From: an uncultured bacterium
Lineage (GTDB): Bacteria > Krumholzibacteriota > Krumholzibacteriia > Krumholzibacteriales > Krumholzibacteriaceae
NCBI GenBank assembly: GCA_963786935.1
Contig: CAWBAN010000001.1
Location: forward strand, 513,158 to 577,157
Reading direction: 5' to 3'
Length of the DNA: 64,000 nt
In this document: one piece after another, positions 1 to 64,000 of the stretch
How the letters are laid out: every line of letters starts with the position of its first letter
How positions within the stretch are numbered: position 1 is the stretch's first letter
The notes under the pieces: generated by a model
The model's input: the letters and a program-made list of their open reading frames with translations, nothing else
What the model was told of the DNA's origin: nothing
Database searches by the model: none
Program-made: the position numbers and the translations under genes

Positions 1-1
1 T

Positions 2-466
2 CCGGACGGCACGATCGAGGCGTTCACCTCGGCGGAGGCGTGGAAGGGGGATCTCTATCCGAGCTCGATCATCACGCCGCTCCCGTCTTCCGTGTGCGGG
101 AAGCTCGCCTGCGACAGAGCCGCCAACATGCTCTGGATCGGCACCTCGAACGGTCTCGCCCGATTCGACGTGACGCCGGCCGTCGAAGTGGCGGCGCCGC
201 TGTCGTCGATGATCCTCTACCCGAACCCCGTTCACATCTCGCGCGGCGACGCCGAGGTCAAGATATCGAAAATCTCGAATCCCGTTTCGATCCGCGTCTA
301 CACGATCGAGGGGGAGCTCGTGCACAGCGTCGACCGCGTCGTCGACGGCGGGCGGGCGTGGGATCTCCTCACGCTCAACGGATTCAAGGCGCGGTCCGGA
401 ATCTATATCGTGAAGGTGAGCGACGGTAGCTCGACCGAAAGCCGGAAGATCGCGATCATACGATGA
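2..466 (+). CDS. Secreted protein, 3' fragment (gene starts upstream of window) ending in a T9SS/FlgD-Ig-like C-terminal sorting domain
   Basis: Frame 2 is open from position 2 with no stop. The tail (ILYPNPVHI...IRVYTIEGELV...GIYIVKVSDGS) has the pattern of Por/T9SS C-terminal domains. The preceding NMLWIGTSNGLARFD resembles two-component-regulator propeller repeats. Confidence 0.5.
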   Translation, partial: PDGTIEAFTSAEAWKGDLYPSSIITPLPSSVCGKLACDRAANMLWIGTSNGLARFDVTPAVEVAAPLSSMILYPNPVHISRGDAEVKISKISNPVSIRVYTIEGELVHSVDRVVDGGRAWDLLTLNGFKARSGIYIVKVSDGSSTESRKIAIIR

Positions 467-1930
467 CCACGAGAGCACGCAGGAAAATCCTCATCGTCGG
501 AGCCGGCGAGGCCGCGCGCATGGTGGCCTCGGAGATCGCCGCGCATCGCGAGATCGGCGCCGACGTGATCGGATTTCTCGACGACAATCCCCGTCTCTCC
601 GGCCGGAAGATCCTCGGACGCCCCGTGCTCGGGAGGACGGTGGAGCTCGAGCGCATCGTGTCGCGCCGCGCCGTGGACGAGGTCATCATCGCGATCCCGA
701 GCGCCACGGGCTACTTCGTGCGATGCATGATCAAGCACTGCCGGAAGGCGGGGCTCCCGTTCAAGATCGTCCCCGGCGTCATGGAGATCCTCAAGGGGGA
801 CGTCCACATCGAGCAGATCAGGGACGTCAGGGTCGAGGATCTCATGGGACGGGAATCGGTCGATCTCGATCTCGAATCGGCGCGGAAGGCGCTCGCCGGC
901 AAGGCGGTGCTCGTCACGGGCGCGGGAGGCTCCATCGGGAGCGAGCTGTGCCGGCACATCGCGCGCGCGGCCCCGCGGCTCCTCATCCTGCTCGGGAGGG
1001 GGGGAGAACCGGATCTTCGACATCGAGGACGAGCTCCGGTCCTCCTATCCGCACATCGAGATTTCGTCCTTTATCAGCGATCTTCGAGACGCCGACCGGA
1101 CGATGCGCATCGTCCACGAGAGCGGGGCCGAGATCGTCTACCACGCGGCCGCGCACAAGCACGTCCATTACATGGAGCGGGATCCCGCCGAGGCGGTCGT
1201 CAACAACGTCGCGGGGAGCGTCAACCTCGTGCGCGCTGCCGAAGCGTGCGGCGTTTCCCGATTCGTGTTCATCTCGACGGACAAGGCAGCGAGCCCCCGG
1301 GGCGTCATGGGCGCGACGAAGCGTCTCATCGAGCTGTATCTGCGCTCCCGGTGCGCGGCCGGCGCTTCCTGCCGCTTCATCACGGTACGATTCGGCAACG
1401 TCATCGGGAGCACGGGGAGCGTCGTGCCGCTGTTTCTCAGGCAGATCCGGCGCGGCGGGCCCGTGACGGTGAGCGATCCGCGCGCGACCCGGTACTTCAT
1501 GACCGTGCGGGAAGCTGCCCTCCTCGTCATCAGGGCGTCGGTCCTCGGAAGAGGAGGGGAGACGTACATCCTCGACATGGGAGAGCCGCTCAATATCCTC
1601 GAAGTGGCGGAGGATCTCATCATCCTCGCCGGATACGAGCCGGAGACGGAGATCCCGATCGTCGTCACCGGACTGCGCGAAGGCGAGAAGCTCCACGAGC
1701 GGCTCGTCGCACGGGACGAGAAGCTCGAGCCGCTCGGCGAGGAGAAGATCCTCCTCGCCCGTCCGGCCGATCCGGTCCCCGACGGAATCGAGAAAGGGGT
1801 CGAACAGCTCATCGCGGTGGCGAGAAAAGGAAGGCAGGAGAAGGTGCTCCAGTGTCTCGCCGCGCTCGTCCCCGGATTCGGCGAGCCGGACGATGACCCG
1901 GACGGCCCGGACGCGGTACCTGCGCAATGA
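463..1930 (+). CDS. Polysaccharide biosynthesis protein, CapD/WbpM/PglF-like NAD-dependent nucleotide-sugar 4,6-dehydratase; reading frame interrupted by a +1 shift in a G-run near 994-1003
   Basis: The N-terminal part in frame 1 (KILIVGAGEAA...LVTGAGGSIGSELCRHI...LLILLGRG) continues in frame 2 (ENRIFDIEDEL...YHAAAHKHV...FISTDKAASP...GNVIGSTGSV). Together this is a typical CapD family sequence. The track splits it into ORFs 463..1896 and 1103..1930. Confidence 0.8.
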
Positions 1931-2896
1931 GGAGCCGGTGAAGGCGGATATCGAACATCGTCCCGATCGCGAGGAGCTCGACCGGTTCGTCGGCTCCATC
2001 CCCGGCGCGAACTTCTTCCATACGGCCGCGTGGCTCGACTCGCTCGAGGCGGCGTACGGCCGTTTCACGGCTCTGTGGCTCACCGCCCGCGAGGGGGAGC
2101 GCTCGCCGGCGTCATGCCGGCGGTGCGCATCGAGCGCGGACCGTTCTGGTCTCTCTGGTCGCTCCCGTTCGGGACGTACGGCGGACCGCTCGCGACGGAC
2201 GCGCGCGCGCGCGAGGCGCTCCTCGACCGGTTTTTCCGCCTCGCCGGCTCGCCGCGGTGCCTCGAGGCGGGAGCCGTTCTCTTCGGGGCCGAGCCGCCGG
2301 CGAGCCTTCCGCGGGGCCGCGCGATCGCCATGGAGGAATGCAGCCTTGTGTCGCTCGTGCACGGATTCGACGAGGTATGGAACAGGGGCTGGAGCGGCAA
2401 GCGCCGCCAGCTCGCGCGACGGGCGCTCGAAGCGGGCATCGCCGCGCGGAGCCTCGAAACGGAGGCGGAGGTGCGGATGTTCCACGCGATCTACGCGCGC
2501 GAGTCGCGCGCGTGGGGCGGTGTCCATCCGTATCCCGAGCGGCTCTTTCTCGAGCTCTTCGCCCGGCGCGGCGAGGGGGTCGTGTTCTGGGGCGCGTTCC
2601 TCGGCGAGGATCTCCTCGGCGGGCATATCGATTTCTATCGCGGCGAGATGGCGCAGGCGTGGCAGGGGGGGATGACGGAGCGGGCCCGCGGGTTCGAAAC
2701 GGGGACGATTCTCATCAAGAGCGCCATGGAAGAAGCCTGCCGGCGGGGCTGCCGCGTTTTCAACCTCGGGGCGAGCGGCGGGAACCGGGGCATTCTCTTT
2801 TTCAAGGAATCGCTCGGCGGACGCGAGCACCGCTACGCGATCGTCACGACGCGGAAGCGGTGGTGGGCGCTCGCGCGGGGAAGGAGCCCGACGTGA
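1893..2896 (+). CDS. FemAB-family (GNAT-fold) aminoacyl/acyl-transferase; frame interrupted near 2098-2103
   Basis: The N-terminus in frame 0 (EELDRFVGSIPGANFFHTAAWLDSLEAAYGRFTALWLTAREGER) matches the FemAB-family start. The rest in frame 2 (LAGVMPAVRIERGPFW...GGHIDFYRGEMAQAWQGGMTE...CRVFNLGASGGNRGILFFKESLGG) matches the FemAB/BioF2-like acetyltransferase C-half. Confidence 0.65.
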
Positions 2897-4413
2897 CCCG
2901 CTCGAAGATCGCCGAGAACACGATCTTTCTCACGGCGAGCGGCGCGGCGAGCGTCGTGTTCACGCTCGTTCAGCTCTCGATCCTGAGCCGCTTCCTCAGC
3001 GGAGACGACTTTGGGCTCTTCGTGACGCTCAGGGGATTCTCCCTCCTCCTCGGCGCCGCGATCCTTCTCGGTTTCCCGCAGGTCCTCGTGCGGTTCTTTC
3101 CCACGTACGAGGCGCGGGGCGAGCCTCGGCGCGCGATCGTCCTCTTCTTCCTCTCGAGCGCCGTCGTCGTCGCACTCGGCGCGGCGCTCTATTACACGGC
3201 GGGATTATGGGAGCGGCTCATGCCGCCCGGTCTCCACGGCCTCATCGCGTCGCGGTCGCTGCTGGCGTGGCTCGCGCTCTCCTCGGTGACGCTCGCCCTG
3301 AAGATGCTCCTCTACGGCGGATTCAGCGGATTCCGCGAGATGCGGCTCCAGATGCTCCTCGAGGTCGCGTATCTCGCGGTCTTCACCGCGTACATGGTCG
3401 TCGCGCGGGAGCGTCTGACCGTCGAGCTCCTCTTCGCGGCGATGTTCGCGCTCAACCTCGGCGTGTTCGCGGCGGGGATTCCCCTGCTCGTGAGGCGCTC
3501 GCGCTCGCGCGCCCGGCCGGCCGTCGCGGCGGCCGAGGGGGTTGTCGTGCCCACCTTCCTCTCGTACTGGGCCGGCTCCATCTGTCTCAGCGTCGTCGCG
3601 CTCGCGTTCACCGACGTCGACCGGTTCGTCATGTCCTCGGTGCTTCCGATGACGGCGATCTCGCTCTTTCACGTCGCCTCGCGCGTCGACGTTCTCCTGA
3701 AGCGGTTCCTCGGTCTCCCGATCCTCGCCGCGCAGCCGGAGATCACGCGGGTGTACGAGGAGGGGCGGTGGGGGGACATCGCGGGACGGATCGGGCTCTT
3801 CACGAAAGGGCTCGTCGCCGGAGCGCTCCTCTGCACGGCGCTCTTCGCCGTGATCGGCCGCGACGTGATCGTGCTGCTCTCGGGCGCCTCGTACGCCGCC
3901 TCGTACCGCATCCTGCTGATCCTGCTCCCGACCGTGCCGCTCGCCGCCGTGTCGGCGCCGCTCCTGGCGACCATGCGCTCGCTCCATTTCATGAAATGGG
4001 CGGTGCTCTGCGATTTCCTGTGGATGGCGGGATACTTCGGCACGTTCTTCCTCTTCGTCTCGGCGATGGGCGTCGAAGGCATGGCCGTCGCCCAGGTGCT
4101 CGCGTCGATCGTCCAGATGACGGCGGCGATTCTGCTCGCGAGGCGCGGCGGCTTCTTCGGCGGCGTCGGCTCGCGGAACGGCCGGCTCCTCGCCGTGCTC
4201 GCCGCGGTCACGGCGGCGGGCATGCTCGTGACGGCGCGCGTCCACCTGTACGCGTCGGTTGCGTTCGTCGCCGCCGCTCCCTTCGCCGCCCGCTTCATCA
4301 TCGCGCGGCTCGGCGTGTTCGAGCGGGAGGAGAAGGAGCAAATCATCGATCTCGTGAAAATCAGGACGGGAAGGAGGATCGCCGCGTGGATGCTCTCCGC
4401 GGCGGATCGCTGA
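2893..4413 (+). CDS. Wzx-like polysaccharide/O-unit flippase (MOP superfamily membrane protein)
   Basis: GTG at 2893 overlaps the upstream stop. The product is about 506 aa, highly hydrophobic, with about 12 predicted TM segments and the typical polysaccharide biosynthesis protein N-terminus (IAENTIFLTASGAASVVFTLVQLSILSRFL). The long ORF 2257..4413 in the track is an upstream open-frame extension. Confidence 0.75.
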   Translation: MTRSKIAENTIFLTASGAASVVFTLVQLSILSRFLSGDDFGLFVTLRGFSLLLGAAILLGFPQVLVRFFPTYEARGEPRRAIVLFFLSSAVVVALGAALYYTAGLWERLMPPGLHGLIASRSLLAWLALSSVTLALKMLLYGGFSGFREMRLQMLLEVAYLAVFTAYMVVARERLTVELLFAAMFALNLGVFAAGIPLLVRRSRSRARPAVAAAEGVVVPTFLSYWAGSICLSVVALAFTDVDRFVMSSVLPMTAISLFHVASRVDVLLKRFLGLPILAAQPEITRVYEEGRWGDIAGRIGLFTKGLVAGALLCTALFAVIGRDVIVLLSGASYAASYRILLILLPTVPLAAVSAPLLATMRSLHFMKWAVLCDFLWMAGYFGTFFLFVSAMGVEGMAVAQVLASIVQMTAAILLARRGGFFGGVGSRNGRLLAVLAAVTAAGMLVTARVHLYASVAFVAAAPFAARFIIARLGVFEREEKEQIIDLVKIRTGRRIAAWMLSAADR

Positions 4414-4416
4414 ACG

Positions 4417-5708
4417 TGCCGAGAATCCTCATGATCATCAATTTCTTTCCGCCCGCGGCGGGGGGCGGGGTGTACCGGCCCCTCTCCTTCGTGAAATACC
4501 TTTCCCGTTTCGGCTGGGACGTCACCGTCGTCACGCCGCGCCCCGGGGAGTTCTGGATCTCCGATCCGGAGCTCGAGCGGGAGATACCTCCCGGCGCGCG
4601 GGTCGTGCGGACCGGTTCCCTCTCGGGGCTTCGATTCCTGCGCTCGCTTCGCGGCGGCGCGGCGGCCGGATCCTCGCGCCGGTCCTCGAGCGGTTTCGCG
4701 GCGCTCAGGCGCCTCGGCGAATTCTTCCTCGTTCCCGACACCTACGTGGGCTGGGCGCCCTTCGCCGCGCGGGAGGCGGAGCGGCTCTGCCGCGAGGAGC
4801 GATTCGACGTCGTCTATTCGACGAGCCCGCCCGACAGCTCGCACCTCGCGGCGCGGCGCGCGGTCCGCGCGGCGGGAATCCCGTGGGTCGCCGACTGCAG
4901 GGATCCGTGGTTCAATCTCCGCCTGCGCCCGACGCCGACGCCGGTTCACCGGGCGCTCCACGAACGCCTCGAGCGCTCGGTTTCGCGCGCCGATCTCGTG
5001 CTCGTGACGACCGAGGCCCACGAACGCCTGCTCCGCGATCGGTATCCGTGGTGCAGGATCGAGCGCATTCCGAACGGATTCGACGAGGATGATTTCGCGG
5101 GAGAATCCGGCGCGCGGCCGCCCGCGGCCCCCTTCACGATCACGCACGGCGGGATGCTCACGCTCGGCCGCAGCACGCGGCCGTTCCTCGAGGGGCTCGC
5201 CGAATTCGCGCGGCGCGTTCCGGACGCGGCGGGCTCGGTCCGCGTCGTATTCATCGGACCGCGGGAGTCGGCGAACGAGGAGTGGGTGAAGCGATTCGGC
5301 CTCGAGGATTTCGTCTCGTTCGAGGACGCGATTCCGCACCGTTCGTGCGTCGCGCGCGAGACGAGGAGCCACGTGCTCCTCCTCATCAAGCACGACGACG
5401 AGCGATACCGGGGCCTCGTGCCGGGCAAGCTCTACGAGTACATCGGGGCGAAGCGTCCCATTCTCGCGGTCGGGCCGGAGGGGGAGGCTTCCCGCCTCGT
5501 GCGGGAGCTCCGGCGCGGAGAGACGCCCCGCATCGACCGGCCGGACGAGATCGCCGCGGCGATCGAGACGATGTACCGGCGCTGGCGCGACGGCACGCTC
5601 GAGCGCGCGTATCCGGTCGAAGACGTCCCGCGCTTCTCGCGGAGGGTCGAGGCGGAGCGGCTCGGCGGGCTGCTCGAGCGGCTGATCGGAGAGCGGGGGG
5701 CGCGATGA
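4417..5708 (+). CDS. Family 4 glycosyltransferase (GT4, GT-B fold)
   Basis: The N-terminus INFFPPAAGGGVYRPLSFVKYLSRFGWDVTVVT matches GT4. The C-half has the EX7E-like region (GKLYEYIGAKRPILAV). The gene lies inside the open frame 3207..5708 and starts at GTG 4417 or ATG 4429. Confidence 0.8.
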
Positions 5709-7225
5709 TTCGGAGCGATATCCGGAACGTGATCCTGGCCGCGGCGCTCTTCGCCGTGCTGCTCCTGCCGCTCCGGGACGCGATCGTCGACGACACGTAC
5801 ATTCACCTCCAGTACGCGACGAACCTCGCCGAGGCAGGGGAGCTGTCCTTCAACCGCGGGGAGCCGACGTACGGCGCCACGAGCCCGCTCTGGGTGGGGA
5901 TCCTCGCGCTGTCCGTGAAAGCGGGCGCCGATCCGCTCGTCGCGTGCCGGATTCTCGCCTGGCTCTTCGCCGTCGCCTCGATCGCGCTCGTCTACCGCAT
6001 CGCGTCGCGGGGTGAGGACGGCGCCTGGACGGCGGCGGCCGCCGCGTTCATACTCGCGGCGGAGGCGTGGTTCGTGCGATGGAGCGCCGTCGGCATGGAG
6101 ACCTCCTTCGCCGTGTTCATGACGCTCGTCGTCTTCGATCTCGCGCGCTGCGCGGCGCGGTCGGCGCGCCGTTCGGCGCTCCTCGGCGGGGCGCTCTTCC
6201 TCGCGGCGCTCTCGCGCCCCGAGGCGATCCTGCTCGTCCCGCTCGCGGCGTTCGCGCTGCTCTTCGCGCGGGGGACGCCGCGGCGATTCGCGTTTCTCCT
6301 CGTGTTCGTTCCGCTCTTCGCCGCGTGGCTCGTCGTGATCGAGCGGCACACGGGGACCATGTTTCCGCTCACCGCGGGAGCGAAGCAGGGCGCGATCGAT
6401 TTCTCCGCCGCGCTGTTCCGGCGCGCCGCGATTCCCGCGCGGATCATGGGGGCGACGCTCCTGCTCCCGTGGGCGGCTCTGCTCGCCGGCATCGCGGCGG
6501 GGCTGATCCGCCGCCGCTCGCTCGGCGCGTACCTCACGGAATCGGGGAGCCTGCGTGATGAGCCGGGAGCGCTCCTCATGCTGCTCTGGGCGTTCTCGCT
6601 CCCCGTCGCGTACGTCGCGCTCGATTTTCAGGTGCTCTCGCGGTATCTCGTGCCGGTCGTTCCGCCCGTGATCGTGCTCGGCCTCGCGGCGTGGCGGAAG
6701 CTCGTCGGCGCTCGGGCGGTGCGCGCCGGCGCGCGCCGGGCGGCGCTCGTCGCCTTCGCCGCGGTCGCCGTCGCGCAGAGCGTGCTCGTCTACGAGATCG
6801 CCGTCGTGCCGCCGACGCGCGCGTTCTCGGCGGCGCTCGAGACGACGCTCGCCGACATGGGGCGCTGGCTTGACCGGAACGCGCCACCGGACGCCCTCGT
6901 CGCCGCGCCCGATATCGGCGCCGTCGGGTATTACTCGCACCGCCGGATCCTCGACCTCGGCGGCCTCGTGACTCCCGAGATCAACCGCATGCGGCGCGGG
7001 ATCGACGTCGAGCGAATCATCGACGAGGGGATGTACCTCCGGTTCGGTCCGGATTACCTCGTCGACCGGCACCGGACGCCCGCGCGCTTCGCCGGACGGA
7101 TCATCGGCGGCGTCTCCTTCGAGCCGGTCATGCGGGGAGAGGCGCCCAATCTCGGCATCAGGAAGCCGGAGCCGGTGGTCTACGTGCTCTACCGGCTCGA
7201 GCGGGTCACGGAGGCGGGCGAATGA
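5705..7225 (+). CDS. GT-C fold membrane glycosyltransferase, ArnT/PMT-like (GT39/GT83 family)
   Basis: The N-terminus DDTYIHLQYATNLAEAGELSFNRGEPTYGATSPLW matches polyprenyl-phosphate-sugar-dependent glycosyltransferases. It is a multi-TM protein with a soluble C-terminal domain. ATG 5705 overlaps the upstream stop. Confidence 0.65.
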   Translation: MIRSDIRNVILAAALFAVLLLPLRDAIVDDTYIHLQYATNLAEAGELSFNRGEPTYGATSPLWVGILALSVKAGADPLVACRILAWLFAVASIALVYRIASRGEDGAWTAAAAAFILAAEAWFVRWSAVGMETSFAVFMTLVVFDLARCAARSARRSALLGGALFLAALSRPEAILLVPLAAFALLFARGTPRRFAFLLVFVPLFAAWLVVIERHTGTMFPLTAGAKQGAIDFSAALFRRAAIPARIMGATLLLPWAALLAGIAAGLIRRRSLGAYLTESGSLRDEPGALLMLLWAFSLPVAYVALDFQVLSRYLVPVVPPVIVLGLAAWRKLVGARAVRAGARRAALVAFAAVAVAQSVLVYEIAVVPPTRAFSAALETTLADMGRWLDRNAPPDALVAAPDIGAVGYYSHRRILDLGGLVTPEINRMRRGIDVERIIDEGMYLRFGPDYLVDRHRTPARFAGRIIGGVSFEPVMRGEAPNLGIRKPEPVVYVLYRLERVTEAGE

Positions 7226-8070
7226 CGGATACCCGCGGCACGAACGCCCGGCGGGGCGGGGGAGGAGCGGCAGCCGCCGAGCCCGTCATCCCGGCGGGGA
7301 TCCCCGCCGATCGGTTCCCCGACCTGCTGCGCAACTGGTTTCTCGGCTCCCGCGCGCGGTCTCACCTGAGCAGGAGGCGCTACCGTGAGATCACGGGCAT
7401 GCTTCGTGGAACGCCGCGCGGGCGCGCCCTCGACGCGGGGTGCGGGTGGGGATACAATCTCTTCCTCCTCGCGCGCGAGGGAATGGAGCCGTTCGGCATC
7501 GACATCGTGCAGAACGATTTTCTCGCGGCGAGAATGATCGCCGAAGCGAACGGCTACGAACCGCTGCTCGCCGGCGCGGACGTGAGCGCCCTCCCGTTCG
7601 CGGCTGACTCGTTCGCCGCGGTCGCCGCCGTCGAAACATTCGAGCACATCTTCGAGCCGGATCGCGCGGGCGCCGCCCGCGAAGCGTGGCGCGTGCTCGA
7701 GCCGGGAGGGGCGCTCGCGATCTCGACGCCGAACTACTACTCGATCGTCGAAACGGGAAAGCGCGTGATCGTCAGATGGGGCTTCCTCAAGCGTCTATTC
7801 CCGACGATGTGCTATCCGGCCGGAATCGTGAAGCGGGAGGATTACCATCCGTACCGCTATCACCGGCCCACGCCGCCCCGCGAGATCGTCAGGCTGTTCG
7901 AGGCGGCCGGATTCCGCGTCGAGCGTACGCGGACGATCATATTCATATGGAAGAACGTGCCCGATTTTCTCTTTCCGGTCGCGCGATTCTGCGAGTCGAT
8001 TCTCGAGCGCACGCCCCTCGTGAAGAACCTCGCCAGCACGCTCGTCGTGCTCGCGAGAAAGCCGTCCTGA
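7222..8070 (+). CDS. Class I SAM-dependent methyltransferase
   Basis: The SAM motif I LDAGCGWGYN and the Methyltransf_11-like spacing (ADSFAAVAAVETFEHIFEP...LEPGGALAIS) are present. ATGA start/stop overlap with the upstream gene. Confidence 0.8.
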   Translation: MTDTRGTNARRGGGGAAAAEPVIPAGIPADRFPDLLRNWFLGSRARSHLSRRRYREITGMLRGTPRGRALDAGCGWGYNLFLLAREGMEPFGIDIVQNDFLAARMIAEANGYEPLLAGADVSALPFAADSFAAVAAVETFEHIFEPDRAGAAREAWRVLEPGGALAISTPNYYSIVETGKRVIVRWGFLKRLFPTMCYPAGIVKREDYHPYRYHRPTPPREIVRLFEAAGFRVERTRTIIFIWKNVPDFLFPVARFCESILERTPLVKNLASTLVVLARKPS

Positions 8071-8097
8071 ATCCCGGGGAAGAAGTGGGGAAATCAT

Positions 8098-8127
8098 GTC
8101 GAGATGAACGCTCGACTGAATTTTTTT
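8098..8127 (+). terminator. Possible rho-independent terminator after the polysaccharide locus
   Basis: The stem GTCGAG/CTCGAC with a 7-nt loop is followed by TGAATTTTTTT. The stem is short. Confidence 0.35.
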
Positions 8128-8153
8128 CATTTCCCTGTGGGCATAGCAGCTAA

Positions 8154-8182
8154 CCCTATTTTTATTAATAAGTTATAAATTG
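8154..8182 (+). promoter_or_regulatory. AT-rich promoter-like motif CCCTATTTTTATTAATAAGTTATAAATTG (copy 1 of a repeated element)
   Basis: A strong AT island inside a ~70% GC genome. It contains TATAAAT. A near-identical motif occurs at 37474..37499. Confidence 0.4.
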
Positions 8183-8202
8183 CAGAAAAGAGTGTTCCCC
8201 GC

Positions 8203-8235
8203 GACTTTCCTATTGACATGGTGGGAGAAAGTGGG
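8203..8235 (+). promoter_or_regulatory. dcw promoter region: TTGACA hexamer followed by three direct GTGGG repeats at 10-bp spacing (MraZ operator)
   Basis: TTGACA is at 8203-8208. GTGGG is at 8211, 8221 and 8231, which is the same arrangement as the MraZ binding repeats of E. coli and Firmicutes. It lies about 95 bp upstream of mraZ. Confidence 0.6.
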
Positions 8236-8328
8236 TTAGTGTGGGACCACGCTTTACTTTTAAGCGCTCTCAGATGCAGGGATAGGCAGTAGGGCTCTCG
8301 AAATCACGGTCAAGGCAGCGGTCGAGAA

Positions 8329-8778
8329 ATGGCGGAGAAACCCAACAGAAAATTCATCGGCATGTTCCCCTGCACGCTCGACGCCAAGTCGCGGCTGACG
8401 ATTCCGTCGAAGTTCCGCGAGCTCGTTCCCGGCGAGGAGGGCTCCAAGATCCTCGTCATCAGCCGCGGCAAGGAGCGCTGCCTGTATCTGTTCACTCCCG
8501 ACTATTTCGACTGGATCATCGACCAGCTCGGGCTCCTGCCGCCGGGACCGCAGCAGCGGAACCTGATCCGGTATTACAGCAGCGAGTCGGAGCATCTCAA
8601 GGTCGACAAGGTCGGCCGGGTGCAGATGAGCGCGCGCCATCTCGAATCGTTCGGTCTCGCGAAGAACGTCGTCGTCGTCGGCGGCCTCACCCATATGGAA
8701 GTGTGGAAGCCCGAGGAGTACGAAAAGATCATGGAGTCCGCGGACGACGCGTATCACAACGGGGAATGGCAACTGTAG
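8329..8778 (+). CDS. mraZ: Transcriptional regulator MraZ
   Basis: Two MraZ/SpoVT-AbrB-like repeats are present (FPCTLDAKSRLTIPSKFRE ... VDKVGRVQMSARHLESFGL). The true start may be the internal ATG at 8362 (MFPCTLD). Confidence 0.9.
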   Translation: MAEKPNRKFIGMFPCTLDAKSRLTIPSKFRELVPGEEGSKILVISRGKERCLYLFTPDYFDWIIDQLGLLPPGPQQRNLIRYYSSESEHLKVDKVGRVQMSARHLESFGLAKNVVVVGGLTHMEVWKPEEYEKIMESADDAYHNGEWQL

Positions 8779-8790
8779 GACGGTGAGCGC

Positions 8791-9168
8791 ATGAAGATCT
8801 ACCGGAGCGACAAGGGAGGCATCGGGCTGTGGAAGCTCTCCGGAACGGTGGAGCGTGACGATGCCGTTATGCTGCTCAGCTCGCTCAGGGATTTGCGGGA
8901 ATCGAGCCGCGGGTGCTTCATCCTCGATTTTGAAAGGGTCAAGCACGTCGACTACCGCGCCTTCAACGTTCTCGAGGACGGCTACCCCGAGGGGGCCCGC
9001 GTGATCCTGAGCGGATTCAGCGATTACGTGCTCAATATCTTCGCGTTCGTGACGAGAGGGGGCGTGTTCCCCGTCTACACCGATTGGCGGAAGGCCCTCA
9101 GGCATCTCGTCGTCGAGCGCGGGAAGCTCGGCACCCCCATCCCCGCGGGCTCCGCGGGAAGCGAGTGA
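8791..9168 (+). CDS. STAS-domain protein (anti-sigma-factor-antagonist-like) inserted between mraZ and rsmH
   Basis: The pattern follows SpoIIAA-type STAS (ILDFERVKHVDYRAFNVL ... GARVILSGFSDYVLNIFAF ... FPVYTDWRKAL). The usual phosphorylatable Ser is replaced by YRAF. It is tightly spaced within the operon. Confidence 0.55.
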   Translation: MKIYRSDKGGIGLWKLSGTVERDDAVMLLSSLRDLRESSRGCFILDFERVKHVDYRAFNVLEDGYPEGARVILSGFSDYVLNIFAFVTRGGVFPVYTDWRKALRHLVVERGKLGTPIPAGSAGSE

Positions 9169-9176
9169 TATGAGGA

Positions 9177-10094
9177 ATGCCGGCGGAACGACATACACCG
9201 GTCATGGCGGAAGCGGCCGTCGATCTGCTCCTCGCGCGGAAATCGGGTCTCTTCGTGGACTGCACGGTCGGCACGGGCGGCCATACGGAGCTCATCCTGC
9301 AATCGGCGGACCCGTCGGCGGAGGTTCTGGGGATCGATCGCGACGCGGCGGCGCTCGAGGAGGCGCGCGTCCGGCTCGCCCCCTTCGGGGAGCGCGTGAC
9401 GCTCGTCTGCGCGAACTTCCGGGATATCGCAGGGTTGCTCGGCGCACGGAATGCGGACGGCTTTCTCCTCGATCTCGGGCTCTCGACCTACCAGCTCTCG
9501 GACGCGACGCGCGGATTCAGCTACCAATCGAACGGACCGCTCGACATGGCGATGGGGACGGACGGCCGCTCGGTCGCGGAATTCATCGCGTCGAGCGGGG
9601 AGCGAGAGATCGCCGCCGTGCTGCGCGAGTACGGGGAGGAGCGTCGCGCGCGCGGGATCGCGCGGGAGATCGTGCGGCTCAGGGACTCGCGCGGCATGGA
9701 GACGACCCTGCAGCTCCGCGAGGCGGTCGCGAAGGCCGCTCCGGCCCGCGACGTGAACGGCACGTGCTCGCGCGTGTTTCAGGCGCTGCGGATCTGGGCG
9801 AACGGGGAGCTCGAGAGCCTCTCGGCGTTCCTGCCGTCGGCCGTGGATCACGCGCGTCCCGGGGGCAGGCTCGTCGTCATCAGCTACCATTCGCTCGAGG
9901 ATCGAATCGTCAAGCGGTTCTTCAGGCAGGAGGCGCTCGGCTGCGTGTGTCCGAAGGATTTCCCGGAATGCCGGTGCGGAAAGCTCCCGCGTCTGGCGGT
10001 GCTCACGCGGTCGGCGTCGCGGCCGTCACCGGAAGAGATCGAACGAAATTCGCGGTCGCGGAGCGCGAGACTCCGCGCGGCAGAGAGGTTGTGA
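9177..10094 (+). CDS. rsmH: 16S rRNA (cytosine1402-N4)-methyltransferase RsmH (MraW)
   Basis: Full-length family match (FVDCTVGTGGHTELIL, FLLDLGLSTYQLSDATRGFSY, QALRIWANGELESL, ISYHSLEDRIVKRFF). Confidence 0.95.
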   Translation: MPAERHTPVMAEAAVDLLLARKSGLFVDCTVGTGGHTELILQSADPSAEVLGIDRDAAALEEARVRLAPFGERVTLVCANFRDIAGLLGARNADGFLLDLGLSTYQLSDATRGFSYQSNGPLDMAMGTDGRSVAEFIASSGEREIAAVLREYGEERRARGIAREIVRLRDSRGMETTLQLREAVAKAAPARDVNGTCSRVFQALRIWANGELESLSAFLPSAVDHARPGGRLVVISYHSLEDRIVKRFFRQEALGCVCPKDFPECRCGKLPRLAVLTRSASRPSPEEIERNSRSRSARLRAAERL

Positions 10095-10095
10095 G

Positions 10096-10521
10096 ATGAG
10101 CACGAACAGCGGATACGCCTCGGGATTTCACCTTCTCGTCAAGCGGGCGCTCGAGGGCAGGGTCACGCCCCTTACCTTTCTTCTCATCCTCGGATTCTTC
10201 TCGACGCTCGTCCTCTTCTACATTTCGCTGCACGTCTATTTTTTCAATATCTCGAACGACATAGCCGGCATGAGCGAGCGCGTCGACGCGCTCATGGACG
10301 CGAACGTGCGTCTCATGGCCTCCTACAACGTGCTCGCCTCGCCCGGCCGGATCATCCCGATGGCGCAGGATCTCGGATTGCGGGCGGGCTCGACCGACGA
10401 AGTCCATCGGCTCGCGCTCCGCATCGACGCCTCGTCCGACCGGGAGGAGCCGTCGTGGGCGCAGCTCAGGATGGATGAGTTGCTGGAGCTCGCACCCTTC
10501 CAGAAGCCGGGGACGAAATGA
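10096..10521 (+). CDS. ftsL: Cell division protein FtsL-like (small bitopic membrane protein)
   Basis: It sits between rsmH and ftsI. It has a single TM helix (LTFLLILGFFSTLVLFYISL) followed by a short periplasmic coiled-coil region. The ATGA overlap with ftsI supports the call. Confidence 0.6.
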   Translation: MSTNSGYASGFHLLVKRALEGRVTPLTFLLILGFFSTLVLFYISLHVYFFNISNDIAGMSERVDALMDANVRLMASYNVLASPGRIIPMAQDLGLRAGSTDEVHRLALRIDASSDREEPSWAQLRMDELLELAPFQKPGTK

Positions 10522-12659
10522 GCGAAATGTATCCGAGACGCCGCCTGCGCGCGCTGTCGATCGCCGTCACGCTCATCGTCGGCGTCCTCGCCTACCGGCT
10601 CGTCGACCTCCAGATCATCGATCACGAAAGGTACGTCACGAAGGCGAAGGGGCAGTGGTACCGCCGGCAGACGATCCCCGCCCGGCGGGGGAACATCTTC
10701 GACCGGAACGGATTCCCGCTCGCGGTGACGCACTGGACCTATACGATCGGCGTGACGCCGAAGCACTTCCCCGCGGACGACCGGACCGCGGTCGCCCGCC
10801 TCGCGCTCGCCTGTGATCTCTCCAAAAAGGAGCTGCGCCGCCGGCTCGGCCGGAACGACACCTACATTCTGCTCGGCAAGGATCGTCATTTGGACGAAGA
10901 GCAGGTGGCGCAGCTCTCCCGCCTCCCCGGCGTGCGCCTCGATCCCAATCACGACCGTATCTACCCGTACGACGCGATGCCCCCGCAGCTCGTGGGTGCG
11001 ATCCGCGCGGACGGAAAGGGCACGGCAGGCGTCGAGCTCGCGTTCCAGGACGTGCTCGCCGGCGAGGACGGATGGCTGCTCGAGAGCCAGCTCTCGGGTG
11101 ATCGCAAGGGATTCCAGCCGGTCAACGCCCCGGGGCGAAAGCCGCGCAACGGCACCGATCTCTACCTCACGATCGACACGCGGATACAGACGATCGTCGA
11201 CTTCGAGCTCGAGGCGGCGATCGAGCGCTACCGCGCCGCGGGGGGCGTGGCGCTCGTCGTCGAGCCGGCGACCGGAGACGTGCTCGCCATATCCGAGCAG
11301 CCGCGGCGCGAGGTGGCGCGCGACGGGTCCGCGGTCGACGGGTTCGCGCTCCAGTCGATCAACTGCATCTACGAGCCGGGCTCGACCTTCAAGCTCATCA
11401 CCGATTCCTACCTTCTCGAGGCGGGGAAGGTCGACCCGTACGACGCGTTCTTCGGCGAGAACGGGAAAGCGACTTTCGAGTTCGGGACCTTCCACGACGA
11501 TCACGAGTTCGGATGGCTCAGCTTCAAGGAATCATTCGTCTATTCGAGCAATATCTGCACGATCAAGGCGGCCCTCGCCGCGACCCCCGACGAATTCTAC
11601 CGGCACATTCTCCGGTTCGGATTCGGCGGGAGGACCGGCATCGAGCTCCCCGCCGAGTCCCGCGGGACGCTCCGCGAGCCGCGGCTCTGGTCGGATCGCT
11701 CGCTCGCGAGCATCGCCATCGGCCACGAGATCGGCGTCACGCCGATACAGATGGCGATGGCGTACGCGGCGCTCGCCAACGGCGGGAGCCTCCTCGCCCC
11801 GCGGATCGCGCTCGAGGCGCGGGACGCCCGGAACTCCGTCGTCCGCGCCTTTCCGGTCGCCGCGGTGCGGAAGGTGTTCTCGGAGCGCACGGCGGCCACG
11901 ATGCGCGATTTCTGCGAGGAGGTCGTGCTCAAGGGAACGGGCGTGAAGGCCGCGGTGAACGGTATCGCGGTGGCGGGGAAGACGGGAACGTCGCAAAAAG
12001 TCGTGAACGGCCGCTACGGGGACGAGAAATACGTCGTGAGCTTCATCGGCTTCGCGCCGGCACGGGATCCGCGGATCGTGTGCGTCGTCGTCCTCGACGA
12101 GCCGGTCTATCCGTATTACTGGGGCGCCGAATCGTCGGCCCCGCTGTTCGCGAAGATCGTCGAGGGCATCAACCTGTCGACCGATCTCTTCTGCGATCCC
12201 GACGGCGCGAACGTCGCCGTCGGCGGGAAATCGCGCGGTTCGAAGCGCGTGCCGAGCTTCCTCCGCCTCACGACGGACGAGGCGACGGATCTCGCCTCGG
12301 AATGCGGCCTCACCGTGAACTGTCCCGACGTCAAGGGAATCGTCTTCTCGCAGTCCCCCGATCCCGGCACGCTCGTCGGCCGGAAGGACGAGGTGAAGCT
12401 CATGGTCCGCGCGGCCGTGTCGAACGAGGCGTCGCCGCCGAGCGTTCCCGACGTCGCGGGGCTTTCGATCCGCGAGGCGCGGCGGCTGCTCCTCGCGTGC
12501 GGGCTCGACTGCGTCGTGCGCGGATTCGGCGTCGTCGAGCGGCAGGATCCGCCGGCGGGGACGATCATCTCCCGGCTCGGCAGGGTGCTGCTGATCTGCA
12601 ATCCGTTGAGCGAAGAGCCGGTCCGGGCGGCCGAGCGGGGGAACGGAGCGTCGGATTGA
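10518..12659 (+). CDS. ftsI: Peptidoglycan D,D-transpeptidase FtsI (PBP3) with two C-terminal PASTA domains
   Basis: An N-terminal TM segment, a PBP dimerisation domain and a transpeptidase domain with STFK (SXXK), SSN and KTGT motifs are all present. Two PASTA repeats follow at the C-terminus. Confidence 0.95.
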   Translation: MSEMYPRRRLRALSIAVTLIVGVLAYRLVDLQIIDHERYVTKAKGQWYRRQTIPARRGNIFDRNGFPLAVTHWTYTIGVTPKHFPADDRTAVARLALACDLSKKELRRRLGRNDTYILLGKDRHLDEEQVAQLSRLPGVRLDPNHDRIYPYDAMPPQLVGAIRADGKGTAGVELAFQDVLAGEDGWLLESQLSGDRKGFQPVNAPGRKPRNGTDLYLTIDTRIQTIVDFELEAAIERYRAAGGVALVVEPATGDVLAISEQPRREVARDGSAVDGFALQSINCIYEPGSTFKLITDSYLLEAGKVDPYDAFFGENGKATFEFGTFHDDHEFGWLSFKESFVYSSNICTIKAALAATPDEFYRHILRFGFGGRTGIELPAESRGTLREPRLWSDRSLASIAIGHEIGVTPIQMAMAYAALANGGSLLAPRIALEARDARNSVVRAFPVAAVRKVFSERTAATMRDFCEEVVLKGTGVKAAVNGIAVAGKTGTSQKVVNGRYGDEKYVVSFIGFAPARDPRIVCVVVLDEPVYPYYWGAESSAPLFAKIVEGINLSTDLFCDPDGANVAVGGKSRGSKRVPSFLRLTTDEATDLASECGLTVNCPDVKGIVFSQSPDPGTLVGRKDEVKLMVRAAVSNEASPPSVPDVAGLSIREARRLLLACGLDCVVRGFGVVERQDPPAGTIISRLGRVLLICNPLSEEPVRAAERGNGASD

Positions 12660-14140
12660 AGCTGTCGAGTCTCATCGAGGGGATCGGCCCGTCGAAGCGC
12701 GTCGCCTTCCGCGACGTCGAGGTGACGGGCATCTCGACCGACTCCCGCGCGCTCGATCCGGGGGATTGTTTCGTCGCGATCGCCGGCCACGCCGCGGACG
12801 GCCACGCCTTCGTCGCGGACGCCGTCCGGAGGGGGGCCTCGGCGCTCGTCGTCGAGATCCCGGTCGAAGCGGCCGTTCCCGCCGTCGTCGTGCGGAACTC
12901 CGCTCTCGCCGCCGCCCTCATGGCGAAGCGTTTCTACGGGGATCCCGCGTCCAGCCTCCGGCTCGCCGGCATCACGGGAACGAACGGAAAGACGTCGAGC
13001 GCTTTTCTGCTGCGCTCGATCATGAATATCGCGCACGGCCCGTGCGGCATGATCGGCACGATCGGGTACGGTGTCGGCGGCGAGCTCTCCTCGACGCGCA
13101 ATACGACGCCGGGCGCCGTCGATCTCTACCGCGTCATGGCGGATTTCCTGAATCGCGGATGCCGCTCGGCCGTCATGGAGGTGAGCTCCCACGCGGCGGA
13201 GCAGGGAAGAATCACGGGGCTCGAGTTCGACGTCGGCGCCTTCACGAACGTGACGCGCGATCACCTCGACTACCACGGCACGCTCGAGCGGTACGTCGAG
13301 GCGAAGGAGGCGTTCGTGCGCGCGCTCGCGGACTCCGGGCGGCGCAAGGGGCCGGGGACGTTCGCGTACAACGCCGACGATCCCGAGGTCGCGCGCGTCG
13401 CGAAGCGATTCGCGGGTCCGCGCGTTTCGTTCGGCGTCTCGTCCCGGGCGGACGTTCGCGCCGAAGGCGTCACGGCGAGCCTCAGGGGCACGAGCTTCGA
13501 CCTCGTCATCGGGCCGGATCGCACGCGCCTCGATCTCAAGCTTCTCGGGACGATCTCGGTGTACAACGCGCTCACCGCGGCCGCCTGCGCCCACGCGCTC
13601 GGCGTCGACGCGGGCTCCGTCAAGGCGGGACTCGAAGGCGTCGCGCAGGTGCCGGGGCGGTTCCAGGTCGTCTCCATCGGCCGGGGCCCCACGGCCGTCG
13701 TCGATTACGCGCACACGCCCGACGCACTCGAGAAGCTCCTCAATTTCTGCCGGGAGCTCAAGCCCCGGAAGATCGTGACCGTGTTCGGATGCGGCGGCGA
13801 CCGCGACCGCGGAAAACGGCCGATGATGGGAGGAATCGCCTCCCGCCTCAGCAATATCGTATTCGTCACCGACGACAATCCGCGCACCGAGGACCCGGAC
13901 CTGATCGTGAAAGAGATCATCGCCGGCGTCGGGACGGGCGCGGCGCCGGTCCACGTCGTGCGGGACCGGCGCTCGGCGATCCGCGCGGCCGTCGGGGCCG
14001 CCGAGGAGGGAGATCTCGTCGTCATCGCCGGGAAAGGGCACGAGAACGAGCAGATCGTGAAGGACGCCCGCGTGCCGTTCAACGACGCGCTCGAGGCCGA
14101 AGAGGCGCTCCGGACCCGGGAGGTGGATCATCAGGGCTGA
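12656..14140 (+). CDS. murE: UDP-N-acetylmuramoyl-L-alanyl-D-glutamate--2,6-diaminopimelate ligase MurE
   Basis: TTG at 12656 overlaps the ftsI stop. Mur ligase motifs GITGTNGKTS and DYAHTPDALEKLL are present. Track ORF 11513..14140 is an open-frame upstream extension in the same frame. Confidence 0.9.
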   Translation: MKLSSLIEGIGPSKRVAFRDVEVTGISTDSRALDPGDCFVAIAGHAADGHAFVADAVRRGASALVVEIPVEAAVPAVVVRNSALAAALMAKRFYGDPASSLRLAGITGTNGKTSSAFLLRSIMNIAHGPCGMIGTIGYGVGGELSSTRNTTPGAVDLYRVMADFLNRGCRSAVMEVSSHAAEQGRITGLEFDVGAFTNVTRDHLDYHGTLERYVEAKEAFVRALADSGRRKGPGTFAYNADDPEVARVAKRFAGPRVSFGVSSRADVRAEGVTASLRGTSFDLVIGPDRTRLDLKLLGTISVYNALTAAACAHALGVDAGSVKAGLEGVAQVPGRFQVVSIGRGPTAVVDYAHTPDALEKLLNFCRELKPRKIVTVFGCGGDRDRGKRPMMGGIASRLSNIVFVTDDNPRTEDPDLIVKEIIAGVGTGAAPVHVVRDRRSAIRAAVGAAEEGDLVVIAGKGHENEQIVKDARVPFNDALEAEEALRTREVDHQG

Positions 14141-14150
14141 ACTGCGATGG

Positions 14151-15539
14151 GTGGCCGAAGCGCTCGCCGCGGCGGGATACCGCGGCGGGGATCCGGGCGC
14201 AGGCGTGATCGAGGGGGTATCGATCGATACGAGGGAGGCGTGCGAGCGCCGTCTCTTCGTCGCCCTGAAGGGCGCCTCGTCGGACGGGCACGACTATCTC
14301 GGCGCGGCGGTCGAAAAGGGTGCCGCCGCGCTGCTCGTCTCCTCGAGCCGGAAAGCGGACGCCTCCCGCGTCGCCGGCGGCGTCCCCGTGTTCGGCGTGG
14401 CCGATACGCTGGCGGGCCTGCAGGCGCTCGCCGCGGCCTATCGATCGCTCGTGAATCCGCGCGTGATCGCCGTCACGGGGAGCTCGGGCAAGACGGGGAC
14501 GAAGGACCTGATCGCCGCGATCGTCTCGAAGCGGTTCGGCGTGCACGCGACGCCGGGAAACCTGAACAACCACATCGGTCTCCCGCTCACGATTCTCGGG
14601 ATGGAGGGAAGCGAGGAGATCTGCGTGACAGAGATGGGAGCCAATCACCGGAGAGAGATACAGACGCTCGCGGGCATCGCAAGGCCCGATATCGGCGTCG
14701 TGACGAACATCGGCCCGGCGCACCTCGAGCACTTCGGCTCGCTCAAGGGAGTGGCGGCCGCGAAGGCCGAGCTGCTCGAGGCGCTCCCCGCCGAGGGAAC
14801 GGCGGTGCTCCCCGCCGACGACGATTTCATCGAATTTCTCAAGGGGCGCACGGCGGCGCGCACCCTCACGTTCGGCTTCTCGGAAGGGGCCGACCGCCGG
14901 ATCACCGGCCTCGAGCGGCGCGAATCGGGCGGCTACCGGTTCCGGGTGGGGGATCTCGCGCTCGAGGTCGCCCGCCCCGGAAGGCATCACGTGCTCAACG
15001 CGGCCGCCGCGGCGGCGGTCGGCTCGATCGTCGGCGTCCCGGCCGGGGAAATCGCCGCCGCGATTCTCGCGGCTCCCGTGCACGAGGGGCGCGGCGCGCT
15101 CCTCGATCTCGCGGGAATCCTGTTTTGCGACGAGACCTACAACTCGAATCCGGCCTCGCTGCGGGCGGCGGTGGAGGCCTTCCTCGAGATTACGGCGAGC
15201 GGGCGGCGCTGGCTCGTGCTCGGCGACATGCTCGAGCTGGGAGCGTCGAGCGAGGACCTGCACCGCGAGGCGGGGATCTACTGCGGCAGGGCGAAGGTCG
15301 ACGGCATCTTCACGATCGGCGCCGAGACGGTCGCGCTCAACCGCGCGGCCGCCGAACAGCGGAAATCGCCGGAGCACATCACGCATTTTCTCGACGCGGC
15401 GAAGCTCGCCGCGTACCTGAACGAGCTCATCGCGCCGGGGGACGCCGTCCTCGTCAAGGGCTCGCGGGGCATGCATATGGAAACGGTCATCGAATCGATC
15501 GCACGGGCGCGCGGCACCGCGCCGCGGAGGGTTGACTGA
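14151..15539 (+). CDS. murF: UDP-N-acetylmuramoyl-tripeptide--D-alanyl-D-alanine ligase MurF
   Basis: GTG start. Motifs VTGSSGKTGTKD and NIGPAHLEHFGSL are present, and the protein is full length at about 460 aa. Confidence 0.9.
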   Translation: MAEALAAAGYRGGDPGAGVIEGVSIDTREACERRLFVALKGASSDGHDYLGAAVEKGAAALLVSSSRKADASRVAGGVPVFGVADTLAGLQALAAAYRSLVNPRVIAVTGSSGKTGTKDLIAAIVSKRFGVHATPGNLNNHIGLPLTILGMEGSEEICVTEMGANHRREIQTLAGIARPDIGVVTNIGPAHLEHFGSLKGVAAAKAELLEALPAEGTAVLPADDDFIEFLKGRTAARTLTFGFSEGADRRITGLERRESGGYRFRVGDLALEVARPGRHHVLNAAAAAAVGSIVGVPAGEIAAAILAAPVHEGRGALLDLAGILFCDETYNSNPASLRAAVEAFLEITASGRRWLVLGDMLELGASSEDLHREAGIYCGRAKVDGIFTIGAETVALNRAAAEQRKSPEHITHFLDAAKLAAYLNELIAPGDAVLVKGSRGMHMETVIESIARARGTAPRRVD

Positions 15540-16659
15540 TGCTGTACTGGCTCCTGTACCCGCTCCGCGAGCACTTCTTCGCGTTCAACGTGTTCCGCTA
15601 CATCACGTTCAGGGCCGCGTACGCCATGGTCACGGCGCTCCTGATCTGCTTCGTGTTCGGGCCGCTCCTCATCCGGGCGCTCCGGAAGCTCCAGATCGGC
15701 CAGCGCATCCGGAACGAGGCGCCGGACAGCCACCAGCGGAAGGAAGGAACACCGACGATGGGAGGCGTGCTCATCATCGCCGCGACCGTCGTGCCGACGC
15801 TCCTCTGGGGAAACCTCGCGAATCCCTACATCCAGGTGGCGCTCGTCGTCACGCTCTGGACCGGCCTCATCGGTTTCCTCGACGATTACCTGCGCGTCGT
15901 GAAGAAGACCGAGAAGGGGCTCGTCGGCCGCTACAAGCTCCTCGGACAGTTCGTGTTCGGCGCCGCCCTCGGCGTGTTCCTCTATATGCACCCGCTCGTT
16001 CGCGAGGGCGCGACCGAGAGCGCCGTGCCGTTCCTCAAGAACTACTCGATCGAGTGGGGGCTCCTGTACATCCCGTTCGTCATCTTCGTCATCATGGGGG
16101 CCTCCAACGCGGTGAATCTCACCGACGGGCTCGACGGGCTCGCCGCGGGGGCCTCGGCCTTCAGCTTCTTCGCCTTCGCGGCGCTCGCGTACATCAGCGG
16201 CCACCGGACGTTCGCCGGCTATCTCAACATCCCGTACATGCCGGGCTGCGGCGAGCTCACCGTGTACTGCCTGGCCATGGTCGGCGCGTCGCTCGGTTTC
16301 CTCTGGTACAACACGCACCCCGCCGCAGATCTTCATGGGGGATACGGGATCCCTCTCGCTCGGCGGGGCGCTCGGCACGGTGGCGGTGCTGCTCAAGCAG
16401 GAGCTCCTCCTCGTCATCATCGGCGGCATCTTCGTCGCCGAGGCGCTGTCCGTGATCCTGCAGGTCGGATCGTTCAAGCTGACGGGGAAGCGGATATTCA
16501 ACATGGCTCCCATCCACCACCATTTCGAGCTCAAGGGGTGGCGCGGAGAAAAAAGTGGTCGTGCGGTTCTGGATCATCGCGGCGCTGCTCGCGCTCTTGA
16601 GCATCAGCACGCTCGAAGCTGCAGTAGGGAGCCGCGGATGGCGGATGCGAAGCGTATGA
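15539..16659 (+). CDS. mraY: Phospho-N-acetylmuramoyl-pentapeptide transferase MraY; reading frame interrupted twice (near 16322 and near 16542)
   Basis: Frame 2 covers the gene as far as LWYNTHPA, frame 0 gives [17 protein letters not shown]...HHHFELKGW, and frame 1 gives the C-terminal [19 protein letters not shown]. Each junction is consistent with one extra nucleotide. Confidence 0.85.
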
Positions 16660-18006
16660 AACAGCACAACGAATACAGCGGAAAACGGGTGCTCGTCCTC
16701 GGCCTCGCGCGGAGCGGCGTCGCCGCGATGCGCCTCCTGCGCGATGCCGGCGCGACGGTAATCGGCGCCGACGAAAACGCCGCGGTGGAGATTCCGTCCG
16801 AGCTCGCGGGAGCGGATCTTCATCGCGGCGCATTTGACGACGCGCTCCTCGATCGCGTCGACGAGGTCGTCGTGAGCCCCGGCATCCCGATCGATCACCC
16901 GCTCATGCTCGCGGCGAGCGCGCGGGGCGTCTCGCTCGCGAGCGAGCTCGAGATCGCCGCCCGCTTCGCGCAGGGGCATCTCATCGGCGTAACGGGCTCG
17001 AACGGAAAATCGACGACGGTCACGATGATCGGCGAGCTGCTCAAAGCGGCGGGGCGCCGCGCCGTCGTCTGCGGCAACGTGGGGCTCCCGTTCTCGTCGG
17101 TCGCGCGCGATCTCGGCCCGGACGATTATTACGTGCTCGAGATATCGAGCTTCCAGCTCGAGACGATCTCGCGGTTTCATCCCGAAGTCGCCGGCATTCT
17201 CAATCTCACGCCGGATCATCTCGACCGCTATCACGACGTCGAGGATTACTACCGGTTCAAGGAGCGGATCGTCGAGAACTGCGGTCCGAACGACACGTTC
17301 TTCTACAACGCGCTCGATCGCCGGTGCGCGGCGGTCGCGCGCCGTTTCGCGGGCGCGATCGGTGCCGTTCTCGTCCGCCGGTCCCGTCGAGGCGGGCGTC
17401 TATCTCGACGAGGGCGGGCGGCTCGTTCGCGAGCGCGGCGGGGCCCGCGAGGCGTTCCTCGAGCGGGGCGAGCTCGGCGTCATCGGCGTGCACAACGTGG
17501 AAAACGCGTTGGCGGCGGTGGCGGCGCTCGCTCCCTTCGACGTGAGCGCGTCCGCCTGCCGGAAGGCCCTGTCCGAGTTCAGGGGGCTCCCGCACCGGAT
17601 GGAGCGGGTCGCGATCGTCCGCGGCGTGACGTACTACAACGATTCGAAGGGCACGAACGTCGAGGCGACGATGATGTCCCTCAAGGGGCTCGACCGCCCC
17701 GCGGTCCTCATCGCCGGCGGACACGACAAGGGAGGGGATTTCACGAAGCTCATCCCCGTGCTCGCCCGCGTGAGGGCGATCGTGACGATCGGCGAGGCCG
17801 CGCCGCTCATCGAGGAAGCGCTCGGATCGGTCGTGCCGATCGCGCGCGCGGCGACGATGCAGGACGCCGTCGAGACGGCGGCGCGCACCGCGCAGGAGGG
17901 GGACCTCGTGCTCCTGTCTCCGGCGTGCGCGAGCTTCGACATGTTCAGGAATTTCGAGCATCGGGGAGAGGTGTTCGCGGAATGCGTGAAAGCGCTGCAG
18001 AGATAG
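16638..18006 (+). CDS. murD: UDP-N-acetylmuramoylalanine--D-glutamate ligase MurD; reading frame interrupted near 17355-17362
   Basis: The N-half is in frame 0 ([29 protein letters not shown]). The C-half is in frame 1 ([38 protein letters not shown]). Confidence 0.85.
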
Positions 18007-19178
18007 CGGATTTCGCAAGCCGGGGCAGGTGCGATCTCAAGCTCGTGCTCGCGACGGTCGCGCTCGTCGTGCTCGGGCTCGTCATGATCGCCTCCGCCGG
18101 CCAGATGGTGAAGCTCCAGGGGGCGAGCGGACCGCATTTCCATTTCTTTTTCCGCCAGCTCACGCTCGCCGGCCTCGGCCTCCTCGGCATGGTCGCCGCG
18201 ATGAAGGTGCCGTACCGGCTCTACCAGAAGCACGCGCTCAAGCTGCTCGTCGCCGCGTTCGTGCTCCTCGCCGCGGTGCTCGCGGTCGGGACGAAGATCC
18301 GCGGATCGAGCCGCTCGATCTACATCGCGAATTTCGATTTCCAGCCGGTCGAGGCGGCGAAGATCGCCCTCGTGATCTTCCTCGCCGCGAAGATCTCCGA
18401 GTGGGGGGAGCGCGTCAGGGATTTCAAGCGGGGATTTCTTCCCCTCGCCGGGACCGGAACGGCGATGGCAGTCATGGTGGCGCTGCAGCCGAACATATCG
18501 AACGCCGTCCTCATCATGATGATCACGTTCGTCGTGCTCTTCGTCGCCGGGTGCCGGATCAAGCACCTCCTCATCTTCGGCGGCGCGCTGCTCGTCGCGG
18601 CGACGCCGGCGCTCCTGCAGGTGTCGAAGGTGATCACGAGATTCTCGACGTACCTGCGACCGCGGGAGGGGACCCCGGCGAATTTCCAGCTCGAGCAGTC
18701 GCTCATCGCGCTCGGATCGGGCTCGGTCTTCGGCGCGGGGCCGGGCAGGGGGCATCAGAAGTACCGCTTCCTCCCCGACGCGCACACCGACTTCATCTAT
18801 TCGATCATCGGAGAGGAGCTCGGTCTCATCGGGACGATGGCCGTGCTCCTCCTCTTCGTGCTCATTTTGCGGCGCGCGGTGCGGACGGCGCTCCGCGCTC
18901 CCGACTCGTTCGGGTACGTCCTCGCGCTCGGGACGGGGCTCCTCGTGTTCATGTCGGCGATCATCAATATCGCGATGGCGACCGGGGTCATCCCCACGGC
19001 GGGGCTGCCGCTGCCGTTCATCAGCTACGGCGGCTCCTCGCTCGTCGCCTCGCTCGCCGCCATCGGCATCATCGCGAACGTCTCGTACGAGGGCAGGGAG
19101 CGCGCCGGGGGCACCGGGCTGTTCGGCCTGCGCCGGGGAACGAAGAATGTGTTCGCGAAGCGCGTCGAGCGCGCGTAG
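17982..19178 (+). CDS. ftsW: SEDS-family peptidoglycan glycosyltransferase FtsW
   Basis: ATG 17982 overlaps the murD end. The protein has about 10 TM segments and the FtsW/RodA signature ([29 protein letters not shown]). Confidence 0.9.
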
Positions 19179-19197
19179 CGGGGGAAAGGAAGCGGCA

Positions 19198-20295
19198 ATG
19201 AGAATCGTCTTCGCGGCGGGTGGAACGGGAGGGCACATCCTCCCCGCGCTGTCCGTCGCGGACGAGCTCCGCGCGCGCTCGCGAGGCCTCGAGGCGCTCT
19301 TCATCGGCACTCGCTCCGGGCTCGAGAGCAGGCTCGTGCCGGCCGGGGGCTACGAGATCCGCTTCATCTCGGCGAAAGGGGTGCGGGGAAAGGGGGCGGC
19401 GGCGCGGCTCCGCGGCGCCGCGGGTATCGCCGTCGGATTCTTCCAGTCGCTCGCGCTCCTCGGCCGTTTCAAGCCGGACGTCGTGTACGGATCGGGCGGC
19501 TACGCGAGCGCGGCGGTCGTGCTGGCCGCATCGTGTCTCCGGAAGAGAATCGTGATCCAGGAGCAGAACTCGATACCGGGGCTCACGAACCGGCTGCTCG
19601 CGCGGCACGCGCGGAAGATATACCTCGGATTCGAGAACGCCGCGGCGTATTTCAAGAAGCATCCGGGGCTCGTCGTGACGGGGAATCCGCTGCGCGCTTC
19701 GATTCTCGTCCTCGGACGGTCCGATGCGCGCGCCGATTTCGGCATCGAGGGGGAAGGCCCCCTGCTCCTCGTCTTCGGGGGGAGCCAGGGTGCGCGCACC
19801 CTCAATCGCGCGGCGGCCGAGTATCTCCTCGCGCGGCCGAACGTGCGGGGAATCGTCCAGACCGGAGAGCAGGATTTCCCGTGGGTGCGGGAGCGGCTCG
19901 CCGGGGTCTCGAGCCGCGTCTGCGCGCGGCCGTACCTCGAGGCCATGGATCGCGCGTACGCGGCCGCGACGGTCTGTCTCGCGCGCGCCGGGGCGCTGAC
20001 GGTGTCCGAGCTCGCGGCGGCGGCGGTTCCGGCGATTCTCGTTCCGTATCCGCACGCCGCGGACGACCATCAGTCGTACAACGCGTCGCATCTCGCCGAC
20101 GCGGGCGGGGCGATCGTGCTGCGTGACGCCGACCTGAACGCGGATTCGCTCGCGGCGGCGCTCGATCCGCTGCTGGCGGATCCGGCGAGGCTCGCCGCGA
20201 TGCGGCGCGCGCTCGAACGCGCCGCGCGGAAGGACGCCGTGAAAACGATCGCCGCCGACGTGCTCGCGCTCGCCGCGGCCGGGAGGAAATCGTGA
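19198..20295 (+). CDS. murG: Undecaprenyldiphospho-muramoylpentapeptide beta-N-acetylglucosaminyltransferase MurG
   Basis: The N-terminus MRIVFAAGGTGGHILPAL, GSGGYAS, and the C-terminus AELAAAAVPAILVPYPHAADDHQSYNA all match MurG. Confidence 0.9.
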   Translation: MRIVFAAGGTGGHILPALSVADELRARSRGLEALFIGTRSGLESRLVPAGGYEIRFISAKGVRGKGAAARLRGAAGIAVGFFQSLALLGRFKPDVVYGSGGYASAAVVLAASCLRKRIVIQEQNSIPGLTNRLLARHARKIYLGFENAAAYFKKHPGLVVTGNPLRASILVLGRSDARADFGIEGEGPLLLVFGGSQGARTLNRAAAEYLLARPNVRGIVQTGEQDFPWVRERLAGVSSRVCARPYLEAMDRAYAAATVCLARAGALTVSELAAAAVPAILVPYPHAADDHQSYNASHLADAGGAIVLRDADLNADSLAAALDPLLADPARLAAMRRALERAARKDAVKTIAADVLALAAAGRKS

Positions 20296-21731
20296 ACAAG
20301 AATATCGGACGCCCCGCGGGGCGCGGGAGCAAACGGCGGGGGAGCGGCATGCTCGGAAAGACGAAGCACATTCATTTCGTCGGAATCGGGGGCGTCGGCA
20401 TGAGCGGCATCGCCGAGCTCCTGCTCAATCTCGGATTCACGGTGAGCGGCTCCGATCTCGACACGAGCCCCACGACGGAGCGGCTCGCTTCCCGCGGGGC
20501 GAAGATACGGATCGGTCACGCCGCGAAGAACGTCTCCGGATGCGACGTCGTCGTCGTCTCCTCGGCGATCGCCGAGAGCAATCCCGAGGTCGCCGCCGCC
20601 CGCGCGAAGGGGATCCCCGTCATCCCGCGCGCGTCGATGCTCGGCGAGCTCATGAGATTCCGTACGGGGATCGCGGTCGCGGGCGCCCACGGCAAAACGA
20701 CCACGACGTCGCTCGTCGGCGCGGTGCTGCAGGAAGCGGGCTGCGATCCGACGATCGTCGTCGGCGGTCGCGTGAAGAGCCTCAAGACGAACGTCCGGCT
20801 CGGCCAGGGGGAGCTCCTCGTGGCGGAGGCGGACGAGAGCGACGGGAGCTTCGTGCACCTGACGCCGGTGTTCGCCGTCATCACCAACATCGACGCCGAG
20901 CATCTCGATTTCTACGGCAGCCTCGACCGGATCTACGACGCATTCGTGCGGTTCGCGCGCTCCATACCGTTCTACGGCGCGATCATCTGCTGCAGCGACG
21001 ATCCGAAGGTGAAAACGATCCTTCCCCGCATCGATCGCCGCATCGTGACGTACGGATTCGACGCCGGGGCCGACGTCCGCGGCGAGCTCCTCGAATCGGG
21101 ACCGGCGGGCAGCCGGTTCTCGTACACGGTGCGGGGGAAACGCCGCGGGACGCTCCACCTGCGCGTTCCCGGCATCCATAACGCCCTCAACGCACTCAGC
21201 GTGTGCGCGCTCGCCGAGGAGATCGATATCGCGCCCCGTCATCTCCGGAAAGCGTTCGCCGCCTTCGAGGGGGTGGCGCGCCGGTTCGAGATCAAGGGGG
21301 AGCGCGGCGGCGTCCTCTTCGTCGACGACTACGGTCACCATCCGACCGAGATCGCCGCGACGGTGCGCACGGCGCGAGACGCCTTCAAGCGGCGGATCGT
21401 CGTCGTGTTTCAACCGCACCGCTACTCGCGCACGCGCGATCTTCACGAGAAATTCGGCGGCGCGTTTCGCGACGCCGACGAGGTGTTCGTCACCGAGATT
21501 TATCCGGCCGGGGAGCGGCCGATCAAGGGTATCACCGGGGAGCTCATCTACCACGCCGTGATGCGCGAGGGCAAGCCCCGGGTCAGCTACGTGCCCGCGT
21601 GGAACGACCTGAAGGCCACCGTGCGGGAGAGCGTTCGCCGGGGGGACGTGGTCATCACCCTCGGCGCGGGGAACATCTACAAGCTCGGCGAGGAGCTTCT
21701 CGCTGAAAAGGAAACGGTGAAAACGCGATGA
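20292..21731 (+). CDS. murC: UDP-N-acetylmuramate--L-alanine ligase MurC
   Basis: Motifs HIHFVGIGGVGMSGIA, GAHGKTTTTSL and DDYGHHPTEI are present. GTGA overlap with murG. Confidence 0.95.
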   Translation: MNKNIGRPAGRGSKRRGSGMLGKTKHIHFVGIGGVGMSGIAELLLNLGFTVSGSDLDTSPTTERLASRGAKIRIGHAAKNVSGCDVVVVSSAIAESNPEVAAARAKGIPVIPRASMLGELMRFRTGIAVAGAHGKTTTTSLVGAVLQEAGCDPTIVVGGRVKSLKTNVRLGQGELLVAEADESDGSFVHLTPVFAVITNIDAEHLDFYGSLDRIYDAFVRFARSIPFYGAIICCSDDPKVKTILPRIDRRIVTYGFDAGADVRGELLESGPAGSRFSYTVRGKRRGTLHLRVPGIHNALNALSVCALAEEIDIAPRHLRKAFAAFEGVARRFEIKGERGGVLFVDDYGHHPTEIAATVRTARDAFKRRIVVVFQPHRYSRTRDLHEKFGGAFRDADEVFVTEIYPAGERPIKGITGELIYHAVMREGKPRVSYVPAWNDLKATVRESVRRGDVVITLGAGNIYKLGEELLAEKETVKTR

Positions 21732-22477
21732 GATACTGGGACACCGCCGAAACGCCCGCGCGGGAGACGCGCGAAAGACGCCGCATCTCCCGGAAATGGC
21801 TCCTCGTTCCCGCGGCCGTCGTCGCGGCCGCAGGGGCGGTCGCGCTCTGGTCGGGGATCTTCATCATCACGAACGTGCAGTTCTTCGGCGGGGGCTCGAT
21901 TCCGCAGGAATCCCTGAAGCGGATCCGGGCGGGCATCGTCGGGAAGAACCTCGTGACGGTCTCCTTCGCCGAAGCCCGCGCGAAACTCCTCGAGTTTCCC
22001 GAGGTGCGCGACGCAGAGTTCAGCCGCCGCCCCCGGCACGGCGTCGAGTGCCGCATCTCGAAGCGCGAGCCGGTCGCGCTGCTCGTCGCGGGAGACATTC
22101 TCGAAGTCGACGCCGAGGGAGTGATCATCCCGCGCCGGGCGGGCGCCGGGGATATCGATCTTCCCGTCATCACGGGCATCCCCCCGCGGGAGATCGCCGA
22201 GCGCTCGGAATCGCCGGGCGTCGGGCGCGCGGTCGAGATTCTCGCGCTCCTGAAGAAGCTCGGTCTCTCGCCGGCGAAGCAGCTGAGCGAAATACACGTG
22301 GCCGGGGAGGACGTCGACCTCGTCTGGATGGGGACGGGGACCCTCGTGAAGCTCGGCCGCGAGGAGTACGCGAGCAGGATACGCAAGCTGCAGACCGTAG
22401 TCGGAATTATGAAGGACGGCGATCGGATCCCGCGGGTCATCGACCTGCGGTTCGACCGCCAGGTGGTTGTCCGCTGA
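21728..22477 (+). CDS. ftsQ: Cell division protein FtsQ (POTRA domain)
   Basis: The position between murC and ftsA, an N-terminal TM segment and a POTRA-like region (ITNVQFFGGGSIPQESLKR...LVTVSFAEARAKLLEFPEVRDAEFSRR) support the call. Confidence 0.75.
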   Translation: MRYWDTAETPARETRERRRISRKWLLVPAAVVAAAGAVALWSGIFIITNVQFFGGGSIPQESLKRIRAGIVGKNLVTVSFAEARAKLLEFPEVRDAEFSRRPRHGVECRISKREPVALLVAGDILEVDAEGVIIPRRAGAGDIDLPVITGIPPREIAERSESPGVGRAVEILALLKKLGLSPAKQLSEIHVAGEDVDLVWMGTGTLVKLGREEYASRIRKLQTVVGIMKDGDRIPRVIDLRFDRQVVVR

Positions 22478-22506
22478 CCGCATGGAAGCGAGGTGAGACC
22501 CGAACT

Positions 22507-23730
22507 ATGTCCTCCGATTTCGTAGTTGGTCTCGATATCGGCACGACGAAGGTGGCCGTTCTCATCGGGGAGTTCACGTCCGAGGGGGAGACGCGCATCG
22601 TCGGCGCCGGATCGGCGCGCGCCGAGGGAATCAAGAAGGGCGTCGTCGTCAACATGGACGAGGCCGCCGACTGCGTCCGCGCGGCGGTGGCGAAGGCGGA
22701 GCGGATGGCGGGCGTCGAAATCCGCGGCGTCTGCGCCGCGATCTCGGGTCCGCACATCCGGAGCTTCAACAGCCGCGGCGTCGTCGCGATCCCGGCGGCG
22801 CGGCGCGAGGTGACCGAGCGCGACGTCGAGAAGGTCACCGGGGCGGCCCGCAGCATCACGCTCCCGTTCGACCGCGAGATCCTGCACTCGATGGCGCAGG
22901 ATTTCGTCGTCGACAATCAGGCGGGAATCCGCGATCCGGTCGGCATGTCGGGCACGCGGCTCGAGGCCGAGGTGCATATCGTCACGGCGCTCGGCATGTC
23001 GGTCGAGAATACGGTCAAGGTTTCGAAGAAGGTCGGGCTCGAGATCGTGGACCTGGTCTTCGATCCGTTCGCGGCGGCGCGGGCGGTGCTCACGAGGGAC
23101 GAGATGAACCTCGGATGCCTCCTCGTCGACGTCGGCGGAGGGGTCACGAACTACGCGCTCTATCACGGCGGCACGGTTCGCGCGAGCGGCGTCGTGGCGG
23201 CGGGAGGGGTCAACGTGACGAACGATCTCGCCGTGGGGCTTCGGACGAACGGCCCCGTCGCCGAGGATCTCAAGATCGACCACGGCGTGGCGCTCGCCTC
23301 CCTCGTGAACGACGAGGAGACGATCATGGTCCCGGGCATCGGGGAGCGGGAGTCGCGCGAGGTCCGCACGCAGATCCTCGCGGCCATTATCGAGCCGCGG
23401 ACCGAGGAGATCTTCACGATGGTGAAGAAGGCGGTGGCGAACGACCCGTTCTACCGCCTCCTCGGCGCCGGCATCGTCCTCTCGGGCGGAGGCTCGCGGC
23501 TCCGGGGGATGAACGGGGTGGCCGAAGAGGTCTTCGACCTGCCGGTCAGGATCGGCAAGGCGTCGAACCTCATGGGGCTTTCCGAGCTCGTCGACTCGGC
23601 CGAGTGGACGACCGGCATCGGGCTCCTGCTTCACGGACGCGACCGGATCGCGGCGCGCGGCGGGGACGGCGCCGTCGACCGGGTCAAAACGATGATTCAC
23701 CGATTGAAGAGAATCGCGAGTTTGTACTGA
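22507..23730 (+). CDS. ftsA: Cell division protein FtsA (actin-like ATPase)
   Basis: The N-terminus VGLDIGTTKVAVLIGE, LVDVGGGVTNYALY and GIVLSGGGSRLRGM match FtsA. Track ORF 21796..23730 is the open upstream extension of the same frame. Confidence 0.95.
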   Translation: MSSDFVVGLDIGTTKVAVLIGEFTSEGETRIVGAGSARAEGIKKGVVVNMDEAADCVRAAVAKAERMAGVEIRGVCAAISGPHIRSFNSRGVVAIPAARREVTERDVEKVTGAARSITLPFDREILHSMAQDFVVDNQAGIRDPVGMSGTRLEAEVHIVTALGMSVENTVKVSKKVGLEIVDLVFDPFAAARAVLTRDEMNLGCLLVDVGGGVTNYALYHGGTVRASGVVAAGGVNVTNDLAVGLRTNGPVAEDLKIDHGVALASLVNDEETIMVPGIGERESREVRTQILAAIIEPRTEEIFTMVKKAVANDPFYRLLGAGIVLSGGGSRLRGMNGVAEEVFDLPVRIGKASNLMGLSELVDSAEWTTGIGLLLHGRDRIAARGGDGAVDRVKTMIHRLKRIASLY

Positions 23731-23747
23731 AACGGAAGGGGGAACGT

Positions 23748-24941
23748 ATGCGGTTTGAATTCGACGACATCGACGAGCTGGCGCGACTCAAGGTGGTCGG
23801 CGTCGGCGGCGCGGGCGGAAACGCGTTGAACCGGATGGTCGAGTCCGAGCTCATGGGCATCGAGTTCATCGCGGTGAACACCGACGTCCAGGTGCTCGAG
23901 CTTTCGAAGGCGCACAAGCGCATCCAGATCGGGAACCGCTCGACGAAGGGGCTCGGCTCCGGCGGGAATCCCGAGGTCGGACGCCGCGCCGCCGAAGAGG
24001 ACGCCGATCTCGTCGGCGAGGCGCTCGCCGGCGCCGACATGGTGTTCGTGACCGCCGGCATGGGGGGCGGCACGGGAACGGGAGCGGGACCGCTCGTGGC
24101 GCGCCTCGCGCGCGAGCAGGGCGCGCTCACCGTCGGCATCGTCACGCGCCCGTTCACCTTCGAGGGGAAGCGCCGGCACCGCCAGGCGCTCGAGGGGATC
24201 ATGGCCCTCAAGCAGGAGGTCGACACCCTCATCATCATCCAGAACGACAAGCTCCTCTCGATCGTGGGCAAGGACACGCCGCTCACCGAGGCCTTCTCCA
24301 TGGCGGACGAGGTGCTCCTGCATGCGACGAAGGGCATTTCCGACCTTATTCTCACGCCGGGGCTCATAAATCTTGACTTCGCGGACGTTCGCTCCATAAT
24401 GAGCGGCATGGGCGATGCCCTCATGGGAACGGGGATGTCGAAGGGGGAGAACAGGGCGGTCCAGGCGGCTCAGATGGCGATCCGGAGCCCGCTGCTCGAC
24501 GACGTGTCGATCAAGGGCGCGAAGGGCGTGCTCGTCAACATCACCGGCGGCGACACGATGACGCTCCACGAGATCTCCCAGGCGACCTCGGTGATCAGCC
24601 AGGAGGCGGGGGAGGACGCGAACGTGATCTTCGGCGCCGTGGTGAACAAGGGCGCTTCGGACGACATCCAGGTGACCGTCATCGCGACCGGCTTCGAGCC
24701 GCGCGAGCGGGAGATCATGCCGGTCCGCGAACCGGAAATCGCGGTGGTCCGCGAGCCGGAGATGGCGGCCGCGCCGCGGGCTCCCGAGATCATCGACATC
24801 AGGGATCTCGAGGAGGAGCCCACGCCGGTGGAGATCGACAATCTCGCGCGCACGGGGGTCGGTTTGAACGCGGTGAACTTCGGGATCTGTCACGAGCTCA
24901 ATCTCGATATCCCGACGTTCCTGCGCAAGCAGCTCGATTGA
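23748..24941 (+). CDS. ftsZ: Cell division GTPase FtsZ
   Basis: The tubulin signature GGGTGTG is present, along with VGVGGAGGNALNRM and NLDFADVRSIM. It lies inside open frame 23115..24941. Confidence 0.97.
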   Translation: MRFEFDDIDELARLKVVGVGGAGGNALNRMVESELMGIEFIAVNTDVQVLELSKAHKRIQIGNRSTKGLGSGGNPEVGRRAAEEDADLVGEALAGADMVFVTAGMGGGTGTGAGPLVARLAREQGALTVGIVTRPFTFEGKRRHRQALEGIMALKQEVDTLIIIQNDKLLSIVGKDTPLTEAFSMADEVLLHATKGISDLILTPGLINLDFADVRSIMSGMGDALMGTGMSKGENRAVQAAQMAIRSPLLDDVSIKGAKGVLVNITGGDTMTLHEISQATSVISQEAGEDANVIFGAVVNKGASDDIQVTVIATGFEPREREIMPVREPEIAVVREPEMAAAPRAPEIIDIRDLEEEPTPVEIDNLARTGVGLNAVNFGICHELNLDIPTFLRKQLD

Positions 24942-24956
24942 TCGAGGGAGCGGCGC

Positions 24957-26596
24957 GTGTCCCTGTGGGGAAAAATTTTCGGGATCAACAAGAACCCCGA
25001 GTATGAGCTCGGGATCAAGCTCTACAACGAGGGCAAGTACGAGCTCGCCGTCGCCGAGCTCGAGAAGGCGATTCCGAAGGCGGGCAAGGCCGATCCGTTC
25101 TACGCGCTCGGGATGTTCTACGCCGCCGAGTCGCACGCCCACATCGGCACGGCGAAGTATCTCGCGGGCGCTCCCGAAGAGGCGCTCGTCCATTTCCAGA
25201 AGGCGGTCGAGGAGAATCCGACCTATCCGGACGTGTTCTACCGGATGGGCGTGATCCATCACCGCCTCGGGCGTCTCGACGAGTCGGTCTCGAGCCTCCG
25301 CGCGGCGGTCGAGCTCAATCCGAACTACTTCGAGGCCATCTGCTATCTCGGGATCGTTCTCCACGAGAGGGGCGAGAAGGACGAGGCCGACGCCGTGTTC
25401 AAGCGGGCGCTCGCGATCGGCGCGGAAGGCCCCAATCCGATCAGCAAGTTCCTCAGCGAGCACCTCGCCGGGTGCGAGACGTGCATTCCCCCGCTCGCCT
25501 CGCTCAAGCAGCTCATGAGGAGCGACACCGAGTTCGACGACGCCGTCAACGAGGGGATCGAGGCGTACAACACGGGCAACTTCGAATCGGCCGCGCATTC
25601 GTTCGCGGCGGCGCTCGCGATCCATCCCGATTACGCCGATCTCCGGTTCAAGCTCGCGCTGGCGTTTCTCCGCACGGGAGATCACGGCGACGCGAAGCGG
25701 GAGCTCGAAGCGGCGCTCCGGATCAATCCGGAGTACATGGAAGCCTACTTCTACCTCGGTATCACGAACCTCGATCAGAAGCTCTACCGCGAGGCGATCG
25801 CGCACTTCGAGAAGGCCGCCTCCCTCAAGCCCGAGTACGCGGATCTCCAGTGCTATCTCGGCGCGACCTATTTTTACCTCGGAGAGCTCGACCGGGCGCG
25901 CGCGGCGCTCGAGAAGTCGCTCGCCCTCTCGCCGGGATACGCGAAGGCCCGCTACTATTACGGGCTCCTGCTCTACGCGCTCAACGACCGCAAGCGCGCC
26001 ATCGAATATCTCTCGGACGCGACGAAGCACGAGGAGCGCAAGAGCGCCGTCGATCTCAGCTTCGCCCTCGTGCACCTGCGCGAGGGAAATCTCGAGCAGG
26101 CGATGACCGTTCTCAAGGACATCCTCGACGCGGGGGGGAGAGCGCCGACGTGCTCTACTTCCTCGGCGAATGCTACCTCCGCACGGAGAGGCCGGCTGAT
26201 GCCGAGCGGTTTTTCAGGCGCGCCCTCGAGATCAATCCCCGCTTCCTCCGGGCGAAGGAGAAACTCGCGCACATCATGATCGGCAAGGGCGACTACGAGG
26301 CGGCCGAGAAGATCCTCGATCAGCCGGGCGCCGGCTTCGCCGATCTCATCAAGATTCTCGGGGACATCAAGTTTTACCGGGGAGACCTCGCCGCCGCGGA
26401 GCGGCTCTACCGCGAAAGCCTCGGCGTGAACGCGGAGTACAGCGAGGCGGGCCTCTCGCTCGCCCTGACCCTGCGGAACGAGGGGCGGGAAGAGGAGGCG
26501 GAAGCCCTCCTCAAGAAGATCATCGAGCACGATCCCGAGAACGTCATCGCGCGCAGTCTCTTCGGACGCGGGCCTCTCGACCTCGAGCCGCGCTGA
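24957..26596 (+). CDS. TPR-repeat protein immediately downstream of ftsZ; frame interrupted in a G7 run near 26125
   Basis: Multiple TPR units run through frame 0. The sequence continues in frame 2 (ESADVLYFLGECYLRTERPADAERFFRRALEINPRF...) with further TPR units. Confidence 0.7.
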
Positions 26597-26663
26597 GCCG
26601 GGGGTCGGTTTGCATCGAGCGCACCGGAACAATCCTCGCGAAAAGCTCCTCGAAAAAGAAACG

Positions 26664-28211
26664 ATGCTCGAGCGATTCCCCGCTCCCGCCCGAGGCGCGC
26701 GGCGCATCGTCGCGGCCTACCCGGCGCCTTATCGTGTCGGCGTCTCGAACCTCGGATTCCATTTTCTGTACGATGGACTGCGTCGTTCATCTAAGATGCA
26801 TATTGAAAGATTGTTATCAGATACATCTCCCGTAACGCTTGAATCAGGATCCCATCCCGCGGCAAGCGCCGCGCTTCTGTTTTCAGTCTCCTATGAGGAG
26901 GATTACATCAATATCGCCCGGATGCTGCGCGAGGCGGATATCCATCCCTTGCGCGAACGGCGGGACCGGGGGCCGCTCGTCGTGGTCGGCGGCGCGGCGG
27001 CGAGCGCCAATCCGGCGCCGCTCGTGGTGATCGCCGACGCGATCGCCCTCGGCGAGGGGGAGGAGACGCTCGAGGGGATCGTCCGCGTCCTCGAGGAAGC
27101 CGAGCAGTACGAGGTCGCCCACCGGGAATCGAGGGAGCGGGGCGCGCTCCTCGACGCCCTTTCGAAAATACCCGGGATGCTCGTGCCCGGATATTCGCGG
27201 ATGCCGGTGAGCTTCAACGAGCCCTCCTCGATCTCTCGATTCCCGCGGTCCGTCGTGGTCACTCCCGAGAGCGCATTCCCGGATACCATGCTCGTCGAGT
27301 CGGGGCGCGGATGCCCGGGCGTCTGCGGCTTCTGTCTCGCGACGTCGCTCTACCGGCCGGCGCGGTTCATGCCGCTCGCCGCGTTCGCGGAGCTCGTCGA
27401 TGGGCTCCACCCCGCGGTGAAAAAGATCGGGCTCGTCGGCACGGCCGTCGCCGCGAATCCGGACTTCGTCGCGATCGTGAGGCTCCTCGTCTCGAAAGGC
27501 ATCGCCGTCTCGTTCAGCTCGCTCCGCGCCGAGGATCTCGACGACGAGAAGATCGCGCTCATCGGGCGGATCGGCACGGCGAGCGCGAGCCTCGCCCCCG
27601 AGTCGGGGAGCGAGCGCGCCCGCTTCGCGCTCGGCAAGCGCGTGCCGGACGAGGTCTATTTCGCCGCCGCCGCCGGGCTCCGCGCTGCCGGCGTGAAGCA
27701 TTTCACCCTTTACCTTCTCATCGGCGGACCGGGGGACGACGCCGGCGCGCTCGCCGAGACGGAGACGTTCGTGAAACGCTTCAAGGCGGCGATCGGCGGC
27801 CGGGGCTTCTCCGTGCACGTGAATCCGCTCGTCCCGAAGGCCTGGACGCCGCTCCAGTTTCGGGCGATGCCGCGGGAGCGCGAGCTCGAGGAGCGCCAGC
27901 GTACCGTCGAGAAGGCGCTCAGGAAGCTCGGCGTCGCCGTACAGGCGAAATCCGTCCGCTCGGCCCTCAGGCAGGCGCTCTTATCGACGGGGGACGAGCG
28001 GGTCGGCCGGGCGATCGTTCATCACGTCGAGGACGGGCTTTCGTGGAAACGCGCGCTTGAGGAGGCCGGCGTCAACATGGAATTTCCGCACGAAAAGAAG
28101 GGACCCGAGACCTCATTCCCGTGGGATGCGATCTCGGGTCCTGTGCGCCGCGGAACGCTCTTCAAACGCTTCGAGGCGATGGAGCGGGGCGGATCCGCGG
28201 GGTCCGCGTGA
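26664..28211 (+). CDS. Radical SAM protein with an N-terminal B12-binding-like domain
   Basis: The CxxxCxxC cluster is present in ESGRGCPGVCGFC. The rest has radical SAM core spacing. Confidence 0.8.
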   Translation: MLERFPAPARGARRIVAAYPAPYRVGVSNLGFHFLYDGLRRSSKMHIERLLSDTSPVTLESGSHPAASAALLFSVSYEEDYINIARMLREADIHPLRERRDRGPLVVVGGAAASANPAPLVVIADAIALGEGEETLEGIVRVLEEAEQYEVAHRESRERGALLDALSKIPGMLVPGYSRMPVSFNEPSSISRFPRSVVVTPESAFPDTMLVESGRGCPGVCGFCLATSLYRPARFMPLAAFAELVDGLHPAVKKIGLVGTAVAANPDFVAIVRLLVSKGIAVSFSSLRAEDLDDEKIALIGRIGTASASLAPESGSERARFALGKRVPDEVYFAAAAGLRAAGVKHFTLYLLIGGPGDDAGALAETETFVKRFKAAIGGRGFSVHVNPLVPKAWTPLQFRAMPRERELEERQRTVEKALRKLGVAVQAKSVRSALRQALLSTGDERVGRAIVHHVEDGLSWKRALEEAGVNMEFPHEKKGPETSFPWDAISGPVRRGTLFKRFEAMERGGSAGSA

Positions 28212-28221
28212 GACGGCGCGA

Positions 28222-28410
28222 TCAGACCTTCTTGACGGCGCCGCCCTTGATGCAGCGCGTGCAGACGTACGCCCGCTGCGGCTCGCCCTTGATCTCGATG
28301 CGGATCTTTTGCAGGTTGGGAAGCCACCGGCGCTTGGACAGGTTGTGCGCATGGCTGATGCTGTGTCCGGAGCCCGGCTTTTTCCCGCATATGGCGCATT
28401 GCTTCGACAT
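28222..28410 (-). CDS. rpmB: 50S ribosomal protein L28
   Basis: MSKQCAICGKKPGSGHSISHAHNLSKRRWLPNLQ...CTRCIK matches L28 over the full length, including the zinc-binding cysteines. A sigma70-like TTGCCA-N15-TATAAAT lies upstream on the minus strand. Confidence 0.9.
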   Translation of the reverse strand: MSKQCAICGKKPGSGHSISHAHNLSKRRWLPNLQKIRIEIKGEPQRAYVCTRCIKGGAVKKV

Positions 28411-28479
28411 CTGGTATCCTCCTGATAGCCGTAGAGTCCGTACAATTTATAATAAAGCGAAGGGCTTGGCAAGCTAAAT

Positions 28480-30576
28480 ATGGACAGCAGGGATCGACGC
28501 GGAGGGCCGCTGCAGGACAGCAGCCAGTTCATCAAGGGGGTGGGACCGGCCCGGCAGGTGCTCCTCGAGCGCCTCGGCATCAAGACGGTCGAGGACCTCG
28601 TATCCCATTTTCCCCGGGCCTATTACGACCGGCGGGACCTCATGCCGGTCGGGAAGCTCCCCTTCGGCGCCCCGACGACCTTCGTCGCCACGATTCTCGC
28701 CGTCTCGACGAGGCGGGCCCGCAAGGGCCGCCATATCTTCACCGTCGCCGTCGGCGACGAGACAGGGGTCGTGAGCCTCGTTTTCTTCAATCAGCCCTAC
28801 CTCGAAAAATACTTCAAGCAGGGGGAGCGCGTCGTCGTGAGCGGCGAGATGGCCCTCTATCGCGATCAGCGGCAGATGATCTCCCCCGAGTACGAGATCA
28901 TCGGGGGGGAGCTCTCGGAATCGCTCCTTCACGCGGGGAGGATCGTCCCCGTCTATCCGCTCACCGCGGGCATCTCGCAGCGGATGATGCGGAAGATCGT
29001 GGCCGCCGCGTGCGAGAAATACGGCGGCTTCGTCGGCGAGAATCTCTCCGACGCGCTCCGCGCGGCTTTCGACGTGCCGCCGCGGGCCGAGGCGATCCGC
29101 CAGATCCATTACCCCGACTCGTACGAGGCGCTCGAGCGAGCGCGCCGGCGGTTCAAGATCGAAGAGGTCTTTTTCCTGCACCTCCTCATCAAGGAGCGGC
29201 GCACGAGCCTCACGCGGAGGAAGCGGCGGCCGCCGGTCGAGGCGCCGCATCCGCTCCTCGATCGGTTCCTCGGAGGGCTCCCCTTCGCGCTCACCGGCGC
29301 GCAGCGGCGCGTGCTCGACGAGATCCGCGGCGACGTCGAGAAGGGGGGGCTCAACCGGCTCCTCCAGGGGGAGGTCGGCTCGGGGAAGACGGTCGTGGCC
29401 CTCGCCGCGACGATGCTCGCCCTCGGGAAGGGCTATCAGGCGGCCCTCATGGCGCCGACGGAGATCCTCGCGCTCCAGCACCACGAGCGCGCCCGCGCCC
29501 TGTGCGAGGGGCTCGACCTGCGCGTCGAGCTCCTCATCGGCTCGACGCCGCGGGCCGACAAGCAGCGCATCCAGGAGCAGGTGCGGTCCGGCGGCGTGGA
29601 CCTCGTGATCGGGACGCACGCGCTCATCCAGGAGAGCATCTCGTTCAAGCAGCTCGGGCTCGCCGTCATCGACGAGCAGCACCGGTTCGGCGTGCGGCAG
29701 CGGGCGGTCTTCGGGCAGGGGGATCTCGTTCCGCATTTCCTCGTCATGACGGCGACGCCGATTCCGCGGAGCCTCGCCCAGACGGTCTACGGCGATCTCG
29801 ATCTTTCGATCATCGACGAGCTTCCCGGCGGCAAGCGGTTCGTGCGGACGCTGATCGTCCCCGCCGACGGCCGCGAGGGCGTCTACGAGGAGATCCGCTC
29901 CGCGTTCAGGGCGGGGCGTCAGGCGTTCATCCTCTACCCGCTCGTGCAGGAGAGCGAGGGGAGCGATTTCCTCGCGGCCACGGAGGAGTTCGAGCGCCTC
30001 CAGCGCGAAGATTTCTCCGAGTTCCCCCTCGGCCTCCTCCACGGGCGCATGAGCTTCGAGGAGAAGGGGAAGGCGATCGCGCTCTTCAGGCGCGGCGAAA
30101 TCCTCGGCCTCGTGACGACGACCGTCATCGAGGTCGGCGTCGACATCCCGAACGCCTCGATTCTCCTCGTGAACAATCCGGAGCGGTTCGGGCTCGCGCA
30201 GCTCCACCAGCTCCGCGGACGCGTGGGCCGCGGCGGAAACGAAGGCGCGTGCTTCCTGCAGCTCAGCGGCGAGATCGGCGCCGCGGCCCGGGAGCGTCTC
30301 GCGTTCTTCGCCTCGCACGACGACGGCTTCGCGGTCGCCGAGGAGGACCTGCGGCTCCGGGGGCCCGGGGAGATCTGGGGGCACCGGCAGTCGGGGTACC
30401 CGCATTTCAGGCTCGTCAATCCGCTGAGCGATCACGACCTCGTGCAGCTCTCGTGGGAAGAGAGCGAGCGGCTCCTCGAACGGGATCCGGGGCTCACGCG
30501 GGCCGAGAACAGGGAGCTCGCGGCCTATTTCGAGCGATCGTACAAACCGAGAATGGAGCTCGCCGATATCGGATGA
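28480..30576 (+). CDS. recG: ATP-dependent DNA helicase RecG
   Basis: The wedge/OB N-domain is present. Helicase motifs include GEVGSGKT (Walker A), DEQHRFGV and a QLHQLRGRVGRG motif VI. It is full length at 698 aa. Confidence 0.95.
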   Translation: MDSRDRRGGPLQDSSQFIKGVGPARQVLLERLGIKTVEDLVSHFPRAYYDRRDLMPVGKLPFGAPTTFVATILAVSTRRARKGRHIFTVAVGDETGVVSLVFFNQPYLEKYFKQGERVVVSGEMALYRDQRQMISPEYEIIGGELSESLLHAGRIVPVYPLTAGISQRMMRKIVAAACEKYGGFVGENLSDALRAAFDVPPRAEAIRQIHYPDSYEALERARRRFKIEEVFFLHLLIKERRTSLTRRKRRPPVEAPHPLLDRFLGGLPFALTGAQRRVLDEIRGDVEKGGLNRLLQGEVGSGKTVVALAATMLALGKGYQAALMAPTEILALQHHERARALCEGLDLRVELLIGSTPRADKQRIQEQVRSGGVDLVIGTHALIQESISFKQLGLAVIDEQHRFGVRQRAVFGQGDLVPHFLVMTATPIPRSLAQTVYGDLDLSIIDELPGGKRFVRTLIVPADGREGVYEEIRSAFRAGRQAFILYPLVQESEGSDFLAATEEFERLQREDFSEFPLGLLHGRMSFEEKGKAIALFRRGEILGLVTTTVIEVGVDIPNASILLVNNPERFGLAQLHQLRGRVGRGGNEGACFLQLSGEIGAAARERLAFFASHDDGFAVAEEDLRLRGPGEIWGHRQSGYPHFRLVNPLSDHDLVQLSWEESERLLERDPGLTRAENRELAAYFERSYKPRMELADIG

Positions 30577-30646
30577 GCGGCGGCGCACCGGCGGGGTGCA
30601 TGAGACCTCGCCGGGTCCGCCGCAACCGGGGCGAAGGAGGCGGTCG

Positions 30647-31195
30647 ATGATTTCGAGACGGGAAGCGCTCGACCTCGTGAACGCGAATCTCACGAAGAAG
30701 AATCTCGTCAAGCACACGCTCGCCGTCGAAGCGATCATGCGCGCGATGGCCAAGCGATTCGGCGAGAGCGAGGAGCTCTGGGGGCTCGCCGGCCTCCTGC
30801 ACGATCTCGACTACGAGCGAACCGCGGACGATCCCGCGCGCCACGGGCGCCTCACGGTCGAGATGCTCGAGGGCGTCGACGTTCCCGCGGAGGTCAAGGA
30901 CGCGATCCTCGTCCACGCGGGGCACCGCCCGCGCAACTCTTCTCTGGACAAGGCGATATGCTGTGTCGATCCCGTAACTGGCTTAATAGTTGCATCGGCC
31001 CTCATGCATCCCTCGAAGCGCGTCGCCGGGCTGGCCCCGGACTTCGTGGGAAAGCGTTTCAAGGAAAAGCGGTTCGCGGCGGGCGCAAACCGCGAAGCGA
31101 TTGCAAACGTGAGCGAGCTGGGTCTCGAATTGCACGAGTTCTTCTCCGTTTCGATCGAGGCGATGATCGGCATCTCCAGGGAGCTGGAGCTTTAG
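30647..31195 (+). CDS. HD-domain phosphohydrolase
   Basis: The H...HD...D metal motif (HTLAVEAIMRA...GLLHDLDYER...VHAGH) is typical of HD/HDIG hydrolases. Confidence 0.75.
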   Translation: MISRREALDLVNANLTKKNLVKHTLAVEAIMRAMAKRFGESEELWGLAGLLHDLDYERTADDPARHGRLTVEMLEGVDVPAEVKDAILVHAGHRPRNSSLDKAICCVDPVTGLIVASALMHPSKRVAGLAPDFVGKRFKEKRFAAGANREAIANVSELGLELHEFFSVSIEAMIGISRELEL

Positions 31196-31237
31196 AAACG
31201 GGGCCCGGTGGGGGACATCAGCCGGAGGATCAAAGCG

Positions 31238-31807
31238 ATGATCGTCACTTGCGATGGATGCAGCACCAAGTATCTTCTCGACGACGCGAAGGTGCCCGAG
31301 AGGGGAATCCGCGTGAGGTGTCCGAAGTGCCGCTACGTCTGGCGGCTCATGCCGGTCGCGGACAAGTCGATGTTCGAGATCTCCGCGAGCGCGTTCTCCG
31401 ACACGGCGCCGGTCGCGGAGACCCCGAAAGGGGAGTGGGATTCGCTCGAGCGCTCGCTCTCGGCGCTCGCGGGGCGCATGGCGCCGCGCGAGGAAGACGT
31501 CGTCATCGACGAGGAACGCCCGGCCGCGGCGGCTCCGCCGAAGGCCGCGGAGGATCCCGAGGCGCGGCGATTCAAGGAGCGCTCAAAAAGATTGGCGCGC
31601 GTCTTCGTCAGTGATATTCTCGTATACAACAAGGACAAGCGGGACAAGGGGCTCGCCAGCGGCGATCTCATGACGGTCCTCGGTCCCGAGATCAAGAAGG
31701 CGTGGGAGGCCTACAAGGAGAAGATCGGCCCCAGCGTCGTCGAATCGAACGATTATTTCCGCGAGGCGTTGAACGATATTCTGGCCGACGGGCAGAAAGT
31801 ATTCTGA
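31238..31807 (+). CDS. Zinc-ribbon (MJ0042-type CxxC...CxxC) domain protein with uncharacterised C-terminal domain
   Basis: The N-terminus is MIVTCDGCSTKYLLDD...RVRCPKCRYVW. A Pro/Ala-rich linker and a conserved-looking C-terminal domain follow. Confidence 0.55.
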   Translation: MIVTCDGCSTKYLLDDAKVPERGIRVRCPKCRYVWRLMPVADKSMFEISASAFSDTAPVAETPKGEWDSLERSLSALAGRMAPREEDVVIDEERPAAAAPPKAAEDPEARRFKERSKRLARVFVSDILVYNKDKRDKGLASGDLMTVLGPEIKKAWEAYKEKIGPSVVESNDYFREALNDILADGQKVF

Positions 31808-31810
31808 GTC

Positions 31811-32644
31811 GTGAATGGCGATAGAATCGCTCTCGATATCCTGAATCTCAACCCGCCGCTGCGCGACGAATTTTTCGCCGCGGCGAAGCTCCCGGACGAG
31901 GTGTCGATCAGGGAATTCGACACGTTCGCCCGGTTCATAAAGGGCATCAAGGCCGATTCCGACTACCGCTCCAATCTGCTCATCTTTCTTCCGCCCAAGA
32001 AATTCGATCCCAAGAAGGCGCGCCTCGTGCGCATCGCGCGCCTCGAGGCGCCCCTCTACGTCGTCGCGCGGGAGTGCGGCGAGAAGGACTATCTCACGTA
32101 TCTCGCCGTCGGCGTCAACGCGGTGATGCAGCCGCCGTTCGGCAAGGGGGACGTGCAGCAGGCCCTGAACGGCCGTTCGCACGATCAGATTCCCTTCCCG
32201 CGGAGCGCCGACGTCATCAAGGAGGGGCAGGTGCGCCTCGATTTCCTCATCCCGAGCAAGCTCTCGCGCATCCTCGGCGTGAACCGGCTCGTCTCCTTTC
32301 TCGCCGACGAGTTCGGTTTCCCTCCCGAGGACAGCAAGGTCAACCTGCCGCTCGTCATGGACGAGGCACTGAGCAACGCGATCGTGCACGGGAACAGGAA
32401 CCGCGAAGACCGCAAGGTCCACGTGCGCATCTACGTCAGCTCGCACCGCTTTTTCGTGCAGGTGGAGGACGAGGGGGAGGGATTCCAGCCGGACGAGACG
32501 ATCGATCCGAAACGGGGGGAGAACCTCGTGAAGCCGTCCGGCCGCGGAATCTATCTCATGCGGGAGCTCATGGACCGGGTCGCCTTCAAGGAAGGCGGGC
32601 GCCTGGTCGAAATGGAGAAGATCAATCCCTTCTCGCGCGCCTAG
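31811..32644 (+). CDS. Anti-sigma-factor-like serine kinase (RsbW/SpoIIAB-type HATPase_c) fused to a degenerate receiver-like N-domain
   Basis: The C-half LVMDEALSNAIVHGNRNREDRKVHVRIYVSSHRFFVQVEDEGEGF...SGRGIYLMRELMDRVAF is the GHKL N-box/G-box arrangement of partner-switching kinases. The N-domain has a receiver-like layout but no obvious phospho-Asp. Confidence 0.65.
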   Translation: MNGDRIALDILNLNPPLRDEFFAAAKLPDEVSIREFDTFARFIKGIKADSDYRSNLLIFLPPKKFDPKKARLVRIARLEAPLYVVARECGEKDYLTYLAVGVNAVMQPPFGKGDVQQALNGRSHDQIPFPRSADVIKEGQVRLDFLIPSKLSRILGVNRLVSFLADEFGFPPEDSKVNLPLVMDEALSNAIVHGNRNREDRKVHVRIYVSSHRFFVQVEDEGEGFQPDETIDPKRGENLVKPSGRGIYLMRELMDRVAFKEGGRLVEMEKINPFSRA

Positions 32645-33114
32645 CTCTGGGCGTCCCCCCATTTTTCGCGAGCGATCTTGTCGAGGAGCTTGTCGATCTG
32701 GCCGCGGACGCGCTCGTCCTGGTCGGGCTCGAACAGCACCTTCTTGACCCTGCCCTGCTCGTCCTTCTGGACGTAGCGGAGCGCCTTGATGTGCTCGAGG
32801 GGAATGAGGATGTCCTTGCTCACGCGGACGTCGATGGGGGATCCGTCGAGGTTTGCGTCCGGGTGGTTGAACGGGTGCATCCCGACGCCCCATCCGTGCA
32901 CGAGCATGCTGCAGACGATCGCGCGGAAGGTGTTCTGTTTCTGAACGGTGTCGAGCTCGAACGTGCCCTGGAATTTCTCCATCATGCCGTCGACGACCGG
33001 CGTGAGCTTCTTGACCACGTCGTCCTTGGGCTCCGTGTTGAGCAGCCGGTTGAAGATCTCTTTCAGTATTCTTTCGGTGATCTGCATCGTGAACCCCCGA
33101 TCGTGGTTATCCAA
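32641..33114 (-). CDS. Hypothetical protein
   Basis: A 157-codon ORF convergent with the kinase gene, with overlapping stops. The true start may be the ATG at 33087. No family recognised. Confidence 0.4.
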   Translation of the reverse strand: MDNHDRGFTMQITERILKEIFNRLLNTEPKDDVVKKLTPVVDGMMEKFQGTFELDTVQKQNTFRAIVCSMLVHGWGVGMHPFNHPDANLDGSPIDVRVSKDILIPLEHIKALRYVQKDEQGRVKKVLFEPDQDERVRGQIDKLLDKIAREKWGDAQS

Positions 33115-34319
33115 AGAATTCCTGCGGATGCAAGAAAAAGACCAAGGACGAGAAGAAGCGTGCTTTTCCCCGTAAAACCCGCGAGCCAGGTGAAGAGGAA
33201 GGAGGAGACGATGAAGAAGCTTTTCGCGATGATCTCGCGGAACGCGAAGACGCGGCCGCGGACCGATTCGGCGATGTCGCGCTGGAGCTCCGATTCCGCG
33301 ATGACGATAAGGGGGGCGGCCGCCGCGCCGCCGATGAACGCGCCGATCACGATCGCCGCGAGCCCGTGACCGAGGGCGATCGCCAGCGTCGCCGGCGCGA
33401 AGAGGGCGAAGAACGCCGCCTCGAAGCGCTCCTTCGATTTCGTGCCGAGCTCGAGGCGGCTCGAGACGAACGAGCCGAAACCCATCCCGACGCCGAGCGA
33501 GAGGCCCGCCGCGCTGAGGGGGAGTGAGCTCCCCGGCCGGGAGATCGCCTTGATCATCGGCAGCGCGAGCACCGAGAAGCCACCGCCCGCCACGTAGAGC
33601 AGGCTCTGGACGCCGAGCGGCCGCATCACGGCCGGCGTGTTCCGGATCGCCCGGGCGCCTTCGAGGATCGCCTGGCGGAGATCGGGGTGGTACGTCCGCG
33701 CCCGCGGGCCGGGAGCGCGGTTACGCATGCCGTGCAGCGCGATGCCGAGGAGGAGGATCGACGAGACGAGGTAGCTCGCGCCGTCGAGGTAAAAGCACGC
33801 CGACCACGAGAAGAAATCGTAGATGATCCCGCCGCCGAGAAAGCCGCCGATGACGCCGGCGATCCCCGCCGCCCAGAGGATCGAGTTCACCTGGAGGAGC
33901 TGCTCGCGCGAAACGAGCTCCGGGATGAGCGCCGATTTCGCCGGGAGGAAGAAGAGGTTCCCGGTCGCGATGAGGAACACGATCGCCATGACGGGGAAGA
34001 AATCGCCGGTCCGCGTGAAGAGAACGGGAATCGCGCACGCGAGGGCGGCGCGGCAGAGATCGGTGACGACGAGGATCCACCGCTTGTCGAGCCGGTCGAC
34101 GAGCGCGCCGATGAGGGGCGCGAGCAGAAAGAGCGGCAGCGTCATGGCCAGATAGAGCTGCGAGAGCGTCATCGACGGATTGCTGGAGAAGTTGTTGATG
34201 ATCGCCATCAGCGAGAAGTTGTTGAGCCGGTCGCCGAACAGGGAGACGGTCTGGGCGGCCCAGAACATCGTGAAGAAGACGATGGGAAGCTCTTTGCGCG
34301 CCGTTTCGTTCACGGGCAC
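33063..34319 (-). CDS. MFS transporter
   Basis: About 12 TM helices. The MFS-like N-terminus is LFGDRLNNFSLMAII...ALVDRLDKRWILVVTDLCRAA. GTG 34319 overlaps the GT4 stop by 8 nt. Track ORF 33063..35516 is an open-frame extension. Confidence 0.75.
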   Translation of the reverse strand: MPVNETARKELPIVFFTMFWAAQTVSLFGDRLNNFSLMAIINNFSSNPSMTLSQLYLAMTLPLFLLAPLIGALVDRLDKRWILVVTDLCRAALACAIPVLFTRTGDFFPVMAIVFLIATGNLFFLPAKSALIPELVSREQLLQVNSILWAAGIAGVIGGFLGGGIIYDFFSWSACFYLDGASYLVSSILLLGIALHGMRNRAPGPRARTYHPDLRQAILEGARAIRNTPAVMRPLGVQSLLYVAGGGFSVLALPMIKAISRPGSSLPLSAAGLSLGVGMGFGSFVSSRLELGTKSKERFEAAFFALFAPATLAIALGHGLAAIVIGAFIGGAAAAPLIVIAESELQRDIAESVRGRVFAFREIIAKSFFIVSSFLFTWLAGFTGKSTLLLVLGLFLASAGILWITTIGGSRCRSPKEY

Positions 34320-35479
34320 GCCCCCGTGAAGTCGAGTGCGTCCCGATCGCGCGCCGCGCGGCCTCCCGCGCGGGCGCCGAGATACACCGATTCGAGCCGC
34401 CGGGCGACGATCGGCCAGTCGTAGCGGAGCGCCTGCTCGCGGCCGGCAGCCCCGATCGCGCGCCGCCGCCCCTCGTCCCGGGCGAGCGAGACGATCGCGC
34501 GCGCGAGCGCCTCGGGATTCCGCGGTGGGACGAGGATCCCCTCGCGGCCGTCGTTCACGATCGTGCGGTAGCCGGGGATATCGGACGCCGCGATCGCCAC
34601 GCCCGAGGCCATCGCCTCGAGGAGCACGATCCCGAAGCTCTCCTGCCCGGTCGCCGGGGAGCAGAAGACGTCGGCGGTCGAGTAGTAGCGGGGGAGATCC
34701 TCGGGGGAAACCCGTCCGATCCACTCGAGCTTCGCCCCGCGCAGGTCGGCCGGGCGCGGGCAGAGGCCGGCGCGGAGCCCCTTTTCCCCGACGATCAGGA
34801 ATCGCACGTTCCCGGCGAGCTCCCGCGCGACGAGCGGAATCGCCCGGAGGAGGCAGGAGACGCCCTTGCGCGGATCCATTCTCCCGACGAAGAGCACGTT
34901 GAACCGGCCGTCGCGTAATTCGGGGATCGGCGCGATCCCGGGCCGGAAGCGCCCGCAGTCGATGCCGTTCGGAACGAGCTCGTAGTCGCCGGGGAAGTAT
35001 TTGCTCACGAACGTCCGGGCCGCCTCCGATACCGCGATGCGGCGGTCGAGCCGGCGGGCCTTGGGCTCGAGGTAGCGCCGGAGGAGCCAGTAGAAGAAAT
35101 TGCGGTCGGCGGCCGCATGGAACGTGCCGACGACGGTCTGCGAGGGGAGCGCCGCTTCGAGGGCGAAGAGGGGGAGCGTGGGGACGAGCGGGCAGTGCGC
35201 GTGCACGACGTCGAAGCGCTCGCGCTCGAAGATGCGGCGAAGCCCGCCGCGGAGCCCGGCGCCGACCGTCATGTTGACCCATGCGCCGTTCACGGGGACG
35301 AGCACGTTGCGTCCGATCCGGATGACGCCGGCCTCGGGAGGTTCCGTCCCCGTGTAGCGAGTCGTGACGATCGTGACGTCGTGGCCGAGCCGCCGGAGCT
35401 CCCTCGCCGAGTAGTGGGCCACCTCGGTCACGCCGCCGGGCCGCGGATAGTACGATTGCGTCACGATGCCGATCTTCAC
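34310..35479 (-). CDS. GT4 glycosyltransferase (PimA/MshA-like)
   Basis: The N-terminus MKIGIVTQSYYPRPGGVTEVAHYSARELRRLGHDVTIVT matches GT4. The C-terminus has EX7E (FGIVLLEAMASGVAIAASDIPG). Confidence 0.85.
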   Translation of the reverse strand: MKIGIVTQSYYPRPGGVTEVAHYSARELRRLGHDVTIVTTRYTGTEPPEAGVIRIGRNVLVPVNGAWVNMTVGAGLRGGLRRIFERERFDVVHAHCPLVPTLPLFALEAALPSQTVVGTFHAAADRNFFYWLLRRYLEPKARRLDRRIAVSEAARTFVSKYFPGDYELVPNGIDCGRFRPGIAPIPELRDGRFNVLFVGRMDPRKGVSCLLRAIPLVARELAGNVRFLIVGEKGLRAGLCPRPADLRGAKLEWIGRVSPEDLPRYYSTADVFCSPATGQESFGIVLLEAMASGVAIAASDIPGYRTIVNDGREGILVPPRNPEALARAIVSLARDEGRRRAIGAAGREQALRYDWPIVARRLESVYLGARAGGRAARDRDALDFTGACP

Positions 35480-35482
35480 GGA

Positions 35483-36343
35483 TCAATCTCCCCAGATGCG
35501 TCTGAACATGCACCACTGATCGGCGTTGGCTCCGATGAAGCGTTCGACCGCTCCGTACATCCTCGCGAGCGCCTCCCGCTCGGATCCGGCCTCGATCTCC
35601 CCGGCGCTCATGATATGCTCGATGTGCAGCCGGTGCGCCGTGTTTCCCACGCGGCGGCAGTATCCCCCGAGAATGGGCGCTCCCGACGCGCGCGCGAGCC
35701 TCGCGGGGCCGTCGGGCAGGCGGGCGCTCCGGCCGAAGAAGGGCAGGTCGACGCCCCCCGTGTAGATATTGCCGTCGACGAGAAGGATGATGACGCCGTT
35801 CGCGGCGAGCGCCTTGAGCAGCTTCCGGTATGAATCATCCGGGCCGATCACGTCGATGCCGCGCCTTTTCTTCGCTTCCTTGACCGCGCCTGTGAGAAAC
35901 CTGTTCATTTGCACCCCCGCGACCACGTGGAGCCGGTATCCGAGGGCCTGCAGGCAGCGGGCGCCGAGCTCCCAGCTCCCCGTATGCACCGAGACGACGA
36001 TGGCCCCTTTCCCGCCGGCGATCGCCGCATCGAGCGCTGCGCGTCCCTCGAGATCGCACCACCCGAGAATGGTGTCGTCGTCCCAGGCGAGAGAGGCGAA
36101 CATCTCGATGAGGTTCGTTGCATGAAGCCTGAAGACGCCGAAAACCCGCTCGTCCGTCGGCGAAAGCCCCGCAGCCGCCAAGTTCTCCGCGACATTACCC
36201 CGCTTCGAGCGCGAGATCGCGTAATCGAATCCGGCGCAGAGCCCGGCGATGCCGTTCCTCATGGAGGCGGGGACGGCGCTCGCCAGAGATGCAATCAACC
36301 TAAAGGTCAGCTTTCCAATATCTTCCACGATTTTGGCGAGCAT
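35483..36343 (-). CDS. Lysophospholipid/lipid-A-type acyltransferase (HtrB/LpxL/PatA-like, LPLAT superfamily)
   Basis: The HX4D-type region VHTGSWELG and the later DGNIYTGGVDLPFFGRSARLPDGPARLA match the Lip_A_acyltrans pattern. It lies directly upstream of GT4 with a 3-nt gap. Confidence 0.8.
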   Translation of the reverse strand: MLAKIVEDIGKLTFRLIASLASAVPASMRNGIAGLCAGFDYAISRSKRGNVAENLAAAGLSPTDERVFGVFRLHATNLIEMFASLAWDDDTILGWCDLEGRAALDAAIAGGKGAIVVSVHTGSWELGARCLQALGYRLHVVAGVQMNRFLTGAVKEAKKRRGIDVIGPDDSYRKLLKALAANGVIILLVDGNIYTGGVDLPFFGRSARLPDGPARLARASGAPILGGYCRRVGNTAHRLHIEHIMSAGEIEAGSEREALARMYGAVERFIGANADQWCMFRRIWGD

Positions 36344-36417
36344 ACGGTGCGCGAAACAAATCTGTCAAGCTCCATGAATCGGCGGGAACGCTCGTCTCCC
36401 GGCGCCGCCGCGCGCCG

Positions 36418-36433
36418 TGGCACGGTTCTGGCT
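36418..36433 (+). promoter_or_regulatory. Candidate sigma54 (-24/-12) promoter TGGCACGgttcTGGCT
   Basis: GG and GC lie at the canonical 10-bp spacing, but the -12 element is TGGC rather than TTGC. It sits about 35 nt upstream of the 36469 start, with an AAGGGGGA ribosome-binding site in between. Confidence 0.35.
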
Positions 36434-36468
36434 CATTCCGACTCCGGCGTCTCAAAGGGGGATTTGCA

Positions 36469-36879
36469 TTGCAACTTTCGAGTGAAACAACCCTTTTCAT
36501 GCAAAAAGCGATCTATTACGTGACCAAGCCGATCGCCGCCCGCGGGATGCTCGAGCTCACCGATCGATGCCTGTATTTCCAGGTGTTCCCCTTCGACGCT
36601 TCGTTCGGGATCAAGAACGTCTCGATCGATGTCGTCGCTATCAACGACGTGACCATCGAGGTGGGAGACCTGCATCCGAGAATCTGCGTCTTTGCCGACC
36701 GCAAGTACGAGTTCGTGCTTTCGAAAGGGCAGCAGCTGTACGACCGGTTGAAGGAGCTTCGACGCGATCCCCTGCGGCAGGGCTTCGGCGCGGCGAAGCG
36801 GGACGAACGCCCCTGCGCATGCGGGCAGCCGGTCCAGAGCGGCTTTCGATTCTGCCCCTGGTGCGGCGCGAAGCTCTAG
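36469..36879 (+). CDS. Hypothetical protein with bacterial PH/GRAM-like N-domain and C-terminal zinc ribbon
   Basis: TTG start with a good RBS; an internal ATG lies at 36499. A C-terminal CxC...CxxC cluster is present. The N-part resembles small PH-like membrane-proximal domains. Confidence 0.5.
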   Translation: MQLSSETTLFMQKAIYYVTKPIAARGMLELTDRCLYFQVFPFDASFGIKNVSIDVVAINDVTIEVGDLHPRICVFADRKYEFVLSKGQQLYDRLKELRRDPLRQGFGAAKRDERPCACGQPVQSGFRFCPWCGAKL

Positions 36880-36992
36880 AGGACGACCGCGTATTTTTTC
36901 CATTGTGAAGGCGCCTTCCATCTGTTAAATTCCATCAGGAGTTGAACCGATCCTCAAGGCTGGGATTCCGAGAGATATCAGAGGAGGTATCG

Positions 36993-37343
36993 ATGTTCCG
37001 GGTCGGTGTTTGTGCGTTGGCAATGCTTCTGTTATCGATGTTCTTCGGTTGCAGTGACGAAACGACGGATACTGAACCGACCGGAGTGGAGGTAGCCTTT
37101 CCGAGCTGCCTGACGTTCAACGTGGTAGTTTTCATCGACGGCAATTACGTCGGATCGTACTCGAGCGAGCGGTCCTGGTTCATCGACATTGCGGCGGGCA
37201 CGCATCATCTCGAAGCCCATTCCAATCTCTCCGTCGTCGAGGATAACACGGGATTTTGCTGGGATGAGACGTTCAGCGTCGCCGACGGCAGCACGACGCT
37301 GCTCAGTCTCCCCTGCGATACCGCCGCCTGCCCCGCGGAGTAG
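36993..37343 (+). CDS. Small lipoprotein, hypothetical
   Basis: AGGAGG RBS, a signal peptide and a lipobox-like MFFGC are present. GC content is about 57%, below the surrounding level. Confidence 0.5.
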   Translation: MFRVGVCALAMLLLSMFFGCSDETTDTEPTGVEVAFPSCLTFNVVVFIDGNYVGSYSSERSWFIDIAAGTHHLEAHSNLSVVEDNTGFCWDETFSVADGSTTLLSLPCDTAACPAE

Positions 37344-37401
37344 AGATGCCGCGCCGCCGGGAATGAGGCGGATTCGACAGCGGCTGCGTTGCACTTTTCA
37401 C

Positions 37402-37436
37402 GGGCCCTCTCTCAATACCGGAGAGGGCCTTTTCCA
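37402..37436 (+). terminator. Rho-independent terminator
   Basis: A 9-bp GC-rich stem GGCCCTCTC/GAGAGGGCC with a 9-nt loop is followed by TTTTCC. Confidence 0.6.
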
Positions 37437-37473
37437 TGAGTGTCTCCCGGAACGCCGCGATATCTCCCAACCA

Positions 37474-37499
37474 CCCTATTCTTAATAAGTTAAAAAATG
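37474..37499 (+). promoter_or_regulatory. AT-rich motif CCCTATTCTTAATAAGTTAAAAAATG (copy 2 of the element at 8154)
   Basis: It matches the mraZ-upstream motif closely (CCCTATT..TTAATAAGTTAwAAAwTG). It lies just upstream of the sigma54-like site. Confidence 0.4.
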
Positions 37500-37516
37500 T
37501 AATCGAATGTTGACGG

Positions 37517-37532
37517 TGGCATGGTCCTTGCG
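37517..37532 (+). promoter_or_regulatory. Candidate sigma54 promoter TGGCATGgtccTTGCG
   Basis: It matches TGGCACG-N4-TTGCW at 14 of 16 positions with exact GG/GC spacing. It sits about 155 nt upstream of the mglA-like start. Confidence 0.5.
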
Positions 37533-37688
37533 CTCGTTCCGAAGTGCCGGGGTGGGCGCTTCGCAGCGTCACGGCAGGGTCAGCACCCCCAGATCGAGCA
37601 TCGAGGAATCTGCTCCAGAACACGGCTTCCGTGCGCGCGCATCGGGTGAGCAGCATTCCCACCCCGGCGCAGATTGAAAGGGAGTGAT

Positions 37689-38789
37689 ATGGCAGTCTTC
37701 AATTACGCCGGCGGAGAGATAAACGCGAAGATCGTCTATTACGGCCCCGGTCTCAGCGGCAAGACGACGAATCTCGAATTCATCTATTCGAAGCTTCCCC
37801 GCGAGAACAAGGGCAAAATGGTCTCGATGAAGACGCGGACCGACCGCACCCTCTTCTTCGATTTCCTGCCGATCGATATCGGCGAGATCAACGGGATGAA
37901 GGTGCGCTTCCTTCTGTACACGGTGCCCGGCCAGGTGTATTACAACGCCACGCGCAAGCTCGTGCTCAAGGGAGTGGACGCAGTCGTGTTCGTCGCGGAT
38001 TCGGCCCCCGACCGCATGCAGGAAAACAAGGAAGCCATCCAGAATCTCGAAGACAACCTGAACGATCTCGGCTTGACCCTGAAGACGATTCCGTGGGTGA
38101 TCCAGTACAACAAGCGCGATCTGCCCAACCGGATCGAGCGCGAGATGATGGACCAGGAGCTCAATACCGACGCCGTGCCGAGCTTCGAAGCGGTCGCGAG
38201 CAAGGGGGGCGGCGTGTATGAGACGTTCGCCGGAATCGCGAAGCTCGTTTTCAAGAACATGCAGGAAGAGCTGAAGGATCCCGAGCGGAAGCGCGAGGCG
38301 CGCGAGCCGCGCAGCCGGGAGCGCCTCAACATCGAGGTCGTCGCGAAAGGCTCCGTGAAGACCGAAGCGGCGACGGGCGGGGACGACTACCGGAATTGCG
38401 CGGGGAAGAAGGAAGAGGAACCCGCTTCCGTTTCCGAGTTCGTCGACAGCGTGCTGAAGGACCGCGTCGATCCGCAGAGCATCGATCTCGGCGCGACGCG
38501 TGAGGGATACGAGGAATACGGCCATCTCGTCGATCTGAACGGCGCCGACGCGAAGGAGCCGGGGGCTTCCCCGCAGGCGACGAAGCCGGGGGAGATTCTC
38601 TCCGATTCCGTCGAGAAGCTCAAGGCGAAGGTCGCGCTGCAGGAGGCCGAGGAGCCTCCGAAGACGGAGCCCCGGCCGCGCCTCGACGTGGTCGAGGAGA
38701 AGCTGATCCGGGTTCCCGTGCGTCTCTCGAAAGAGGAGATGGCGAAAGAGATCCGTCTGAACATCATCATCGATATCGCCGTCGATTGA
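37689..38789 (+). CDS. mglA: MglA-family Ras-like GTPase with ~175-aa charged, low-complexity C-terminal extension
   Basis: The G-domain (about aa 1-190) aligns closely with Myxococcus MglA: EINAKIVYYGPGLSGKTTNL (P-loop), TRTDRTLFFDFLP (switch I), LYTVPGQVYY (switch II) and IQYNKRDLP (NKxD). The Glu/Lys/Pro-rich tail (38270..38789) is in the same frame. Confidence 0.85.
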   Translation: MAVFNYAGGEINAKIVYYGPGLSGKTTNLEFIYSKLPRENKGKMVSMKTRTDRTLFFDFLPIDIGEINGMKVRFLLYTVPGQVYYNATRKLVLKGVDAVVFVADSAPDRMQENKEAIQNLEDNLNDLGLTLKTIPWVIQYNKRDLPNRIEREMMDQELNTDAVPSFEAVASKGGGVYETFAGIAKLVFKNMQEELKDPERKREAREPRSRERLNIEVVAKGSVKTEAATGGDDYRNCAGKKEEEPASVSEFVDSVLKDRVDPQSIDLGATREGYEEYGHLVDLNGADAKEPGASPQATKPGEILSDSVEKLKAKVALQEAEEPPKTEPRPRLDVVEEKLIRVPVRLSKEEMAKEIRLNIIIDIAVD

Positions 38790-38899
38790 ACGCGCGAAAA
38801 GACTTGACCCGATACGAGACGGGGTGTGAAAATCGGAACCGGAGCGCTCGACAGGCTCCGGTTTTTCGATTATATTTGCGTTATAGAGGGGGAGCCGCC

Positions 38900-39268
38900 A
38901 TGGCGAAGATATTGATCGTCGACGACGAAGTCAACGTGAGGAAGCTCTACAGCGAAGAGCTTCGGAGCGAAGGGTACCTTACCGTCTCGGCGGCCACCGT
39001 CGCGGAGGCGATCGAGTCGGTGGAGAAGGAGGAGCCTGATCTCGTCATTCTCGATATCAAGCTCGGCGAGGAGAGCGGCATCGACGCCCTCATGAAGATC
39101 GCCAAGCAGCGCAAGCGGCTGCCGGTGATCCTGAACTCCGCGTACTCGGTCTACAAGGACAATTTTCAGACGTGGGCGGCGGACGCGTATATCGTGAAAT
39201 CGGTCGATCTCACGCCGCTGAAGGAAAAGATACGGGATCTTTTGACGACACGGAGGACGCAGGCGTGA
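38900..39268 (+). CDS. Single-domain CheY-like response regulator
   Basis: Receiver pattern: KILIVDDE, phospho-acceptor DLVILDIKL, T/S in LNSAYS and K in YIVKS. It lies inside track ORF 38786..39268. Confidence 0.85.
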   Translation: MAKILIVDDEVNVRKLYSEELRSEGYLTVSAATVAEAIESVEKEEPDLVILDIKLGEESGIDALMKIAKQRKRLPVILNSAYSVYKDNFQTWAADAYIVKSVDLTPLKEKIRDLLTTRRTQA

Positions 39269-39714
39269 TGATGATGATGATGAAAAGAGCGTGCGTTGCA
39301 TCGATGATTATCGCGTTCGCATCGGTCGCGGCGCTCGCGCAGACCGGGAGCGCGCCGACGCGCCAGAGCGTGTTCTCGGATTATCTGAATCCGCAGACGG
39401 GGGCGTCGTTCCTCCGCGTGCCCGGTCTGAGCTTCTCGTCTTCGGCGGGATTCTCGTATTTTTCCGGGGGCGGCGGGGATTCGTTCGGCATGGGCTACTA
39501 CATGGGGCATTTCGGCCTCAAGCTCTCGAGCTCGATCAGCCTCAACTGGGACGTCGGCGTCGGTTCGGTCATGCGAAGCACGAGCGAATACAACCAGCCG
39601 CAGTTCTTCATTCCGAACATGGACCTCACGTACCGGCCGAGCGACAACTTCATGCTACGGATCGAGTATCATCAGAGCCCGTACACCGGCGTCTCCCGGG
39701 CCTTCGGGCGATGA
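39268..39714 (+). CDS. Small secreted Gly/Ser-rich protein (signal peptide), function unknown
   Basis: GTG then (ATG)5 at 39265-39282. The start overlaps the RR stop. A signal peptide is followed by a mature region rich in Gly, Ser, Tyr and Phe. Confidence 0.5.
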   Translation: MMMMMKRACVASMIIAFASVAALAQTGSAPTRQSVFSDYLNPQTGASFLRVPGLSFSSSAGFSYFSGGGGDSFGMGYYMGHFGLKLSSSISLNWDVGVGSVMRSTSEYNQPQFFIPNMDLTYRPSDNFMLRIEYHQSPYTGVSRAFGR

Positions 39715-39818
39715 CGATCGGCGCCCGGCGAGCCACAACATGCTGGGCCGAGAAAATCTTGACATCCAAGATATAGTGCTATAGCCTTGCGGAAAAGCTG
39801 CATCGTTGGGCGTTTCCA

Positions 39819-40988
39819 GTGCGGAGGTTTGCGGTGCTTCGCTGGGATAGACTGATCGATATCGCCCGCGGCGAGGGCGCGGAGGAGAGCAGGGAGATCG
39901 TCCGTCTGACGCGGAAATACGAGGCGGGCGAGGCGCAGCCCGAAGAGATCCTCGAGCTCGCCGGGCATCTGCTCAAGGGCCGGAATCCGAAGAAGGGGGA
40001 AAAGGCGATCATGGAGCTGATCGAGTCCCCCGATCTCGACGAGGCGCTCCTCGAAGAGGCGTGCGAGCTCCTCGAGCAGGTCGGCAGCTACGAGCTCGCG
40101 CTCGGGGGCTACGGCAGGGTGCGCGAGCGCGACCCCGGCAAGGCCCTTCCGCTCTACCGCATGGGGCGGCTCCTCGAGATGCAGGGGAGGCTCGACGAGG
40201 CGATCGCGCTCCACCGGCAGGCGATCGCGGTCGAACGCGACAATCCCGAGTGCTACTACCGCCTCGGCGTCGCGCATACGAAGAATCACCAGTACGAGGA
40301 GGCCGAGGAACAGTACCGCAAGGCGATCGACATCGATCCGACGCATTCGAAGTCGTACACGAACCTCGGCTACATTCTCGATCTCCAGGGCAAGCGCGAG
40401 TCGGCGCTGCTCCAGTTCCGCAAGGCGGTACAGCACAATCCGAAGAACGCGGAGGCGCATTTCAATCTCGGCGCCCTGTACGGCGAGGAGGGTGATCGGG
40501 ACCAAGCGATCAAGGAGTTCCGCATCGGTCTCGAGCTCGACACGGCGAGCATCGAGGGGCATTACAACCTCGGCCTCGCCCTCATGAACGAGGGGCGCCT
40601 CGACGACGCGGAGGAGGAGTTCAAGCGCATTCTCAAGATGGAGCACGACAACGTGAACGCGCTCTTCTACCTCGGATTTCTCTATTACCGGAAAGGCGTG
40701 TACGGGAAGGCGCTCAAGCACCTGCAGCACGCCTCGCGCCTCAATCCGGGGAACTCCACGATCCTCTATTACGTGGGCGAGTGCTTCAACAAGCTCGAGC
40801 AGCCCTCGAAGGCGCTCGAGTACTACAAGAAGGTCACGGAGATCAACCCGACCGATTCGAAGGTCTATTTCAGCCTCGGCGTGATCTACGAGAAGCAGGA
40901 CGACAAGCGGAAGGCCCGTGAATACTACAAGCTCGCCGCCCTCAAGGCGCAGGACGAGGCGCCCGGAGGAACGCGGGTCGTCGAATGA
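39819..40988 (+). CDS. TPR-repeat protein
   Basis: About 8 canonical TPR units (e.g. AEAHFNLGALYGEEGDRDQAIKEFRIGLELD). ATGA overlap with the downstream gene. Confidence 0.75.
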   Translation: MRRFAVLRWDRLIDIARGEGAEESREIVRLTRKYEAGEAQPEEILELAGHLLKGRNPKKGEKAIMELIESPDLDEALLEEACELLEQVGSYELALGGYGRVRERDPGKALPLYRMGRLLEMQGRLDEAIALHRQAIAVERDNPECYYRLGVAHTKNHQYEEAEEQYRKAIDIDPTHSKSYTNLGYILDLQGKRESALLQFRKAVQHNPKNAEAHFNLGALYGEEGDRDQAIKEFRIGLELDTASIEGHYNLGLALMNEGRLDDAEEEFKRILKMEHDNVNALFYLGFLYYRKGVYGKALKHLQHASRLNPGNSTILYYVGECFNKLEQPSKALEYYKKVTEINPTDSKVYFSLGVIYEKQDDKRKAREYYKLAALKAQDEAPGGTRVVE

Positions 40989-42550
40989 AGTCGCTTGCAT
41001 CGATGAAGAGAGCCATTGGCGCGGCGGCCATTCTCGCTGGCGTACATTGCATGGCGCCGGCCGTCCGCGCTGAAACCATTCCTCCCGACAGCTGGGCGTA
41101 CGGGGCGCTGCGGGCCTTCGAGGTGAGCGGGCTCGTGAGACTCGAATCGACGCTCCCGTACACCTATATGCAATGCGAAGCCTATACTCGTGAGATCCTC
41201 GCGAACGTGGATGCGCGCGGCGTTGCGCTCGGTCCGCGGCACGCGTTTCTTCTCGAGCGCCTCGCGAAGCAGTTCGTCGGAATGCGCGATCGTCCCGAGG
41301 ACCGGTGGAGCAAGCCGGTGTACACGGTGCGCGAGGATGAGCGCTTCGCGGCACTCGACGCGAGCGTCGGCGGTTCGGTCGAGAGGAAGCCCGACGGGGA
41401 TTCATGGGAAGCGTTCGGGCTCGCCGTTCCGGGCATCCTCGTGGGATTGGGGCACGGCGTCACGATGGAGACGAGCTACCGGCTCGTGATGGGGCCGGAG
41501 CAGGGAAGCAACGCGCACCTGGAAAAGCCCGACGCGCGGCTGCGGAGCTACCACGGCCTGACGGGGGAGTTCGAGCGGGGGCTCATCGACGCGGGCGGCG
41601 ACTGGTGGCAGGTGCGCGCGGGCAGGGAATACATGCAGTGGGGAAGCGGTCCGCGCGAGGGTCTCACGCTCTCGAGCGCCGGGGGATCGCTCGACCACGT
41701 CGGCGCCCGCTTCACGCTCGGGCGTTTCGCGCTCAGCACGTTCCAGGCGGTTCTCAGCTCCGAGCCGGAGAGACGCTTCGCGGGGCATCGCCTGACCGCC
41801 GCGCTGCCGAACGGTATCGATGTCGGCATCGGGGAGACCGTGGTTTATGCGGGGAATATGGATTGGAAGTATCTGACGCCCCTTGGCTTCTTCTACGCCC
41901 ATCAGTACAACGAAGGAACCAACGCGGATAACATTCTCTGGACGCTCGATTGCAAGGTGCCGCTTCGTCCGGGCCTGCTGCTCTCCGGGGAGTTTCTCAT
42001 CGACGACATTCAGTACGAGCGCGACGAGAATGCCGGTCCGGACCGGCTCGGCCTCACGGTCGCGGCGGAAGCGCTCTTCATGGTGGCGGGGAGGGATCTC
42101 GAGGTCGCCGCCGGATACACCTTCATCGACGCGTACACGTACGGTCATTCGGGGGGATCGCAGTACGTCGCCGGCGACGGCGACACGGAGATGAATCCGC
42201 TCCTCGGCGCTTCGATGGGGCCCGACGCGGACCGGAGCTTCATCACGGGAACGCTCGGTCTGAGCGCGCGGACCGCGTTCACGATCGAGGGGGGCGGCAC
42301 GAGATACGGCGCGTTGAGCACGCTGTTCCACGCGGCGCTGCCCGATTGGGCCCCCGGCATGGACAGCGATCTTCCGTTCCCGAGCCCGCCGGTCCTGTAC
42401 GTGAAGTATCTCCTGGCGAGCCTTCGCTATGATCTGAATCACGGATCGTACGTTTCGGCCGGCGCGTGGATGCGGCAGCTCGATCGGGACGCCGACGATG
42501 TCCACACGAGCGGGAGCTACGGCTGGTTCGAGGTCGTTCTGGATCTCTGA
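40985..42550 (+). CDS. Wzi-family outer-membrane protein (capsule/surface-polysaccharide anchoring lectin-porin)
   Basis: The signal peptide is followed by DSWAYGALRAFEVSGLV...TLPYTYMQCEAYTREIL, which matches the Wzi N-helical motif. The internal YMQWGSGPREGLTLS resembles Wzi QWWGPGYEGSLI. A beta-barrel-like alternation runs to a C-terminal aromatic residue. Confidence 0.65.
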   Translation: MKSLASMKRAIGAAAILAGVHCMAPAVRAETIPPDSWAYGALRAFEVSGLVRLESTLPYTYMQCEAYTREILANVDARGVALGPRHAFLLERLAKQFVGMRDRPEDRWSKPVYTVREDERFAALDASVGGSVERKPDGDSWEAFGLAVPGILVGLGHGVTMETSYRLVMGPEQGSNAHLEKPDARLRSYHGLTGEFERGLIDAGGDWWQVRAGREYMQWGSGPREGLTLSSAGGSLDHVGARFTLGRFALSTFQAVLSSEPERRFAGHRLTAALPNGIDVGIGETVVYAGNMDWKYLTPLGFFYAHQYNEGTNADNILWTLDCKVPLRPGLLLSGEFLIDDIQYERDENAGPDRLGLTVAAEALFMVAGRDLEVAAGYTFIDAYTYGHSGGSQYVAGDGDTEMNPLLGASMGPDADRSFITGTLGLSARTAFTIEGGGTRYGALSTLFHAALPDWAPGMDSDLPFPSPPVLYVKYLLASLRYDLNHGSYVSAGAWMRQLDRDADDVHTSGSYGWFEVVLDL

Positions 42551-43371
42551 TGCGAAAAATCCTGAGCCTCATAATCGTGATGCGTCCGCACAACGTCGCG
42601 GCGGCGCTCCTCTCCGTGGCCGTCGGTTTCGCCATGACCGGCTCGACGCGCTGGCCGTGGCTCGTCTTCGCCGCGGCCGCGTTCGCCACGGCGGCGGGCA
42701 ACACGATCAACGATATCTACGACGTCGATATCGACCGGGTCAACAAGCCGCGGCGGCCCCTCGCCGCGGGGGCGCTGGGCACGACCGCCGCGATCGGGCT
42801 CTACGCCTTCTTCTTCGCCGCGGCGGTGTTTCTCATGCTGTTTCTTCCGGGAGAAGCCGCCGTGTGGATCGGCGTGTGGATCGTGCTGCTCCACATCTAC
42901 AGCTGGCGGCTCAAGCGGATGTACCTCGCGGGGAACGTCCTCGTCTCCGCCGTGGCGGGTTCCGGATTTCTCCTCGGCGCGCACATCGGGGGAAACGTCG
43001 CGGCGGGGGCCGTTCCCGCGGCGTTCACGTTCTTCTTCGTCATGGGGCGCGAGATCGTGAAGGACACGGACGACATCGAGGGAGACCGGATCTGCGGGGC
43101 GAGAACCTTCCCGATCGTTTCGGGGCGCCGCGCGGCGCTCACGACGGCGCTCGCGATCTTTCTCGCGCTGTGCGTCGCGTTTCCGGTGCCGGCCTTCATC
43201 GGGATGTACGGACGAGCCTATGCGCTCATCATGATGCTCAGCGTGGTGCCGATTCTCTTGGTTTCGATAGGGATCATTCTCGGGGGGCGGTCGCTCGGGG
43301 TCGTGAGCACGCTCCTGAAGATCGGGATGTTCTTCGGCTGCATCGCGTTCTATTTCGGGCCGCGGCGATGA
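42550..43371 (+). CDS. UbiA-family polyprenyl transferase (MenA/UbiA/DGGGPS/DPPR-synthase-like)
   Basis: The Asp-rich motifs NDIYDVDIDRVNKPRRPLA and DTDDIEGDRICGARTFP are present across about 8 TM helices. TGATG overlap with the upstream gene. Confidence 0.8.
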   Translation: MRKILSLIIVMRPHNVAAALLSVAVGFAMTGSTRWPWLVFAAAAFATAAGNTINDIYDVDIDRVNKPRRPLAAGALGTTAAIGLYAFFFAAAVFLMLFLPGEAAVWIGVWIVLLHIYSWRLKRMYLAGNVLVSAVAGSGFLLGAHIGGNVAAGAVPAAFTFFFVMGREIVKDTDDIEGDRICGARTFPIVSGRRAALTTALAIFLALCVAFPVPAFIGMYGRAYALIMMLSVVPILLVSIGIILGGRSLGVVSTLLKIGMFFGCIAFYFGPRR

Positions 43372-43399
43372 AGCGGGCCGCGAAGGGAGACGGGCCGTC

Positions 43400-44224
43400 G
43401 TGAGCATGAGTATGTGGATCGTCGTTCTCCTCGCCGTCGTGCAGGGGCTCACCGAGTTTTTCCCGGTGAGCTCCTCGGGGCACCTCGTCATTTTCGAGGC
43501 GCTTCTCGGCACGCGGGCCGGAAACGGCCAGAGCGGGCTCATGTTCGAAATAGCGGTGCACCTCGGGACGCTGGGCGCCGTGATCATATTCTACCGGGCG
43601 AAGGTTCTTCGCCTCTGCCGCGCGCTCTTCGCTCCGATTTTCGGGGGCGGCGGATACGCCGCCTATCGAAACGAGCTGCGCTACATCGGCCTCATCGTCC
43701 TCGGATCGATGCCGGCGGGGCTCGTCGGCGTTCTCTTTCACGAAGACGTGGAGAAGACGTTCGAATCGCCGAGCATCTCGGCGATCCTGCTCGTCGCCAC
43801 GGGAATCTATCTCCTGATGACGAAGCTGCGCGCCGTGCGGGGGAGACTCGGATGGCAGTCGGCCCTCATCATCGGCGTGGCCCAAGCGATCGCGATCCTT
43901 CCGGGCTGTTCCCGGAGCGGCTGGACGATCGCGACGGGATTGCTCATCGGCGTCGGTTTCGCCGAAGCGGCCGAGTTCTCGTTTCTCCTCTCGATCCCCG
44001 CGATCCTCGGGGCGCTCGCGCTGACGCTCGCGAAGGAGCCCGGCGTGCTGAACGCCGGATCGATCGCGCCGCTGGCGATCGGCGCTGCAGCGGCGTTTTT
44101 CGCGGGGCTCATCGCCCTCAAGCTCCTCATCGGGATTCTGACGAGAGGGGGGTTTCACCGGTTCGCCTATTACCTGCTGCCGGTGGGGATCGCGGCGTTC
44201 GTCTATTTCAGGCTTCGGGTTTGA
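43400..44224 (+). CDS. uppP: Undecaprenyl-diphosphatase UppP (BacA)
   Basis: VVLLAVVQGLTEFFPVSSSGHLVI and PGCSRSGWTIATGLLIG are the BacA signatures, across about 8 TM segments. Confidence 0.9.
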   Translation: MSMSMWIVVLLAVVQGLTEFFPVSSSGHLVIFEALLGTRAGNGQSGLMFEIAVHLGTLGAVIIFYRAKVLRLCRALFAPIFGGGGYAAYRNELRYIGLIVLGSMPAGLVGVLFHEDVEKTFESPSISAILLVATGIYLLMTKLRAVRGRLGWQSALIIGVAQAIAILPGCSRSGWTIATGLLIGVGFAEAAEFSFLLSIPAILGALALTLAKEPGVLNAGSIAPLAIGAAAAFFAGLIALKLLIGILTRGGFHRFAYYLLPVGIAAFVYFRLRV

Positions 44225-44289
44225 GCGGGCGGAATCGGCTCGTCCTGCCGCCCTTGACTTCACCCGTGTCCTCACGTAGGCTCTGCGCC

Positions 44290-45075
44290 ATGGGCGCGCG
44301 TGACGACTCCCGCGGTAACTCCCGAAATGACGCCGGCGGCGAAGAAGTGTCGTTCGGCTACCGGCGCGTCAGCGCCGCCGAAAAGAGGCGGCTCGTCGGC
44401 GGACAATTCGATCCGATTGCGCGCAGGTATGACCTCGCCGACGCGATTCTGAGCTTCGGGCTGCATTTCCGCTGGAAGCGATGGGGGATCGAACGGCTTG
44501 CCCTGAAGAAGGGGGAGTACGTACTCGATGTCTGCGGCGGGACCGGCGATTTCGCGCTGCTCGCCGCCCCCCGCGTCGCGCCTCCGGGACACGCGTTCAT
44601 CTACGACTTCAACCGGGCGATGATGCGCGCCGGCCGCGCCACGGTGAAGCGTTCCCGCTTCGCCGGCAGCATTACTTTCGTCGAGGGAGATGCGGAACGT
44701 CTGAGCTTTCCCAACGGCGTTTTCGACGCGGTCACGGTGGGATTCGGCATCCGGAACCTCGTTCATCTCGATCGGGGATTGAGCGAGATGCATCGGGTCC
44801 TCAGGCCGGGGGGACGGCTCATGATTCTCGAATTCTCTCTCCCCGTCCACGGGTGGCTCCGCCGCCTCTACGATGTCTATTCGTTCAAAGTGATGCCTCT
44901 GGGAGCGAAGATCATCTGCGGCACCGCGGAGCCATTCCGGTATCTCGCCGAATCGATCAGGGTCTTCGATCCGCCCGAGCGGGTGATCGAACGGCTGAAG
45001 AACGCCGGATTCACCGATATCCGTTGTCAGCCGCTCACCGGCGGCATCGCGGTCGTGTATCTCGCCCGGAGGTAA
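44290..45075 (+). CDS. ubiE: UbiE/MenG-family C-methyltransferase (demethylmenaquinone/ubiquinone methyltransferase-like)
   Basis: VLDVCGGTGDFALL, FVEGDAERLSFPNGVFDAVTVGFGIRNLVHL and VLRPGGRLMILEFS match UbiE. It lies inside open frame 43414..45075. Confidence 0.8.
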   Translation: MGARDDSRGNSRNDAGGEEVSFGYRRVSAAEKRRLVGGQFDPIARRYDLADAILSFGLHFRWKRWGIERLALKKGEYVLDVCGGTGDFALLAAPRVAPPGHAFIYDFNRAMMRAGRATVKRSRFAGSITFVEGDAERLSFPNGVFDAVTVGFGIRNLVHLDRGLSEMHRVLRPGGRLMILEFSLPVHGWLRRLYDVYSFKVMPLGAKIICGTAEPFRYLAESIRVFDPPERVIERLKNAGFTDIRCQPLTGGIAVVYLARR

Positions 45076-45081
45076 AGCGAT

Positions 45082-46977
45082 ATGAAGAGACCGATGATCT
45101 CGAAAGAGGCCGGACAGATCGCATCTCATTGCCGGCATTATGCGATGTGCAAGATCGATTATCTGGGAACCGGGCTCTGTCCGACCGGTCCCGAGCGGCA
45201 TTTCGTCGCCTACTATCCGCAGGGACGGATGGATATCTGCGACGCTCTGGCCGGCGAGTCGATCCCCGTGACCGAAGGGCTTCTCGATATCGTCGACACC
45301 TGCACGCTCTGCGGAATCTGCGACAGGCAATGCCATTTCTATACCGGCATGAGGCCGATGACCGTGATGCGGGCCCTCAAGGATTACGTGGCGGCCTGGC
45401 GCGCGGAAGGGGGCAGGGGGACGGCGATTCTCGAGGATGAGGTTTTGAAGGAATTGCGGAAGATCGTCGGCCGGGAATGGGCCACGAACGATCCGGCGAT
45501 CCTCGTGACCTATGCGAATGACCCGTTCCCGCTCGCGGGCCCGCGGATGCCCCGCTATGTGGCGCTGCCGGGTTCCCGCGCAGACGTCGAATCGATCGTC
45601 GCGCTGGCGAACGAATGCGGGCTGCCGTTTGCCGTCCGGGGGAACGGCGGGAGCGTCTTCGGCTTCGTCTTCACCGACGGCATCGTCCTCGACATGAACA
45701 GAATGCGGAAGCTCGTGATCGATCCCGACAACTGGAGCGCCGAGGTGGAGCCGGGAGTGACCTCCTTCGATCTGCAGCGGGAAGCGTACCGGCTCGGCCT
45801 CCGGGTGAACGCCGCGGAGCCTGCCGCCACGGTGTGCGGCAATATCGTCTGCACGGGCACATTTTCCACGTGGTCGAACGTCTACGGGACCGCGGCGGAC
45901 AATGTTCTGGACATGGAGTTCGTCGACAGATCGGGCCGGGCCTTTCACCTGAACGACAAGAGCGTCGCGAACCATTTCGCATTCGAGCGAGACGTCCTGC
46001 CGTCTCCCGGAATCTGCACGCGGGGCCTCGTCAAGCTTCATCCCGTGACCGACGACGAGGAAGGGGTTCTCATTCCGTTTGCGGACTTCGACGGGGCCGC
46101 GCAGTTGGCGAGGAACCTGGGGCAGAGGCGGATCGGCCTCGCCGTGGCGGTCCTCGGGGCGCATTACATCGCGAATTTCATGTGTCCGTCGAAGGAGCTC
46201 GCGGCCCGGCTCAAGCGGAGCCTCTCCGAAGTGCTCGGCTGCGAGTACCTGGTCCTCGCCGTGGGCGACCGCGACGCTCGTGACGCGATCCGGCGAATGG
46301 CCGTCGCGGTGATCGATCAGCCCCTTTTCCGGATGCTGATGCTCGGGCTTCCGAGGCTCCTCGATCCGAGATGGGTCGATCTCATCCGCCAGTACGAGGG
46401 AACGATGCGTCCCTACGAGCTCCTCTGCAAACGGGAGATGCGGCCGCTTCTCGATGCGGTGCTCGAACCGTCGGCCGGAACGATCGCGGAGGCGGTGGAC
46501 GAGGACCTGCGGAGCTTCTACGCCGCGCTCTACGAGCGTCCCGAGATGACCGATATGGTTTGGCTCAACATGTTCCGGATCGTCAGCGCGCGCATGTCGA
46601 GGGAGAAGCATATGCTCGCGTTTCTCGTGTACGTTCCGCTCGATCATATCGACGTCATCAAAAGCATCATTGGGGGATTCAGGAGAATCGCCGACGCCGA
46701 GGGCCTCGACAACGACTACGGCTTTCTCACGCCGATGGATTTCGGGAAGCGAGCCATTCTCGAGTACGATTACTACATCGACCAAACCGACCGGGCCGAT
46801 GCGCAACGAATCGCGCGGGTCATGGCGAAGATCGAACCATGGCTGGACGATCTGGCGGCAGGGACCAAAGGCGTCCAGTGGCTGAAATACGTCTTCTCCC
46901 AGGGATGTTCGCGGAAGGAGAATTTTCTCTACGAAACCTTCGGGCCGCCTCTGAACGGGGAGAAGGCGCCGCGATGA
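45082..46977 (+). CDS. Fe-S cluster (CxxCxxCxxxC) plus FAD-binding PCMH-type (FAD_binding_4) oxidoreductase, unusual fusion
   Basis: The N-terminal 90 aa is Cys-rich (CRHYAMC...GLCP...CTLCGICDRQCHF, a ferredoxin-like motif). An FAD-binding domain follows (ADVESIVALANECGLPFAVRGNGGSVFGF). The C-terminal 300 aa are unassigned. Confidence 0.7.
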   Translation: MKRPMISKEAGQIASHCRHYAMCKIDYLGTGLCPTGPERHFVAYYPQGRMDICDALAGESIPVTEGLLDIVDTCTLCGICDRQCHFYTGMRPMTVMRALKDYVAAWRAEGGRGTAILEDEVLKELRKIVGREWATNDPAILVTYANDPFPLAGPRMPRYVALPGSRADVESIVALANECGLPFAVRGNGGSVFGFVFTDGIVLDMNRMRKLVIDPDNWSAEVEPGVTSFDLQREAYRLGLRVNAAEPAATVCGNIVCTGTFSTWSNVYGTAADNVLDMEFVDRSGRAFHLNDKSVANHFAFERDVLPSPGICTRGLVKLHPVTDDEEGVLIPFADFDGAAQLARNLGQRRIGLAVAVLGAHYIANFMCPSKELAARLKRSLSEVLGCEYLVLAVGDRDARDAIRRMAVAVIDQPLFRMLMLGLPRLLDPRWVDLIRQYEGTMRPYELLCKREMRPLLDAVLEPSAGTIAEAVDEDLRSFYAALYERPEMTDMVWLNMFRIVSARMSREKHMLAFLVYVPLDHIDVIKSIIGGFRRIADAEGLDNDYGFLTPMDFGKRAILEYDYYIDQTDRADAQRIARVMAKIEPWLDDLAAGTKGVQWLKYVFSQGCSRKENFLYETFGPPLNGEKAPR

Positions 46978-48212
46978 GAGCCTCCGGCGAGGAGCTGCGG
47001 CGGGCGCGGACGGGGCGGAAGGGGCGGATCCTGCTCACGGGCGGGACCGGCTTTCTCGGAAGCCATTTGGCCGCCGAGCTTCTCAGGTCCGGAAATGAAA
47101 TCTCGTTGCTCGTCCGGCCGCTCAAGCAGCAACGGGCCGGTGAGAGGGTTGCGAGGATTCTCGACTGGTTCGGAATCGGATCCGAGCTCAGGAGAAACCT
47201 CGAGATCCTCGAAGGAACGATCGAAGCACCGGAGTTTGGATTGGCCGGCCGGGTCCTCTGGGATTGCCTCGAGAATACGAGGGAGGTGATCCACTGCGCT
47301 TCCAACACCGGTTTCGCCGAGAGAAAGAGGCCCGAGGTGGAGGCCGCCAATATCGGAGGGCTCCGCAACGTTCTCGATTTCGCTTCGAGGAGCGGGTGCG
47401 TCTTCTTCCATCATATCAGCACGGCCTATGTAGCGGGGAGGCGCGAGGGGCTCTGCCGGGAAGAGCTCACGGATACGGACGACTTCACGAACGTTTATGA
47501 AGAGACCAAGGCCCGCGGCGAACGGCTGGTCGAGGACCGATGCCGCGCCGCCGGCATTCGCCTGAACATCTATCGTCCGTCGATCGTGTACGGCGACTCG
47601 AGGACGGGACGGAGCCTCCTGTTCAACGCCTTGTACTATCCCGTGAAAACGACCGTCTTCCTCAAGGACCTGTATGAGGCCGACATCCTGAGGCGCGGCG
47701 GCCGCAAGGCCGCGATGGTGGGCGTGCGGCGGAACGGCGACGGGAGCATCTATTTGCCCATCCGTCTCGAAGCGGAGGGCGCGGAGGGAATCAACCTCAT
47801 ACCGGTCGATCATTTTGTCGCGGCGTTTACGGCCATCAGAGAAGAAAGCCTGGACGGAGGGATTTTCCATATCGTCAACGCCGGGCAGACGACGATGAAA
47901 GATCTCATCGATTATACTCAAAGGCTTTTCAATATCCGTGGCATCGAGCCTTGCATGCCGGATCATCTCGGATCCGGGCCGAGGAACGCGCTTGAGGTTC
48001 TCTTCGACGGCTACATCGAAGCCTATGGGCCCTACATGCGTGATAAGCGTACGTTTGCCATGGACAATGCGCGAGGCATTCTGGCCGGGAAGGGGATCGC
48101 CTGTCCGGAGTTCGATTTCGAGATCTTCAGCCGGTGCATGAATTACGCCGTTGAGGTGGGCTGGGGCGCCCGGCTGTTCGGGGGGTGCATGAGCGATGCC
48201 GGTAAGCGATGA
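46973..48212 (+). CDS. Thioester-reductase-domain NAD(P)-dependent reductase (fatty acyl-CoA/ACP reductase-like, extended SDR)
   Basis: ILLTGGTGFLGSHLAAELL (Rossmann), ...HCASNTGF...ANIGGLRNVLDFA...HHISTAYVAG and a YEETK catalytic dyad match the TD/NAD_binding_4 family. ATGA overlap with the oxidase gene. Confidence 0.75.
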
Positions 48213-48540
48213 TTATCTCCAATTCGTTCTCGACCAGCTCGCGGGCTTGAACGGGGTGTCCGCTCGGAGGATGTTCGGCGGCGCCGGGCTCTATCGCGAG
48301 GGGATAATGTTCGGTCTCATCGCGGACGACAGGGCGTATCTGCGCGTCGATGATTCGAACCGCGCGTCTTTCGAGGATGCCGGATCCGAACCGTTCCATC
48401 CCTACGGCGCGAAAGCGACGATGCCGTACTACGAAGTTCCCGTCGACGTGCTCGAGGATTCGGGAGATCTCTGCGCATGGGCCCACAAAGCTCTCGCGGC
48501 GGCGGTGCGGGGACATCGGGCTTCACCGCGGCGGAAGTAG
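48196..48540 (+). CDS. TfoX N-terminal-domain-like protein
   Basis: RRMFGGAGLYREGIMFGLIADDRAYLRVDD follows the TfoX_N pattern. The start overlaps the reductase end by 17 nt. Confidence 0.55.
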   Translation: MPVSDDYLQFVLDQLAGLNGVSARRMFGGAGLYREGIMFGLIADDRAYLRVDDSNRASFEDAGSEPFHPYGAKATMPYYEVPVDVLEDSGDLCAWAHKALAAAVRGHRASPRRK

Positions 48541-48570
48541 CCGCGCCGTCGGCCGCGACCGCCGGGATCC

Positions 48571-50454
48571 TCAGGGCGAGCTCTCGAGCCGCTTGAGCAT
48601 TTCGGTGAGCTGCGGCTCTCCCGGGACTTCCACGAGCGCCTTCTTGACCCAGCTGATCGCTTCGTCGCGGTCGCCCTCCGCCATCGCCGCGCGCGCGAGC
48701 AGCCTGCACGCGAGCGCCCGTTCCATCGGCCGGTCGGCCGCGCTCGCCTCGCGGTAGAGCCGCTTCGCCTCCTCGCGGCGTCCGAGGCGGTCGAGCGCCA
48801 TGCCGTACTCCGCGGCGAGGAGCGGGAAGCGCGGGGAGCGCGCGTACGCCCGGGAGAACGCGTCGGCGGCTTCCTGCATCCGTCCCCGCTGCCGGAGGAT
48901 CCGCGCGTAGCTCACGATCGCCTCGACCTTGTCCGGATCGAGCCGGTACGCCTGCTCGAACTCCTCCTGCGCCCGCGCCTCGTCGCCGCGCTCCGCGTAG
49001 TGCTTTCCGAGAAACGAGTGTATCGCGGCGTCGCTCAGCGGCGCGAGCGGCCTGCCCGAGACGAGGAAGAAGAGCGCGACGGCGAGCGCCGCGGCGGCGC
49101 CGAGACGTTTCAGGCGCCTCAGCGAGAGCTCCCGCGCGCTCCAGACGATGAAATAGGCGGCGAGGAGGATGAGGAGCGGCGTCGCCGGGAGCCGGTAGCG
49201 CGCGATGACGAAGAACGCGACGACCGAAACGACCGCGCACGCGAGAAAGAGGGCCGTGGCGCTCCGGTTCCTCCCGCCGCGCATCATGACGATGAATCCG
49301 CATACGGCGAGCGGCGCGATCACCGAGAAGGGCAGGAAGAGAAACCTGAGGACGCCGCAGGTCTTCATGCAGAAGATGACGTTCGGAATGTCGGGGACGT
49401 CGACGTTGAAGTACAGCACCAGTTTCTTCCCGATCAGCGCGAGCCACTTCGCGGGGTGCCGCGCGATATGCTTGATCGTCTCGCGGAAGTAGTACTCGGA
49501 CACCTCCGCCTGCGTCATGGATCTCCCCGTCTCGGCCTCGGCTTTCGTGCGCGAGTCCTCCGCGATCGACGTCATGCCCGTGCGCACGTCGACGGGAGGC
49601 TGGAATGCGCCGCTCGCGCCCGGCCCGTTCCCGATGTAGAAGTTGAATCCTCCGTGGGCGGTCACGGGGACGAAGCGGCCGGTCGCCCTCGCGTTGTAGA
49701 CGATCGGGGGGGCGAGGAACAGCGCGGCGCCGGCGACGAGCGCGCCGGCGGGGAGCAGCCATCGGCGGCCGCTCCGGCGCCTCGCGAAAAGCCATACCGG
49801 AAGTGCGGCGATCAGGAGGAGGAAGAGATTGGGTCTTCCGAGCGCGCCGGTCCCGACGAGGGCGCCGAGAACGAGCCCCGAGACCCCGGGGGGCACCCGG
49901 CGGCTCCCGAGCATCACGGGGCGCTCTCCCCGCAGGTCGCCGTCGAGCGCGAGCGCGAGCGCGAACGAGGCCGTGAACAGGAATATCTCGAGCGTCGAAG
50001 CGAGCAGCATGCCCTCGTACAGGACGAACGGCATGTAGAGGACGGCGAGCGCCGCGGCAACGAGCCCCACGGCCTCTCCGTGCCGTTTCCCCTTCCACGC
50101 GCCGGGGGCGAACCGGCGCCCGAGGAGATAGACGAGCGCGACGGTGAAGAGCCCGATCGCGGCCTGAACGAGACGCGCGGGGAGAAGCCCTGCGCCGAAG
50201 AGCTTGAAGAGCACGACGAGAAACGCCGGGTAGAGCGGATTGAAGGTCAAGGCGCCCGCCGGCGGCGCGCCCCCGCCCGCGATGTCGCGGGCAACGTCGA
50301 AATAGAGCTGCGAATCGAGCGAGAGGGAGCCGCCGAGCTCGTTCCGCCCGAGCTGCACGAGGAAGATCGCCCGCGTGACGGCCGCCACGACAAGAATCGC
50401 GGCGAGAATCGCCGCCGCCGGGACCGCCCCTTTCCGCTGATTCTTTCTGTTCAT
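48571..50454 (-). CDS. GT-C membrane glycosyltransferase (ArnT/PMT-like, GT39/83) with C-terminal TPR repeats
   Basis: An N-terminal region of about 11 TM segments has an ArnT-like loop. The C-terminal 170 aa are TPR units (AERGDEARAQEEFEQAYRLDP...). GGAGG RBS. Confidence 0.7.
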   Translation of the reverse strand: MNRKNQRKGAVPAAAILAAILVVAAVTRAIFLVQLGRNELGGSLSLDSQLYFDVARDIAGGGAPPAGALTFNPLYPAFLVVLFKLFGAGLLPARLVQAAIGLFTVALVYLLGRRFAPGAWKGKRHGEAVGLVAAALAVLYMPFVLYEGMLLASTLEIFLFTASFALALALDGDLRGERPVMLGSRRVPPGVSGLVLGALVGTGALGRPNLFLLLIAALPVWLFARRRSGRRWLLPAGALVAGAALFLAPPIVYNARATGRFVPVTAHGGFNFYIGNGPGASGAFQPPVDVRTGMTSIAEDSRTKAEAETGRSMTQAEVSEYYFRETIKHIARHPAKWLALIGKKLVLYFNVDVPDIPNVIFCMKTCGVLRFLFLPFSVIAPLAVCGFIVMMRGGRNRSATALFLACAVVSVVAFFVIARYRLPATPLLILLAAYFIVWSARELSLRRLKRLGAAAALAVALFFLVSGRPLAPLSDAAIHSFLGKHYAERGDEARAQEEFEQAYRLDPDKVEAIVSYARILRQRGRMQEAADAFSRAYARSPRFPLLAAEYGMALDRLGRREEAKRLYREASAADRPMERALACRLLARAAMAEGDRDEAISWVKKALVEVPGEPQLTEMLKRLESSP

Positions 50455-50468
50455 ACGCCTCCGGCGAC

Positions 50469-50476
50469 ATTATAAT
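50469..50476. promoter_or_regulatory. Palindromic ATTATAAT -10-like element in divergent intergenic region
   Basis: A perfect TATAAT reads on both strands, which is rare in this GC-rich sequence. It lies between divergent genes at 50454 (-) and 50555 (+). Confidence 0.3.
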
Positions 50477-50554
50477 GCAGGGAGGGTTCCGTACCGCAAG
50501 CATTACTCGATTCCGGCCGTCGCCTTCCGCGCCGGCCGCGCGATTCGGGGGGGC

Positions 50555-51952
50555 ATGGTCGCCACATCGGGCCCGATCGATTCGTTCGCCTCGCGGCTGC
50601 GCTACCGCGCCGGCTACGAGGAGCGGTGCGTCCGCACGCTCGAGACGGCGATCGGCTCGACGCGGGCGTACGGGGCGTGGCGCGCGCTCGATCCGGGGCC
50701 GCCGGCCGGGGTTTTCGCGCGCCTCGCCGCGCTCCCCGCGCTGACGAAGGAGGATCTTCGCGCCCACGGCCCCGCGGGATTCGTCCCCGGCGGCCGCGAT
50801 CTCGAGGCGGCGCTCGCCGCCGGCGAGGTCGAGCTCGTCAAAACGAGCGGCTCGACGGGGGATCGGGTCGTCAACGCGTGGCATCAGCCGTGGTGGGACG
50901 CCTCGGAAGCCGCCTCGTGGCGTCTCAACGCCCGCGTGCGCGACGCGGCCGTCGGGGAGCATCCCGAGGCGATCCTCACGAGCCCCTGGTGCACCGGCGT
51001 CCCCTGCGAGGACGAGTACCTCGCGATGCACCAGCGCACGCTCGGGAGGTTCCTCTACCTCAGCGAGCGCTCCGATCCGAGCGCGTGGGACGAGTCGCTC
51101 ATGGATCGCATGATCGTCGAGCTCAACGAGTTCAAGCCGGTCGTCATCGAGGCAAATCCGTCCTTCCTCGCGCGGCTCTCGCGCCATATCGTGAAGCGGG
51201 GGCTCCGCGCGCACGCCCCGGCGACCATCATCCTCACCTACGAGAATCCGTCGATCCTCCATCATCGCCAGATCCGCGCGGCGTTCGACGCGCCGGTCGC
51301 CAGCTCGTACGGATCGACCGAGACCGCGTACGTGTTCATGGAATGCGAAGCGGGCCGCATGCATCAGGTCGCGGAGAGCTGCCATGTCGATTTCCTGCCG
51401 TTCGCGCCGGAGCACGGCGGACCGGACATCGGACGCATCCTCGTCACGACCTTCGAGAATCCCTGGCGCGCGCTCCTCCGCTTCGACGTCGGCGACGTCG
51501 TCCGGCTCGACGGACGCGGGCCGTGCCCGTGCGGCCGCGACGAGGGGCTCACCCTCGCCTCGATCGAGGGGCGCACGATCGGCATCACGCTGACGCCGGA
51601 AGGGGGAGCGGTGACGCAGGGCGCCGTCGACCGGACCCTCGGCGCCGTGGAGGGGCTCGTCGAGTACCAGCTCGCGCAGACCGGGCCCGAGGCGTTTCTC
51701 CTGCGTTTCGTGAGCGATGAAGCGGCGCCGGCCGGCGTCGGACGCGCGGCCCGGGAAGCGCTCGCCGCGCTGTACGGCGGCCGCGCGGTCATCACGCCGG
51801 AGCGGGTCGACGCGATTCGGCCCGATCCGCCGGGAAAATACAAGCTCGCCAAACGGCACGAGCCGCTCGACCACGACGCGCTGCTCGACGAACGGTTCGC
51901 CCCGCGGCGCGTCGGGGGAACGTCCGGATCCAGCGAGGAGGCACGCTCATGA
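50555..51952 (+). CDS. Adenylate-forming enzyme of the phenylacetate-CoA ligase / CapK / coenzyme-F390-synthetase family
   Basis: The AMP-binding core is VKTSGSTGDRVVNAW and the later SSYGSTETAYVFMECEAGRMH. The size and layout match PaaK-like ligases found in capsule loci. Confidence 0.75.
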   Translation: MVATSGPIDSFASRLRYRAGYEERCVRTLETAIGSTRAYGAWRALDPGPPAGVFARLAALPALTKEDLRAHGPAGFVPGGRDLEAALAAGEVELVKTSGSTGDRVVNAWHQPWWDASEAASWRLNARVRDAAVGEHPEAILTSPWCTGVPCEDEYLAMHQRTLGRFLYLSERSDPSAWDESLMDRMIVELNEFKPVVIEANPSFLARLSRHIVKRGLRAHAPATIILTYENPSILHHRQIRAAFDAPVASSYGSTETAYVFMECEAGRMHQVAESCHVDFLPFAPEHGGPDIGRILVTTFENPWRALLRFDVGDVVRLDGRGPCPCGRDEGLTLASIEGRTIGITLTPEGGAVTQGAVDRTLGAVEGLVEYQLAQTGPEAFLLRFVSDEAAPAGVGRAAREALAALYGGRAVITPERVDAIRPDPPGKYKLAKRHEPLDHDALLDERFAPRRVGGTSGSSEEARS

Positions 51953-52665
51953 GCACCGGGGGAGTTCCCGCTCCCATATATCTGATCGCAGGGGATCCCG
52001 GCTCGCGCCGGGCGATGAAGGATCCTCTCATCTGTCGGGCGCTCGCGAGCTGCCGGGTCGCCGATCCCTCGATCGCCTATATCGGCGCGGCGAGCGGAGA
52101 CGACAAATCGTTTTTCACGATGCTCGCGCGGCTCATGGTCGCCTGCGGGGCGGGGGCGGTCGAGCTCGCGCCGCTCGCCGGCCGGCGCGTCAAGCTCGAG
52201 CGGACGCGCTCGATCCTCGAGCGGGCCGATATGGTATTCATCAGCGGCGGCGACGTGGAGGAGGGCATGAGCGTGATCGGGGAGCGCGGGATGCTGCCCG
52301 CGCTCGCCGAGCTGTACCGGGGCGGAAAACCATTCTTCGGGCTCTCGGCGGGAAGCATCATGCTCGCGCGCCAATGGATCGTCTGGGAGGACCCTTCCGA
52401 CGACTCGACGGCGAGCGCGATCCCGTGCCTCGGATTCGCGCCGGTCCTCTGCGACACGCACGCCGAGGAGGACGATTGGGAGGAGCTCCGCGCCCTGCTC
52501 CTGATCTCTCCCGAGGGAACCGCCGGATACGGCATACCGGCGGGGGGCGGGCTCCTCGTCCGTCCCGGCGGGGAGATCGAGGCGCTCGGCAAGCCGGCGA
52601 GCCGCTTCGCGAAGCTCGACCGTATGGTGAAACGCCGTCCGGACCTCGGGCCCGATGAACGATGA
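51949..52665 (+). CDS. Peptidase S51 family (dipeptidase E / cyanophycinase-like, class I GATase-like fold)
   Basis: IAYIGAASGDD, FISGGDVEEGMSV and the nucleophile motif FFGLSAGSIMLA are present. ATGA overlap with the ligase gene. Confidence 0.75.
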   Translation: MSTGGVPAPIYLIAGDPGSRRAMKDPLICRALASCRVADPSIAYIGAASGDDKSFFTMLARLMVACGAGAVELAPLAGRRVKLERTRSILERADMVFISGGDVEEGMSVIGERGMLPALAELYRGGKPFFGLSAGSIMLARQWIVWEDPSDDSTASAIPCLGFAPVLCDTHAEEDDWEELRALLLISPEGTAGYGIPAGGGLLVRPGGEIEALGKPASRFAKLDRMVKRRPDLGPDER

Positions 52666-52747
52666 ATTTCGCGAATCGCCCGCAAAACTCTTTCCGGGGC
52701 GCATTCCGCCGGGGTATAATCCGGCGGGCGTCTTCAGGGGAGGTCTC

Positions 52748-54106
52748 ATGGGAGCGATCGTTCGGGGGCCGCGTCGATGCGCGGTCTTGTTTGCGATGAT
52801 GATGACGCTCTGGTTCCTCGTTCCGCGCGGCGGGGCCGCGGCGGGGCTCGGGGGGACGGAGCCGGGAGCGAAGGCGGATGCGGCCATGGATGGAATCGCG
52901 GAGAAATTCGTGAGGCTCGCCCTCGCCGTCGGCGAGCACGATCCGGTCTACGTCGACGCCTATTTCGGGCCCGCGGCGTGGCGGGAGCAGGCGAAGGCGG
53001 AGAAGATCGCGCTCGCGGAGATCAGGACCGCCGCGGCTCCGCTCATCGCGGAGCTCGAACGGATGGACGCGAGCGGCATGGATGAGCCGCTCCGCCTGCG
53101 GCGCGAGTTTCTCGTGAAGCAGCTCGAGTCGCTCGTGGGACGCGTGATCGTGCTCGAGGGCACGAAGCTCTCCTTCGACGAGGAATCGATGGCGCTTTTC
53201 GACGCCGTCGCCCCGATCGCCGACGAACGGCGTTTCGAAGCGGCGCTCGCCCGGATCGACTCGCTCCTCCCTCCCGGCGAGGGGACGCTCGTCGACCGGC
53301 TCGAGCGATTCAAGAAAGAGCTCGTCATACCGGCGGACCGGCTCGACGCCGTGTTCGTCGCGGCGATCGCCGAGGCCCGCCGGCGAACGAGGGAGCACAT
53401 TCCCCTCCCCGATGACGAATCGTTCACCGTCGAGTACGTGAAGGGCGCGCCGTGGAGCGCGTACAACTGGTATCAGGGCGGGAACCGCAGCGTGATCCAG
53501 ATCAACACCGATTTCCCGACCTACATCGACGCGCCGCTGGGTCTCGCCTGCCACGAGGGGTATCCGGGTCATCACGTGCAGAACGTCCTGTTCGAGCAGG
53601 GGCTCGTGGAGGACCGCGGGTGGATCGAGTTCGCCGTCTCCCCGCTCTTCAGCCCGATCTCTCCGATCAACGAAGGCAGCGCGAATTTCGGAATCGAGAC
53701 CGCGTTTCCCGGCGATTCGCGGCGCGTGTTCGAGCGCGACGTGCTGTTTCCGCTCGCCGGCGTCGACACGGCCGCGGCGGACGCCTACTTCGAGATTCGG
53801 AAGCTGATGCGGGAGCTGGACAGCGCGGACAACGAGGCCGCGCGCCGGTATCTCGACGGGAAGATCAACGCGGAAGAGGCCGCGCAGTATCTATCGACCT
53901 ACGCGCTCATGTCCCCCGAGCGGGCCCGGAGACTCGTGACGTTCTTCGACCGGTACCGGAGCTACATCATCACCTACAACGTCGGCTACGATCTCGTGAA
54001 GAGCTACATAGAAAAGCGCGGGGGCACGGCGGATCGTCCGGAGAAGCGGTGGGAAGAATACCGGGCGCTCATTTCCCTCCCACGCGTTCCGTCGCAGCTG
54101 CACTAA
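52748..54106 (+). CDS. DUF885-family putative metallopeptidase (HExxPGHH motif), secreted
   Basis: A signal-peptide-like MMMTLWFLVPRGGAAAG is present, along with the conserved ACHEGYPGHHVQ. The start is ambiguous: 52748 or the ATGs near 52793. Confidence 0.6.
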   Translation: MGAIVRGPRRCAVLFAMMMTLWFLVPRGGAAAGLGGTEPGAKADAAMDGIAEKFVRLALAVGEHDPVYVDAYFGPAAWREQAKAEKIALAEIRTAAAPLIAELERMDASGMDEPLRLRREFLVKQLESLVGRVIVLEGTKLSFDEESMALFDAVAPIADERRFEAALARIDSLLPPGEGTLVDRLERFKKELVIPADRLDAVFVAAIAEARRRTREHIPLPDDESFTVEYVKGAPWSAYNWYQGGNRSVIQINTDFPTYIDAPLGLACHEGYPGHHVQNVLFEQGLVEDRGWIEFAVSPLFSPISPINEGSANFGIETAFPGDSRRVFERDVLFPLAGVDTAAADAYFEIRKLMRELDSADNEAARRYLDGKINAEEAAQYLSTYALMSPERARRLVTFFDRYRSYIITYNVGYDLVKSYIEKRGGTADRPEKRWEEYRALISLPRVPSQLH

Positions 54107-54119
54107 GGAGGCCTCGTTC

Positions 54120-55082
54120 ATGATCAAGGAAATCGCCGCCCGGAATCTCGATCCCGAGCGGTTCGTCGCGGAGAAGATCGAGGAGATCCGGTCGACGGTC
54201 TCGGACGGGACCGCGATCAACGCCCTGTCGGGCGGGGTCGATTCCTCGACGGTCACGATGCTCGGGCACCGCGCCCTCGGGAAGAAGCTCAGGACGGTGT
54301 TTGTGGAGAACGGCCTCATGCGGGAGGGGGAGCCGGAACGGGTCCGCGGACTCTTCGAGAAGCTCGGCGTCGCCGTCGAGATCGTCGACGCGCGCGCGGA
54401 GTTCTTCGGGGCCCTCAAGGGGATCACGGATCCCGAGGAGAAACGCGAAGCGATCACGCAGACGTTCTACAAGAAGGTGTTCGGGCGCCTCGTGCGCGAG
54501 AGCGGCGCGAAACACCTGCTCCAGGGCACGATCCTCACCGACGTCGACGAAACCGTCGCCGGCATCAAGCGCCAGCACAACGTATTCGAGCAGCTCGGCA
54601 TCGATCCCCAGGAGGCGTTCGGCTACCGGATCATCGAGCCGCTCATCCAGCTCCGCAAGGACGGCGTGCGGATCGTCGGCAAGACGCTGGGCCTCCCGTC
54701 CGAGCTGTTCCAGCGCATTCCGTTCCCCGGGCCGGCGCTCTCGGCGCGTGTGCTCGGGGAGGTGACCCCCGAACGGGTCGAAACGGTGCGGAAGGCCACC
54801 GTGATCGTCGAGCGGCTGCTCTCGGGCACGAAGGCGTTCCAGTACCTGGCGATCCTCCACGAGGACCGCGTGACCGGCATGCGCGGGGGGAAGCGCGATT
54901 TCGGCATGCAGATCGAAATTCGTTGCTGGGATAGCCTCGACGCACGGATCGCGACGCCGACGAGGCTCCCGTTCGAAACGCTCGACACCCTCGCCGACGA
55001 GATCATCAAGAAGGTGCCGGGCGTCGTGAGCGTCACGTACAACATCGCGACGAAGCCGCCGTCGACGATCGAGGCGGTTTGA
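54120..55082 (+). CDS. GMP synthase PP-loop ATP-pyrophosphatase subunit (GuaA C-terminal half / subunit B-type), stand-alone
   Basis: The PP-loop SGGVDSS, QGTILTDVDET and the C-terminal GMP_synt_C dimerisation pattern (IIEPLIQLRKDGVRIVGKTLGLPSELFQRIPFPGPALSARVLGEVT) are present. No glutamine amidotransferase domain is encoded in-frame or adjacent. Confidence 0.8.
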   Translation: MIKEIAARNLDPERFVAEKIEEIRSTVSDGTAINALSGGVDSSTVTMLGHRALGKKLRTVFVENGLMREGEPERVRGLFEKLGVAVEIVDARAEFFGALKGITDPEEKREAITQTFYKKVFGRLVRESGAKHLLQGTILTDVDETVAGIKRQHNVFEQLGIDPQEAFGYRIIEPLIQLRKDGVRIVGKTLGLPSELFQRIPFPGPALSARVLGEVTPERVETVRKATVIVERLLSGTKAFQYLAILHEDRVTGMRGGKRDFGMQIEIRCWDSLDARIATPTRLPFETLDTLADEIIKKVPGVVSVTYNIATKPPSTIEAV

Positions 55083-55116
55083 TCGCGCGGCGGTTCGACG
55101 AGAGGAGGCGGTGCCG

Positions 55117-55440
55117 ATGGCATTCACCCATCATGAACTGAAGGAGAAGACGCTGGCCGAGCTGAAGGAGATCGCCGCGGGCCTGCAGGACGAAGCGGTC
55201 AAGGGATACAGCCAGATGAACAAAGAGCATCTGGTGAAGCAGCTCTGCATGGCGCTCAAGATCGACATCCACGAGCATCACACGGCGAAGATACCGGAAA
55301 AGACCGGCATCAAGGCCGAGATCAAGGCGCTGAAGCGGGAGCGGGACAAGCTCATGGGCTCCCACGATCACGAGCGGCTCGGCGCGATTCGCGTGAAGAT
55401 CGCACGCCTGAAGCACCGGCTGAGAAAAGCGGCCGTTTGA
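55117..55440 (+). CDS. Hypothetical small protein with Rho-N/SAP-like N-terminal motif
   Basis: LKEKTLAELKEIAAGL resembles Rho_N/SAP helix-hairpin motifs. The rest is Lys/His-rich. Confidence 0.4.
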   Translation: MAFTHHELKEKTLAELKEIAAGLQDEAVKGYSQMNKEHLVKQLCMALKIDIHEHHTAKIPEKTGIKAEIKALKRERDKLMGSHDHERLGAIRVKIARLKHRLRKAAV

Positions 55441-55517
55441 TTGCGGATTGACCGTTTCTTTTCAATGTGTTAGCTTGTTGTGTCTTTTTTGCGGCATTCT
55501 GCTGAAAAGGAGCGGTC

Positions 55518-58238
55518 TTGCCCGAGCTGGAAAAAGTATACAATCCCGTCGACGTCGAACGGAAATGGACGGCCGTCTGGCGCGAACGCCGGGCGTTCAC
55601 TCCGGACGCGAAGTCGCCGGAGCCGCCGTTCACCATCGTTCTCCCGCCCCCCAACATCACCGGTTCGCTCACGGTCGGGCACGCCCTCGGCACGACCGTG
55701 CAGGACCTCCTCTGCCGCTGGAAGCGGATGAAGGGATTCAACGTCCTGTGGCTCGCCGGGATGGACCACGCCGGCATCGCGACGCAGAAGGTCGTCGAGC
55801 GCGCGCTCCTCGAACGGGGCGTGACGAAGGACGCCCTCGGCCGCGAGAAGTTCCTCGATGAGTGCTGGGCGTGGAAGGAGAAATACCACGACAAGATCGT
55901 CGAGCAGCTCGGGGCGCTCGGCGCCTCGCTCGACTGGTCGCGCGAGACGTTCACGCTCGATCCGGGGGTCTCGCGGGCGGTCCGCGAGGTGTTCGTGCGG
56001 CTGTATCGCAAGGGGCTCATCTACCGCGACCGCTACATCGTCAACTGGTGCCCCGCGTGCGGCACGGCAATCTCGGATGAAGAGGTCGATTTCGTCGAGA
56101 CGCACGGGAAGCTCTACTACATCGCCTATCCCTTCGCCGGCGGCGGGGGAGAGCTCGTCGTCGGCACGACGCGCCCCGAGACGATGCTCGGGGACGTCGC
56201 CGTCGCGATGAATCCCGCGGACAAGCGCGCCGAGGCGCTGCGGGGGAAGATGCTCGAGCTCCCGCTCACGGAGCGCGCGATCCCGGTCATCTTCGACGAG
56301 GCGGTGGATCCCGCCTTCGGCACCGGCTGCCTGAAGGTGACCCCGGCCCACGACGCCACCGATTTTCTCATCGGCCTCAGGCACCGGCTCGATCCGGTCG
56401 TCGTCATCGACCGCGCGGGACGGATGACCGCCGAGGCGGGACGCTTCGCGGGGCTCGACCGGCGCGAGGCGCGCGCGCAGGTGCTCTCGGCGCTGGAGGA
56501 GCGGGGCCTCCTTCGGAAGATAGACGACTACGATCACGCGATCGGGCACCACGACCGCTGCGGGACCGCGATCGAGCCGTACATCTCGCGGCAATGGTTT
56601 CTCCGGATGCGGACGCTCGCCGCGCCCGGCATCGAGGCGGCGAAGCGCGGAGCGGTGACCTTCACGCCGGACCGGTGGGGGAACATCTACCTTTCGTGGA
56701 TGGAGAATATCAGGGACTGGTGCATCTCTCGGCAGCTCTGGTGGGGGCACCGGATCCCCGTCTGGTACTGCGTCGGCTGCGACGAGACGATCGTCGCCGT
56801 GGAAACGCCGGCGGTTTGCCCGAAGTGCGGCGGCACCGCGCTCGCGCAGGACGAGGACGTTCTCGACACGTGGTTCTCGTCATGGCTCTGGACGTTTTCG
56901 CCGATGGGCTGGCCCGACAAAACGGCCGACCTCGAGACCTTCCATCCGACGAGCGTGCTCGTCACGGGAGGGGACATCATCTTCTTCTGGGTCGCGCGAA
57001 TGATCATGGCGTCGCTCGAGTTCATGGGCGAGATCCCCTTCTCGACGGTCTATATCACCGGCATCGTCCGGGACACGAGGGGGCGCAAGATGAGCAAGTC
57101 GCTCGGCAACTCCCCCGATCCGATCGATATCATCGGCCGCTCGGGCGCCGACGCCTTCAGGTTCACCCTCATGATGCTCTCGCCGCCGGGGCAGGATATC
57201 ATGTTCGACGAATCGAAGGTCGACGTGGGCAAGCATTTCGCGAACAAGGTATGGAACGCCGCGCGGTTCGTTCTCGGCCGGGAGGCCGGCGCCGATCGCG
57301 AGGGGGCGGACGCCCCCGGCGCGGGCGCGTCCCGCGCGGGAAGCGCCGAGACGCCGGCCGCGCTCCACGAGGCGGTTTTCGGCGCCGCGGCGGACGCGGA
57401 CGCCGCGTACGGCTGGGAGGATCGCTGGATCGTGAGCCGGCTCGCGAAACGTGCCGCCGAGCTCGATGGGCATATCGACGCGTACCGGTTCGACGAGGCC
57501 TCCCGCACCCTCTACGATTTCTTCTGGCACGAGTACTGCGACTGGTATCTCGAGCTCTCCAAGGCCGCCGTCCGTCAGGGCGGGGCGCGGGCGCGGGGCG
57601 CCGCCGTCGCGGCCCGGTCCGTCCTCGGAGCGTCGATGATCCTCCTCCATCCGATGATGCCGTTCGTCACGGAGGAGATATGGAGCTTGCTGGCGCCGGG
57701 GAGCGGCATGCTCGCGGGGCATCGATTCCCCGGCGCTCCGGCGCGCTCGCTCGACGAGGGGCTCGAGGCGGACGTCGATTTCTTCAGGGAGATCGTGGCT
57801 GCGATCAGGAATCTCCGCCAGAGCTTCAACATCCCGCCGGGGAAGCCGGTGAGCGTCGTCCTCAACTGCGAGAAGGGGCGCGGCATCCCGGCGCGCCTCG
57901 AGCGGTTCCGCGAGCAGATCGGGCTTCTCGCGAAGGCGGGCGATCTCACGATCGCCGACGGCGCGGCGCGGCCGCCCGGATCGGTCGCCGCGGGGCTCTC
58001 CGCGATCGAGATCTACCTGCCTCTGGCGGGGGTCGTGGACATCGAAGCGGAGAAAAAAAGGCTCGGCAAGGATCTCGAGAAGGTCACGCGCGAGTGCGAA
58101 AAGGTCGAGGGGCGTCTCAAAGACGGGCGTTTCACGGAAAAAGCGCCGCCGGACGTTGTCGAACAGGAGAGAAACCGCTACAATGAGATGTCGGACCGGA
58201 AGCGGCGCATAGCCCGAATCCTGGAGGACCTGGGGTGA
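55518..58238 (+). CDS. valS: Valine--tRNA ligase
   Basis: TTG start with an AAGGAG RBS. HIGH is present as [19 protein letters not shown] as KMSKSLGN, and the C-terminal coiled coil is present. It is full length at 906 aa. The anticodon-binding region carries an Ala/Gly/Asp-rich insert. Confidence 0.97.
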
Positions 58239-59179
58239 ACGAAGAGAACAAGGAGCCGATGGACCAGTCGGCCGGCGAGCACGGGGCGGGATCGCCGGCG
58301 CCGCCGGCCGGGGACGACGCGGCGCCGCGGCCCGAGGACCGGGAGGCCGGCGCATCGGGCGCTCAGAGCGCGTCCCTCAAGGGGGAGGAAACCGTCGGCG
58401 AGATCCTGCTGGCGGGGCGCGAGCGGCTCGGGCAAACGCTCGAGTACATGAGCCAGGAGACGAAGATTCCGAAGCAGACCCTCCAGTATCTCGAGACCGA
58501 CAACTACGAGGCGCTCCCCGCGAAGGTGTACGCGAAGAGCTTCCTCCGCGCGTACGCGTCCGCGCTCGATCTCGACATCCAGCACATTCTGAACAAGTAC
58601 GAGGTTCAAACCGGGCAGACGCACCGCAGCAAGGGGGATCACTGGGAGATCGAGACGGAGATCGTCGAGGAGAAGCTGCGGTCCCCGAATCTGCTGCGGC
58701 GCTACGTGATTCCGGCGGTCATCGTGGTCGCGCTCGTCGTGCTCGTCGTGAAGCTCGCGGGGAGGAAGGAAGAGAAGGCGGAGCCTCCCCGTCCGGTCGA
58801 TCTCAAGGAGCAGCTGCTCGAATCGAAGACCGCCGCCGCGGAGCCGGCCGCGAGTCAGAGCGAGCCGGCGGAGGCGCTGCTCGAGCCGATGGAGCTCAAC
58901 ATCGTCGCCAATCCGACCGACAGCTGCTGGTTCGAGCTCATGACCGTATCCGTCGTGGAGCAGCAGCCGGAGACCACCATCAGCCGGTTCACCCTGCCGC
59001 CCGGCCGCGCGCGGGCGTTTCAGGCGACGGAGGAATTCTACTTCATGAAGGTCGGCAACGCGGGGGGCTTCGTCATGGAATTGAACGGCTCCAAGCTTCC
59101 CACGCTCGGCAGAAAAGGCAAGGTCATCACCAACTACCGGATCACGCGCGAGAACCTTCCCCGCGGAAAGAAAGACTAG
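58235..59179 (+). CDS. rodZ: RodZ-like cytoskeleton-associated protein (XRE-type HTH, TM helix, C-terminal DUF4115-like domain)
   Basis: The HTH is [34 protein letters not shown] single TM segment [15 protein letters not shown] and a C-terminal beta-domain ending NGSKLP follow. Confidence 0.65.
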
Positions 59180-59199
59180 CGTCGCGCGCGGGTGCGTCC

Positions 59200-61230
59200 A
59201 TGTCCCTGTTCACGCTCACATCGCAGCACCGGCCGACCGGGGATCAGCCCGAGGCGATCGCGGGCCTCGTCGCGAACGTCGAGGCGGGGAAAAGATTCCA
59301 GACGCTCCTCGGCGTGACGGGCTCGGGGAAGACCTTCACGATCGCGAACGCGATCGCGCGGCTCGGCATGCCGGCGCTCATCATCTCCCACAACAAGACG
59401 CTCGCCGCGCAGCTCTACGGGGAGATGAGGGGCCTGTTTCCCGCGAACGCCGTCGAATATTTCATCAGCTATTACGACTACTACCAGCCCGAGGCGTTCA
59501 TTCCCTCGACCGACACCTATATCGAGAAAGACGCGTCGATCAACGAGGATATCGACCGGCTCCGGCTCCACGCGACCGGTTCGCTCCTCACCCGGCGCGA
59601 CGTGATCGTCGTCGCGAGCGTGTCGTGCATCTACGGCCTCGGTTCTCCCGAGGAGTTCGGGAAGCTCAGCTTCACCGTTTCGCAGGGGGAGCGCGTCGGC
59701 CGCGACGAGGTGCTGCGTCGGCTCGTGCAGATCCGGTATTCGCGCAACGATATCGATTTCGCGCGCGGCACCTTCCGCGTGCGCGGCGACACGATCGAGC
59801 TCTGGCCGGCGTATCTGGAGGAGGCGGTTCGCATCGAGCTGTTCGATGACGTGATCGAGCGGATCTCCTTCATTCATCCCGTCTCGGGGGAAGCGCTGCG
59901 CCGCGCAGACGCCGCGGCCGTGTTCCCCTCGTCCCATTTCGTGACGTCGGGGGAGAATCTCGAACACGCGATCGAATCGATCGAGAAGGAGCTCGTCGGC
60001 CGTCTCGGGGAGCTGCGCGCCCAGGGGAAGGACTTCGAGGCGAAGCGGCTCGAGACGAGGACGCGCTACGACATCGAGATGCTCGGGGAGATGGGGTACT
60101 GTCCCGGCATCGAGAACTACTCGCGGCATTTCTCGGAGCGGCTGCCCGGCGAGCGCCCGGCGACGCTCATCGACTACTTCCGCGACGATTACCTCGTCGT
60201 CATCGACGAGTCGCACGTGACTATTCCGCAGATCCGCGGCATGTACGAGGGAGACCGGAGCAGGAAGCGGACGCTCGTCGAGCACGGCTTCAGGCTGCCG
60301 TCGGCGCTCGACAACCGGCCGCTCACGTACGCCGAATTCGAGGCGCTCGTCCGGCGCGTGATCTTCGTGTCGGCGACGCCGGGAGATTTCGAGCTCGAAC
60401 GCTCCGGGGGCGAGGTCGTCGAGCAGATCGTGCGCCCCACGGGGCTCATCGATCCCGTCACCGAAGTGCGTCCCGTCGCGGGACAGATCGACGATCTCCT
60501 CGGCGAGATCCGCGCGCGCGTGGCCAAGCGCGAGCGCGTGCTCGTGACGACGCTCACGAAACGCATGGCCGAGGATCTCACGTCGTACCTCTCGGGGCTC
60601 GGCGTGCGCGTGCGGTACCTGCACAGCGACATCCACGCGCTCGACCGGATCGGGATACTCCGCGACCTGCGCTTCGGCGAGTTCGACGTGCTCGTCGGTA
60701 TCAACCTGCTCCGCGAAGGGCTCGATCTGCCCGAGGTGTCCCTCGTGGCGGTGCTGGACGCGGACAAGGAGGGATTCCTCCGGTCGCGGACATCCCTGAT
60801 CCAAACGGCGGGGCGCGCCGCGCGAAACATCGAGGGAACGGTCATCTTTTACGCCGACACGGTCACCGGCTCCATGGCGCGGGCCATCGAGGAGACGAAC
60901 CGGCGCCGCGAGAAGCAGATCGAATACAACCGGAAGCACGGCATCACGCCGCGGTCGATCGTCAAATCGGTCGAAGAGGTGATGCTCTCGACCTCGCTCA
61001 TCGACGCGAGACGGAGCCGCGAGAAGGAGCAGGAGCTCGCCGCCGAGCTCTTCGTCCCTGCGGGGGAGGACGACGCCGCCATGCTCGCGCGCCTCGAAGC
61101 GGAGATGTGGAAGGAAGCGGAAGCGATGCATTTCGAGAAGGCGGCGAGCATTAGGGATCGCGTCGAGGAAATCAGGATGAACATGACCGGGAGGAACAAA
61201 CGTGGAAGAGCGGGAAAAACGGCTCGATGA
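59200..61230 (+). CDS. uvrB: Excinuclease ABC subunit B
   Basis: Walker A GVTGSGKT, the beta-hairpin region [13 protein letters not shown], and the C-terminal UVR domain are present. Full length. Confidence 0.97.
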
Positions 61231-62056
61231 GCTCGTGAGGGCCGCGCTCGCGGAGGATGCGGCGCGAAAGGACGCGACGTCGAAACTTCTCGTCGACGCG
61301 GAGCGGATCGGGGACGCCGTCGTGCGCGCGGGGGAGCGGGGCGTCGTATCGGGACACGCGGCGTCGGAGGCGACCTTCCGGATGCTCGATCCGTCGATCG
61401 CCTATTCCGCGACGGCGCTCGACGGCGCGCGCGTGCAGCCGGGGACCGTCGTCGCCCGCGTCTACGGACACGTGCGCGCGATTCTGTCCGCCGAGCGGAC
61501 CGCCCTCAATTTTCTCCAGCACTGTTCGGGGATCGCCACCCTCGCCGCCGCCTTCGCGGAGCGCGTGCGGGGAACGGGCGTCGTGATCCTCGACACGAGG
61601 AAGACGACACCGGGGCTGCGGGGCCTCGAGAAGGCGGCCGTCGTCCACGGCGGGGGGCGGAATCACCGGGCGGACCTCGCCGCGATGATTCTCGTCAAGG
61701 AGAACCACATCGCCGCGGCGGGGGGGCTCGCCGGGGCCCTTGCGAAGCTCGGGATCGCGCGTCTTCGGGACGCCGAGATCGAGGTTCGCTCGCTCGAGGA
61801 GCTCCGCATGCTGAAGGACGCGCCGCCGAAGCGGATCATGCTCGACAACTTCGAGCCGGCGCTCGTCCGCGAGGCGGTCGCGGAGATCAAAGGCTGGGTT
61901 GTCGTGCCGGAGATCGAGGTCTCGGGCGGGGTGAACCTCGACAACGTCGCCGCCTACGCGGTCCCGGGGGTCGATTTCATCTCGATCGGCGCGCTCACGA
62001 ACCGCGCGCCGGCGCTCGACATGAGTCTCGATCTCGAAGGAGTCGACCGGACGTGA
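61202..62056 (+). CDS. nadC: Nicotinate-nucleotide (quinolinate) phosphoribosyltransferase NadC
   Basis: GTG start overlapping the uvrB end. [40 protein letters not shown] and MLDNF are present. Confidence 0.9.
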
Positions 62057-62877
62057 AGCGGCGGAGCGGCGATACGGGGGCGAGGGGCGCGGCGGAGCTG
62101 CATCCGGCCCGTCTCCTCGGGCTCTGCGCGACGAAGCGCCTCGCGCGGAGAATCGTCCTCTACGACTCGATCGGGTCGACGAACGACGCCGCCATGGCCG
62201 CCGCGGCGCAGGGCGCCGAAGGGGGCATGCTCTTCGTCGCCGACGAGCAGACGTCGGGCAAGGGGAGGAAGGGACGCGCGTGGATCTCCGCGAAGGGCGC
62301 GAGCCTCACCTTCTCGCTTCTCCTCAGGCCCGCCCCGCGCACGGACGGGCTCACCGCGCTCTTCGCCCTCGCCGTCGTCAGGGCGCTCGACGGCTTTGTC
62401 GGGGGACTCGCCGTCAAATGGCCGAACGACATATTCTTCGGCGGGAAGAAGCTCGGCGGCATTCTCGCCGAATCGAAGGACGACGCGGCCGTCATCGGGC
62501 TCGGCCTCGACGTCAACGAGACGTCCGGGGATTTCCCCGCGGACATCGCGTCCGAGGCGGTCTCGATGCGCATCGCCGGCGGTCGTCCCTTCGACCGGGG
62601 GATCGTGCTCTGCCGTATCCTCGAGGCCTTCGAGGCGCTCTACGATCCGTTTCTCGAGGCGGGTTTCGCCCCGTTCCGCGGGGAGCTCGAGCGCCGGCTC
62701 CTCTATGTCGGGGCGCCGGTGATCGTGGAGAGCGGCGGGGAATCGATCGAGGGCACGATGCTCGGCATCACGGACGACGCTCGCGTGCGCCTCGACGCCG
62801 GCGGCGCGCGGCGGATTCTCTCATCGGGCGATCTCACCCTGCGGGGAGGTTCTCGTGACACGGATTCTCGCGCTTGA
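62053..62877 (+). CDS. birA: Biotin--[acetyl-CoA-carboxylase] ligase BirA (group I, no N-terminal HTH)
   Basis: The biotin-binding motif GKGRKGRAW and KWPNDIFFGGKKLGGILAE are present. Confidence 0.85.
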   Translation: MKRRSGDTGARGAAELHPARLLGLCATKRLARRIVLYDSIGSTNDAAMAAAAQGAEGGMLFVADEQTSGKGRKGRAWISAKGASLTFSLLLRPAPRTDGLTALFALAVVRALDGFVGGLAVKWPNDIFFGGKKLGGILAESKDDAAVIGLGLDVNETSGDFPADIASEAVSMRIAGGRPFDRGIVLCRILEAFEALYDPFLEAGFAPFRGELERRLLYVGAPVIVESGGESIEGTMLGITDDARVRLDAGGARRILSSGDLTLRGGSRDTDSRA

Positions 62878-63679
62878 CCGGGGAAACGATTCGCTCAAGG
62901 CCGCGCTCTTCGATTCGGGGACGATCGTCGCGAGGTGGCGGGAGCGCGGCGCGCGTCCCGAGGATTCGCTCCGCGGGATCGTCCGCGAGATTGCCTCCGG
63001 CGCGGCCCGCGCGGACGGCGGGCGGCTCGGGCGGAAGGATCGCGCCGGCCTGCGCGATACCCTCGCCGGCAGCGTGATCGTTCACAGCGTCGTTTTTTGC
63101 AGCGTCGATCCCCGGTGGACGGAGCGGATCGTGCGCGCGCTCGAGCGCCTCGGCGCGAGCCGCGTTCTCGAGGTGAGCGCGCGGATCGACTTCCCGTTCG
63201 ACCTTCTCGTGGATCGTCCCTCGAAAACCGGCCCGGACCGCCTCGCCGCCGCGGCAGGGGTCGCCGCGGCGGGGGAGCGGGAAGCGATCATCGTGGACGC
63301 GGGGACCGCGATAACGGTGGATGTGCTCTCGAAGAAGGGATTCCTCGGCGGCGCCATTTTCCCGGGAACGGCCCTCCTGTACCGGGCGCTGCATGAAGGC
63401 ACGGCGGCGCTCCCGCTCGTGTCCGAACGCGGCGGAGCCGTCCGCGCGCCGGGACGCAATACGAGGGAGGCGATCGTCGCCGGCGTCGAGGGAGGAACGG
63501 CGGGCGCCGTGAAAGAGCTCGTGGCGCGGTCCCGGGCCCGCGTTTCGAAGCGCGCCCGCGTCTGGGTGACGGGAGGAGGGGGCGCCGGGCTCTCGAAGCG
63601 CCTCGGAAAAGGCGTGCGGTACGAGCCGGATCTCGTGCTCCGCGGGCTCAAGTATCTCTTCGATCTCAACTGCGGCTGA
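62855..63679 (+). CDS. coaX: Type III pantothenate kinase CoaX
   Basis: GTG start overlapping the birA end. ILALDRGNDSLKAALF, IIVDAGTAITVDV and the ASKHA fold pattern are present. Confidence 0.85.
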   Translation: MTRILALDRGNDSLKAALFDSGTIVARWRERGARPEDSLRGIVREIASGAARADGGRLGRKDRAGLRDTLAGSVIVHSVVFCSVDPRWTERIVRALERLGASRVLEVSARIDFPFDLLVDRPSKTGPDRLAAAAGVAAAGEREAIIVDAGTAITVDVLSKKGFLGGAIFPGTALLYRALHEGTAALPLVSERGGAVRAPGRNTREAIVAGVEGGTAGAVKELVARSRARVSKRARVWVTGGGGAGLSKRLGKGVRYEPDLVLRGLKYLFDLNCG

Positions 63680-63690
63680 AAAATTCTTCT

Positions 63691-63719
63691 TGCGTTCTTG
63701 CCCGTTCGGGATTATATAT
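63691..63719 (+). promoter_or_regulatory. Sigma70-like promoter TTGCGT-N17-TATATA upstream of groES
   Basis: Hexamer spacing of 17 bp. It lies immediately upstream of the CIRCE element. Confidence 0.45.
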
Positions 63720-63726
63720 CTCTGCA

Positions 63727-63753
63727 AGTAGCAGTCTTCATACTAGAGTGCTA
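63727..63753 (+). promoter_or_regulatory. CIRCE inverted repeat (HrcA operator): GTAGCAGTC-N9-GAGTGCTAA
   Basis: It matches TTAGCACTC-N9-GAGTGCTAA with a perfect right arm and two mismatches in the left arm. It lies about 35 nt upstream of groES. Confidence 0.75.
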
Positions 63754-63788
63754 ACCCGGTTAAATCAAAGAAGAAAGGGGGAAAAGTC

Positions 63789-64000
63789 ATGAAGATTACG
63801 CCTCTCGGCGACAGGGTCATGGTCAAGCCCCTGGACCTCAAGGAGGTCAAGAAGGGCGGGATCATAATTCCCGACACGGCAAAGGAAAAGCCCATGGAGG
63901 GCGAGATCATCGCGGTCGGCAAGGGCCGCATCAACGAAACCACCGGCGAGCGCATCGCGCCCGAGGTCAAGAAGGGCGACAAGGTGCTCTACGGAAAGTA
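63789..64000 (+). CDS. groES: Co-chaperonin GroES (5' part; continues beyond window end)
   Basis: [47 protein letters not shown]... matches GroES. No stop occurs before the window edge. Confidence 0.9.

Follow-up and report, generated by a model that had tools for sequence, protein, structure and literature searches.

Sequence-specific IHF is known mainly from Proteobacteria, and to our knowledge no IHF has been characterised in the uncultured FCB-group lineage to which the DNA studied here belongs. Likewise, we know of nothing reported on transcription control in uncultured Krumholzibacteriota-like FCB bacteria and of no description of sigma-54 control of an MglA-family gene. The MraZ protein binds GTGGG-like repeats with a 10-bp period. 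The sites of IHF are characterized by four consensus elements, namely, WATCAA, a TTR after a gap of 4 bp, a pair of AA-type steps separated by 9 bp, into which prolines are inserted, and a 5' A-tract that is present only in some sites (PMC1874591). In Desulfovibrio, experimentally verified functional IHF sites are described at -42, -43, and -79 between the enhancer and the sigma-54 promoter, and their identity to the consensus is only 67–78% (PMC3897727).

The window, that is, the whole 64-kb stretch of DNA that was analysed, has a GC content of 66% and not the 70% named in a preliminary description of it; nearly all of its genes are on the plus strand, and its short AT-rich blocks number just eleven. 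The GTPase homologues found at ~55% identity carry the name Candidatus Krumholzibacteriota, and the T9SS sorting domain found nearby is in keeping with the FCB group. Two AT-rich blocks of this window, CCCTATTTTTATTAATAAGTTATAAATTG at 8154–8182 and CCCTATTCTTAATAAGTTAAAAAATG at 37474–37499, are real, conserved copies of one symmetric motif of ~24 bp. They had been described beforehand as near-identical and as lying in promoter regions, and this was confirmed in both respects: the ungapped comparison of the two sites gives 26 identical positions of 38, the shared 18-mer TTAATAAGTTAWAAAWTG with at most 3 mismatches is present in the window only at 8165 and 37482, and each site is flanked on one side by the terminator of the preceding gene and on the other by the promoter of the operon that follows (Table 1).

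Table 1. Window coordinates of the features around the two sites; functional names of DNA elements are predictions.
Feature	Position	Strand	Remarks
Methyltransferase gene	7222–8070	+	Upstream of site 1
Terminator-like hairpin and T-run of the methyltransferase gene	8098–8128 (hairpin 8098–8116)	+	24 nt before site 1
Site 1, predicted IHF-type site upstream of mraZ	8145–8179	+	35-bp span matched to the lambda H' register
Dyad core of site 1	8152–8174		AAC 8152–8154, kink step 8158–8159, AA 8167–8168, GTT 8172–8174
A-tract	8184–8189	+	A in 7–9 of 9 relatives; 9 nt after site 1
CCnCGCGAnnTT box	8197–8208	+	Conserved; between site 1 and the mraZ -35
Predicted mraZ promoter/operator	8213–8245	+	-35 TTGACA 8213–8218, 18-nt spacer, -10 TAGTGT 8237–8242
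mraZ	8329–8778	+	First gene of the dcw cluster, downstream of site 1
133-aa gene, function unassigned	ends 37343		Upstream of site 2; followed by hairpin and T-run
TTGCACTTTTCA	37389–37400	+	Conserved; precedes the hairpin after the 133-aa gene
Covarying hairpin GGGCCCTCTCTC...GGAGAGGGCC and T-run	37402–37429 (region to 37433)	+	Ends the 133-aa gene
Site 2, same motif upstream of the mglA-like gene	37462–37496	+	AAC 37469–37471, AA 37484–37485, GTT 37489–37491
Predicted sigma-54 (-24/-12) promoter TGGCATGGTCCTTGC, TGGCAT-N5-TTGC	37517–37531	+	mglA-like operon
366-aa MglA-like GTPase gene	37689–38789		Downstream of site 2

The 18-mer at the same tolerance was met in 0 of 100 dinucleotide shuffles, and when both AT-rich blocks were shuffled just 0.2% of trials gave a shared 11-mer. 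From 31 mglA upstream regions of other genomes, with the window's own site excluded, a weight matrix was built and run over 128,000 window positions on both strands, and it placed site 2 first (32.7 bits) and site 1 second (32.6 bits), the next independent match being below 15 bits; compared with random sequence of its own AT-rich composition, site 1 has p ~7e-5 per position. Strong matrix matches in 357 kb of related DNA were only the orthologues of these two sites, with no copy elsewhere in ~290 kb of related loci, and the other matches in relatives belonged to AT-rich loci (L181, L186) or were the reverse-strand image of the same sites, which is seen because the consensus is dyad-symmetric. 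Being so rare (2 copies in 64 kb), the motif is not a general promoter. All-AT patterns produced at least 120 matches in a trial scan of viral contigs, and the pattern ACCCTATTN{0,5}TTAATAAGTTA searched across the genome-contig collection gave 19 chance matches, in AT-rich genomes.

For the footprinting, relatives of the same Krumholzibacteriota-like kind within the FCB group were used, represented by 32 mglA-like and 9 mraZ upstream regions. Homologues of MraZ are scarce (12 proteins were found), and the contigs carrying them provided 9 distinct upstream regions with conserved gene order, for which an ungapped alignment on TTGACA was made. For the GTPase, 42 loci were obtained by scanning metagenomes; 32 of them had usable upstream DNA, and 30 of these orthologs were aligned on the motif. 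In the mraZ set the left half of the motif is marked by A15 (9/9), C17 (8/9), T21 (7/9), and T22 (9/9), with A16 in 4/9, and the right half by A30 (8/9), A31 (7/9), G35 (7/9), T36 and T37 (9/9 each), and R38 (9/9). The mglA set shows A15 in 30/30, A16 in 28/30, and C17 in 23/30, a weak left TT at columns 21–22 (12/30 and 16/30), and then A30 in 28/30, A31 in 24/30, G35 in 20/30, T36 in 24/30, and T37 and A38 in 30/30 each, followed by AAAA. The two independent ortholog sets keep the same columns in the same register, namely, AAC, (TT), AA, and GTT(A/R).

The common consensus AAC-N3-TT-N7-AA-N3-GTT is its own reverse complement, and the five symmetric column pairs (15/37, 16/36, 17/35, 21/31, and 22/30) have complementary consensus bases, so that a dimer is predicted as the binding protein. 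The AA and TT steps follow one another with spacings of 6, 9, and 6, out of helical phase, and the centres of the half-sites are ~15 bp apart, which would put them on opposite faces of straight DNA; this spacing suggests a wrapping or bending protein rather than a rigid helix-turn-helix dimer. The A-tracts are placed differently relative to the core at one locus and at the other.

Site 1 lies ~40 bp upstream of the -35 of a sequence which looks like a sigma-70-type promoter with MraZ operators, with the predicted start site at ~8249, so counted the shared core falls at about -104 to -70. The promoter is overlapped by GTGGG direct repeats of 10-bp period (8221–8225, 8231–8235, and 8241–8245), which we take to be of the MraZ type and which together form a predicted MraZ autorepression operator. 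The columns of promoter and repeats are invariant in 9/9 lineages, and the -10 reads TAnnGT in all relatives. The left kink step of site 1 is AT in the window and TT in 7–9 of 9 relatives, and the conserved A-tract between site 1 and the promoter, at about -65 to -60, may be UP-like. A sigma-54 promoter was not found at site 1. The gene order behind mraZ shows an ORF of 125 aa without Pfam match (8791–9168) between mraZ and rsmH, which is an extra, uncharacterised member of the dcw cluster of this lineage; it is present as 125 aa, or as 133 aa in the P0011 lineage (L194–L196), wherever the contig reaches past mraZ.

At the mglA locus the motif stands before the sigma-54 promoter, whose TGGCA and TTGC are invariant in 32/32 orthologs down to ~52% protein identity, with the consensus TGGCA(C/T)-N5-TTGC; one relative at 45% protein identity has a weaker promoter. 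Counted from the predicted sigma-54 start site (~37543), site 2 spans about -81 to -47, its dyad about -74 to -51, and its core -63 to -51, and this is the textbook position for IHF. The left step of site 2 in the window is CC, not TT, and directly after the core there is a conserved A-tract TTAAAAAA (37490–37497), the -51 to -47 part of which is invariant. In 22 sequences the TTA of the motif is 27 nt away from TGGCA, and in 7-8 others it is 28 nt away; this distance is narrow and not rigid, comparable to the 12–15-nt spread of the post-promoter linker, and so the argument from spacing is weaker. Upstream of site 2, no palindromic or otherwise clear enhancer (UAS) was found, and only TTGCACTTTTCA and the hairpin after the 133-aa gene are conserved there, between about -154 and -110. 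Covariation of the stem from clade to clade is terminator-like; the stretch 37389–37433 could be just a terminator, and the 12-mer TTGCACTTTTCA in it could also be the otherwise missing enhancer to which the sigma-54 activator binds. Neither an rpoN gene nor a gene of an enhancer-binding protein is present in the window or in the DNA retrieved from relatives, and a convincing second sigma-54 promoter was found neither at mraZ nor elsewhere. A weak sigma-54-like match, TGGCACGGTTCTGGCT at 36418–36433, is intergenic, precedes a small plus-strand ORF, has one mismatch in the -12 element, and has no AT-rich motif upstream.

Several further observations concern the mglA-like operon itself. In the encoded protein a small-GTPase domain of ~195 aa at the N-terminus is joined to a C-terminal extension of ~170 aa with many charged residues (E, K, R, and D), which is kept in relatives (361–450 aa), and the gene is followed by a receiver-domain gene and then by a TPR-protein gene. 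Between the sigma-54 start and the mglA-like ATG a strongly conserved leader of ~150 nt (37543–37688) is located, in which a long-range closing helix is formed by pairing of GCCGGGGTGGG (37546–37556) with CCCACCCCGGC (37658–37668), with inner helices in addition. Compensatory changes were noted in 8 of 23 predicted pairs, and the clade of L151, L154, L156, and L158 has a shorter leader of ~83 nt. Rfam gave no match in the window or in the leader, for the latter not even at E <=10, and the leader is a candidate for a new structured leader or riboswitch-like RNA.

Of the explanations offered in the preliminary description, the binding site of a global regulator or nucleoid protein is the one now favoured, in the narrower form of a site for an IHF/HU-type architectural protein which bends DNA and serves the sigma-54 and dcw promoters; its chance of being right is put at a little below even. 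The conserved columns of the motif are dyad-symmetric and appear to map onto all four IHF elements at the right distances. When the E. coli core WATCAANNNNTTR was scored at 136 strand-register combinations (68 offsets per strand) of 80-nt segments, the best register in both ortholog sets was the homologous plus-strand one, with 6.89/9 in the mraZ set versus a mean of 3.24 (sd 0.99, z ~3.7) and 5.69/9 in the mglA set versus a mean of 2.93 (sd 0.85, z ~3.2), the latter rising to 6.17/9 when aligned on the motif. The cores taken singly, TATTAATAAGTTA at site 1 (8163–8175) and TCTTAATAAGTTA at site 2 (37480–37492), agree with WATCAANNNNTTR at 8/9 and 7/9 positions, respectively, and a single 8/9 match is not above chance in the window (7 found vs 5.1 expected). 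In the mraZ set TT 21-22 and AA 30-31 are exactly 9 bp apart. In the same register, 12 columns are conserved in the mraZ set, and the lambda H' sequence, as we assume it to read, agrees with 10 of these. AA and TTR are strongly conserved. Conservation is weak at the C of WATCAA (3/9 in the mraZ set and 15/30 in the mglA set) and, among the mglA orthologs, poor at the WAT positions. An invariant A, usually as AA(C), stands at columns 15-16, where the H' A-tract has its 3' end, with no tract of 4–6 nt, and the IHF consensus does not cover the invariant A-tract that comes after TTA at site 2, nor the 8184–8189 A-tract. A tblastn search of the window and of 357 kb from related loci detected no HU/IHF homologue.

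According to this reading the element would be a ~24–35-bp binding site of a dimeric protein of the IHF/HU type. At the mglA-like operon a sharp bend at -74 to -51 would bring an enhancer-binding ATPase, either bound upstream or recruited to the promoter, to the closed sigma-54 complex, and at the dcw operon the site would shape the upstream DNA around RNA polymerase at the presumably MraZ-repressed promoter. The identity of the protein, the bending of DNA, and the regulatory effect are what we infer; the presence of the motif at both loci, its conserved columns with their symmetry, and the sigma-54 promoter at a spacing that varies by 1 nt are established.

The dyad may also serve as operator for an undescribed regulator specific to Krumholzibacteriota-like bacteria, or be an alternative-sigma promoter, with mraZ-dcw and the sigma-54-driven mglA-like operon making up one regulon, which is unlikely. 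The operator version, in which a different lineage-specific dimeric transcription factor would co-regulate the dcw and the mglA-like polarity/motility operons, is rather unlikely. It is favoured by the maintenance of a dyad-symmetric consensus at two functionally distinct operons, by the rarity of the motif, as expected of a specific regulon, and by the imperfect agreement with WATC in the IHF core. Also, nothing but the motif is conserved from the terminator to the sigma-54 promoter at the mglA locus. There the sigma-54 activator itself could be the protein that binds it. However, the half-site spacing is awkward for a rigid dimer on straight DNA, and no regulator or enhancer-binding protein gene adjoins either operon; as for the activator, -74 to -51 is unusually near for an enhancer, and site 1 is not accompanied by a sigma-54 promoter. 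The promoter version is improbable. ECF consensus examples such as GGAAT-N18-GTT and TGTAAC-N17-CGAC resemble the outer triplets of the motif, and an ECF-type alternative-sigma promoter with AAC as -35 and GTT(A) as -10, 17 nt apart, would stand in tandem upstream of the sigma-54 promoter of mglA and of the sigma-70-type promoter of mraZ. AAC-N17-GTT is conserved in both ortholog sets, the upstream bases often give TGTAAC or CGCAAC, and both copies are oriented toward the downstream genes. Against this, the AA inside the would-be spacer is conserved to the same degree as AAC, with 28/30 and 24/30 for the mglA orthologs and 8/9 and 7/9 for the mraZ ones, and the spacer bases T22 (9/9) and T21 (7/9) of the mraZ set are explained by the dyad and not by a promoter model; also, the start site predicted for such a promoter has no conserved sequence, the distance to the sigma-54 promoter differs by 1 nt only, and a simple sigma-70 scan is empty at both regions.

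Two explanations that need no dedicated protein are weaker still. A UP element or intrinsically curved AT-rich DNA touched by the alpha C-terminal domains of RNA polymerase is very improbable: the DNA upstream of both promoters is AT-rich, and there are A-tracts, invariant before the sigma-54 promoter and conserved before the mraZ one, but the shared core is separate from these A-tracts, and at site 1 it is past the range of UP elements. The phase of the AA/TT steps and the conserved C and G in dyad arrangement also speak against it, and the classical UP element proposed in the preliminary description was given up on the position of the core and on the differing A-tract offsets. The chance likeness of two AT-rich intergenic stretches is next to negligible; there are two known copies only, and intergenic DNA of GC-rich genomes is locally AT-rich, but the shuffling results, the cross-genome matrix p value against the AT-rich null, and the same columns in both sets oppose it.

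The reading of the AT-rich blocks as promoters of their own was not upheld. A consensus scan found no sigma-70-like promoter at either site region. An extended -10 or a lineage-specific promoter element had been suggested, and its TATAAA/TAAAAA part is unconserved upstream of mraZ: in place of TATAAATTG, tried as -10 or extended -10, the mraZ relatives carry TTGCACTGT, TTAACCAAC, and TTACGTCGA, the TATAAA of site 1 being replaced by GCACTG, AACCAA, ACGTCG, and similar hexamers, and for site 2 an A is found in 28/30 orthologs at what would be position -7. CCCTATT was likewise dropped as part of the motif, since its match needs a 3-nt gap, is out of register, and is unconserved in relatives. The TTGACA or TTGACG reported ~20–35 bp after each block is correct for site 1, with TTGACA 31 nt after it, and is not for site 2, where TTGACG (37510) follows after only 11 nt; as a -35 this TTGACG was rejected, for it has no -10 after it, abuts the -24 element of the sigma-54 promoter, and is conserved in the closest clade only.

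A related sequence had also been pointed out upstream of rpmB, and ATTATAAATTG is indeed present there on the minus strand (28453–28443), but it is not the motif (matrix below 12 bits). As a third copy it was discarded, being the -10 region of a TTGCCA-N15/16-TATAAA promoter, whose TTGCCA is found also in the relative L164. The divergent region 28413–28479 between rpmB (28222–28410, minus) and recG (28480, plus) has back-to-back -10 hexamers in one AT block, TATAAT for recG and TATAAA after TTGCCA for rpmB. The comparison with the FCB/Bacteroidetes-type sigma consensus (TTTG / TAnnTTTG), which had been advised, was negative for both sites, and TAnnTTTG is present in the window only at 38871 and 48050. 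The first of these lies in the stretch 38840–38899, where the terminator hairpin after the mglA-like gene is followed at once by GATTATATTTG and, 20 nt on, by the ATG of the receiver-domain gene; TATATTTG within GATTATATTTG agrees with the Bacteroidetes -7 consensus, and GATTATATT is conserved in the relatives L151 and L152.

In summary, these data provide a first regulatory map for two key operons, with a predicted MraZ-autoregulated dcw promoter and a predicted sigma-54-dependent mglA-like operon, both headed by the same conserved, symmetric, IHF-like site, the mglA-like operon having in addition a conserved structured leader. If the site belongs to an IHF/HU-type protein, the sequence-specific architectural control of sigma-54 promoters reaches a phylum far from Proteobacteria. 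If it is the site of a specific regulator, division and polarity genes would be joined in one regulon, and either an operator or an alternative-sigma promoter would mean that cell division is coupled with polarity or motility. Under any reading the motif gives a concrete handle for metatranscriptome analysis and in vitro binding tests.

Among known promoter types, that of Bacteroidetes (-33 TTTG, -7 TAnnTTTG) is relevant as the host is in the FCB group, and it is matched by TATATTTG before the receiver-domain gene (38871), whereas the mraZ and rpmB promoters are unlike it and look sigma-70-like (TTGACA and TTGCCA, respectively). UP elements, the sites of alpha-CTD at -40 to -60, share with the two loci AT-rich upstream DNA with A-tracts. 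ECF promoters, with AAC as -35, CGT or GTT as -10, and a spacer of roughly 16–18 nt, differ from the motif, which has no GG before AAC and no CG in its -10 and is dyad-symmetric. In comparison with IHF sites the motif has a poorly conserved WATC, AAC instead of an A-tract of 4–6 nt, and an extra invariant A-tract after TTA at the mglA locus, where no enhancer was identified; its consensus is also more symmetric than that of IHF sites, which suggests a homodimer. With the IHF sites of lambda attP (H'), Pseudomonas Pu, nifH, and Desulfovibrio orp1/orp2 the motif appears to have in common the span of ~35 bp, CAA-N4-TTR, a 9-bp interval between the AA/TT steps, and A-rich DNA on the 5' side, all at the same relative distances, and the position of the site 2 core relative to the sigma-54 promoter matches the known IHF cases.

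Follow-up and report, generated by a model that had tools for sequence, protein, structure and literature searches.

STAS proteins act through protein–protein binding, and their best-known role is in controlling the transcription machinery. The anti-anti-sigma factors SpoIIAA and RsbV (PF01740/PF13466) are stand-alone domains of about 115-125 aa that carry a phospho-acceptor serine, and in SpoIIAA–SpoIIAB complexes SpoIIAA docks on SpoIIAB via the face formed by the N-termini of helices α2 and α3. RsbS, the stressosome scaffold protein, is also a single-domain STAS protein, which is phosphorylated on Ser59 by RsbT and encoded with rsbR and rsbT. MlaB, of the MlaFEDB lipid transporter, is a stand-alone STAS protein with Thr at the site equivalent to the phospho-acceptor, and serves as a permanent binding partner rather than as a phospho-switch. 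In SLC26/SulP proteins the STAS module is a C-terminal domain fused to an anion transporter, and some STAS domains have been reported to bind nucleotides. The gene described here is situated between mraZ and rsmH, the two genes that open the dcw cluster in most bacteria; overproduction of RsmH reportedly counters MraZ toxicity in E. coli. Regulators of the AbrB superfamily are commonly under the control of small protein antagonists, AbbA being a small protein antagonist of AbrB itself.

The protein encoded at 8791..9168 of the window (the whole 64 kb stretch of DNA that was analysed) resembles SpoIIAA and RsbV in predicted fold and topology, these proteins being among its best structural and sequence-profile matches, and in being a stand-alone protein of about the same length. 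Conservation in the family to which it belongs, referred to here as Tyr-type, is concentrated on the β3-α2/β4-α3 face, which is the docking face of SpoIIAA for SpoIIAB. The family differs from SpoIIAA and RsbV in having Tyr or Phe rather than the phospho-acceptor Ser, in having a His52/Arg56/Tyr79 signature, and in the location of the gene inside the dcw operon without an adjacent kinase, phosphatase or sigma gene, while in the members from Krumholzibacteriota the C-terminal helix is also longer and contains an ERGK motif that does not vary. Thus, neither of two hallmarks of an anti-sigma antagonist, a conserved Ser/Thr at the N-terminus of α2 and a neighbouring kinase gene, was found. RsbS is the closest single-domain match by TM-score, but neither phosphorylation of a Ser59 equivalent by RsbT nor association with rsbR and rsbT applies to the window protein. 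The likeness to MlaB extends to one family member having been automatically named 'MlaB component' by JGI; however, MlaB matches the family profile only weakly (E 0.002), and no mlaF, mlaE or mlaD genes were present in any of the dcw loci whose context was read. Fusion to a transporter, as in SLC26/SulP proteins, was not seen, all members being stand-alone. AbbA-type antagonists offer a functional analogy only, that of a small protein controlling an AbrB-type regulator, since they have no sequence or fold relationship to the STAS protein and the interaction of the latter with MraZ is hypothetical.

The STAS gene within the dcw operon

The features of the mraZ–rsmH region are as follows, with coordinates given as window positions.

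8098..8126, + strand: terminator-like hairpin and T-run (stem 8098-8116, tail TGAATTTTTT), a consensus match only
8213..8218, + strand: TTGACA, resembling a -35 hexamer, immediately before the MraZ boxes
8221..8244, + strand: three MraZ boxes, GTGG-N6-GTGG-N6-GTGG (GTGGGAGAAAGTGGGTTAGTGTGG), located by pattern scan
8329..8778, + strand: mraZ, 149 aa (Pfam MraZ 5.7e-19, two repeats; TIGR00242 3.3e-24, below the curated cutoff)
8779..8790, + strand: 12-nt spacer (GACGGTGAGCGC) with a GGTGAG motif, spacing and motif being kept in close relatives
8791..9168, + strand: stand-alone STAS-fold gene, Ser-less (Tyr-type) and dcw-associated, 125 aa, ATG start
9169..9176, + strand: 8-nt spacer between the STAS gene and rsmH
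9177..10094, + strand: rsmH (mraW), encoding the 16S rRNA m4C1402 methyltransferase, 305 aa (Methyltransf_5 3.4e-92)
10096..10521, + strand: ftsL-like gene, 141 aa, identified by its position between rsmH and ftsI, which is conserved in relatives (FtsL_Actino E 0.054)
10518..12659, + strand: ftsI (PBP3)

The 125-codon ORF with flanking gaps of 12 and 8 nt, as given in a preliminary description of this locus, was confirmed at these coordinates. Since the window, at 66% GC, contains 181 ORFs of at least 120 aa, the length of the ORF alone is not significant. The GC3 of the gene (0.85, compared with 0.84-0.89 in neighbouring genes), the existence of 67 database homologues with 50-89% identity, nearly all of 125 aa, and pairwise dN/dS values of 0.10-0.19, calculated between close relatives with unsaturated dS, together indicate that the STAS ORF on the + strand is coding. 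The dN/dS values are no higher than those of rsmH (0.18-0.23) and similar to those of mraZ (0.12-0.27), and the orthologues are 125 aa long in 18 of 18 species-level loci. The preliminary description had proposed conservation in close relatives, and the absence of a high dN/dS ratio, as a check on the gene, and retention in 18 species under purifying selection bears this out. Long chance ORFs are common in high-GC DNA, as exemplified by a 312-aa ORF antisense to the STAS locus (8260..9198), but the idea that the STAS ORF is spurious, or a decaying remnant without function, has practically no probability and was rejected in view of the dN/dS values, the constant length in all 18 species, the GC3, and the preservation of position and motif across lineages at roughly cross-phylum divergence. 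The STAS gene is, therefore, a real gene under purifying selection.

The pattern at 8221..8244 fits the described MraZ box consensus, namely GTG(G/T) with 6-nt spacers, usually in three copies (PMC12957436). The triple GTGG-N6 pattern has its sole match in the window at this position and recurs in 20 of 26 related loci, at a distance of 64-187 nt upstream of mraZ. TTGACA precedes the MraZ boxes in most related loci, and a strict sigma-70 scan found no full promoter. The hairpin at 8098..8126, which follows the upstream methyltransferase gene, likely represents the end of the preceding transcription unit. The genes directly upstream of the dcw operon (5282-8070) encode a PMT_2-like membrane glycosyltransferase and a class I methyltransferase, the latter being kept across Krumholzibacteriota with 58-82% identity (L002-L018, L026 and L028). 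A scan of the stretch revealed no convincing terminator or promoter between mraZ, the STAS gene and rsmH, the sole terminator-like match within these genes being a weak one at 8911-8923, inside the STAS ORF, in a region where the number of matches was at chance level. Neither tRNA genes nor Rfam families at gathering threshold were detected in the whole 64 kb window.

In most lineages the genes are spaced 11-17 nt apart, and the GGTGAG motif in the spacer between mraZ and the STAS gene is possibly Shine-Dalgarno-like. The STAS gene and rsmH overlap (-1, -4, -4 and -17 nt) or are separated by gaps of 2-8 nt in many lineages, with the STAS stop codon overlapping, or falling within 2 nt of, the rsmH start in five of them. 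Two lineages have a gap of 72-136 nt between mraZ and the STAS gene, which there abuts rsmH. In all 31 contexts read, the Tyr-type STAS gene is second in the dcw operon. It would be transcribed from the promoter at the MraZ boxes, and with a shared promoter and tight spacing or overlap the STAS protein would be made together with MraZ and RsmH. RsmH itself scored 272.7 bits against TIGR00006, above the cutoff of 154.3, and the whole dcw cluster is contained in the window, through ftsZ at about 24.9 kb.

Two minor features of the cluster can be recorded. The junction of the STAS gene with rsmH (9169-9179) shows a TGA-yATG-nnnn-ATG pattern that is kept in L001-L013, which places a conserved ATG, in a different reading frame from rsmH, 7 nt ahead of the rsmH start codon. 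Further downstream, a 947-aa ORF at 16335-19178 covers murD (about 16680-18006) and ftsW (about 18029-19178), which at face value suggests a MurD-FtsW fusion. This was rejected as a frame artefact, the MurD N and M domains being read in a different frame from the MurD C domain (17362..18006), with an Arg-rich out-of-frame stretch between the M and C domains. The apparent frameshift in murD near 17.3 kb reflects an error of assembly or else a genuine disruption of the gene.

Fold and signature of the encoded protein

Searches with the single STAS protein against Pfam and NCBIfam gave sub-threshold STAS matches only, the Pfam scores being 14.2 bits for STAS_2 (gathering threshold 29.2; E 0.05) and 12.8 bits for STAS (gathering threshold 22.6; E 0.1), whereas distant members of the family pass the Pfam STAS thresholds. 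An AlphaFold2 model built from an alignment of 31 sequences (A1) had a pLDDT of 81.7, with elements at E2-8, E11-20, H22-34, E42-53, H55-64, E70-74, H78-87 and H99-112, i.e. in the order β1-β2-α1-β3-α2-β4-α3-α4 that is the classic SpoIIAA/STAS topology. Foldseek comparison of the model with the PDB returned 33 matches at E<=1e-3, nearly all of them STAS-domain chains, the best being SpoIIAA (1th8_B; E 2.3e-6, TM-score 0.68 query-normalised and 0.73 target-normalised) and RsbS (6jhk_B; 0.75 query-normalised and 0.80 target-normalised, the highest of all matches), followed by RsbV, SulP/SLC26 STAS domains and MlaB-like proteins. At the profile level, HHalign of A1 with an alignment of Ser-type STAS proteins gave 99.5% probability (E 2e-23), and the wider family profile (A5) found SpoIIAA in the PDB at E 6e-11. 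The predicted structure and the profile matches thus establish membership of the window protein in the STAS superfamily, in keeping with the preliminary description, which had suggested structure prediction as a check. Members of the family are stand-alone proteins of 110-148 aa, annotated mostly as 'hypothetical protein' and in some cases as 'STAS domain-containing protein' or 'anti-anti-sigma factor'.

The residues that set the family apart are encoded at two places in the gene.

8944..8958, + strand: codons for His52-Val-Asp-Tyr55-Arg56, at the β3/α2 junction, in which Tyr55 replaces the SpoIIAA/RsbV phospho-serine
9013..9027, + strand: codons for Gly75-Phe-Ser-Asp-Tyr79, in the β4/α3 loop

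The preliminary description had noted an HVDYRAF motif, which corresponds to residues 52-58 of the protein, and had taken the usual phosphorylatable Ser to be replaced within it. This reading was upheld, Tyr55 falling on the SpoIIAA Ser58 phospho-acceptor column in three independent alignments: by HMMER against 1th8_B, by MAFFT with Ser-type STAS proteins and a manually entered B. subtilis SpoIIAA sequence, and by HHalign. Asp54 aligns with the conserved Asp that precedes the phospho-acceptor Ser. When Tyr-type members were defined as those with His52 plus Tyr or Phe at position 55, giving 160 sequences, position 55 was occupied by Tyr (147) or Phe (13), position 56 mostly by Arg (138) and less often by His (12) or Lys (8), and Gly75 was present in 158. 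Tyr79 was found in 160/160 despite lying outside the filter, while the invariance of His52 is defined by the filter. Ser at position 55 is sporadic (2 sequences). In a subgroup of 133-aa proteins from Krumholzibacteriota (P0069, P0171, P0174, P0183 and P0191) position 55 is Arg, His, Leu or Ser, with His52, Arg56 and Tyr79 kept, so that, on comparison of these sequences, the former phospho-site does not need its side chain in this subgroup. Since position 55 varies (Tyr, Phe, Arg, His, Leu or Ser), phosphorylation there, whether of Ser or of Tyr, is no family-wide mechanism.

The constant features of the family are, then, His52, Arg56, Gly75 and Tyr79, and from STAS topology the signature residues would sit at the adjacent N-termini of helices α2 and α3. 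In the alignments displayed for the top five PDB hits of the A5 profile the position-55 column held Ser or Ala, none being Tyr-type, whereas the window protein carries the full signature, His52-x-x-[Tyr/Phe]55-[Arg/His/Lys]56 plus Gly75 and Tyr79. Judged by these residues, the Tyr-type, dcw-associated STAS proteins are a distinct and recognisable Ser-less subfamily, which is defined in this analysis and by which proteins that are now mostly labelled 'hypothetical protein' become recognisable as Ser-less STAS proteins. In the members from Krumholzibacteriota, residues 99-125 (nt 9085-9165) comprise a C-terminal helix of extended length, in which Trp99 and the Glu-Arg-Gly-Lys at 109-112 are invariant, and a Gly/Ser/Ala tail modelled with low confidence. 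The helix and tail are absent outside Krumholzibacteriota and may provide a lineage-specific extra contact.

Occurrence across lineages

A scan of GTDB with one genome per species yielded 18 loci, labelled as Krumholzibacteriota/Krumholzibacteriia or bearing outdated or unclassified labels (UBP1, 'Patescibacteria group bacterium' or 'uncultured bacterium'), and the order mraZ-STAS-rsmH-ftsL-ftsI was observed in all 18 as far as the contig extends. An exhaustive profile search of 1.84 billion representative proteins returned only 7 close representatives and a tail of ordinary-length STAS proteins, about half of which carry H-x-x-Y-R and S-x-Y-[VIL]. Searches seeded with motif-bearing sequences from this tail gave contexts of which all readable ones had the gene between mraZ and rsmH. 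The further loci with the STAS gene in this position are the following.

L019 (on a 5.98-Mb contig), L020/L021, L022, L023 (an NCBI 'Cystobacterineae' MAG), L024 and L025
L026-L029: Krumholzibacteriota-level relatives, with RsmH 54-58% identical
L031-L033: from a metagenome scan with a narrow alignment (A7)

Together with the 18 GTDB loci, the STAS gene was located between mraZ and rsmH in 31 of 31 contexts read. Divergence between the window and L019-L025 is roughly cross-phylum, with identities of 39-43% for RsmH, about 30% for FtsI and, where matched, 24-30% for MraZ and 25-30% for the STAS protein; the GC content of these loci is 0.52-0.71, and labels among the lineages other than Krumholzibacteriota include 'Cystobacterineae', 'Proteobacteria bacterium' and 'Latescibacteria 4484_7'. 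The signature His52-x-x-Tyr/Phe55-Arg56 plus Tyr79 is common to STAS proteins of no more than 22-28% identity whose hosts stand at this distance (RsmH about 40% identical). The preliminary description had presented the gene as inserted between mraZ and rsmH. Its position was borne out but a local insertion was not, since the same order at about 40% RsmH and 30% FtsI identity indicates a recurrent, family-specific dcw component. The sole Ser-type relative with a readable control context (P0082) is located beside a menaquinone-biosynthesis gene, outside the mraZ-rsmH interval. Two multi-domain STAS matches (P0084 and P0097) proved to be ordinary Ser-type repeat proteins and were discarded as offering no fusion clue.

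Distances between STAS proteins correlate with those between FtsI proteins (r = 0.92), which fits inheritance together with the dcw cluster. Tyr-type monophyly was recovered in 53/200 bootstraps of a neighbour-joining tree and in 0/200 with the signature columns masked, so that the case for a single origin is made by the motif and the position that the members have in common. Full-text literature searches found no paper linking STAS proteins with mraZ or the dcw cluster. On the evidence of gene order and signature, the Tyr-type STAS gene is a previously undescribed, lineage-restricted member of the dcw operon; what is new is the subfamily signature and the strict genomic association, whereas the STAS fold is known. 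Since the gene lies between mraZ and rsmH in every context read, encodes a fold associated with regulatory binding, and recurs at roughly cross-phylum distance, its product is a concrete candidate for a regulatory input to the MraZ/RsmH module. It also offers a testable handle on the pairing of MraZ with RsmH, accessible via synthetic genes despite the hosts being uncultured.

Candidate partners and modes of action

Without the phospho-acceptor Ser the STAS protein cannot be a phospho-switch of the RsbV/SpoIIAA type. It may instead be a phosphorylation-independent adaptor or sensor that binds the product of a gene in its own operon via the canonical STAS face, where the His/Tyr/Arg/Tyr signature is found. 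The candidate partner is MraZ, in which case binding of the STAS protein would modulate how far MraZ occupies the three operator boxes, and through this the transcription of the dcw cluster. MraZ was picked because it lacks a sensor domain, because its fold class is often controlled by small antagonists, and because STAS proteins bind the transcription machinery; the DNA-binding domain of MraZ is of the AbrB (swapped-hairpin) type (PMC12957436). Both the binding and the identity of the partner are put forward tentatively, as a possible reading of the locus.

Sequence divergence provides some points against MraZ as the partner. In a mirror-tree analysis the STAS protein correlated with RsmH at r = 0.90 and with MraZ at 0.82, and with FtsI divergence removed the partial correlations were 0.15 and 0.00, respectively, values of little information. 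Among the 18 GTDB loci, conservation is often stronger in the STAS protein than in MraZ: in L007, L008 and L010-L013 identity to the window is 36-66% for MraZ, compared with 61-82% for the STAS protein and 57-72% for RsmH, as in L010 with 72% for STAS and 36% for MraZ. It seems from these comparisons that MraZ evolves in jumps in Krumholzibacteriota, while STAS and RsmH change gradually. The nil partial correlation between STAS and MraZ, and the divergence of MraZ without matching change in STAS, count against the proposed interaction with MraZ.

The same data bear on a first alternative, in which the STAS protein would bind RsmH or its 30S substrate and modulate m4C1402 methylation, and rsmH, not mraZ, would be what ties it to the dcw cluster. 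The overlaps or short gaps with rsmH in many lineages favour it, as does the slightly closer tracking of RsmH than of MraZ, and the two lineages in which 72-136 nt separate mraZ from a STAS gene that abuts rsmH fit a link with RsmH at least as well. However, a partial correlation of 0.15 is negligible and, to our knowledge, RsmH acts alone in all studied bacteria. Modulation of RsmH activity is thus considered unlikely, even with RsmH being nearly as likely a partner as MraZ.

About equally doubtful is a role as a small-molecule sensor, with His52, Tyr55, Arg56 and Tyr79 binding an anionic ligand such as a nucleotide, (p)ppGpp or a UDP-MurNAc precursor, and the output directed at a divisome or peptidoglycan-synthesis protein. 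Residues of these types bind phosphates and stack on bases, those of the signature are located at two helix N-termini, and the gene has a complete dcw cluster around it, all of which would suit a sensor, but a protein–protein interface would conserve the signature face equally. A more speculative scheme, to which a rather low probability is attached, would make the Tyr-type STAS protein the physical link behind the mraZ-rsmH pairing, as a ligand-set, phosphorylation-free switch between MraZ and RsmH or the ribosome. Transcription of the dcw cluster would then follow the status of the ribosome or of cell-wall precursors, in a system that some deep lineages would have kept and that model organisms would have lost or never acquired.

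A further alternative concerns a gene elsewhere in the window.

31811..32644: RsbW-like ATPase gene (HATPase_c_2 1.2e-21; RsbW 6m36_A 5.5e-8)

The presence of an RsbW-type kinase-like protein at 31811, pointed out in the preliminary description, was substantiated by the HATPase_c_2 match, the only one in the window, and intact N, G1 and G2 ATP-binding boxes are visible in its sequence. The N-terminal 150 residues, which would hold the putative pseudo-receiver domain of the preliminary description, gave no Pfam match, and a single-sequence AlphaFold2 model of the protein had a pLDDT of 39.5. Within 28480-32644 the gene is preceded by recG, an HD-domain gene and an MJ0042-type zinc-ribbon gene, all on the same strand with gaps of 3-20 nt, the ATPase gene starting 3 nt after the zinc-ribbon gene.

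The STAS protein could be envisaged as a non-phosphorylatable anti-sigma antagonist that titrates this ATPase, or a similar kinase, thereby linking a sigma factor with dcw expression. The closest structures, those of SpoIIAA and RsbV, are of proteins bound to their kinases, and the protein encoded at 31811 has its ATP-binding boxes intact with no STAS gene alongside. Conversely, the two genes are 22.6 kb apart, that for the ATPase being within its own HD/zinc-ribbon/kinase string, where no STAS, sigma or PP2C gene adjoins it. No sigma factor, PP2C or second STAS gene was found among the annotated window genes, and in 0 of the 31 dcw loci examined, which span deep lineages, was a kinase, PP2C/phosphatase or sigma gene beside the STAS gene. 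Moreover, the acceptor Ser is absent, and Phe, Arg, His and Leu are all accepted at position 55. The division-linked partner-switching circuit with the 31811 kinase, conceived in the preliminary description, is therefore unsupported, there being no adjacent kinase or PP2C gene in any locus, and titration of such a kinase by the STAS protein is judged to be quite improbable. Elsewhere in the window (37674-39268), a gene for an Arf/MglA-like small GTPase precedes one that encodes a stand-alone response-regulator receiver.

Follow-up and report, generated by a model that had tools for sequence, protein, structure and literature searches.

An eleven-gene string with mglA, Wzi-fold and DGGGPS-like genes in a Candidatus Krumholzibacteriota chromosome probably divides into about four units with separate promoters

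MglA GTPases act through TPR effectors, namely SgmX in Myxococcus xanthus and Bd2492 in Bdellovibrio. The mycobacterial decaprenyl-phosphoarabinose pathway combines the UbiA enzyme Rv3806c, a phosphatase, DprE1 and DprE2, enzyme classes which are formally matched by g6, g7, g9 and g10 of the locus described here, all four on one strand. Wzi (2ynk, PF14052), a barrel of the 18-strand class with an N-terminal helical domain, is encoded in the group 1 capsule loci of E. coli K30 and Klebsiella, and FeS-linked dehydrogenases of the VAO family are represented by GlcD/GlcF, YdiJ and LctD. The MglA/MglB polarity switches of M. xanthus and Thermus thermophilus belong to group 1 of this GTPase family (PMC4316618). 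In the FCB superphylum, which includes the source organism of our sequence (PMC10936416), DGGGPS/GGGPS orthologues were reported from all 12 surveyed phyla (PMC6431249), and the enzymes of Cloacimonetes were active in E. coli (PMC6431249, PMC7852524).

The analysed window is a 64-kb stretch (64,000 nucleotides) from a Candidatus Krumholzibacteriota chromosome, in a compact core region with strong strand bias, and contains the genes g1 to g11 between the dcw cluster with RecG and ValRS-RodZ-UvrB (Table 1). A sequence-only reading had described them as eleven head-to-tail genes with start/stop overlaps, and we indeed recovered all eleven ORFs on the plus strand at the place given, with an exact match at every junction described; the region start it had set at 37474 falls into the AT-rich promoter region 5' of g1, outside any gene. 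Profile and PDB searches also reproduced its assignments of MglA, receiver, TPR, UbiA, UppP, UbiE, FAD, thioester reductase and TfoX domains. Because 51 of the 57 predicted genes in the window lie on the plus strand (coding density 93.5%) and overlapping junctions are equally common inside (4/10) and outside (15/40) of g1–g11, the string is not distinctive against its local background. We conclude, with a probability of about 0.65, that about four units with promoters of their own make up the string, and that they adjoin as a result of genome compaction and of a gene order shared across the phylum, not through GTPase control of a polymer machine.

Table 1. Positions of predicted genes and signals in the window, with the distance from each gene to the next one in the string (overlaps are negative)
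Feature	Positions	Strand	Assignment or evidence	Distance to next gene
Second PMT_2 protein	5705-7225			
g1-g11 string	37689-48540	+	Eleven predicted ORFs, all same strand	
Terminator-like hairpin + U-run	37402..37432	+	Would close upstream u2-u1 unit; dG -20.7 kcal/mol, z -4.3	
Sigma54-type -24/-12 element TGGCATGGTCCTTGC	37517..37531	+	Upstream of mglA	
g1	37689..38789	+	MglA-family GTPase; G domain aa 1-191 + conserved 175-aa C-terminal extension	+110 nt
Promoter-like CTTGACC-N17-(TG)nGAAAAT	38803..38833	+	Upstream of g2; promoter scan	
Hairpin + U-run between g1 and g2	38835..38871	+	Likely mglA terminator; dG -18, z -3.7	
g2	38900..39268	+	Single-domain CheY-like response regulator; PF00072 E 3e-21	-1 nt (GTGATGATG)
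g3	39268..39714	+	Small secreted Gly/Ser/aromatic-rich protein; signal peptide read from sequence	+104 nt
Promoter-like CTTGAC-N18-TAGCCT	39758..39787	+	Upstream of g4; kept in 13/13 loci	
g4	39819..40988	+	TPR protein; TPR_1 E 1.5e-54; no signal peptide	-4 nt (ATGA)
g5	40985..42550	+	Wzi-family outer-membrane beta-barrel + N-terminal helical domain; PF14052 homologues, fold match	-1 nt (TGATG)
g6	42550..43371	+	DGGGPS-like UbiA prenyltransferase; PF01040 E 2e-36	+28 nt
g7	43400..44224	+	Undecaprenyl-diphosphatase UppP/BacA; start 43400 (GTG) or 43412 (ATG)	+65 nt
Promoter-like CTTGAC-N18-TAGGCT	44253..44282	+	Upstream of g8	
g8	44290..45075	+	UbiE/MenG-family methyltransferase; PF01209 197 bits	+6 nt
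g9	45082..46977	+	VAO/PCMH-type flavoprotein + Cys-rich (Fe-S-like) N-terminal domain; PF01565 (FAD_binding_4) E 4e-27	-4 nt (ATGA)
g10	46974..48212	+	Stand-alone thioester-reductase/FAR-type extended SDR; PF07993 (NAD_binding_4) E 2e-41	-17 nt
g11	48196..48540	+	TfoX_N-domain protein; PF04993 E 2e-29	

Promoter-like motifs in front of g1, g2, g4 and g8 and predicted terminator hairpins around g1 argue against transcription of g1 to g11 as a single unit. The pattern CTTGAC-N16-19-TANNNT was found three times in the window, each time directly 5' of a gene, with 0.22 matches expected. By comparing the junctions in 23 related loci (numbered with the prefix L), we observed that g1 and g2 are never tightly spaced (97–218 nt, 14/14 loci) and neither are g3 and g4 (78–161 nt, 12/12 loci), and that promoter-like motifs and terminator hairpins are confined to spacers that are never tight in relatives. 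These signals are predicted from consensus and conservation only, so that read-through across units may occur.

The first unit would consist of a monocistronic mglA gene, driven from a sigma54-type promoter and flanked by intrinsic terminators on both sides. The sigma54-type element is the single match in 64 kb (chance expectation 0.02) and was present in 16/16 loci, located 152–169 nt (82 nt in two loci) 5' of the mglA start codon. The upstream hairpin, which was also picked by a terminator scan, is kept in 13 related loci, and equivalents of the downstream hairpin with differing sequences occur in L011 and L020. Residues 1–191 of g1 matched MglA structures (6hjh, 5ymx and 3t12) with E values of 1e-69 to 2e-71, the latter for 6hjh in a phmmer search, and the alignment shows a retained P-loop (GPGLSGKT), the TVPGQ motif with Thr for Asp in switch II and the arginine-finger region TDRTLFFD, suggesting an intact switch of the group 1 type. 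Unlike the single-domain MglA proteins of about 195 aa, g1 has 366 aa, and its probably lineage-specific C-terminal extension contains conserved sequence islands and is shared by full-length homologues in more than 120 clusters (360–450 aa). Because no MglB/Roadblock protein was detected within four genes of g1 or among the scanned proteins of the window, g1 is an "orphan" MglA as defined in PMC4316618, in contrast to the MglA/MglB polarity switch, from which it also differs by the extension and the sigma54-type promoter. Its neighbours in all related loci are u2 and u1 on one side and the response regulator gene and g3 on the other, and the CheY-like gene that follows lacks a C-terminal region of the RomR type. 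We infer that g1 is probably a polarity or localisation switch with partners encoded elsewhere.

The second unit would couple the CheY-like receiver g2 translationally to the small secreted protein g3. The CTTGACC motif before g2 is invariant in 15/15 loci, and the junction between both genes is overlapping or at most 19 nt wide in the same proportion of loci (15/15). Direct reading of g2 revealed the DD pair, the acceptor Asp in LVILD and the conserved Lys, and family searches with g3 returned no match.

The third unit, g4 to g7, would represent an envelope operon for a TPR protein, a Wzi-fold barrel, a DGGGPS-like prenyltransferase and UppP. Its stop/start overlaps are maintained down to 40% identity: g4 and g5 overlap in 8/9 loci, the 1-nt overlap of g5 and g6 is kept in 15/18, and the spacing from g6 to g7 does not exceed 28 nt in related loci. 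The Wzi assignment holds at the level of family and fold, with 19 of 20 aligned g5 homologues matching PF14052 (best E 6e-12), but the copy in the window does not match this Pfam model even at E<=1. Its AF2 model (pTM 0.79) gave Wzi 2ynk as the top PDB match in Foldseek (E 1.4e-12, TM 0.68, about 12% identical residues in the structural alignment), in keeping with a predicted barrel of 18 strands and a helical domain at the N-terminus. Unlike the group 1 capsule loci, there is no adjacent wza-wzb-wzc, and no Wza, Wzb or Wzc domains were found among the scanned window proteins; instead, g5 is translationally coupled to the TPR gene and the DGGGPS-like gene. The prenyltransferase g6 carries both Asp-rich motifs (NDIYDVDID and KDTDDIEGD), and its best NCBIfam models are those for DGGGPS, although the scores remained under the equivalog cut-offs (NF009521, 177.5 bits vs. 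296; NF009523, 171 vs. 269). For g7, PF02673 was matched with 232.6 bits (cut-off 33.4), and the TIGR00753 equivalog score of 193.5 was slightly under its cut-off of 217.5. Judged from these family functions, the third unit probably links recycling of the polyprenyl-phosphate carrier and synthesis of a prenylated membrane lipid with an outer-membrane glycan-binding or porin protein.

The genes g8 to g10 are an autonomous module, which is independent of g1–g7 and was met in unrelated gene neighbourhoods that contain neither UbiA nor UppP. A g10-type SDR gene follows the g9 homologue in 67 of 68 metagenome loci, and the methyltransferase gene is located directly 5' of the flavoprotein/SDR pair in 42/66 loci and close by in seven more, either just after the SDR gene or a few hundred nt upstream. 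The loci containing the module range from 46 to 69% GC, no other recurrent neighbours were found across them, and no UbiA or UppP was matched in any locus whose g9 homologue is less than 86% identical. As to the individual enzymes, g8 exceeded the cut-off of TIGR01934 (213.7 vs. 158.35) and stayed under those of the MpqE and UbiE equivalogs, and g10 matched MxaA and PKS R domains in the PDB (E 2e-17) as well as FAR, like other stand-alone thioester reductases and fatty acyl reductases. The homologues of g9 fall into more than 1000 clusters, the best 120 of which are at least 67% identical. Its FAD_binding_4 core and Cys-rich, ferredoxin-like domain with seven invariant Cys (Fer4_8 match sub-threshold only) resemble the FeS-linked VAO-family dehydrogenases, but in g9 the Fe-S-like domain forms the N-terminal part of the same polypeptide, and no Pfam family was matched by the cap domain. 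The AF2 model of g9 predicts a VAO fold, with matches pointing to no specific subfamily; assignments as alkyl-DHAP synthase or DprE1 specifically were rejected, as other VAO-family enzymes match as well or better. The fourth unit would thus be self-contained, with a UbiE/MenG C-methyltransferase, a VAO-type dehydrogenase fused to an FeS domain and a thioester reductase; this set recurs in many unrelated genomes, and here the TfoX gene g11 lies behind it. Its substrate is probably quinone-like, phenolic or an acyl thioester. A described counterpart of this conserved trio with a UbiE-type methyltransferase was not found in the literature.

The neighbourhood comparison covered about 25 related loci, all from one phylum, and no informative outgroup was found for g1–g7. 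Conservation held for g1–g7, which are together in every related genome examined, but not for g8–g11, which are variably present, with g8–g10 missing from most relatives. All four genes are absent from the closest relative L003 (g5 85% identical) and from distant loci, and L009 retains only g8 with g11 directly behind it. In L018, L020, L107 and L108, UppP is directly followed by ValRS-RodZ-UvrB-NadC-BirA-CoaX, so that the region from 44.2 to 55.5 kb of the window represents a variable island. The promoter-like motif before g8 is kept in L007 and L031 and missing in L009 and L027, where g8 abuts g7, so that the third and fourth units may be co-transcribed in some genomes. Because relatives keep the same gene order between RecG (28.7 kb) and UppP and again between ValRS and CoaX, across unrelated housekeeping genes, synteny is not specific evidence of function here.

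These data bear directly on the proposal of one eleven-gene operon, in which MglA, the receiver and the TPR protein would spatially regulate a machine of Wzi-like anchor, UbiA, UppP, methyltransferase, oxidase and reductase for building or anchoring a polyprenyl-linked surface polymer. The constant adjacency of g1–g7 is compatible with a functional link, the surroundings are envelope-related (an LpxL-like acyltransferase, a GT4 and the GT-C-like gene d1), and the location of mglA near the cytoplasmic TPR gene g4 is suggestive in view of the known MglA-TPR effector pairs. We nevertheless regard this proposal as unlikely, given the independence of g8–g10, the separation of g3 from g4 by two minus-strand genes and an OMP gene in L107 and L109, the partitioning of the string by conserved promoter and terminator signals, a collinearity that reaches across unrelated genes and the DGGGPS-like character of the UbiA, which has been reported from every FCB phylum surveyed (PMC6431249). 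The string appears to fall into about four units, each with its own promoter, and so gives no support to one surface-polymer machine under GTPase control.

Two further readings assign a joint product to g6 and g9–g10. In an ether-lipid locus, g6 as a true DGGGPS would make archaeal-type diethers and g9 with g10, as alkyl-DHAP-synthase-like and fatty-acyl-reductase-like enzymes, bacterial alkyl ethers, so that membrane lipids rather than surface polymers would be remodelled. The end-to-end alignment of g6 (aa 3–270) with M. jannaschii DGGGPS 6m31 (E 9e-29), the FCB host, the FAR-like g10 and the occurrence of AGPS in both the sequence and the fold searches with g9 fit this idea, which we still consider improbable: g6 stays under the DGGGPS cut-offs, AGPS ranks 44th or lower by sequence and about 43rd by fold and is no nearer to g9 than are vanillyl-alcohol oxidases or D-lactate dehydrogenases, AGPS chemistry would lead one to expect neither an Fe-S domain nor a UbiE-type methyltransferase, and g6 and g9–g10 are not co-inherited. 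No GGGPS/PcrB or G1PDH gene was present among the scanned proteins of the window, and in contrast to the Cloacimonetes MAGs, g6 is not co-localised with GGGPS but placed between the Wzi-like gene and uppP. A decaprenyl-phosphoarabinose-like pathway would have g6 transfer phosphoribose to polyprenyl phosphate, g7 dephosphorylate the product and g9/g10 epimerise the lipid-linked sugar by DprE1/DprE2-like oxidation and reduction, feeding GT-C glycosyltransferases such as d1. Apart from the formal fit of the enzyme classes, it could draw on the sub-threshold PMT_2 match of d1 and the second PMT_2 protein in the window, yet it appears very improbable, as none of the four enzymes matches its mycobacterial counterpart at the subfamily level. 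DPPR-synthase models scored only 32–37 bits with g6 (177 bits for DGGGPS), DprE1 was not among the best 60 sequence or best 50 fold matches of g9, and g10 is a thioester-reductase-type rather than a classical SDR. The flavoprotein/SDR pair is also inherited independently of UbiA/UppP: g9–g10 occur in more than 60 loci without a UbiA or UppP match, and most genomes keeping g6–g7 lack g9–g10.

We therefore return to the chain of about four units as the preferred reading of this locus. Coupling to the GTPase is unproven, and the string probably consists of ordinary operons for envelope and housekeeping functions that lie tightly side by side.

Re-calling the genes from codon-position G+C and a codon-usage score confirmed the eleven same-strand genes g1 to g11 (see the table), which the sequence-only reading had joined into one GTPase-regulated system building or anchoring a polyprenyl-linked surface polymer or lipid. 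The gene junctions quoted there (GTGATG, ATGA, TGATG, ATGA and a 17-nt overlap) were all correct, and the domain assignments proved essentially right, with the one refinement that the UbiA protein (g6) is DGGGPS-like. The head-to-tail, overlapping pattern is not special for this genome: 51 of the 57 genes predicted in the window lie on the + strand, the coding density is 93.5% at a G+C content of about 67%, and overlapping junctions make up 4 of 10 within the g1–g11 region vs. 15 of 40 elsewhere in the window. A single coupled system is not supported: the string is breakable in relatives, its last four genes are patchy, and the collinearity spans unrelated genes. What was proposed as an eleven-gene "system" comes apart into ordinary units made up of known families, with some lineage-specific twists.

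Coordinates of the genes, signals and insertions compared (positions in the window unless a locus is named)
Feature	Position	Strand	Remarks
Hairpin + U-run after u1		37402-37432		dG -20.7, z -4.3
sigma54-type element before g1	37517-37531		TGGCAY-N4-YTTGC
g1, mglA	37689-38789	+	366 aa
Motif before g2	38803-38833		CTTGACC-N17-TGnGAAAAT, invariant
Hairpin + U-run after g1	38835-38871		overlaps end of CTTGACC motif before g2
g2, receiver	38900-39268	+
g3, secreted protein	39268-39714	+
Motif before g4	39758-39787		CTTGAC-N18-TAGCCT, invariant
g4, TPR protein	39819-40988	+
g5, Wzi-like	40985-42550	+
g6, UbiA/DGGGPS-like	42550-43371	+
g7, UppP	43400-44224	+
Motif before g8	44253-44282		g4-type CTTGAC motif, one mismatch
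g8, UbiE-type methyltransferase	44290-45075	+
g9, Fe-S-like flavoprotein	45082-46977	+
g10, thioester-reductase SDR	46974-48212	+
g11, TfoX_N	48196-48540	+
Insert in L107	11096-14126		Lactamase_B (-), DUF3943 (-), 207-aa OMP_b-brl-like (+)
Insert in L109	11111-13170		same three genes

The remaining window carries core housekeeping functions, namely polysaccharide genes, the dcw cluster (mraZ to ftsZ, 8329-24941) and RecG, and, after the g1–g11 region, ValRS, RodZ, UvrB, NadC, BirA and CoaX. Within the dcw cluster, a continuous 947-aa ORF (16335-19178, +) with MurD (MurD_N, Mur_ligase_M) and FtsW/RodA Pfam domains apparently represents a MurD-FtsW fusion. The protein encoded at 92-466 carries a T9SS C-terminal sorting domain (Por_Secre_tail) and precedes a polysaccharide-biosynthesis block at 1103-8070, which contains genes for a CapD-like protein, a FemAB-like acetyltransferase, a Wzx-like flippase, GT4, PMT_2 and a methyltransferase.

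Named homologues and 20 genome loci belong to Candidatus Krumholzibacteriota, a phylum assigned to the FCB superphylum (PMC10936416). The upstream genes u2 (zinc-ribbon protein) and u1 (lipoprotein), both lacking a family assignment at permissive thresholds, and a divergent LpxL-like acyltransferase and GT4 keep their order with g1–g7 in all related loci, and this order is retained down to a g5 identity of 40%. Because gene order in the related loci matches that of the window from RecG (28.7 kb) onward, across functionally unrelated housekeeping genes on both strands, the conserved order is a property of this chromosome region in the phylum, and synteny was dropped as operon evidence. Two loci of one sub-lineage, with MglA proteins of 50–52% identity (L107 and L109), carry three genes inserted between g3 and the TPR gene; two of these lie on the minus strand, and therefore MglA-receiver-g3 and TPR-Wzi-UbiA-UppP are not one transcript there.

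Judged by the same locus comparison, the region at 44.2–55.5 kb is a variable island (44225-55500). The ValRS gene, located at 55518 in the window, directly follows uppP in four distantly related loci (L018, L020, L107 and L108), where it leads the series ValRS-RodZ-UvrB-NadC-BirA-CoaX. The genes g8–g11 are absent from the closest genome locus (L003; g5 85% identical), and only g8 is present in L007 and only g8 and g11 in L009. Metagenome loci L027 and L030 contain g8–g11 completely, and L028 and L029 are consistent with the full set as far as their contigs reach (g9 86–88% identical). The island also carries genes for an S51 peptidase, an unknown 483-aa protein, a PP-loop/GMP-synthase-like protein and an adenylate-forming-enzyme-like protein (50555-51952), as well as d1 (48571-50454, -), coding for a GT-C-like polytopic membrane and TPR protein with a sub-threshold PMT_2 match (E 1e-3), which is tandemly duplicated in several relatives (L006, L007, L009, L027).

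Junction statistics over 23 loci separated tight from loose junctions. Spacers were 271–359 nt for u1>g1 (13/13 loci), 97–218 nt for g1>g2 (14/14) and 78–161 nt for g3>g4 (12/12), while g2 and g3 overlap or lie at most 19 nt apart in 15/15 loci, g4 and g5 overlap in 8 of 9, the g5>g6 distance is -1 in 15 of 18, and g6>g7 measures at most 28 nt. Cross-locus comparison located the conserved signals in the loose spacers. The sigma54-type element is the sole match in the window, with 0.02 expected, and recurs upstream of mglA in 16 of 16 loci at a roughly fixed distance; the hairpin after g1 differs in sequence between loci at z values of about -3.7 to -4.1. The form CTTGAC-N16-19-TANNNT has three matches in 64 kb, each directly upstream of a gene (0.22 expected), and CTTGAC...TAnnnT suggests itself as the housekeeping promoter form in this genome. 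One such site, CTTGAC-N19-TATGCT at 36339-36369 (-), immediately precedes the divergent gene for the LpxL-like acyltransferase, and the motif before g8 is retained in L007 and L031 and missing where g8 abuts g7. A generic sigma70 and terminator scan of the window gave counts not above shuffles; the sites gain their credibility solely from being conserved between loci. The simplest reading would be four units, [g1], [g2–g3], [g4–g7] and [g8–g11].

The MglA protein g1 aligns over residues 1–191 with the MglA crystal structures 6hjh, 5ymx and 3t12 (E 1e-69 to 2e-71) and retains the P-loop, the TVPGQ motif and the TDRTLFFD arginine-finger region. Residues 192–366 have no family match even at permissive thresholds, and short islands of this C-terminal extension (38262-38786) are conserved across more than 120 homologue clusters (360–450 aa). 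The islands alternate with variable acidic linkers and comprise EVVAKG, SVSEFVDxVL, DLGATREGYEEYGHxVxL, DPLEKL and the C-terminal KxxRVPVxLSxEE...ILDIxV, none of which matches a family. Coupling to mglB is the usual state of group 1 MglA genes (390 of 449 members of the MglA family; PMC4316618), whereas g1 is an extended orphan without adjacent mglB, and the window proteins scanned included no Roadblock/MglB protein. An outgroup test via extended MglA homologues was uninformative, all contexts retrieved (50–61% identity) representing the same lineage and arrangement. The mglA leader of about 160 nt (37539-37688), after the sigma54-type element, has a conserved closing stem, GCCGGGGTGG/CCACCCCGGC; a structured leader was rejected at a z of only -1.06 vs. 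shuffles with almost no covariation, and an Rfam scan of the whole window gave no match. The mglA gene would be a monocistronic, sigma54-dependent gene for a polarity-type switch, whose GAP/GEF and effectors may be encoded elsewhere or possibly within its own extension. The neighbouring g2 is a complete single-domain receiver, and the small secreted protein g3 has no family match at permissive thresholds.

Among the envelope genes, g4 codes for a TPR protein without signal peptide and g7 for UppP/BacA. The g5 protein itself has no Pfam match, 19 of its 20 aligned homologues match PF14052 (Caps_assemb_Wzi), and its AlphaFold model (pTM 0.79) finds E. coli Wzi 2ynk as the best PDB match (E 1.4e-12, TM 0.68). 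Its N-terminal helical region (aa 13–100; 40985-41290) shows a weak SLH-like resemblance to OmpM1, which acts as an outer-membrane tether in Veillonella (8bys, profile E 0.007); this hints at a periplasmic domain that binds the cell wall. Group 1 capsule loci are the known setting of Wzi, whereas g5 lies outside any such locus, and neither Wza nor Wzc was found among the window proteins scanned. For the UbiA-family protein g6, DGGGPS models score best by a wide margin (177 bits, below the cut-off of 296), and its alignment to M. jannaschii DGGGPS 6m31 (E 9e-29) runs from end to end. DGGGPS orthologues are already on record in all 12 surveyed FCB phyla, and no function is known for them where G1PDH is missing (PMC6431249). 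In Cloacimonetes, DGGGPS is co-localised with GGGPS, and the enzymes show activity in E. coli (PMC7852524), whereas g6 has no GGGPS nearby and none was found among the window proteins scanned. The only Wzi-like relatives outside Krumholzibacteriota (L022, L110–L112; 26–30% identity) proved too distant to decide a Wzi-UbiA outgroup test; their neighbours are unrelated (HIT/imidazolonepropionase, GHMP kinase/SpoVG, trehalose phosphatase). On the unrelated metagenome contig L110 (5805-8627), the Wzi-like gene (28% identity) overlaps one for a GHMP kinase (IspE/mevalonate-kinase-like), with spoVG next in line; this second Wzi-like gene adjoining an isoprenoid-pathway gene may be coincidence. The genes g4–g7 would form an envelope operon combining carrier-lipid recycling by UppP, a DGGGPS-type membrane prenyltransferase and a Wzi-type outer-membrane protein.

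Beyond the family and fold assignments, the separability of the blocks and the motif conservation, all observed directly, we weighed a joint reading of g1–g7. The TPR, Wzi-like, DGGGPS-like and UppP proteins would then constitute a dedicated envelope operon with stop/start overlaps kept phylum-wide, and the FCB "DGGGPS" orthologue would produce not archaeal-type membrane lipids but a prenyl-ether lipid that serves as anchor or carrier of a surface polymer, which the Wzi-type barrel holds. The sigma54-controlled, extended orphan MglA and the receiver would exert spatial control through the TPR protein. MglA works via TPR effectors in M. xanthus and Bdellovibrio, and because the MglA and TPR genes are also adjacent here, a regulatory link between them keeps a small probability; the joint reading as a whole is rather improbable. 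A GTPase-steered polyprenyl-polymer machine would, if true, be a new kind of envelope system, a claim which the evidence does not carry, and none of the differences from known DGGGPS, MglA and Wzi systems is categorically new.

Behind uppP, g8 codes for a methyltransferase of the UbiE/MenG family that scores above the TIGR01934 cut-off, g10 for a stand-alone SDR of the thioester-reductase/FAR type and g11 for a TfoX_N protein. The g9 protein has a FAD_binding_4 core and an N-terminal domain in which seven Cys are invariant and Fer4_8 matches below threshold. Its model shows the VAO/PCMH fold, with AGPS no nearer than vanillyl-alcohol oxidases or D-lactate dehydrogenases, and the matches listed do not include DprE1; reading g9–g10 as DprE1/DprE2-like or AGPS/FAR-like was given up for want of a subfamily signal. 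There are more than 1000 homologue clusters of g9, the best 120 listed having lengths of about 617 aa and identities of 67% or more. Three unrelated contigs present the same order of UbiE-type methyltransferase, g9 homologue and NAD_binding_4 SDR (55–61%, 67–69% and 54–56% identity to g8, g9 and g10, respectively). In 80 metagenome loci of 46–69% G+C, the SDR is the next gene after the g9 homologue in 67 of the 68 with room, and the methyltransferase is immediately upstream in 42 of 66 and nearby in seven further loci, either right behind the SDR or some hundred nt upstream. UbiA, UppP or TfoX neighbours occur only in Krumholzibacteriota-like loci of at least 82% identity (UbiA/UppP only at 86% or more), and the 80 loci share no other recurrent neighbour genes. 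From these neighbourhoods, g8–g10 is an autonomous three-enzyme module that happens to lie behind uppP in this window. It may methylate, oxidise and reduce a quinone-like, phenolic or acyl-thioester substrate, and a literature search gave no description of the trio.

Three leads follow: this widespread, highly conserved and undescribed module of UbiE-type methyltransferase, FeS-flavoprotein and thioester reductase; a phylum-wide MglA variant with conserved extension, sigma54 promoter and no adjacent MglB; and the conserved, translationally coupled set of Wzi-fold barrel, DGGGPS-like prenyltransferase and UppP. The extended orphan MglA lends itself to asking how an MglA switch operates in the absence of its canonical GAP, and the pairing of Wzi, DGGGPS-like protein and UppP places the unexplained DGGGPS orthologues of the FCB group in a concrete genomic setting.

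Follow-up and report, generated by a model that had tools for sequence, protein, structure and literature searches.

Which kind of switch is formed when an MglA-type GTPase carries a long C-terminal tail and is encoded at a locus with no mglB? MglA serves as the model for bacterial polarity GTPases, with its understanding built on the MglA/MglB/RomR-RomX module, and how its MglB-less relatives, such as SofG and the MglA of Bdellovibrio, are switched off and positioned is the question on which the lineage described here bears. We analysed the gene within the whole 64-kb stretch of DNA surrounding it, hereafter called the window, with the relevant features collected in Table 1. A sequence-only reading of this DNA had delimited the gene correctly (37689-38789) but had given the protein as 371 aa, which is the length of the ORF 37674..38789 (+) if counted from an upstream TTG. 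Because a GGGAG precedes the ATG at 37689, and because all homologues start with MAV(F/Y)NY at the position of that ATG, the protein has 366 aa.

Table 1. Features of the long mglA locus, in window coordinates, with the evidence or reading for each.
Feature	Position	Strand	Evidence or remarks
Long mglA gene	37689..38789	+	366 codons then TGA; ORF list, start set by homologue N-termini
Shine-Dalgarno-like GGGAG	37680..37684	+	4 nt 5' of ATG at 37689; direct sequence reading
Group-1 MglA G domain, residues 1-191	37689..38261	+	phmmer versus PDB, Foldseek, dN/dS 0.03
G-domain motifs			P-loop G19-T27; arginine finger R53, G2 T54; G3 T78-VPGQ82; G4 N141-KRD144
Acidic C-terminal tail, predicted disordered, residues 192-366 (175 aa)	38262..38786	+	AF2, charge, dN/dS
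Tail motif M1, residues 215-221 (IEVVAKG)	38331..38351	+	E216 invariant, V218/A219 97% (117 sequences)
Tail motif M3, residues 238-258	38400..38462	+	Acidic run then SVSEFVDSVLKD, amphipathic-helix pattern
Tail motif M4, residues 266-283 (DLGATREGYEEYGHLVDL)	38484..38537	+	G273, E275, Y277, G278, H279, L283 invariant
Tail motif M5, residues 302-311 (EILSDSVEKL)	38592..38621	+	Family consensus EIIxDPLEKL
Terminal element M6, residues 337-365 (EKLIRVPVRLSKEEMAKEIRLNIIIDIAV)	38697..38783	+	Reads strand-turn-strand; second arm alternating hydrophobics
Intrinsic-terminator-like hairpin and U-run	38831..38871	+	Just 3' of mglA stop; RNA fold
Promoter-like site	38848-38876		Precedes downstream genes
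Stand-alone receiver, 122 aa	38900..39268	+	Pfam Response_reg 3e-21; D8/D9, D51, S79, K101
Beta-rich protein with signal peptide, 148 aa	39268..39714	+	Start overlaps receiver stop by 1 nt
Cytoplasmic TPR protein, 389 aa, no signal peptide	39819..40988	+	Pfam TPR_1 1.5e-54
Predicted outer-membrane protein, signal peptide	40985..42550	+	Overlaps TPR gene by 4 nt
UbiA-family prenyltransferase	42550-43371	+	Pfam UbiA 2e-36; continues operon
BacA/UppP	43400-44224	+	BacA annotated in syntenic loci; continues operon

The gene encodes a genuine MglA-type GTPase with intact catalytic residues. In phmmer searches against the PDB, residues 1-191 aligned without gaps to the MglA proteins of Myxococcus xanthus (E 2e-71) and Thermus thermophilus (E 1e-69), with Arl8 proteins following only at about 1e-6. 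The G domain is 58-60% identical to the MglAs of these two species (5ymx, 6izw, 6h17, 3t12) and has the same fold, the AF2 model reaching a TMt of 0.86-0.91 against the MglA structures in Foldseek (best 0.91, to 6h17) versus 0.6-0.77 against Ras, Rab and Arf. At about 60% identity it looks, as far as sequence can tell, like a true MglA and not like a remote paralogue. All four hallmarks that had been picked out beforehand were found (G19-PGLSGKTT-27, T49-RTDRTLFFDF-59, V79-PGQ-82 and N141-KRD144), and the P-loop, R53, the catalytic Q82, the TVPGQ G3 and the NKRD G4 are the same as in the M. xanthus and T. thermophilus proteins, with the G domain thus being probably catalytically competent. Group-1 MglAs are defined by a TVPGQ G3 together with an arginine finger adjoining the conserved G2 threonine (PMC4316618; Wuichet & Sogaard-Andersen 2014). 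Here T78-V-P-G-Q82, which takes the place of DxxGQ, is invariant among 117 homologues, R53-T54, the intrinsic arginine finger beside the G2 threonine, is invariant in the family, and both switch regions (I and II) are nearly invariant, so that the initial call of an MglA-family GTPase with a long C-terminal extension could be narrowed to group 1. The class-specific differences from canonical MglA within the G domain are E50R, S/A48K, H75L, C13A, S88T, I92V and K181A/E.

Canonical MglA is a single-domain protein of about 195 aa with mglB adjacent, whereas the window protein adds a tail of 175 aa at an mglB-free locus. A 2014 survey of group-1 MglAs used an inclusion size of 150-240 aa and excluded MglA-clade sequences above 240 aa (PMC4316618), a range outside which the 366-aa protein falls. 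As that was the only systematic survey, the long-MglA lineage has so far gone unanalysed, and a search of the accessible literature found nothing on MglA in the phyla concerned, nor on long MglAs.

The statement that no Roadblock gene lies nearby was borne out by three methods, both within 10 kb and across the window. An iterated MglB HMM, built from 48 MglB ORFs and run up to an E-value of 10 on every ORF with 60 aa or more, both in the window and at 84 comparison loci, gave no match in any such ORF of the window; Pfam found no Robl_LC7 among the window's small ORFs, and hhalign of each small unknown window ORF with the MglB profile gave probabilities below 1%. An mglB directly adjacent to the long mglA, which would have undone the earlier proposal, was likewise absent from the scan. 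If coupling is taken as an mglB (Roadblock/LC7) within four genes of mglA, the window's mglA is thus uncoupled. Among the comparison loci, an mglB lay within 10 kb at none of the 30 loci whose long MglA carries the terminal motif described below, versus 41 of 53 other MglA loci (Fisher p=4e-13), with the corresponding count for loci of other long MglAs being 8 of 11.

We then turn to the tail, where the most trivial reading would be that it is an artefact of a frameshift or assembly fusion, or else a functionless, drifting low-complexity appendix. Its composition fits such a reading, with E+K+P at 31% of the tail versus 18% of the G domain, D+E+K+R at 40% versus 25%, and a net charge of -10, as do the AF2-predicted disorder and the lack of a Pfam domain. 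However, the ORF runs uninterrupted in more than 100 independent assemblies (NCBI, JGI, ENA, Logan), in the same continuous frame throughout, so that the tail is no separate ORF, and a protein 100% identical to that of the window (P0001) exists in public data, encoded on a contig of 1.59 Mb. GC3 matches between the tail (0.85) and the G domain (0.84), and comparison with an 84%-identical orthologue gave a dN/dS of 0.36 for the tail overall, divided into 0.17 for its motifs and 0.56 for its linkers, versus 0.03 for the G domain. When the tail alone was run by phmmer against 1.84 billion representatives, five matches came back, all of them fragments of the fused gene, with no stand-alone tail family, and all of the 120 best homologues were of the long form, showing that orthologues retain the extension. 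The tail is translated and under purifying selection, and the artefact or functionless reading, effectively refuted by the assemblies, the motif conservation, the dN/dS values and the tail-only search, has become exceedingly improbable.

The earlier description of the tail as E/K/P-rich and of low complexity was right with regard to compositional bias, but plain low complexity does not describe a segment with five motifs conserved in more than 100 homologues. Using 117 sequences at 53-89% identity, we found that M1, M3, M4, M5 and M6 are conserved, with invariant residues. Within M3, A238, V248, S249 and L256 are invariant, with conservation of 95% or more at E243, E244, S247, E250 and F251; in M5, D306 and P307 are each 86% conserved, the window protein having S at 307; and in M6 the values are 91% for V342 and 97% for P343. 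Counterparts of M3 are present in Latescibacterota and related tails, the M4 core G(H/R)-h-V-x-L-(D/N) is retained in comparison loci L003-L006, and M5 takes the form EF[IV]TDP[MC] in L003 (three copies), L004, L005 and L006. Prediction of the tail structure, which had been proposed as a check, gave disorder, with AF2 pLDDT below 50 across residues 202-334 and higher values at the C-terminal end (55-71 in the last ~30 residues versus 33-44 in the linkers); in neither the window protein nor a Geothrix-type model did AF2 place regular secondary structure in any tail motif. Pfam searches up to E 5 with the window tail and six terminal segments from other phyla returned noise only, NCBIfam gave nothing specific, and hhalign of the tail with the MglB profile gave a probability of 0.3%, i.e. 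no Roadblock-like domain.

Long MglAs of at least six phyla have in common a terminal motif, to which the last ~28 residues of the window protein belong (IRVPVRLS...IRLNIIIDIAV). Searched as a regular expression, it was found near the C-terminus of 29-30 of 41 long MglAs versus none of 3767 background ORFs, with carriers in Krumholzibacteriota, Latescibacterota, Eisenbacteria, Gemmatimonadota, Holophagae/Geothrix (cultured), Thermoanaerobaculia and others, and in the Geothrix-type AF2 model it has a pLDDT of 72-74. The tails of these terminal-motif MglAs are uniformly acidic, at a mean net charge of -17 versus +3.5 in membrane-anchored long MglAs. In a neighbour-joining tree of G domains the proteins clustered by tail class and not by taxon, with the hairpin-tail lineages apart from the MglB-coupled short MglAs, and this clustering indicates that the terminal-motif long MglAs are an old paralogous side-lineage of MglA. 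Members of the lineage have lost the mglB operon and share a conserved acidic tail as well as a cross-phylum terminal motif, to which those from the FCB group add a fixed TPR neighbour ahead of envelope-biogenesis genes. Flanking-ORF clustering at acidobacterial loci showed lineage-specific neighbours only, namely an FHA-RDD protein and gltX in Holophagae.

Downstream of mglA, the receiver, TPR and outer-membrane protein genes noted earlier are all present, but the intervening gene for a 148-aa signal-peptide protein (39268-39714), which shows a weak BBP2 porin hint only, had been overlooked. The receiver gene occurs at Krumholzibacteria-type loci and L005 only and is missing from many related loci, whereas a TPR orthologue lies 100-1200 nt downstream of the long mglA at 14 of 14 sufficiently long FCB-type loci, spanning four FCB-group phyla, and this position is kept despite differences in the receiver and the remaining neighbours. 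These orthologues matched with E-values of 1e-40 to 1e-240 (L001-L005, L007-L010 and L081-L084), and the gene order is conserved over ~15 kb across FCB-group phyla, so that the TPR adjacency could in part be inherited synteny and not functional coupling. Co-transcription of mglA with the TPR gene is not indicated, because mglA is followed by its own terminator-like hairpin (-21.5 kcal/mol, z = -4.1, with none of 200 shuffles folding as well) and a promoter-like site lies in between. Two identifications were rejected for the downstream products. The receiver is ruled out as a RomR, being a bare 122-aa domain closest to TrrA/Spo0F (best PDB match TrrA 3a0r_B, 5e-24) without Pro-rich and Glu-rich parts, and the outer-membrane protein cannot be called Wzi, since PF14052 (Caps_assemb_Wzi) is matched only in orthologues (L083, L084) and neither Pfam nor the PDB gave a match for the protein of the window.

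This bears on a likeness that had been drawn to an MglA-RomR-TPR arrangement in Bdellovibrio. There the three form a protein-interaction network and not a gene arrangement, with mglA adjoining recR and the TPR gene heading the tamAB operon (PMC3983030), and the multi-part RomR of Bdellovibrio has no counterpart in the bare receiver of the window locus. What survives of the comparison is the TPR link, which is real in the sense of a fixed downstream TPR gene and stronger than had been supposed. Shared features are the missing mglB partner, here missing from the window, and a cytoplasmic TPR protein of ~350-390 aa without a signal peptide, which in Bdellovibrio binds MglA and here is encoded by the adjoining gene. 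As the Bdellovibrio TPR gene heads an outer-membrane-protein operon, so the gene for the 389-aa TPR protein runs into one for an outer-membrane protein. The Bdellovibrio mglA is, however, short and lies apart from its TPR gene, which has TamB/TamA downstream, while here mglA is long, the TPR gene is near and Wzi-like, UbiA and BacA genes follow; the two TPR proteins are likened by description. Some MglB-less MglAs have A or S at P-loop position 21 (PMC3983030), the Gly21 to Ser/Ala exchange of the Bdellovibrio-type 'locked' MglA, whereas the window protein keeps G21, which is invariant in its family.

With regard to what the tail does, two further readings have to be weighed. By the one, the protein would be an accessory paralogue of the SofG kind, with a canonical mglBA or an orphan mglB elsewhere in the genome supplying a GAP in trans and the tail serving solely as an anchor. 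The window protein resembles SofG, by description, in being a group-1 relative that is longer than its G domain and not coupled to mglB. SofG has an N-terminal as well as a C-terminal extension, whereas residue 1 of the window protein aligns to residue 1 of MglA, and the missing N-terminal extension would count against a close parallel. SofG is nonetheless a precedent, being an orphan paralogue of group 1, known from experiments, that is unstimulated by MglB and probably docks on a scaffold, the bactofilin BacP (PMC4316618, PMC4085708). The separation of hairpin-tail lineages from MglB-coupled short MglAs in the tree argues in the same direction, as does the presence, at phylum level, of both long hairpin-tail and short MglB-coupled kinds in Thermoanaerobaculia and Gemmatimonadota, and near-invariant switch regions would be expected if partners in trans still bind. 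Yet no canonical MglA or MglB was found among the Krumholzibacteriota sequences examined, where the only other Krumholzibacteriia locus (L006) also has the long form, in line with all of the best 120 homologues, and no Geothrix name appeared among the best 120 matches of a Holophagales MglB query. We regard this reading as somewhat unlikely.

By the other, which we consider rather improbable, the tail would be a built-in regulator replacing MglB, and RomR/RomX, in cis and making the protein a self-contained switch: M3 and/or the terminal element would fold back in a nucleotide-dependent manner, keep the flipped beta2 strand stable and modulate exchange or hydrolysis. It would account for the perfect anticorrelation between an acidic tail with the terminal motif and an adjacent mglB. 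The D/E-rich helices of MglB and RomR, short segments carried on a flexible linker, dock in an allosteric pocket of MglA and can replace one another (PMC6785124), and M3 (EEE..SVSEFVDSVL) is of the same acidic amphipathic character as the MglB Ct-helix and the Glu-rich helix of RomR, a resemblance judged by eye; those helices act in trans from other proteins, whereas the acidic segment here is part of MglA itself. Of the pocket residues, I64, I67 and K185 are kept, but K181 is A in the window protein and E in the family consensus, which would repel an acidic helix docked in the MglB fashion. Elsewhere in the G domain, E50 of switch I is R or K in both MglB-less hairpin clades, with S/A48 also changed to K in the FCB clade, substitutions that would suit the proposal. 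The pLDDT of ~70 for the terminal motif in two independent families, versus 33-45 for linkers, suggests packing in the monomer model, although AF2 shows neither a helix at M3 nor a beta-ladder in the terminal element. The GAP action of MglB, moreover, needs a Roadblock dimer surface that is not obviously replaceable by a peptide, and hhalign detected no Roadblock-like signal in the tail. An extension of this reading to all acidic-tailed terminal-motif MglAs, as a class of self-contained Ras-like switches in which the tail performs in cis the roles of MglB, as GAP and allosteric exchange factor, and of RomR/RomX, and the terminal element would hold the G domain or let it go depending on nucleotide state, seems to us more doubtful still; if true, it would be a regulatory architecture so far undescribed for bacterial small GTPases, found in at least six phyla and with cultured Geothrix among its carriers.

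Docking sites are classically recognised by conserved motifs lying within disordered sequence. The reading that we tentatively prefer, at a confidence not quite reaching even, is that the window gene encodes a group-1 MglA of an old side-lineage with a tail acting as a flexible tether with docking motifs, for which the TPR protein is the best candidate ligand in the FCB phyla. A role of the tail in partner binding or localisation, as had been suggested from the outset, is the interpretation that we infer best from the data, with regulation of the G domain in cis possibly added. The G domain would cycle between GTP and GDP as MglA does, the motifs of the tethering tail would be its docking sites, and the candidate ligand in FCB-group phyla would be the cytoplasmic TPR protein from the downstream gene, the docking of which would link the switch with co-transcribed envelope genes, those for the outer-membrane protein, UbiA and BacA. 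A second contact, made by the terminal element onto the G domain or a scaffold, would position or regulate the GTPase in a lineage that gave up the mglB-mglA operon. The tail may thus both bind the TPR protein and fold back on the G domain, with a cellular process presumably under the control of the switch. Experimental MglA-TPR pairs are found in Bdellovibrio, where MglA pairs with Bd2492 (PMC3983030), and in M. xanthus, where MglA is reported to pair with SgmX (PMC7519303, PMC7668184); furthermore, MglA-GTP binds a linear motif within the disordered GltJ linker (PMC11135422). The TPR protein cannot, however, be the general ligand of the terminal motif, because acidobacterial members share the motif without having a TPR neighbour.

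With its defined motifs, a candidate partner and cultured Geothrix hosts, the lineage offers handles for studying a Ras-like switch without a canonical GAP, and it can show whether a eukaryote-like design, with a terminal targeting element held to the G domain by a flexible linker, is in use among bacteria as well. By analogy only, the layout is that of eukaryotic Ras, Rho and Rab proteins, in which a flexible variable linker likewise joins the G domain to a conserved terminal element. The Ras/Rho/Rab hypervariable region ends in a membrane anchor, whereas the terminal element of the window protein reads as strand-turn-strand and is neither a lipidation nor a membrane signal. A close parallel to the hypervariable region with its anchor is seen in the long MglAs whose C-terminus is an amphipathic or transmembrane helix, among them L012, L015, L031 and L057, and these membrane-anchored long MglAs keep mglB.

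The long mglA gene begins with the ATG at 37689, 5' of which GGGAG is found at a distance of 4 nt. Because this ATG is the start in all homologues, which begin with MAV(F/Y)NY at this position (also that of the M. xanthus MglA start), the protein has 366 aa, and the 371 aa of the sequence-only reading are obtained when counting from a TTG. The MglA hallmark motifs named in that reading were all there, as GPGLSGKTT (residues 19-27), TRTDRTLFFDF (49-59), VPGQ (79-82) and NKRD (141-144). Upon PDB searches, residues 1-191 aligned without gaps to MglA of M. xanthus (E 2e-71) and of T. thermophilus (E 1e-69), the next families being Arl8 and Sec4 at E 1e-6 or worse. The full-length protein, as modelled by AlphaFold2, agreed with MglA structures at TM 0.86-0.91 (target-normalised, about 191 columns), with Ras, Rab and Arf structures fourteen orders of magnitude behind as matches. 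The group-1 MglA hallmarks, TVPGQ and an arginine beside the G2 threonine (PMC4316618), are both present and invariant across the family. The P-loop G21, in place of which some MglB-less MglAs have A/S21 (PMC3983030), is intact, and the 'locked' MglA type of Bdellovibrio was therefore ruled out. The protein has every sequence and fold feature of a group-1 MglA, and its G domain is a competent MglA-type domain; it departs from the canonical module in two respects, namely the small single-domain size and the coupling to mglB.

Positions of the long mglA gene, its tail motifs and neighbouring features (window nucleotides unless stated as residues or as another locus)
Feature	Position	Strand	Details
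ORF with Por_Secre_tail; MraZ	92-466; 8329-8778		type IX secretion C-terminal sorting domain; start of cell-division/cell-wall gene cluster
Zinc-ribbon trio	31208-33114		199-aa protein with N-terminal Zn_ribbon_4 (PF13717, 5e-15); HATPase_c_2 protein; divergent 157-aa ORF without family match
Region around mglA	36001-40000		GC 0.59-0.61 (0.64-0.70 in rest of window)
Two small conserved genes	36469-37343		136-aa protein ending in CxxC...CxxC zinc ribbon; lipoprotein (FFGC lipobox, likely true start near 36993)
Terminator-like hairpin	37407-37427		between the two small genes and mglA
Long mglA ORF	37674..38789	+	371 aa if counted from TTG
M1	residues 215-221		IEVVAKG; E216 invariant
M2	residues 227-232 (38367-38384)		consensus SETDES; window sequence diverged, A/A at S227/E228 (elsewhere 94% and 92% conserved)
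M3	residues 238-258		AE.REEEHESVSEFVDxVLxE; A238, V248, S249, L256 invariant
M4	residues 266-283		DLGATREGYEEYGHVVEL; G273, E275, Y277, G278, H279, L283 invariant
M5	residues 302-311		EIIxDPLEKL; D306, P307 86% conserved; S at P307 in window (38607-38609)
M6	residues 337-365		EKxIRVPVxLSxEE..KEIxLKVILDIxV; P343 97% conserved
Terminator-like hairpin	38831-38871		3' of mglA; -21.5 kcal/mol; z -4.1
Downstream genes 1 and 2	38900-39714		receiver, intact phospho-acceptor set; 148-aa beta-rich signal-peptide protein, start overlapping receiver stop by 1 nt (TGATG)
Downstream genes 3 to 6	39819-44224 (L081, a syntenic locus: 15013-20602)		TPR protein, 389 aa, no signal peptide; outer-membrane protein (4-nt overlap with TPR gene; orthologues match Wzi family); UbiA (1-nt overlap); BacA

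The tail (residues 192-366) is enriched in E, K, R, D, A and P, with D+E+K+R making up 40% of it as compared to 25% of the G domain, and has a net charge of -10. The tail is translated, with a GC3 of 0.85 (0.84 in the G domain). Among the best 120 of 8000 relatives returned by a protein search, looked at for length and coverage, all had 341-450 aa except one 257-aa fragment, and nearly all spanned 100% of the query; the extension is thus kept in these orthologues. The sources were NCBI, JGI, ENA and Logan assemblies, with a few carrying organism names (Candidatus Krumholzibacteriota or Krumholzibacteria), and this recurrence of the full-length ORF excludes a frameshift as well as a fusion made during assembly. 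When the tail alone was searched against 1.84 billion representative proteins, five matches were obtained, all of them pieces of the same fused gene, and the tail is therefore not a separate protein family; no family in Pfam or NCBIfam matched it. Compared to an 84%-identical orthologue, the G domain had a dN/dS of 0.03 and the tail one of 0.36, the latter composed of 0.17 for conserved motifs and 0.56 for linkers. That the tail would be an artefact or a functionless appendix is hardly credible.

AlphaFold2, run with a 117-sequence alignment, gave pLDDT values below 50 for residues 202-334 and of 55-71 for the last ~30 residues. In the tail alignment, conserved motifs (M1 to M6) alternate with variable linkers, some of which carry large insertions, and the second arm of the terminal M6 has alternating hydrophobic residues. 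Latescibacterota and their relatives have more distant long MglAs in which counterparts of M3, M4, M5 and M6 were recognisable, with an M5-like EFITDPM in three copies in one locus (L003). Overall, the tail is acidic, under selection and predicted to be disordered, and it carries conserved linear motifs. The closest relative of the window protein (P0003) likewise diverges in M2.

A scan using one genome per species gave 80 MglA loci, which together with additional syntenic loci were sorted into three classes. The short MglAs of class i (192-209 aa, 42 loci) had mglB directly upstream in 33 of 42, with two of the others located at contig ends and seven in a Gemmatimonadota subclade that lost mglB. 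Class ii, found in Zixibacteria, Chitinivibrionia and Planctomycetota, comprises long MglAs ending in a basic amphipathic or transmembrane helix, and 8 of its 11 loci have mglB downstream, often together with another MglB-like gene on the upstream side. Class iii comprises long MglAs ending in an M6-type motif (h-x-[VIL]-P-h-x-h, 5-16 residues, h-x-h-x-h-x-h-x-h), with 29 loci found by regex in addition to L002, having A in place of P. By this pattern the terminal motif is common to several phyla, its taxa being Krumholzibacteriota, Latescibacterota, Eisenbacteria, Gemmatimonadota, Holophagae (including cultured Geothrix species), Thermoanaerobaculia, Polarisedimenticolia, one proteobacterial MAG and one Zymogenaceae MAG; among the 3767 remaining ORFs of these loci with 100 aa or more, none had it near the C-terminus. 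The mglB operon partner has been lost in class iii, with an MglB homologue within 10 kb in 0/30 loci as compared to 41/53 of the other classes (Fisher's test, p=4e-13 overall and p=2e-6 against other long MglAs alone), counts that are phylogenetically non-independent and involve at least three separate clades. Mean tail net charge was -17 in class iii, uniformly acidic, and +3.5 in class ii.

In a neighbour-joining tree of the G domains the grouping followed tail type and not taxon, Thermoanaerobaculia and Gemmatimonadota having members in the short MglB-coupled clade as well as in hairpin-tail clades, so that class iii represents one or a few old paralogous lineages and not an oddity that arose locally and recently. 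Relative to the MglB-coupled class, the two hairpin clades share changes at the same G-domain positions, namely E50 to R/K (switch I), H75 to L/Q, C13A, S88T and I92V, the FCB clade having K48 in addition. The one systematic survey to cover prokaryotic Ras-like GTPases had 488 sequences in its MglA clade, of which it analysed the 449 shorter than 240 aa; according to its table, the 39 long ones left out comprised 14 with and 25 without coupling to MglB (PMC4316618). Our literature search found no paper describing these. The window protein is no one-off but belongs to an MglA variant that is widespread, conserved and hitherto unanalysed.

Long MglAs of a second kind (L012, L057 and L059 of Planctomycetota; L015, L031, L029; L030, L041; L050) have neutral or basic tails ending in a transmembrane or basic amphipathic helix (e.g. 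...KKRSFFKKLFGIK), with genes mostly located between two MglB-like genes (upstream ~112-190 aa, downstream ~160-175 aa); to all appearances these are MglAs anchored in the membrane and retaining their GAP. Short MglAs of Gemmatimonadota/Longimicrobiales (L038, L055, L065, L078) lack mglB and have TETERT in place of TETDRT and the P-loop GTGLGGKT; their order, ybaB-recR-[106-aa membrane protein]-mglA, is reminiscent of Bdellovibrio, which is also MglB-less and for which synteny of recR and mglA is reported (PMC3983030).

No Roadblock/LC7 gene was found in the 64-kb window using an MglB HMM, Pfam on small ORFs or profile-profile comparison (all probabilities <1%), in agreement with the sequence-only reading. 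The long-tailed MglA without adjacent mglB is real, with support beyond what that reading could know, its interpretation needing adjustment. A 345-nt intergenic region precedes mglA, and the gene is probably transcribed on its own, because the strong terminator-like hairpin following it is succeeded by a promoter-like site before the next gene. In one large clade the TPR gene is a fixed neighbour, all FCB-type loci of sufficient length having an orthologous gene 3' of the long mglA (L001-L005, L007-L010, L081-L084; colinear matches at E 1e-40 to 1e-240, background TPR-to-TPR matches ~1e-18). In L003, L004, L007, L008 and L010 it follows mglA directly, at 106-318 nt and with no receiver between. 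The receiver gene is confined to Krumholzibacteria-type loci and L005, and the upstream 136-aa zinc-ribbon protein and small lipoprotein to the former. The class-iii genes of acidobacterial loci are flanked by other genes, among which there is no TPR gene; that of Geothrix sp. PMB-07 is monocistronic, between an FHA-RDD gene and gltX.

The mechanism that we favour, tentatively and by inference, is that the tail serves as a tether with docking sites. The TPR protein would be the best candidate ligand, as short peptides in extended or helical form are what TPR domains bind, and as the occurrence of the TPR gene varies together with that of the M3-M5 motif set; its contact would link the GTPase switch to the envelope operon headed by the TPR gene. 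For M6 another contact is probable, either by folding back to the G domain or by binding a conserved scaffold, because this element is conserved where the TPR protein is absent and is modelled at pLDDT ~70 in two independent AF2 runs, as compared to 33-45 for linkers. As precedents, MglA-GTP binds a linear motif within the disordered GltJ linker (PMC11135422), TPR proteins are ligands of MglA, namely Bd2492 in Bdellovibrio (PMC3983030) and SgmX in M. xanthus (PMC7519303, PMC7668184), and D/E-rich helices ending flexible linkers of MglB and RomR bind the MglA allosteric pocket, built by alpha5 and the beta2-beta3 loop, promoting nucleotide exchange (PMC6785124).

Alternatively, the tail could substitute for MglB purely by regulation in cis, as would suit its acidity, the perfect anticorrelation of the class-iii tail with mglB, the charge reversal in switch I and the retained I64, I67 and K185. 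We consider this unlikely, as K181 is lost (A or E), neither helix nor strands are predicted, and there is no Roadblock-like surface of any sort, nor a Roadblock domain in the window protein. It is also possible, albeit on the doubtful side, that the protein is an accessory paralogue akin to SofG with its GAP encoded elsewhere. SofG carries an N-terminal extension; the window protein has none and is 60% identical to MglA, which would argue for a distinct lineage. Tethering, regulation in cis and a SofG-like role are partly compatible with one another.

The likeness to the MglA-RomR-TPR arrangement of Bdellovibrio, as earlier proposed, stood with regards to the TPR gene fixed downstream in FCB-type loci, but not for the neighbouring receiver, which as a stand-alone 122-aa receiver closest to TrrA and Spo0F was rejected as RomR. 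By analogy, the system would resemble the Bdellovibrio MglA-TPR-outer-membrane-operon network in function, and in architecture the eukaryotic combination of G domain, hypervariable linker and terminal targeting element.

The pair of receiver and 148-aa protein genes is kept in all Krumholzibacteria-type loci, and it is odd that a cytoplasmic signalling domain should be so linked to a protein that is secreted. In syntenic loci BacA is followed by a UbiE-type methyltransferase, a FAD_binding_4 protein and an SDR epimerase, and the set from TPR to epimerase looks like a polyprenyl-phosphate-linked envelope glycan pathway. In loci of Krumholzibacteriota and Latescibacterota the zinc-ribbon trio keeps its synteny with the long mglA; GltJ and ZitP, too, have zinc ribbons, in the form of their solved ZnR domains. 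The Por_Secre_tail ORF and MraZ fit an FCB-group genome. In Holophagae (L085 8870-9865; L011, L014, L016, L023, L024), finally, the long mglA always divergently adjoins an FHA-plus-RDD gene (~330-345 aa), the product of which may be a lineage-specific partner.
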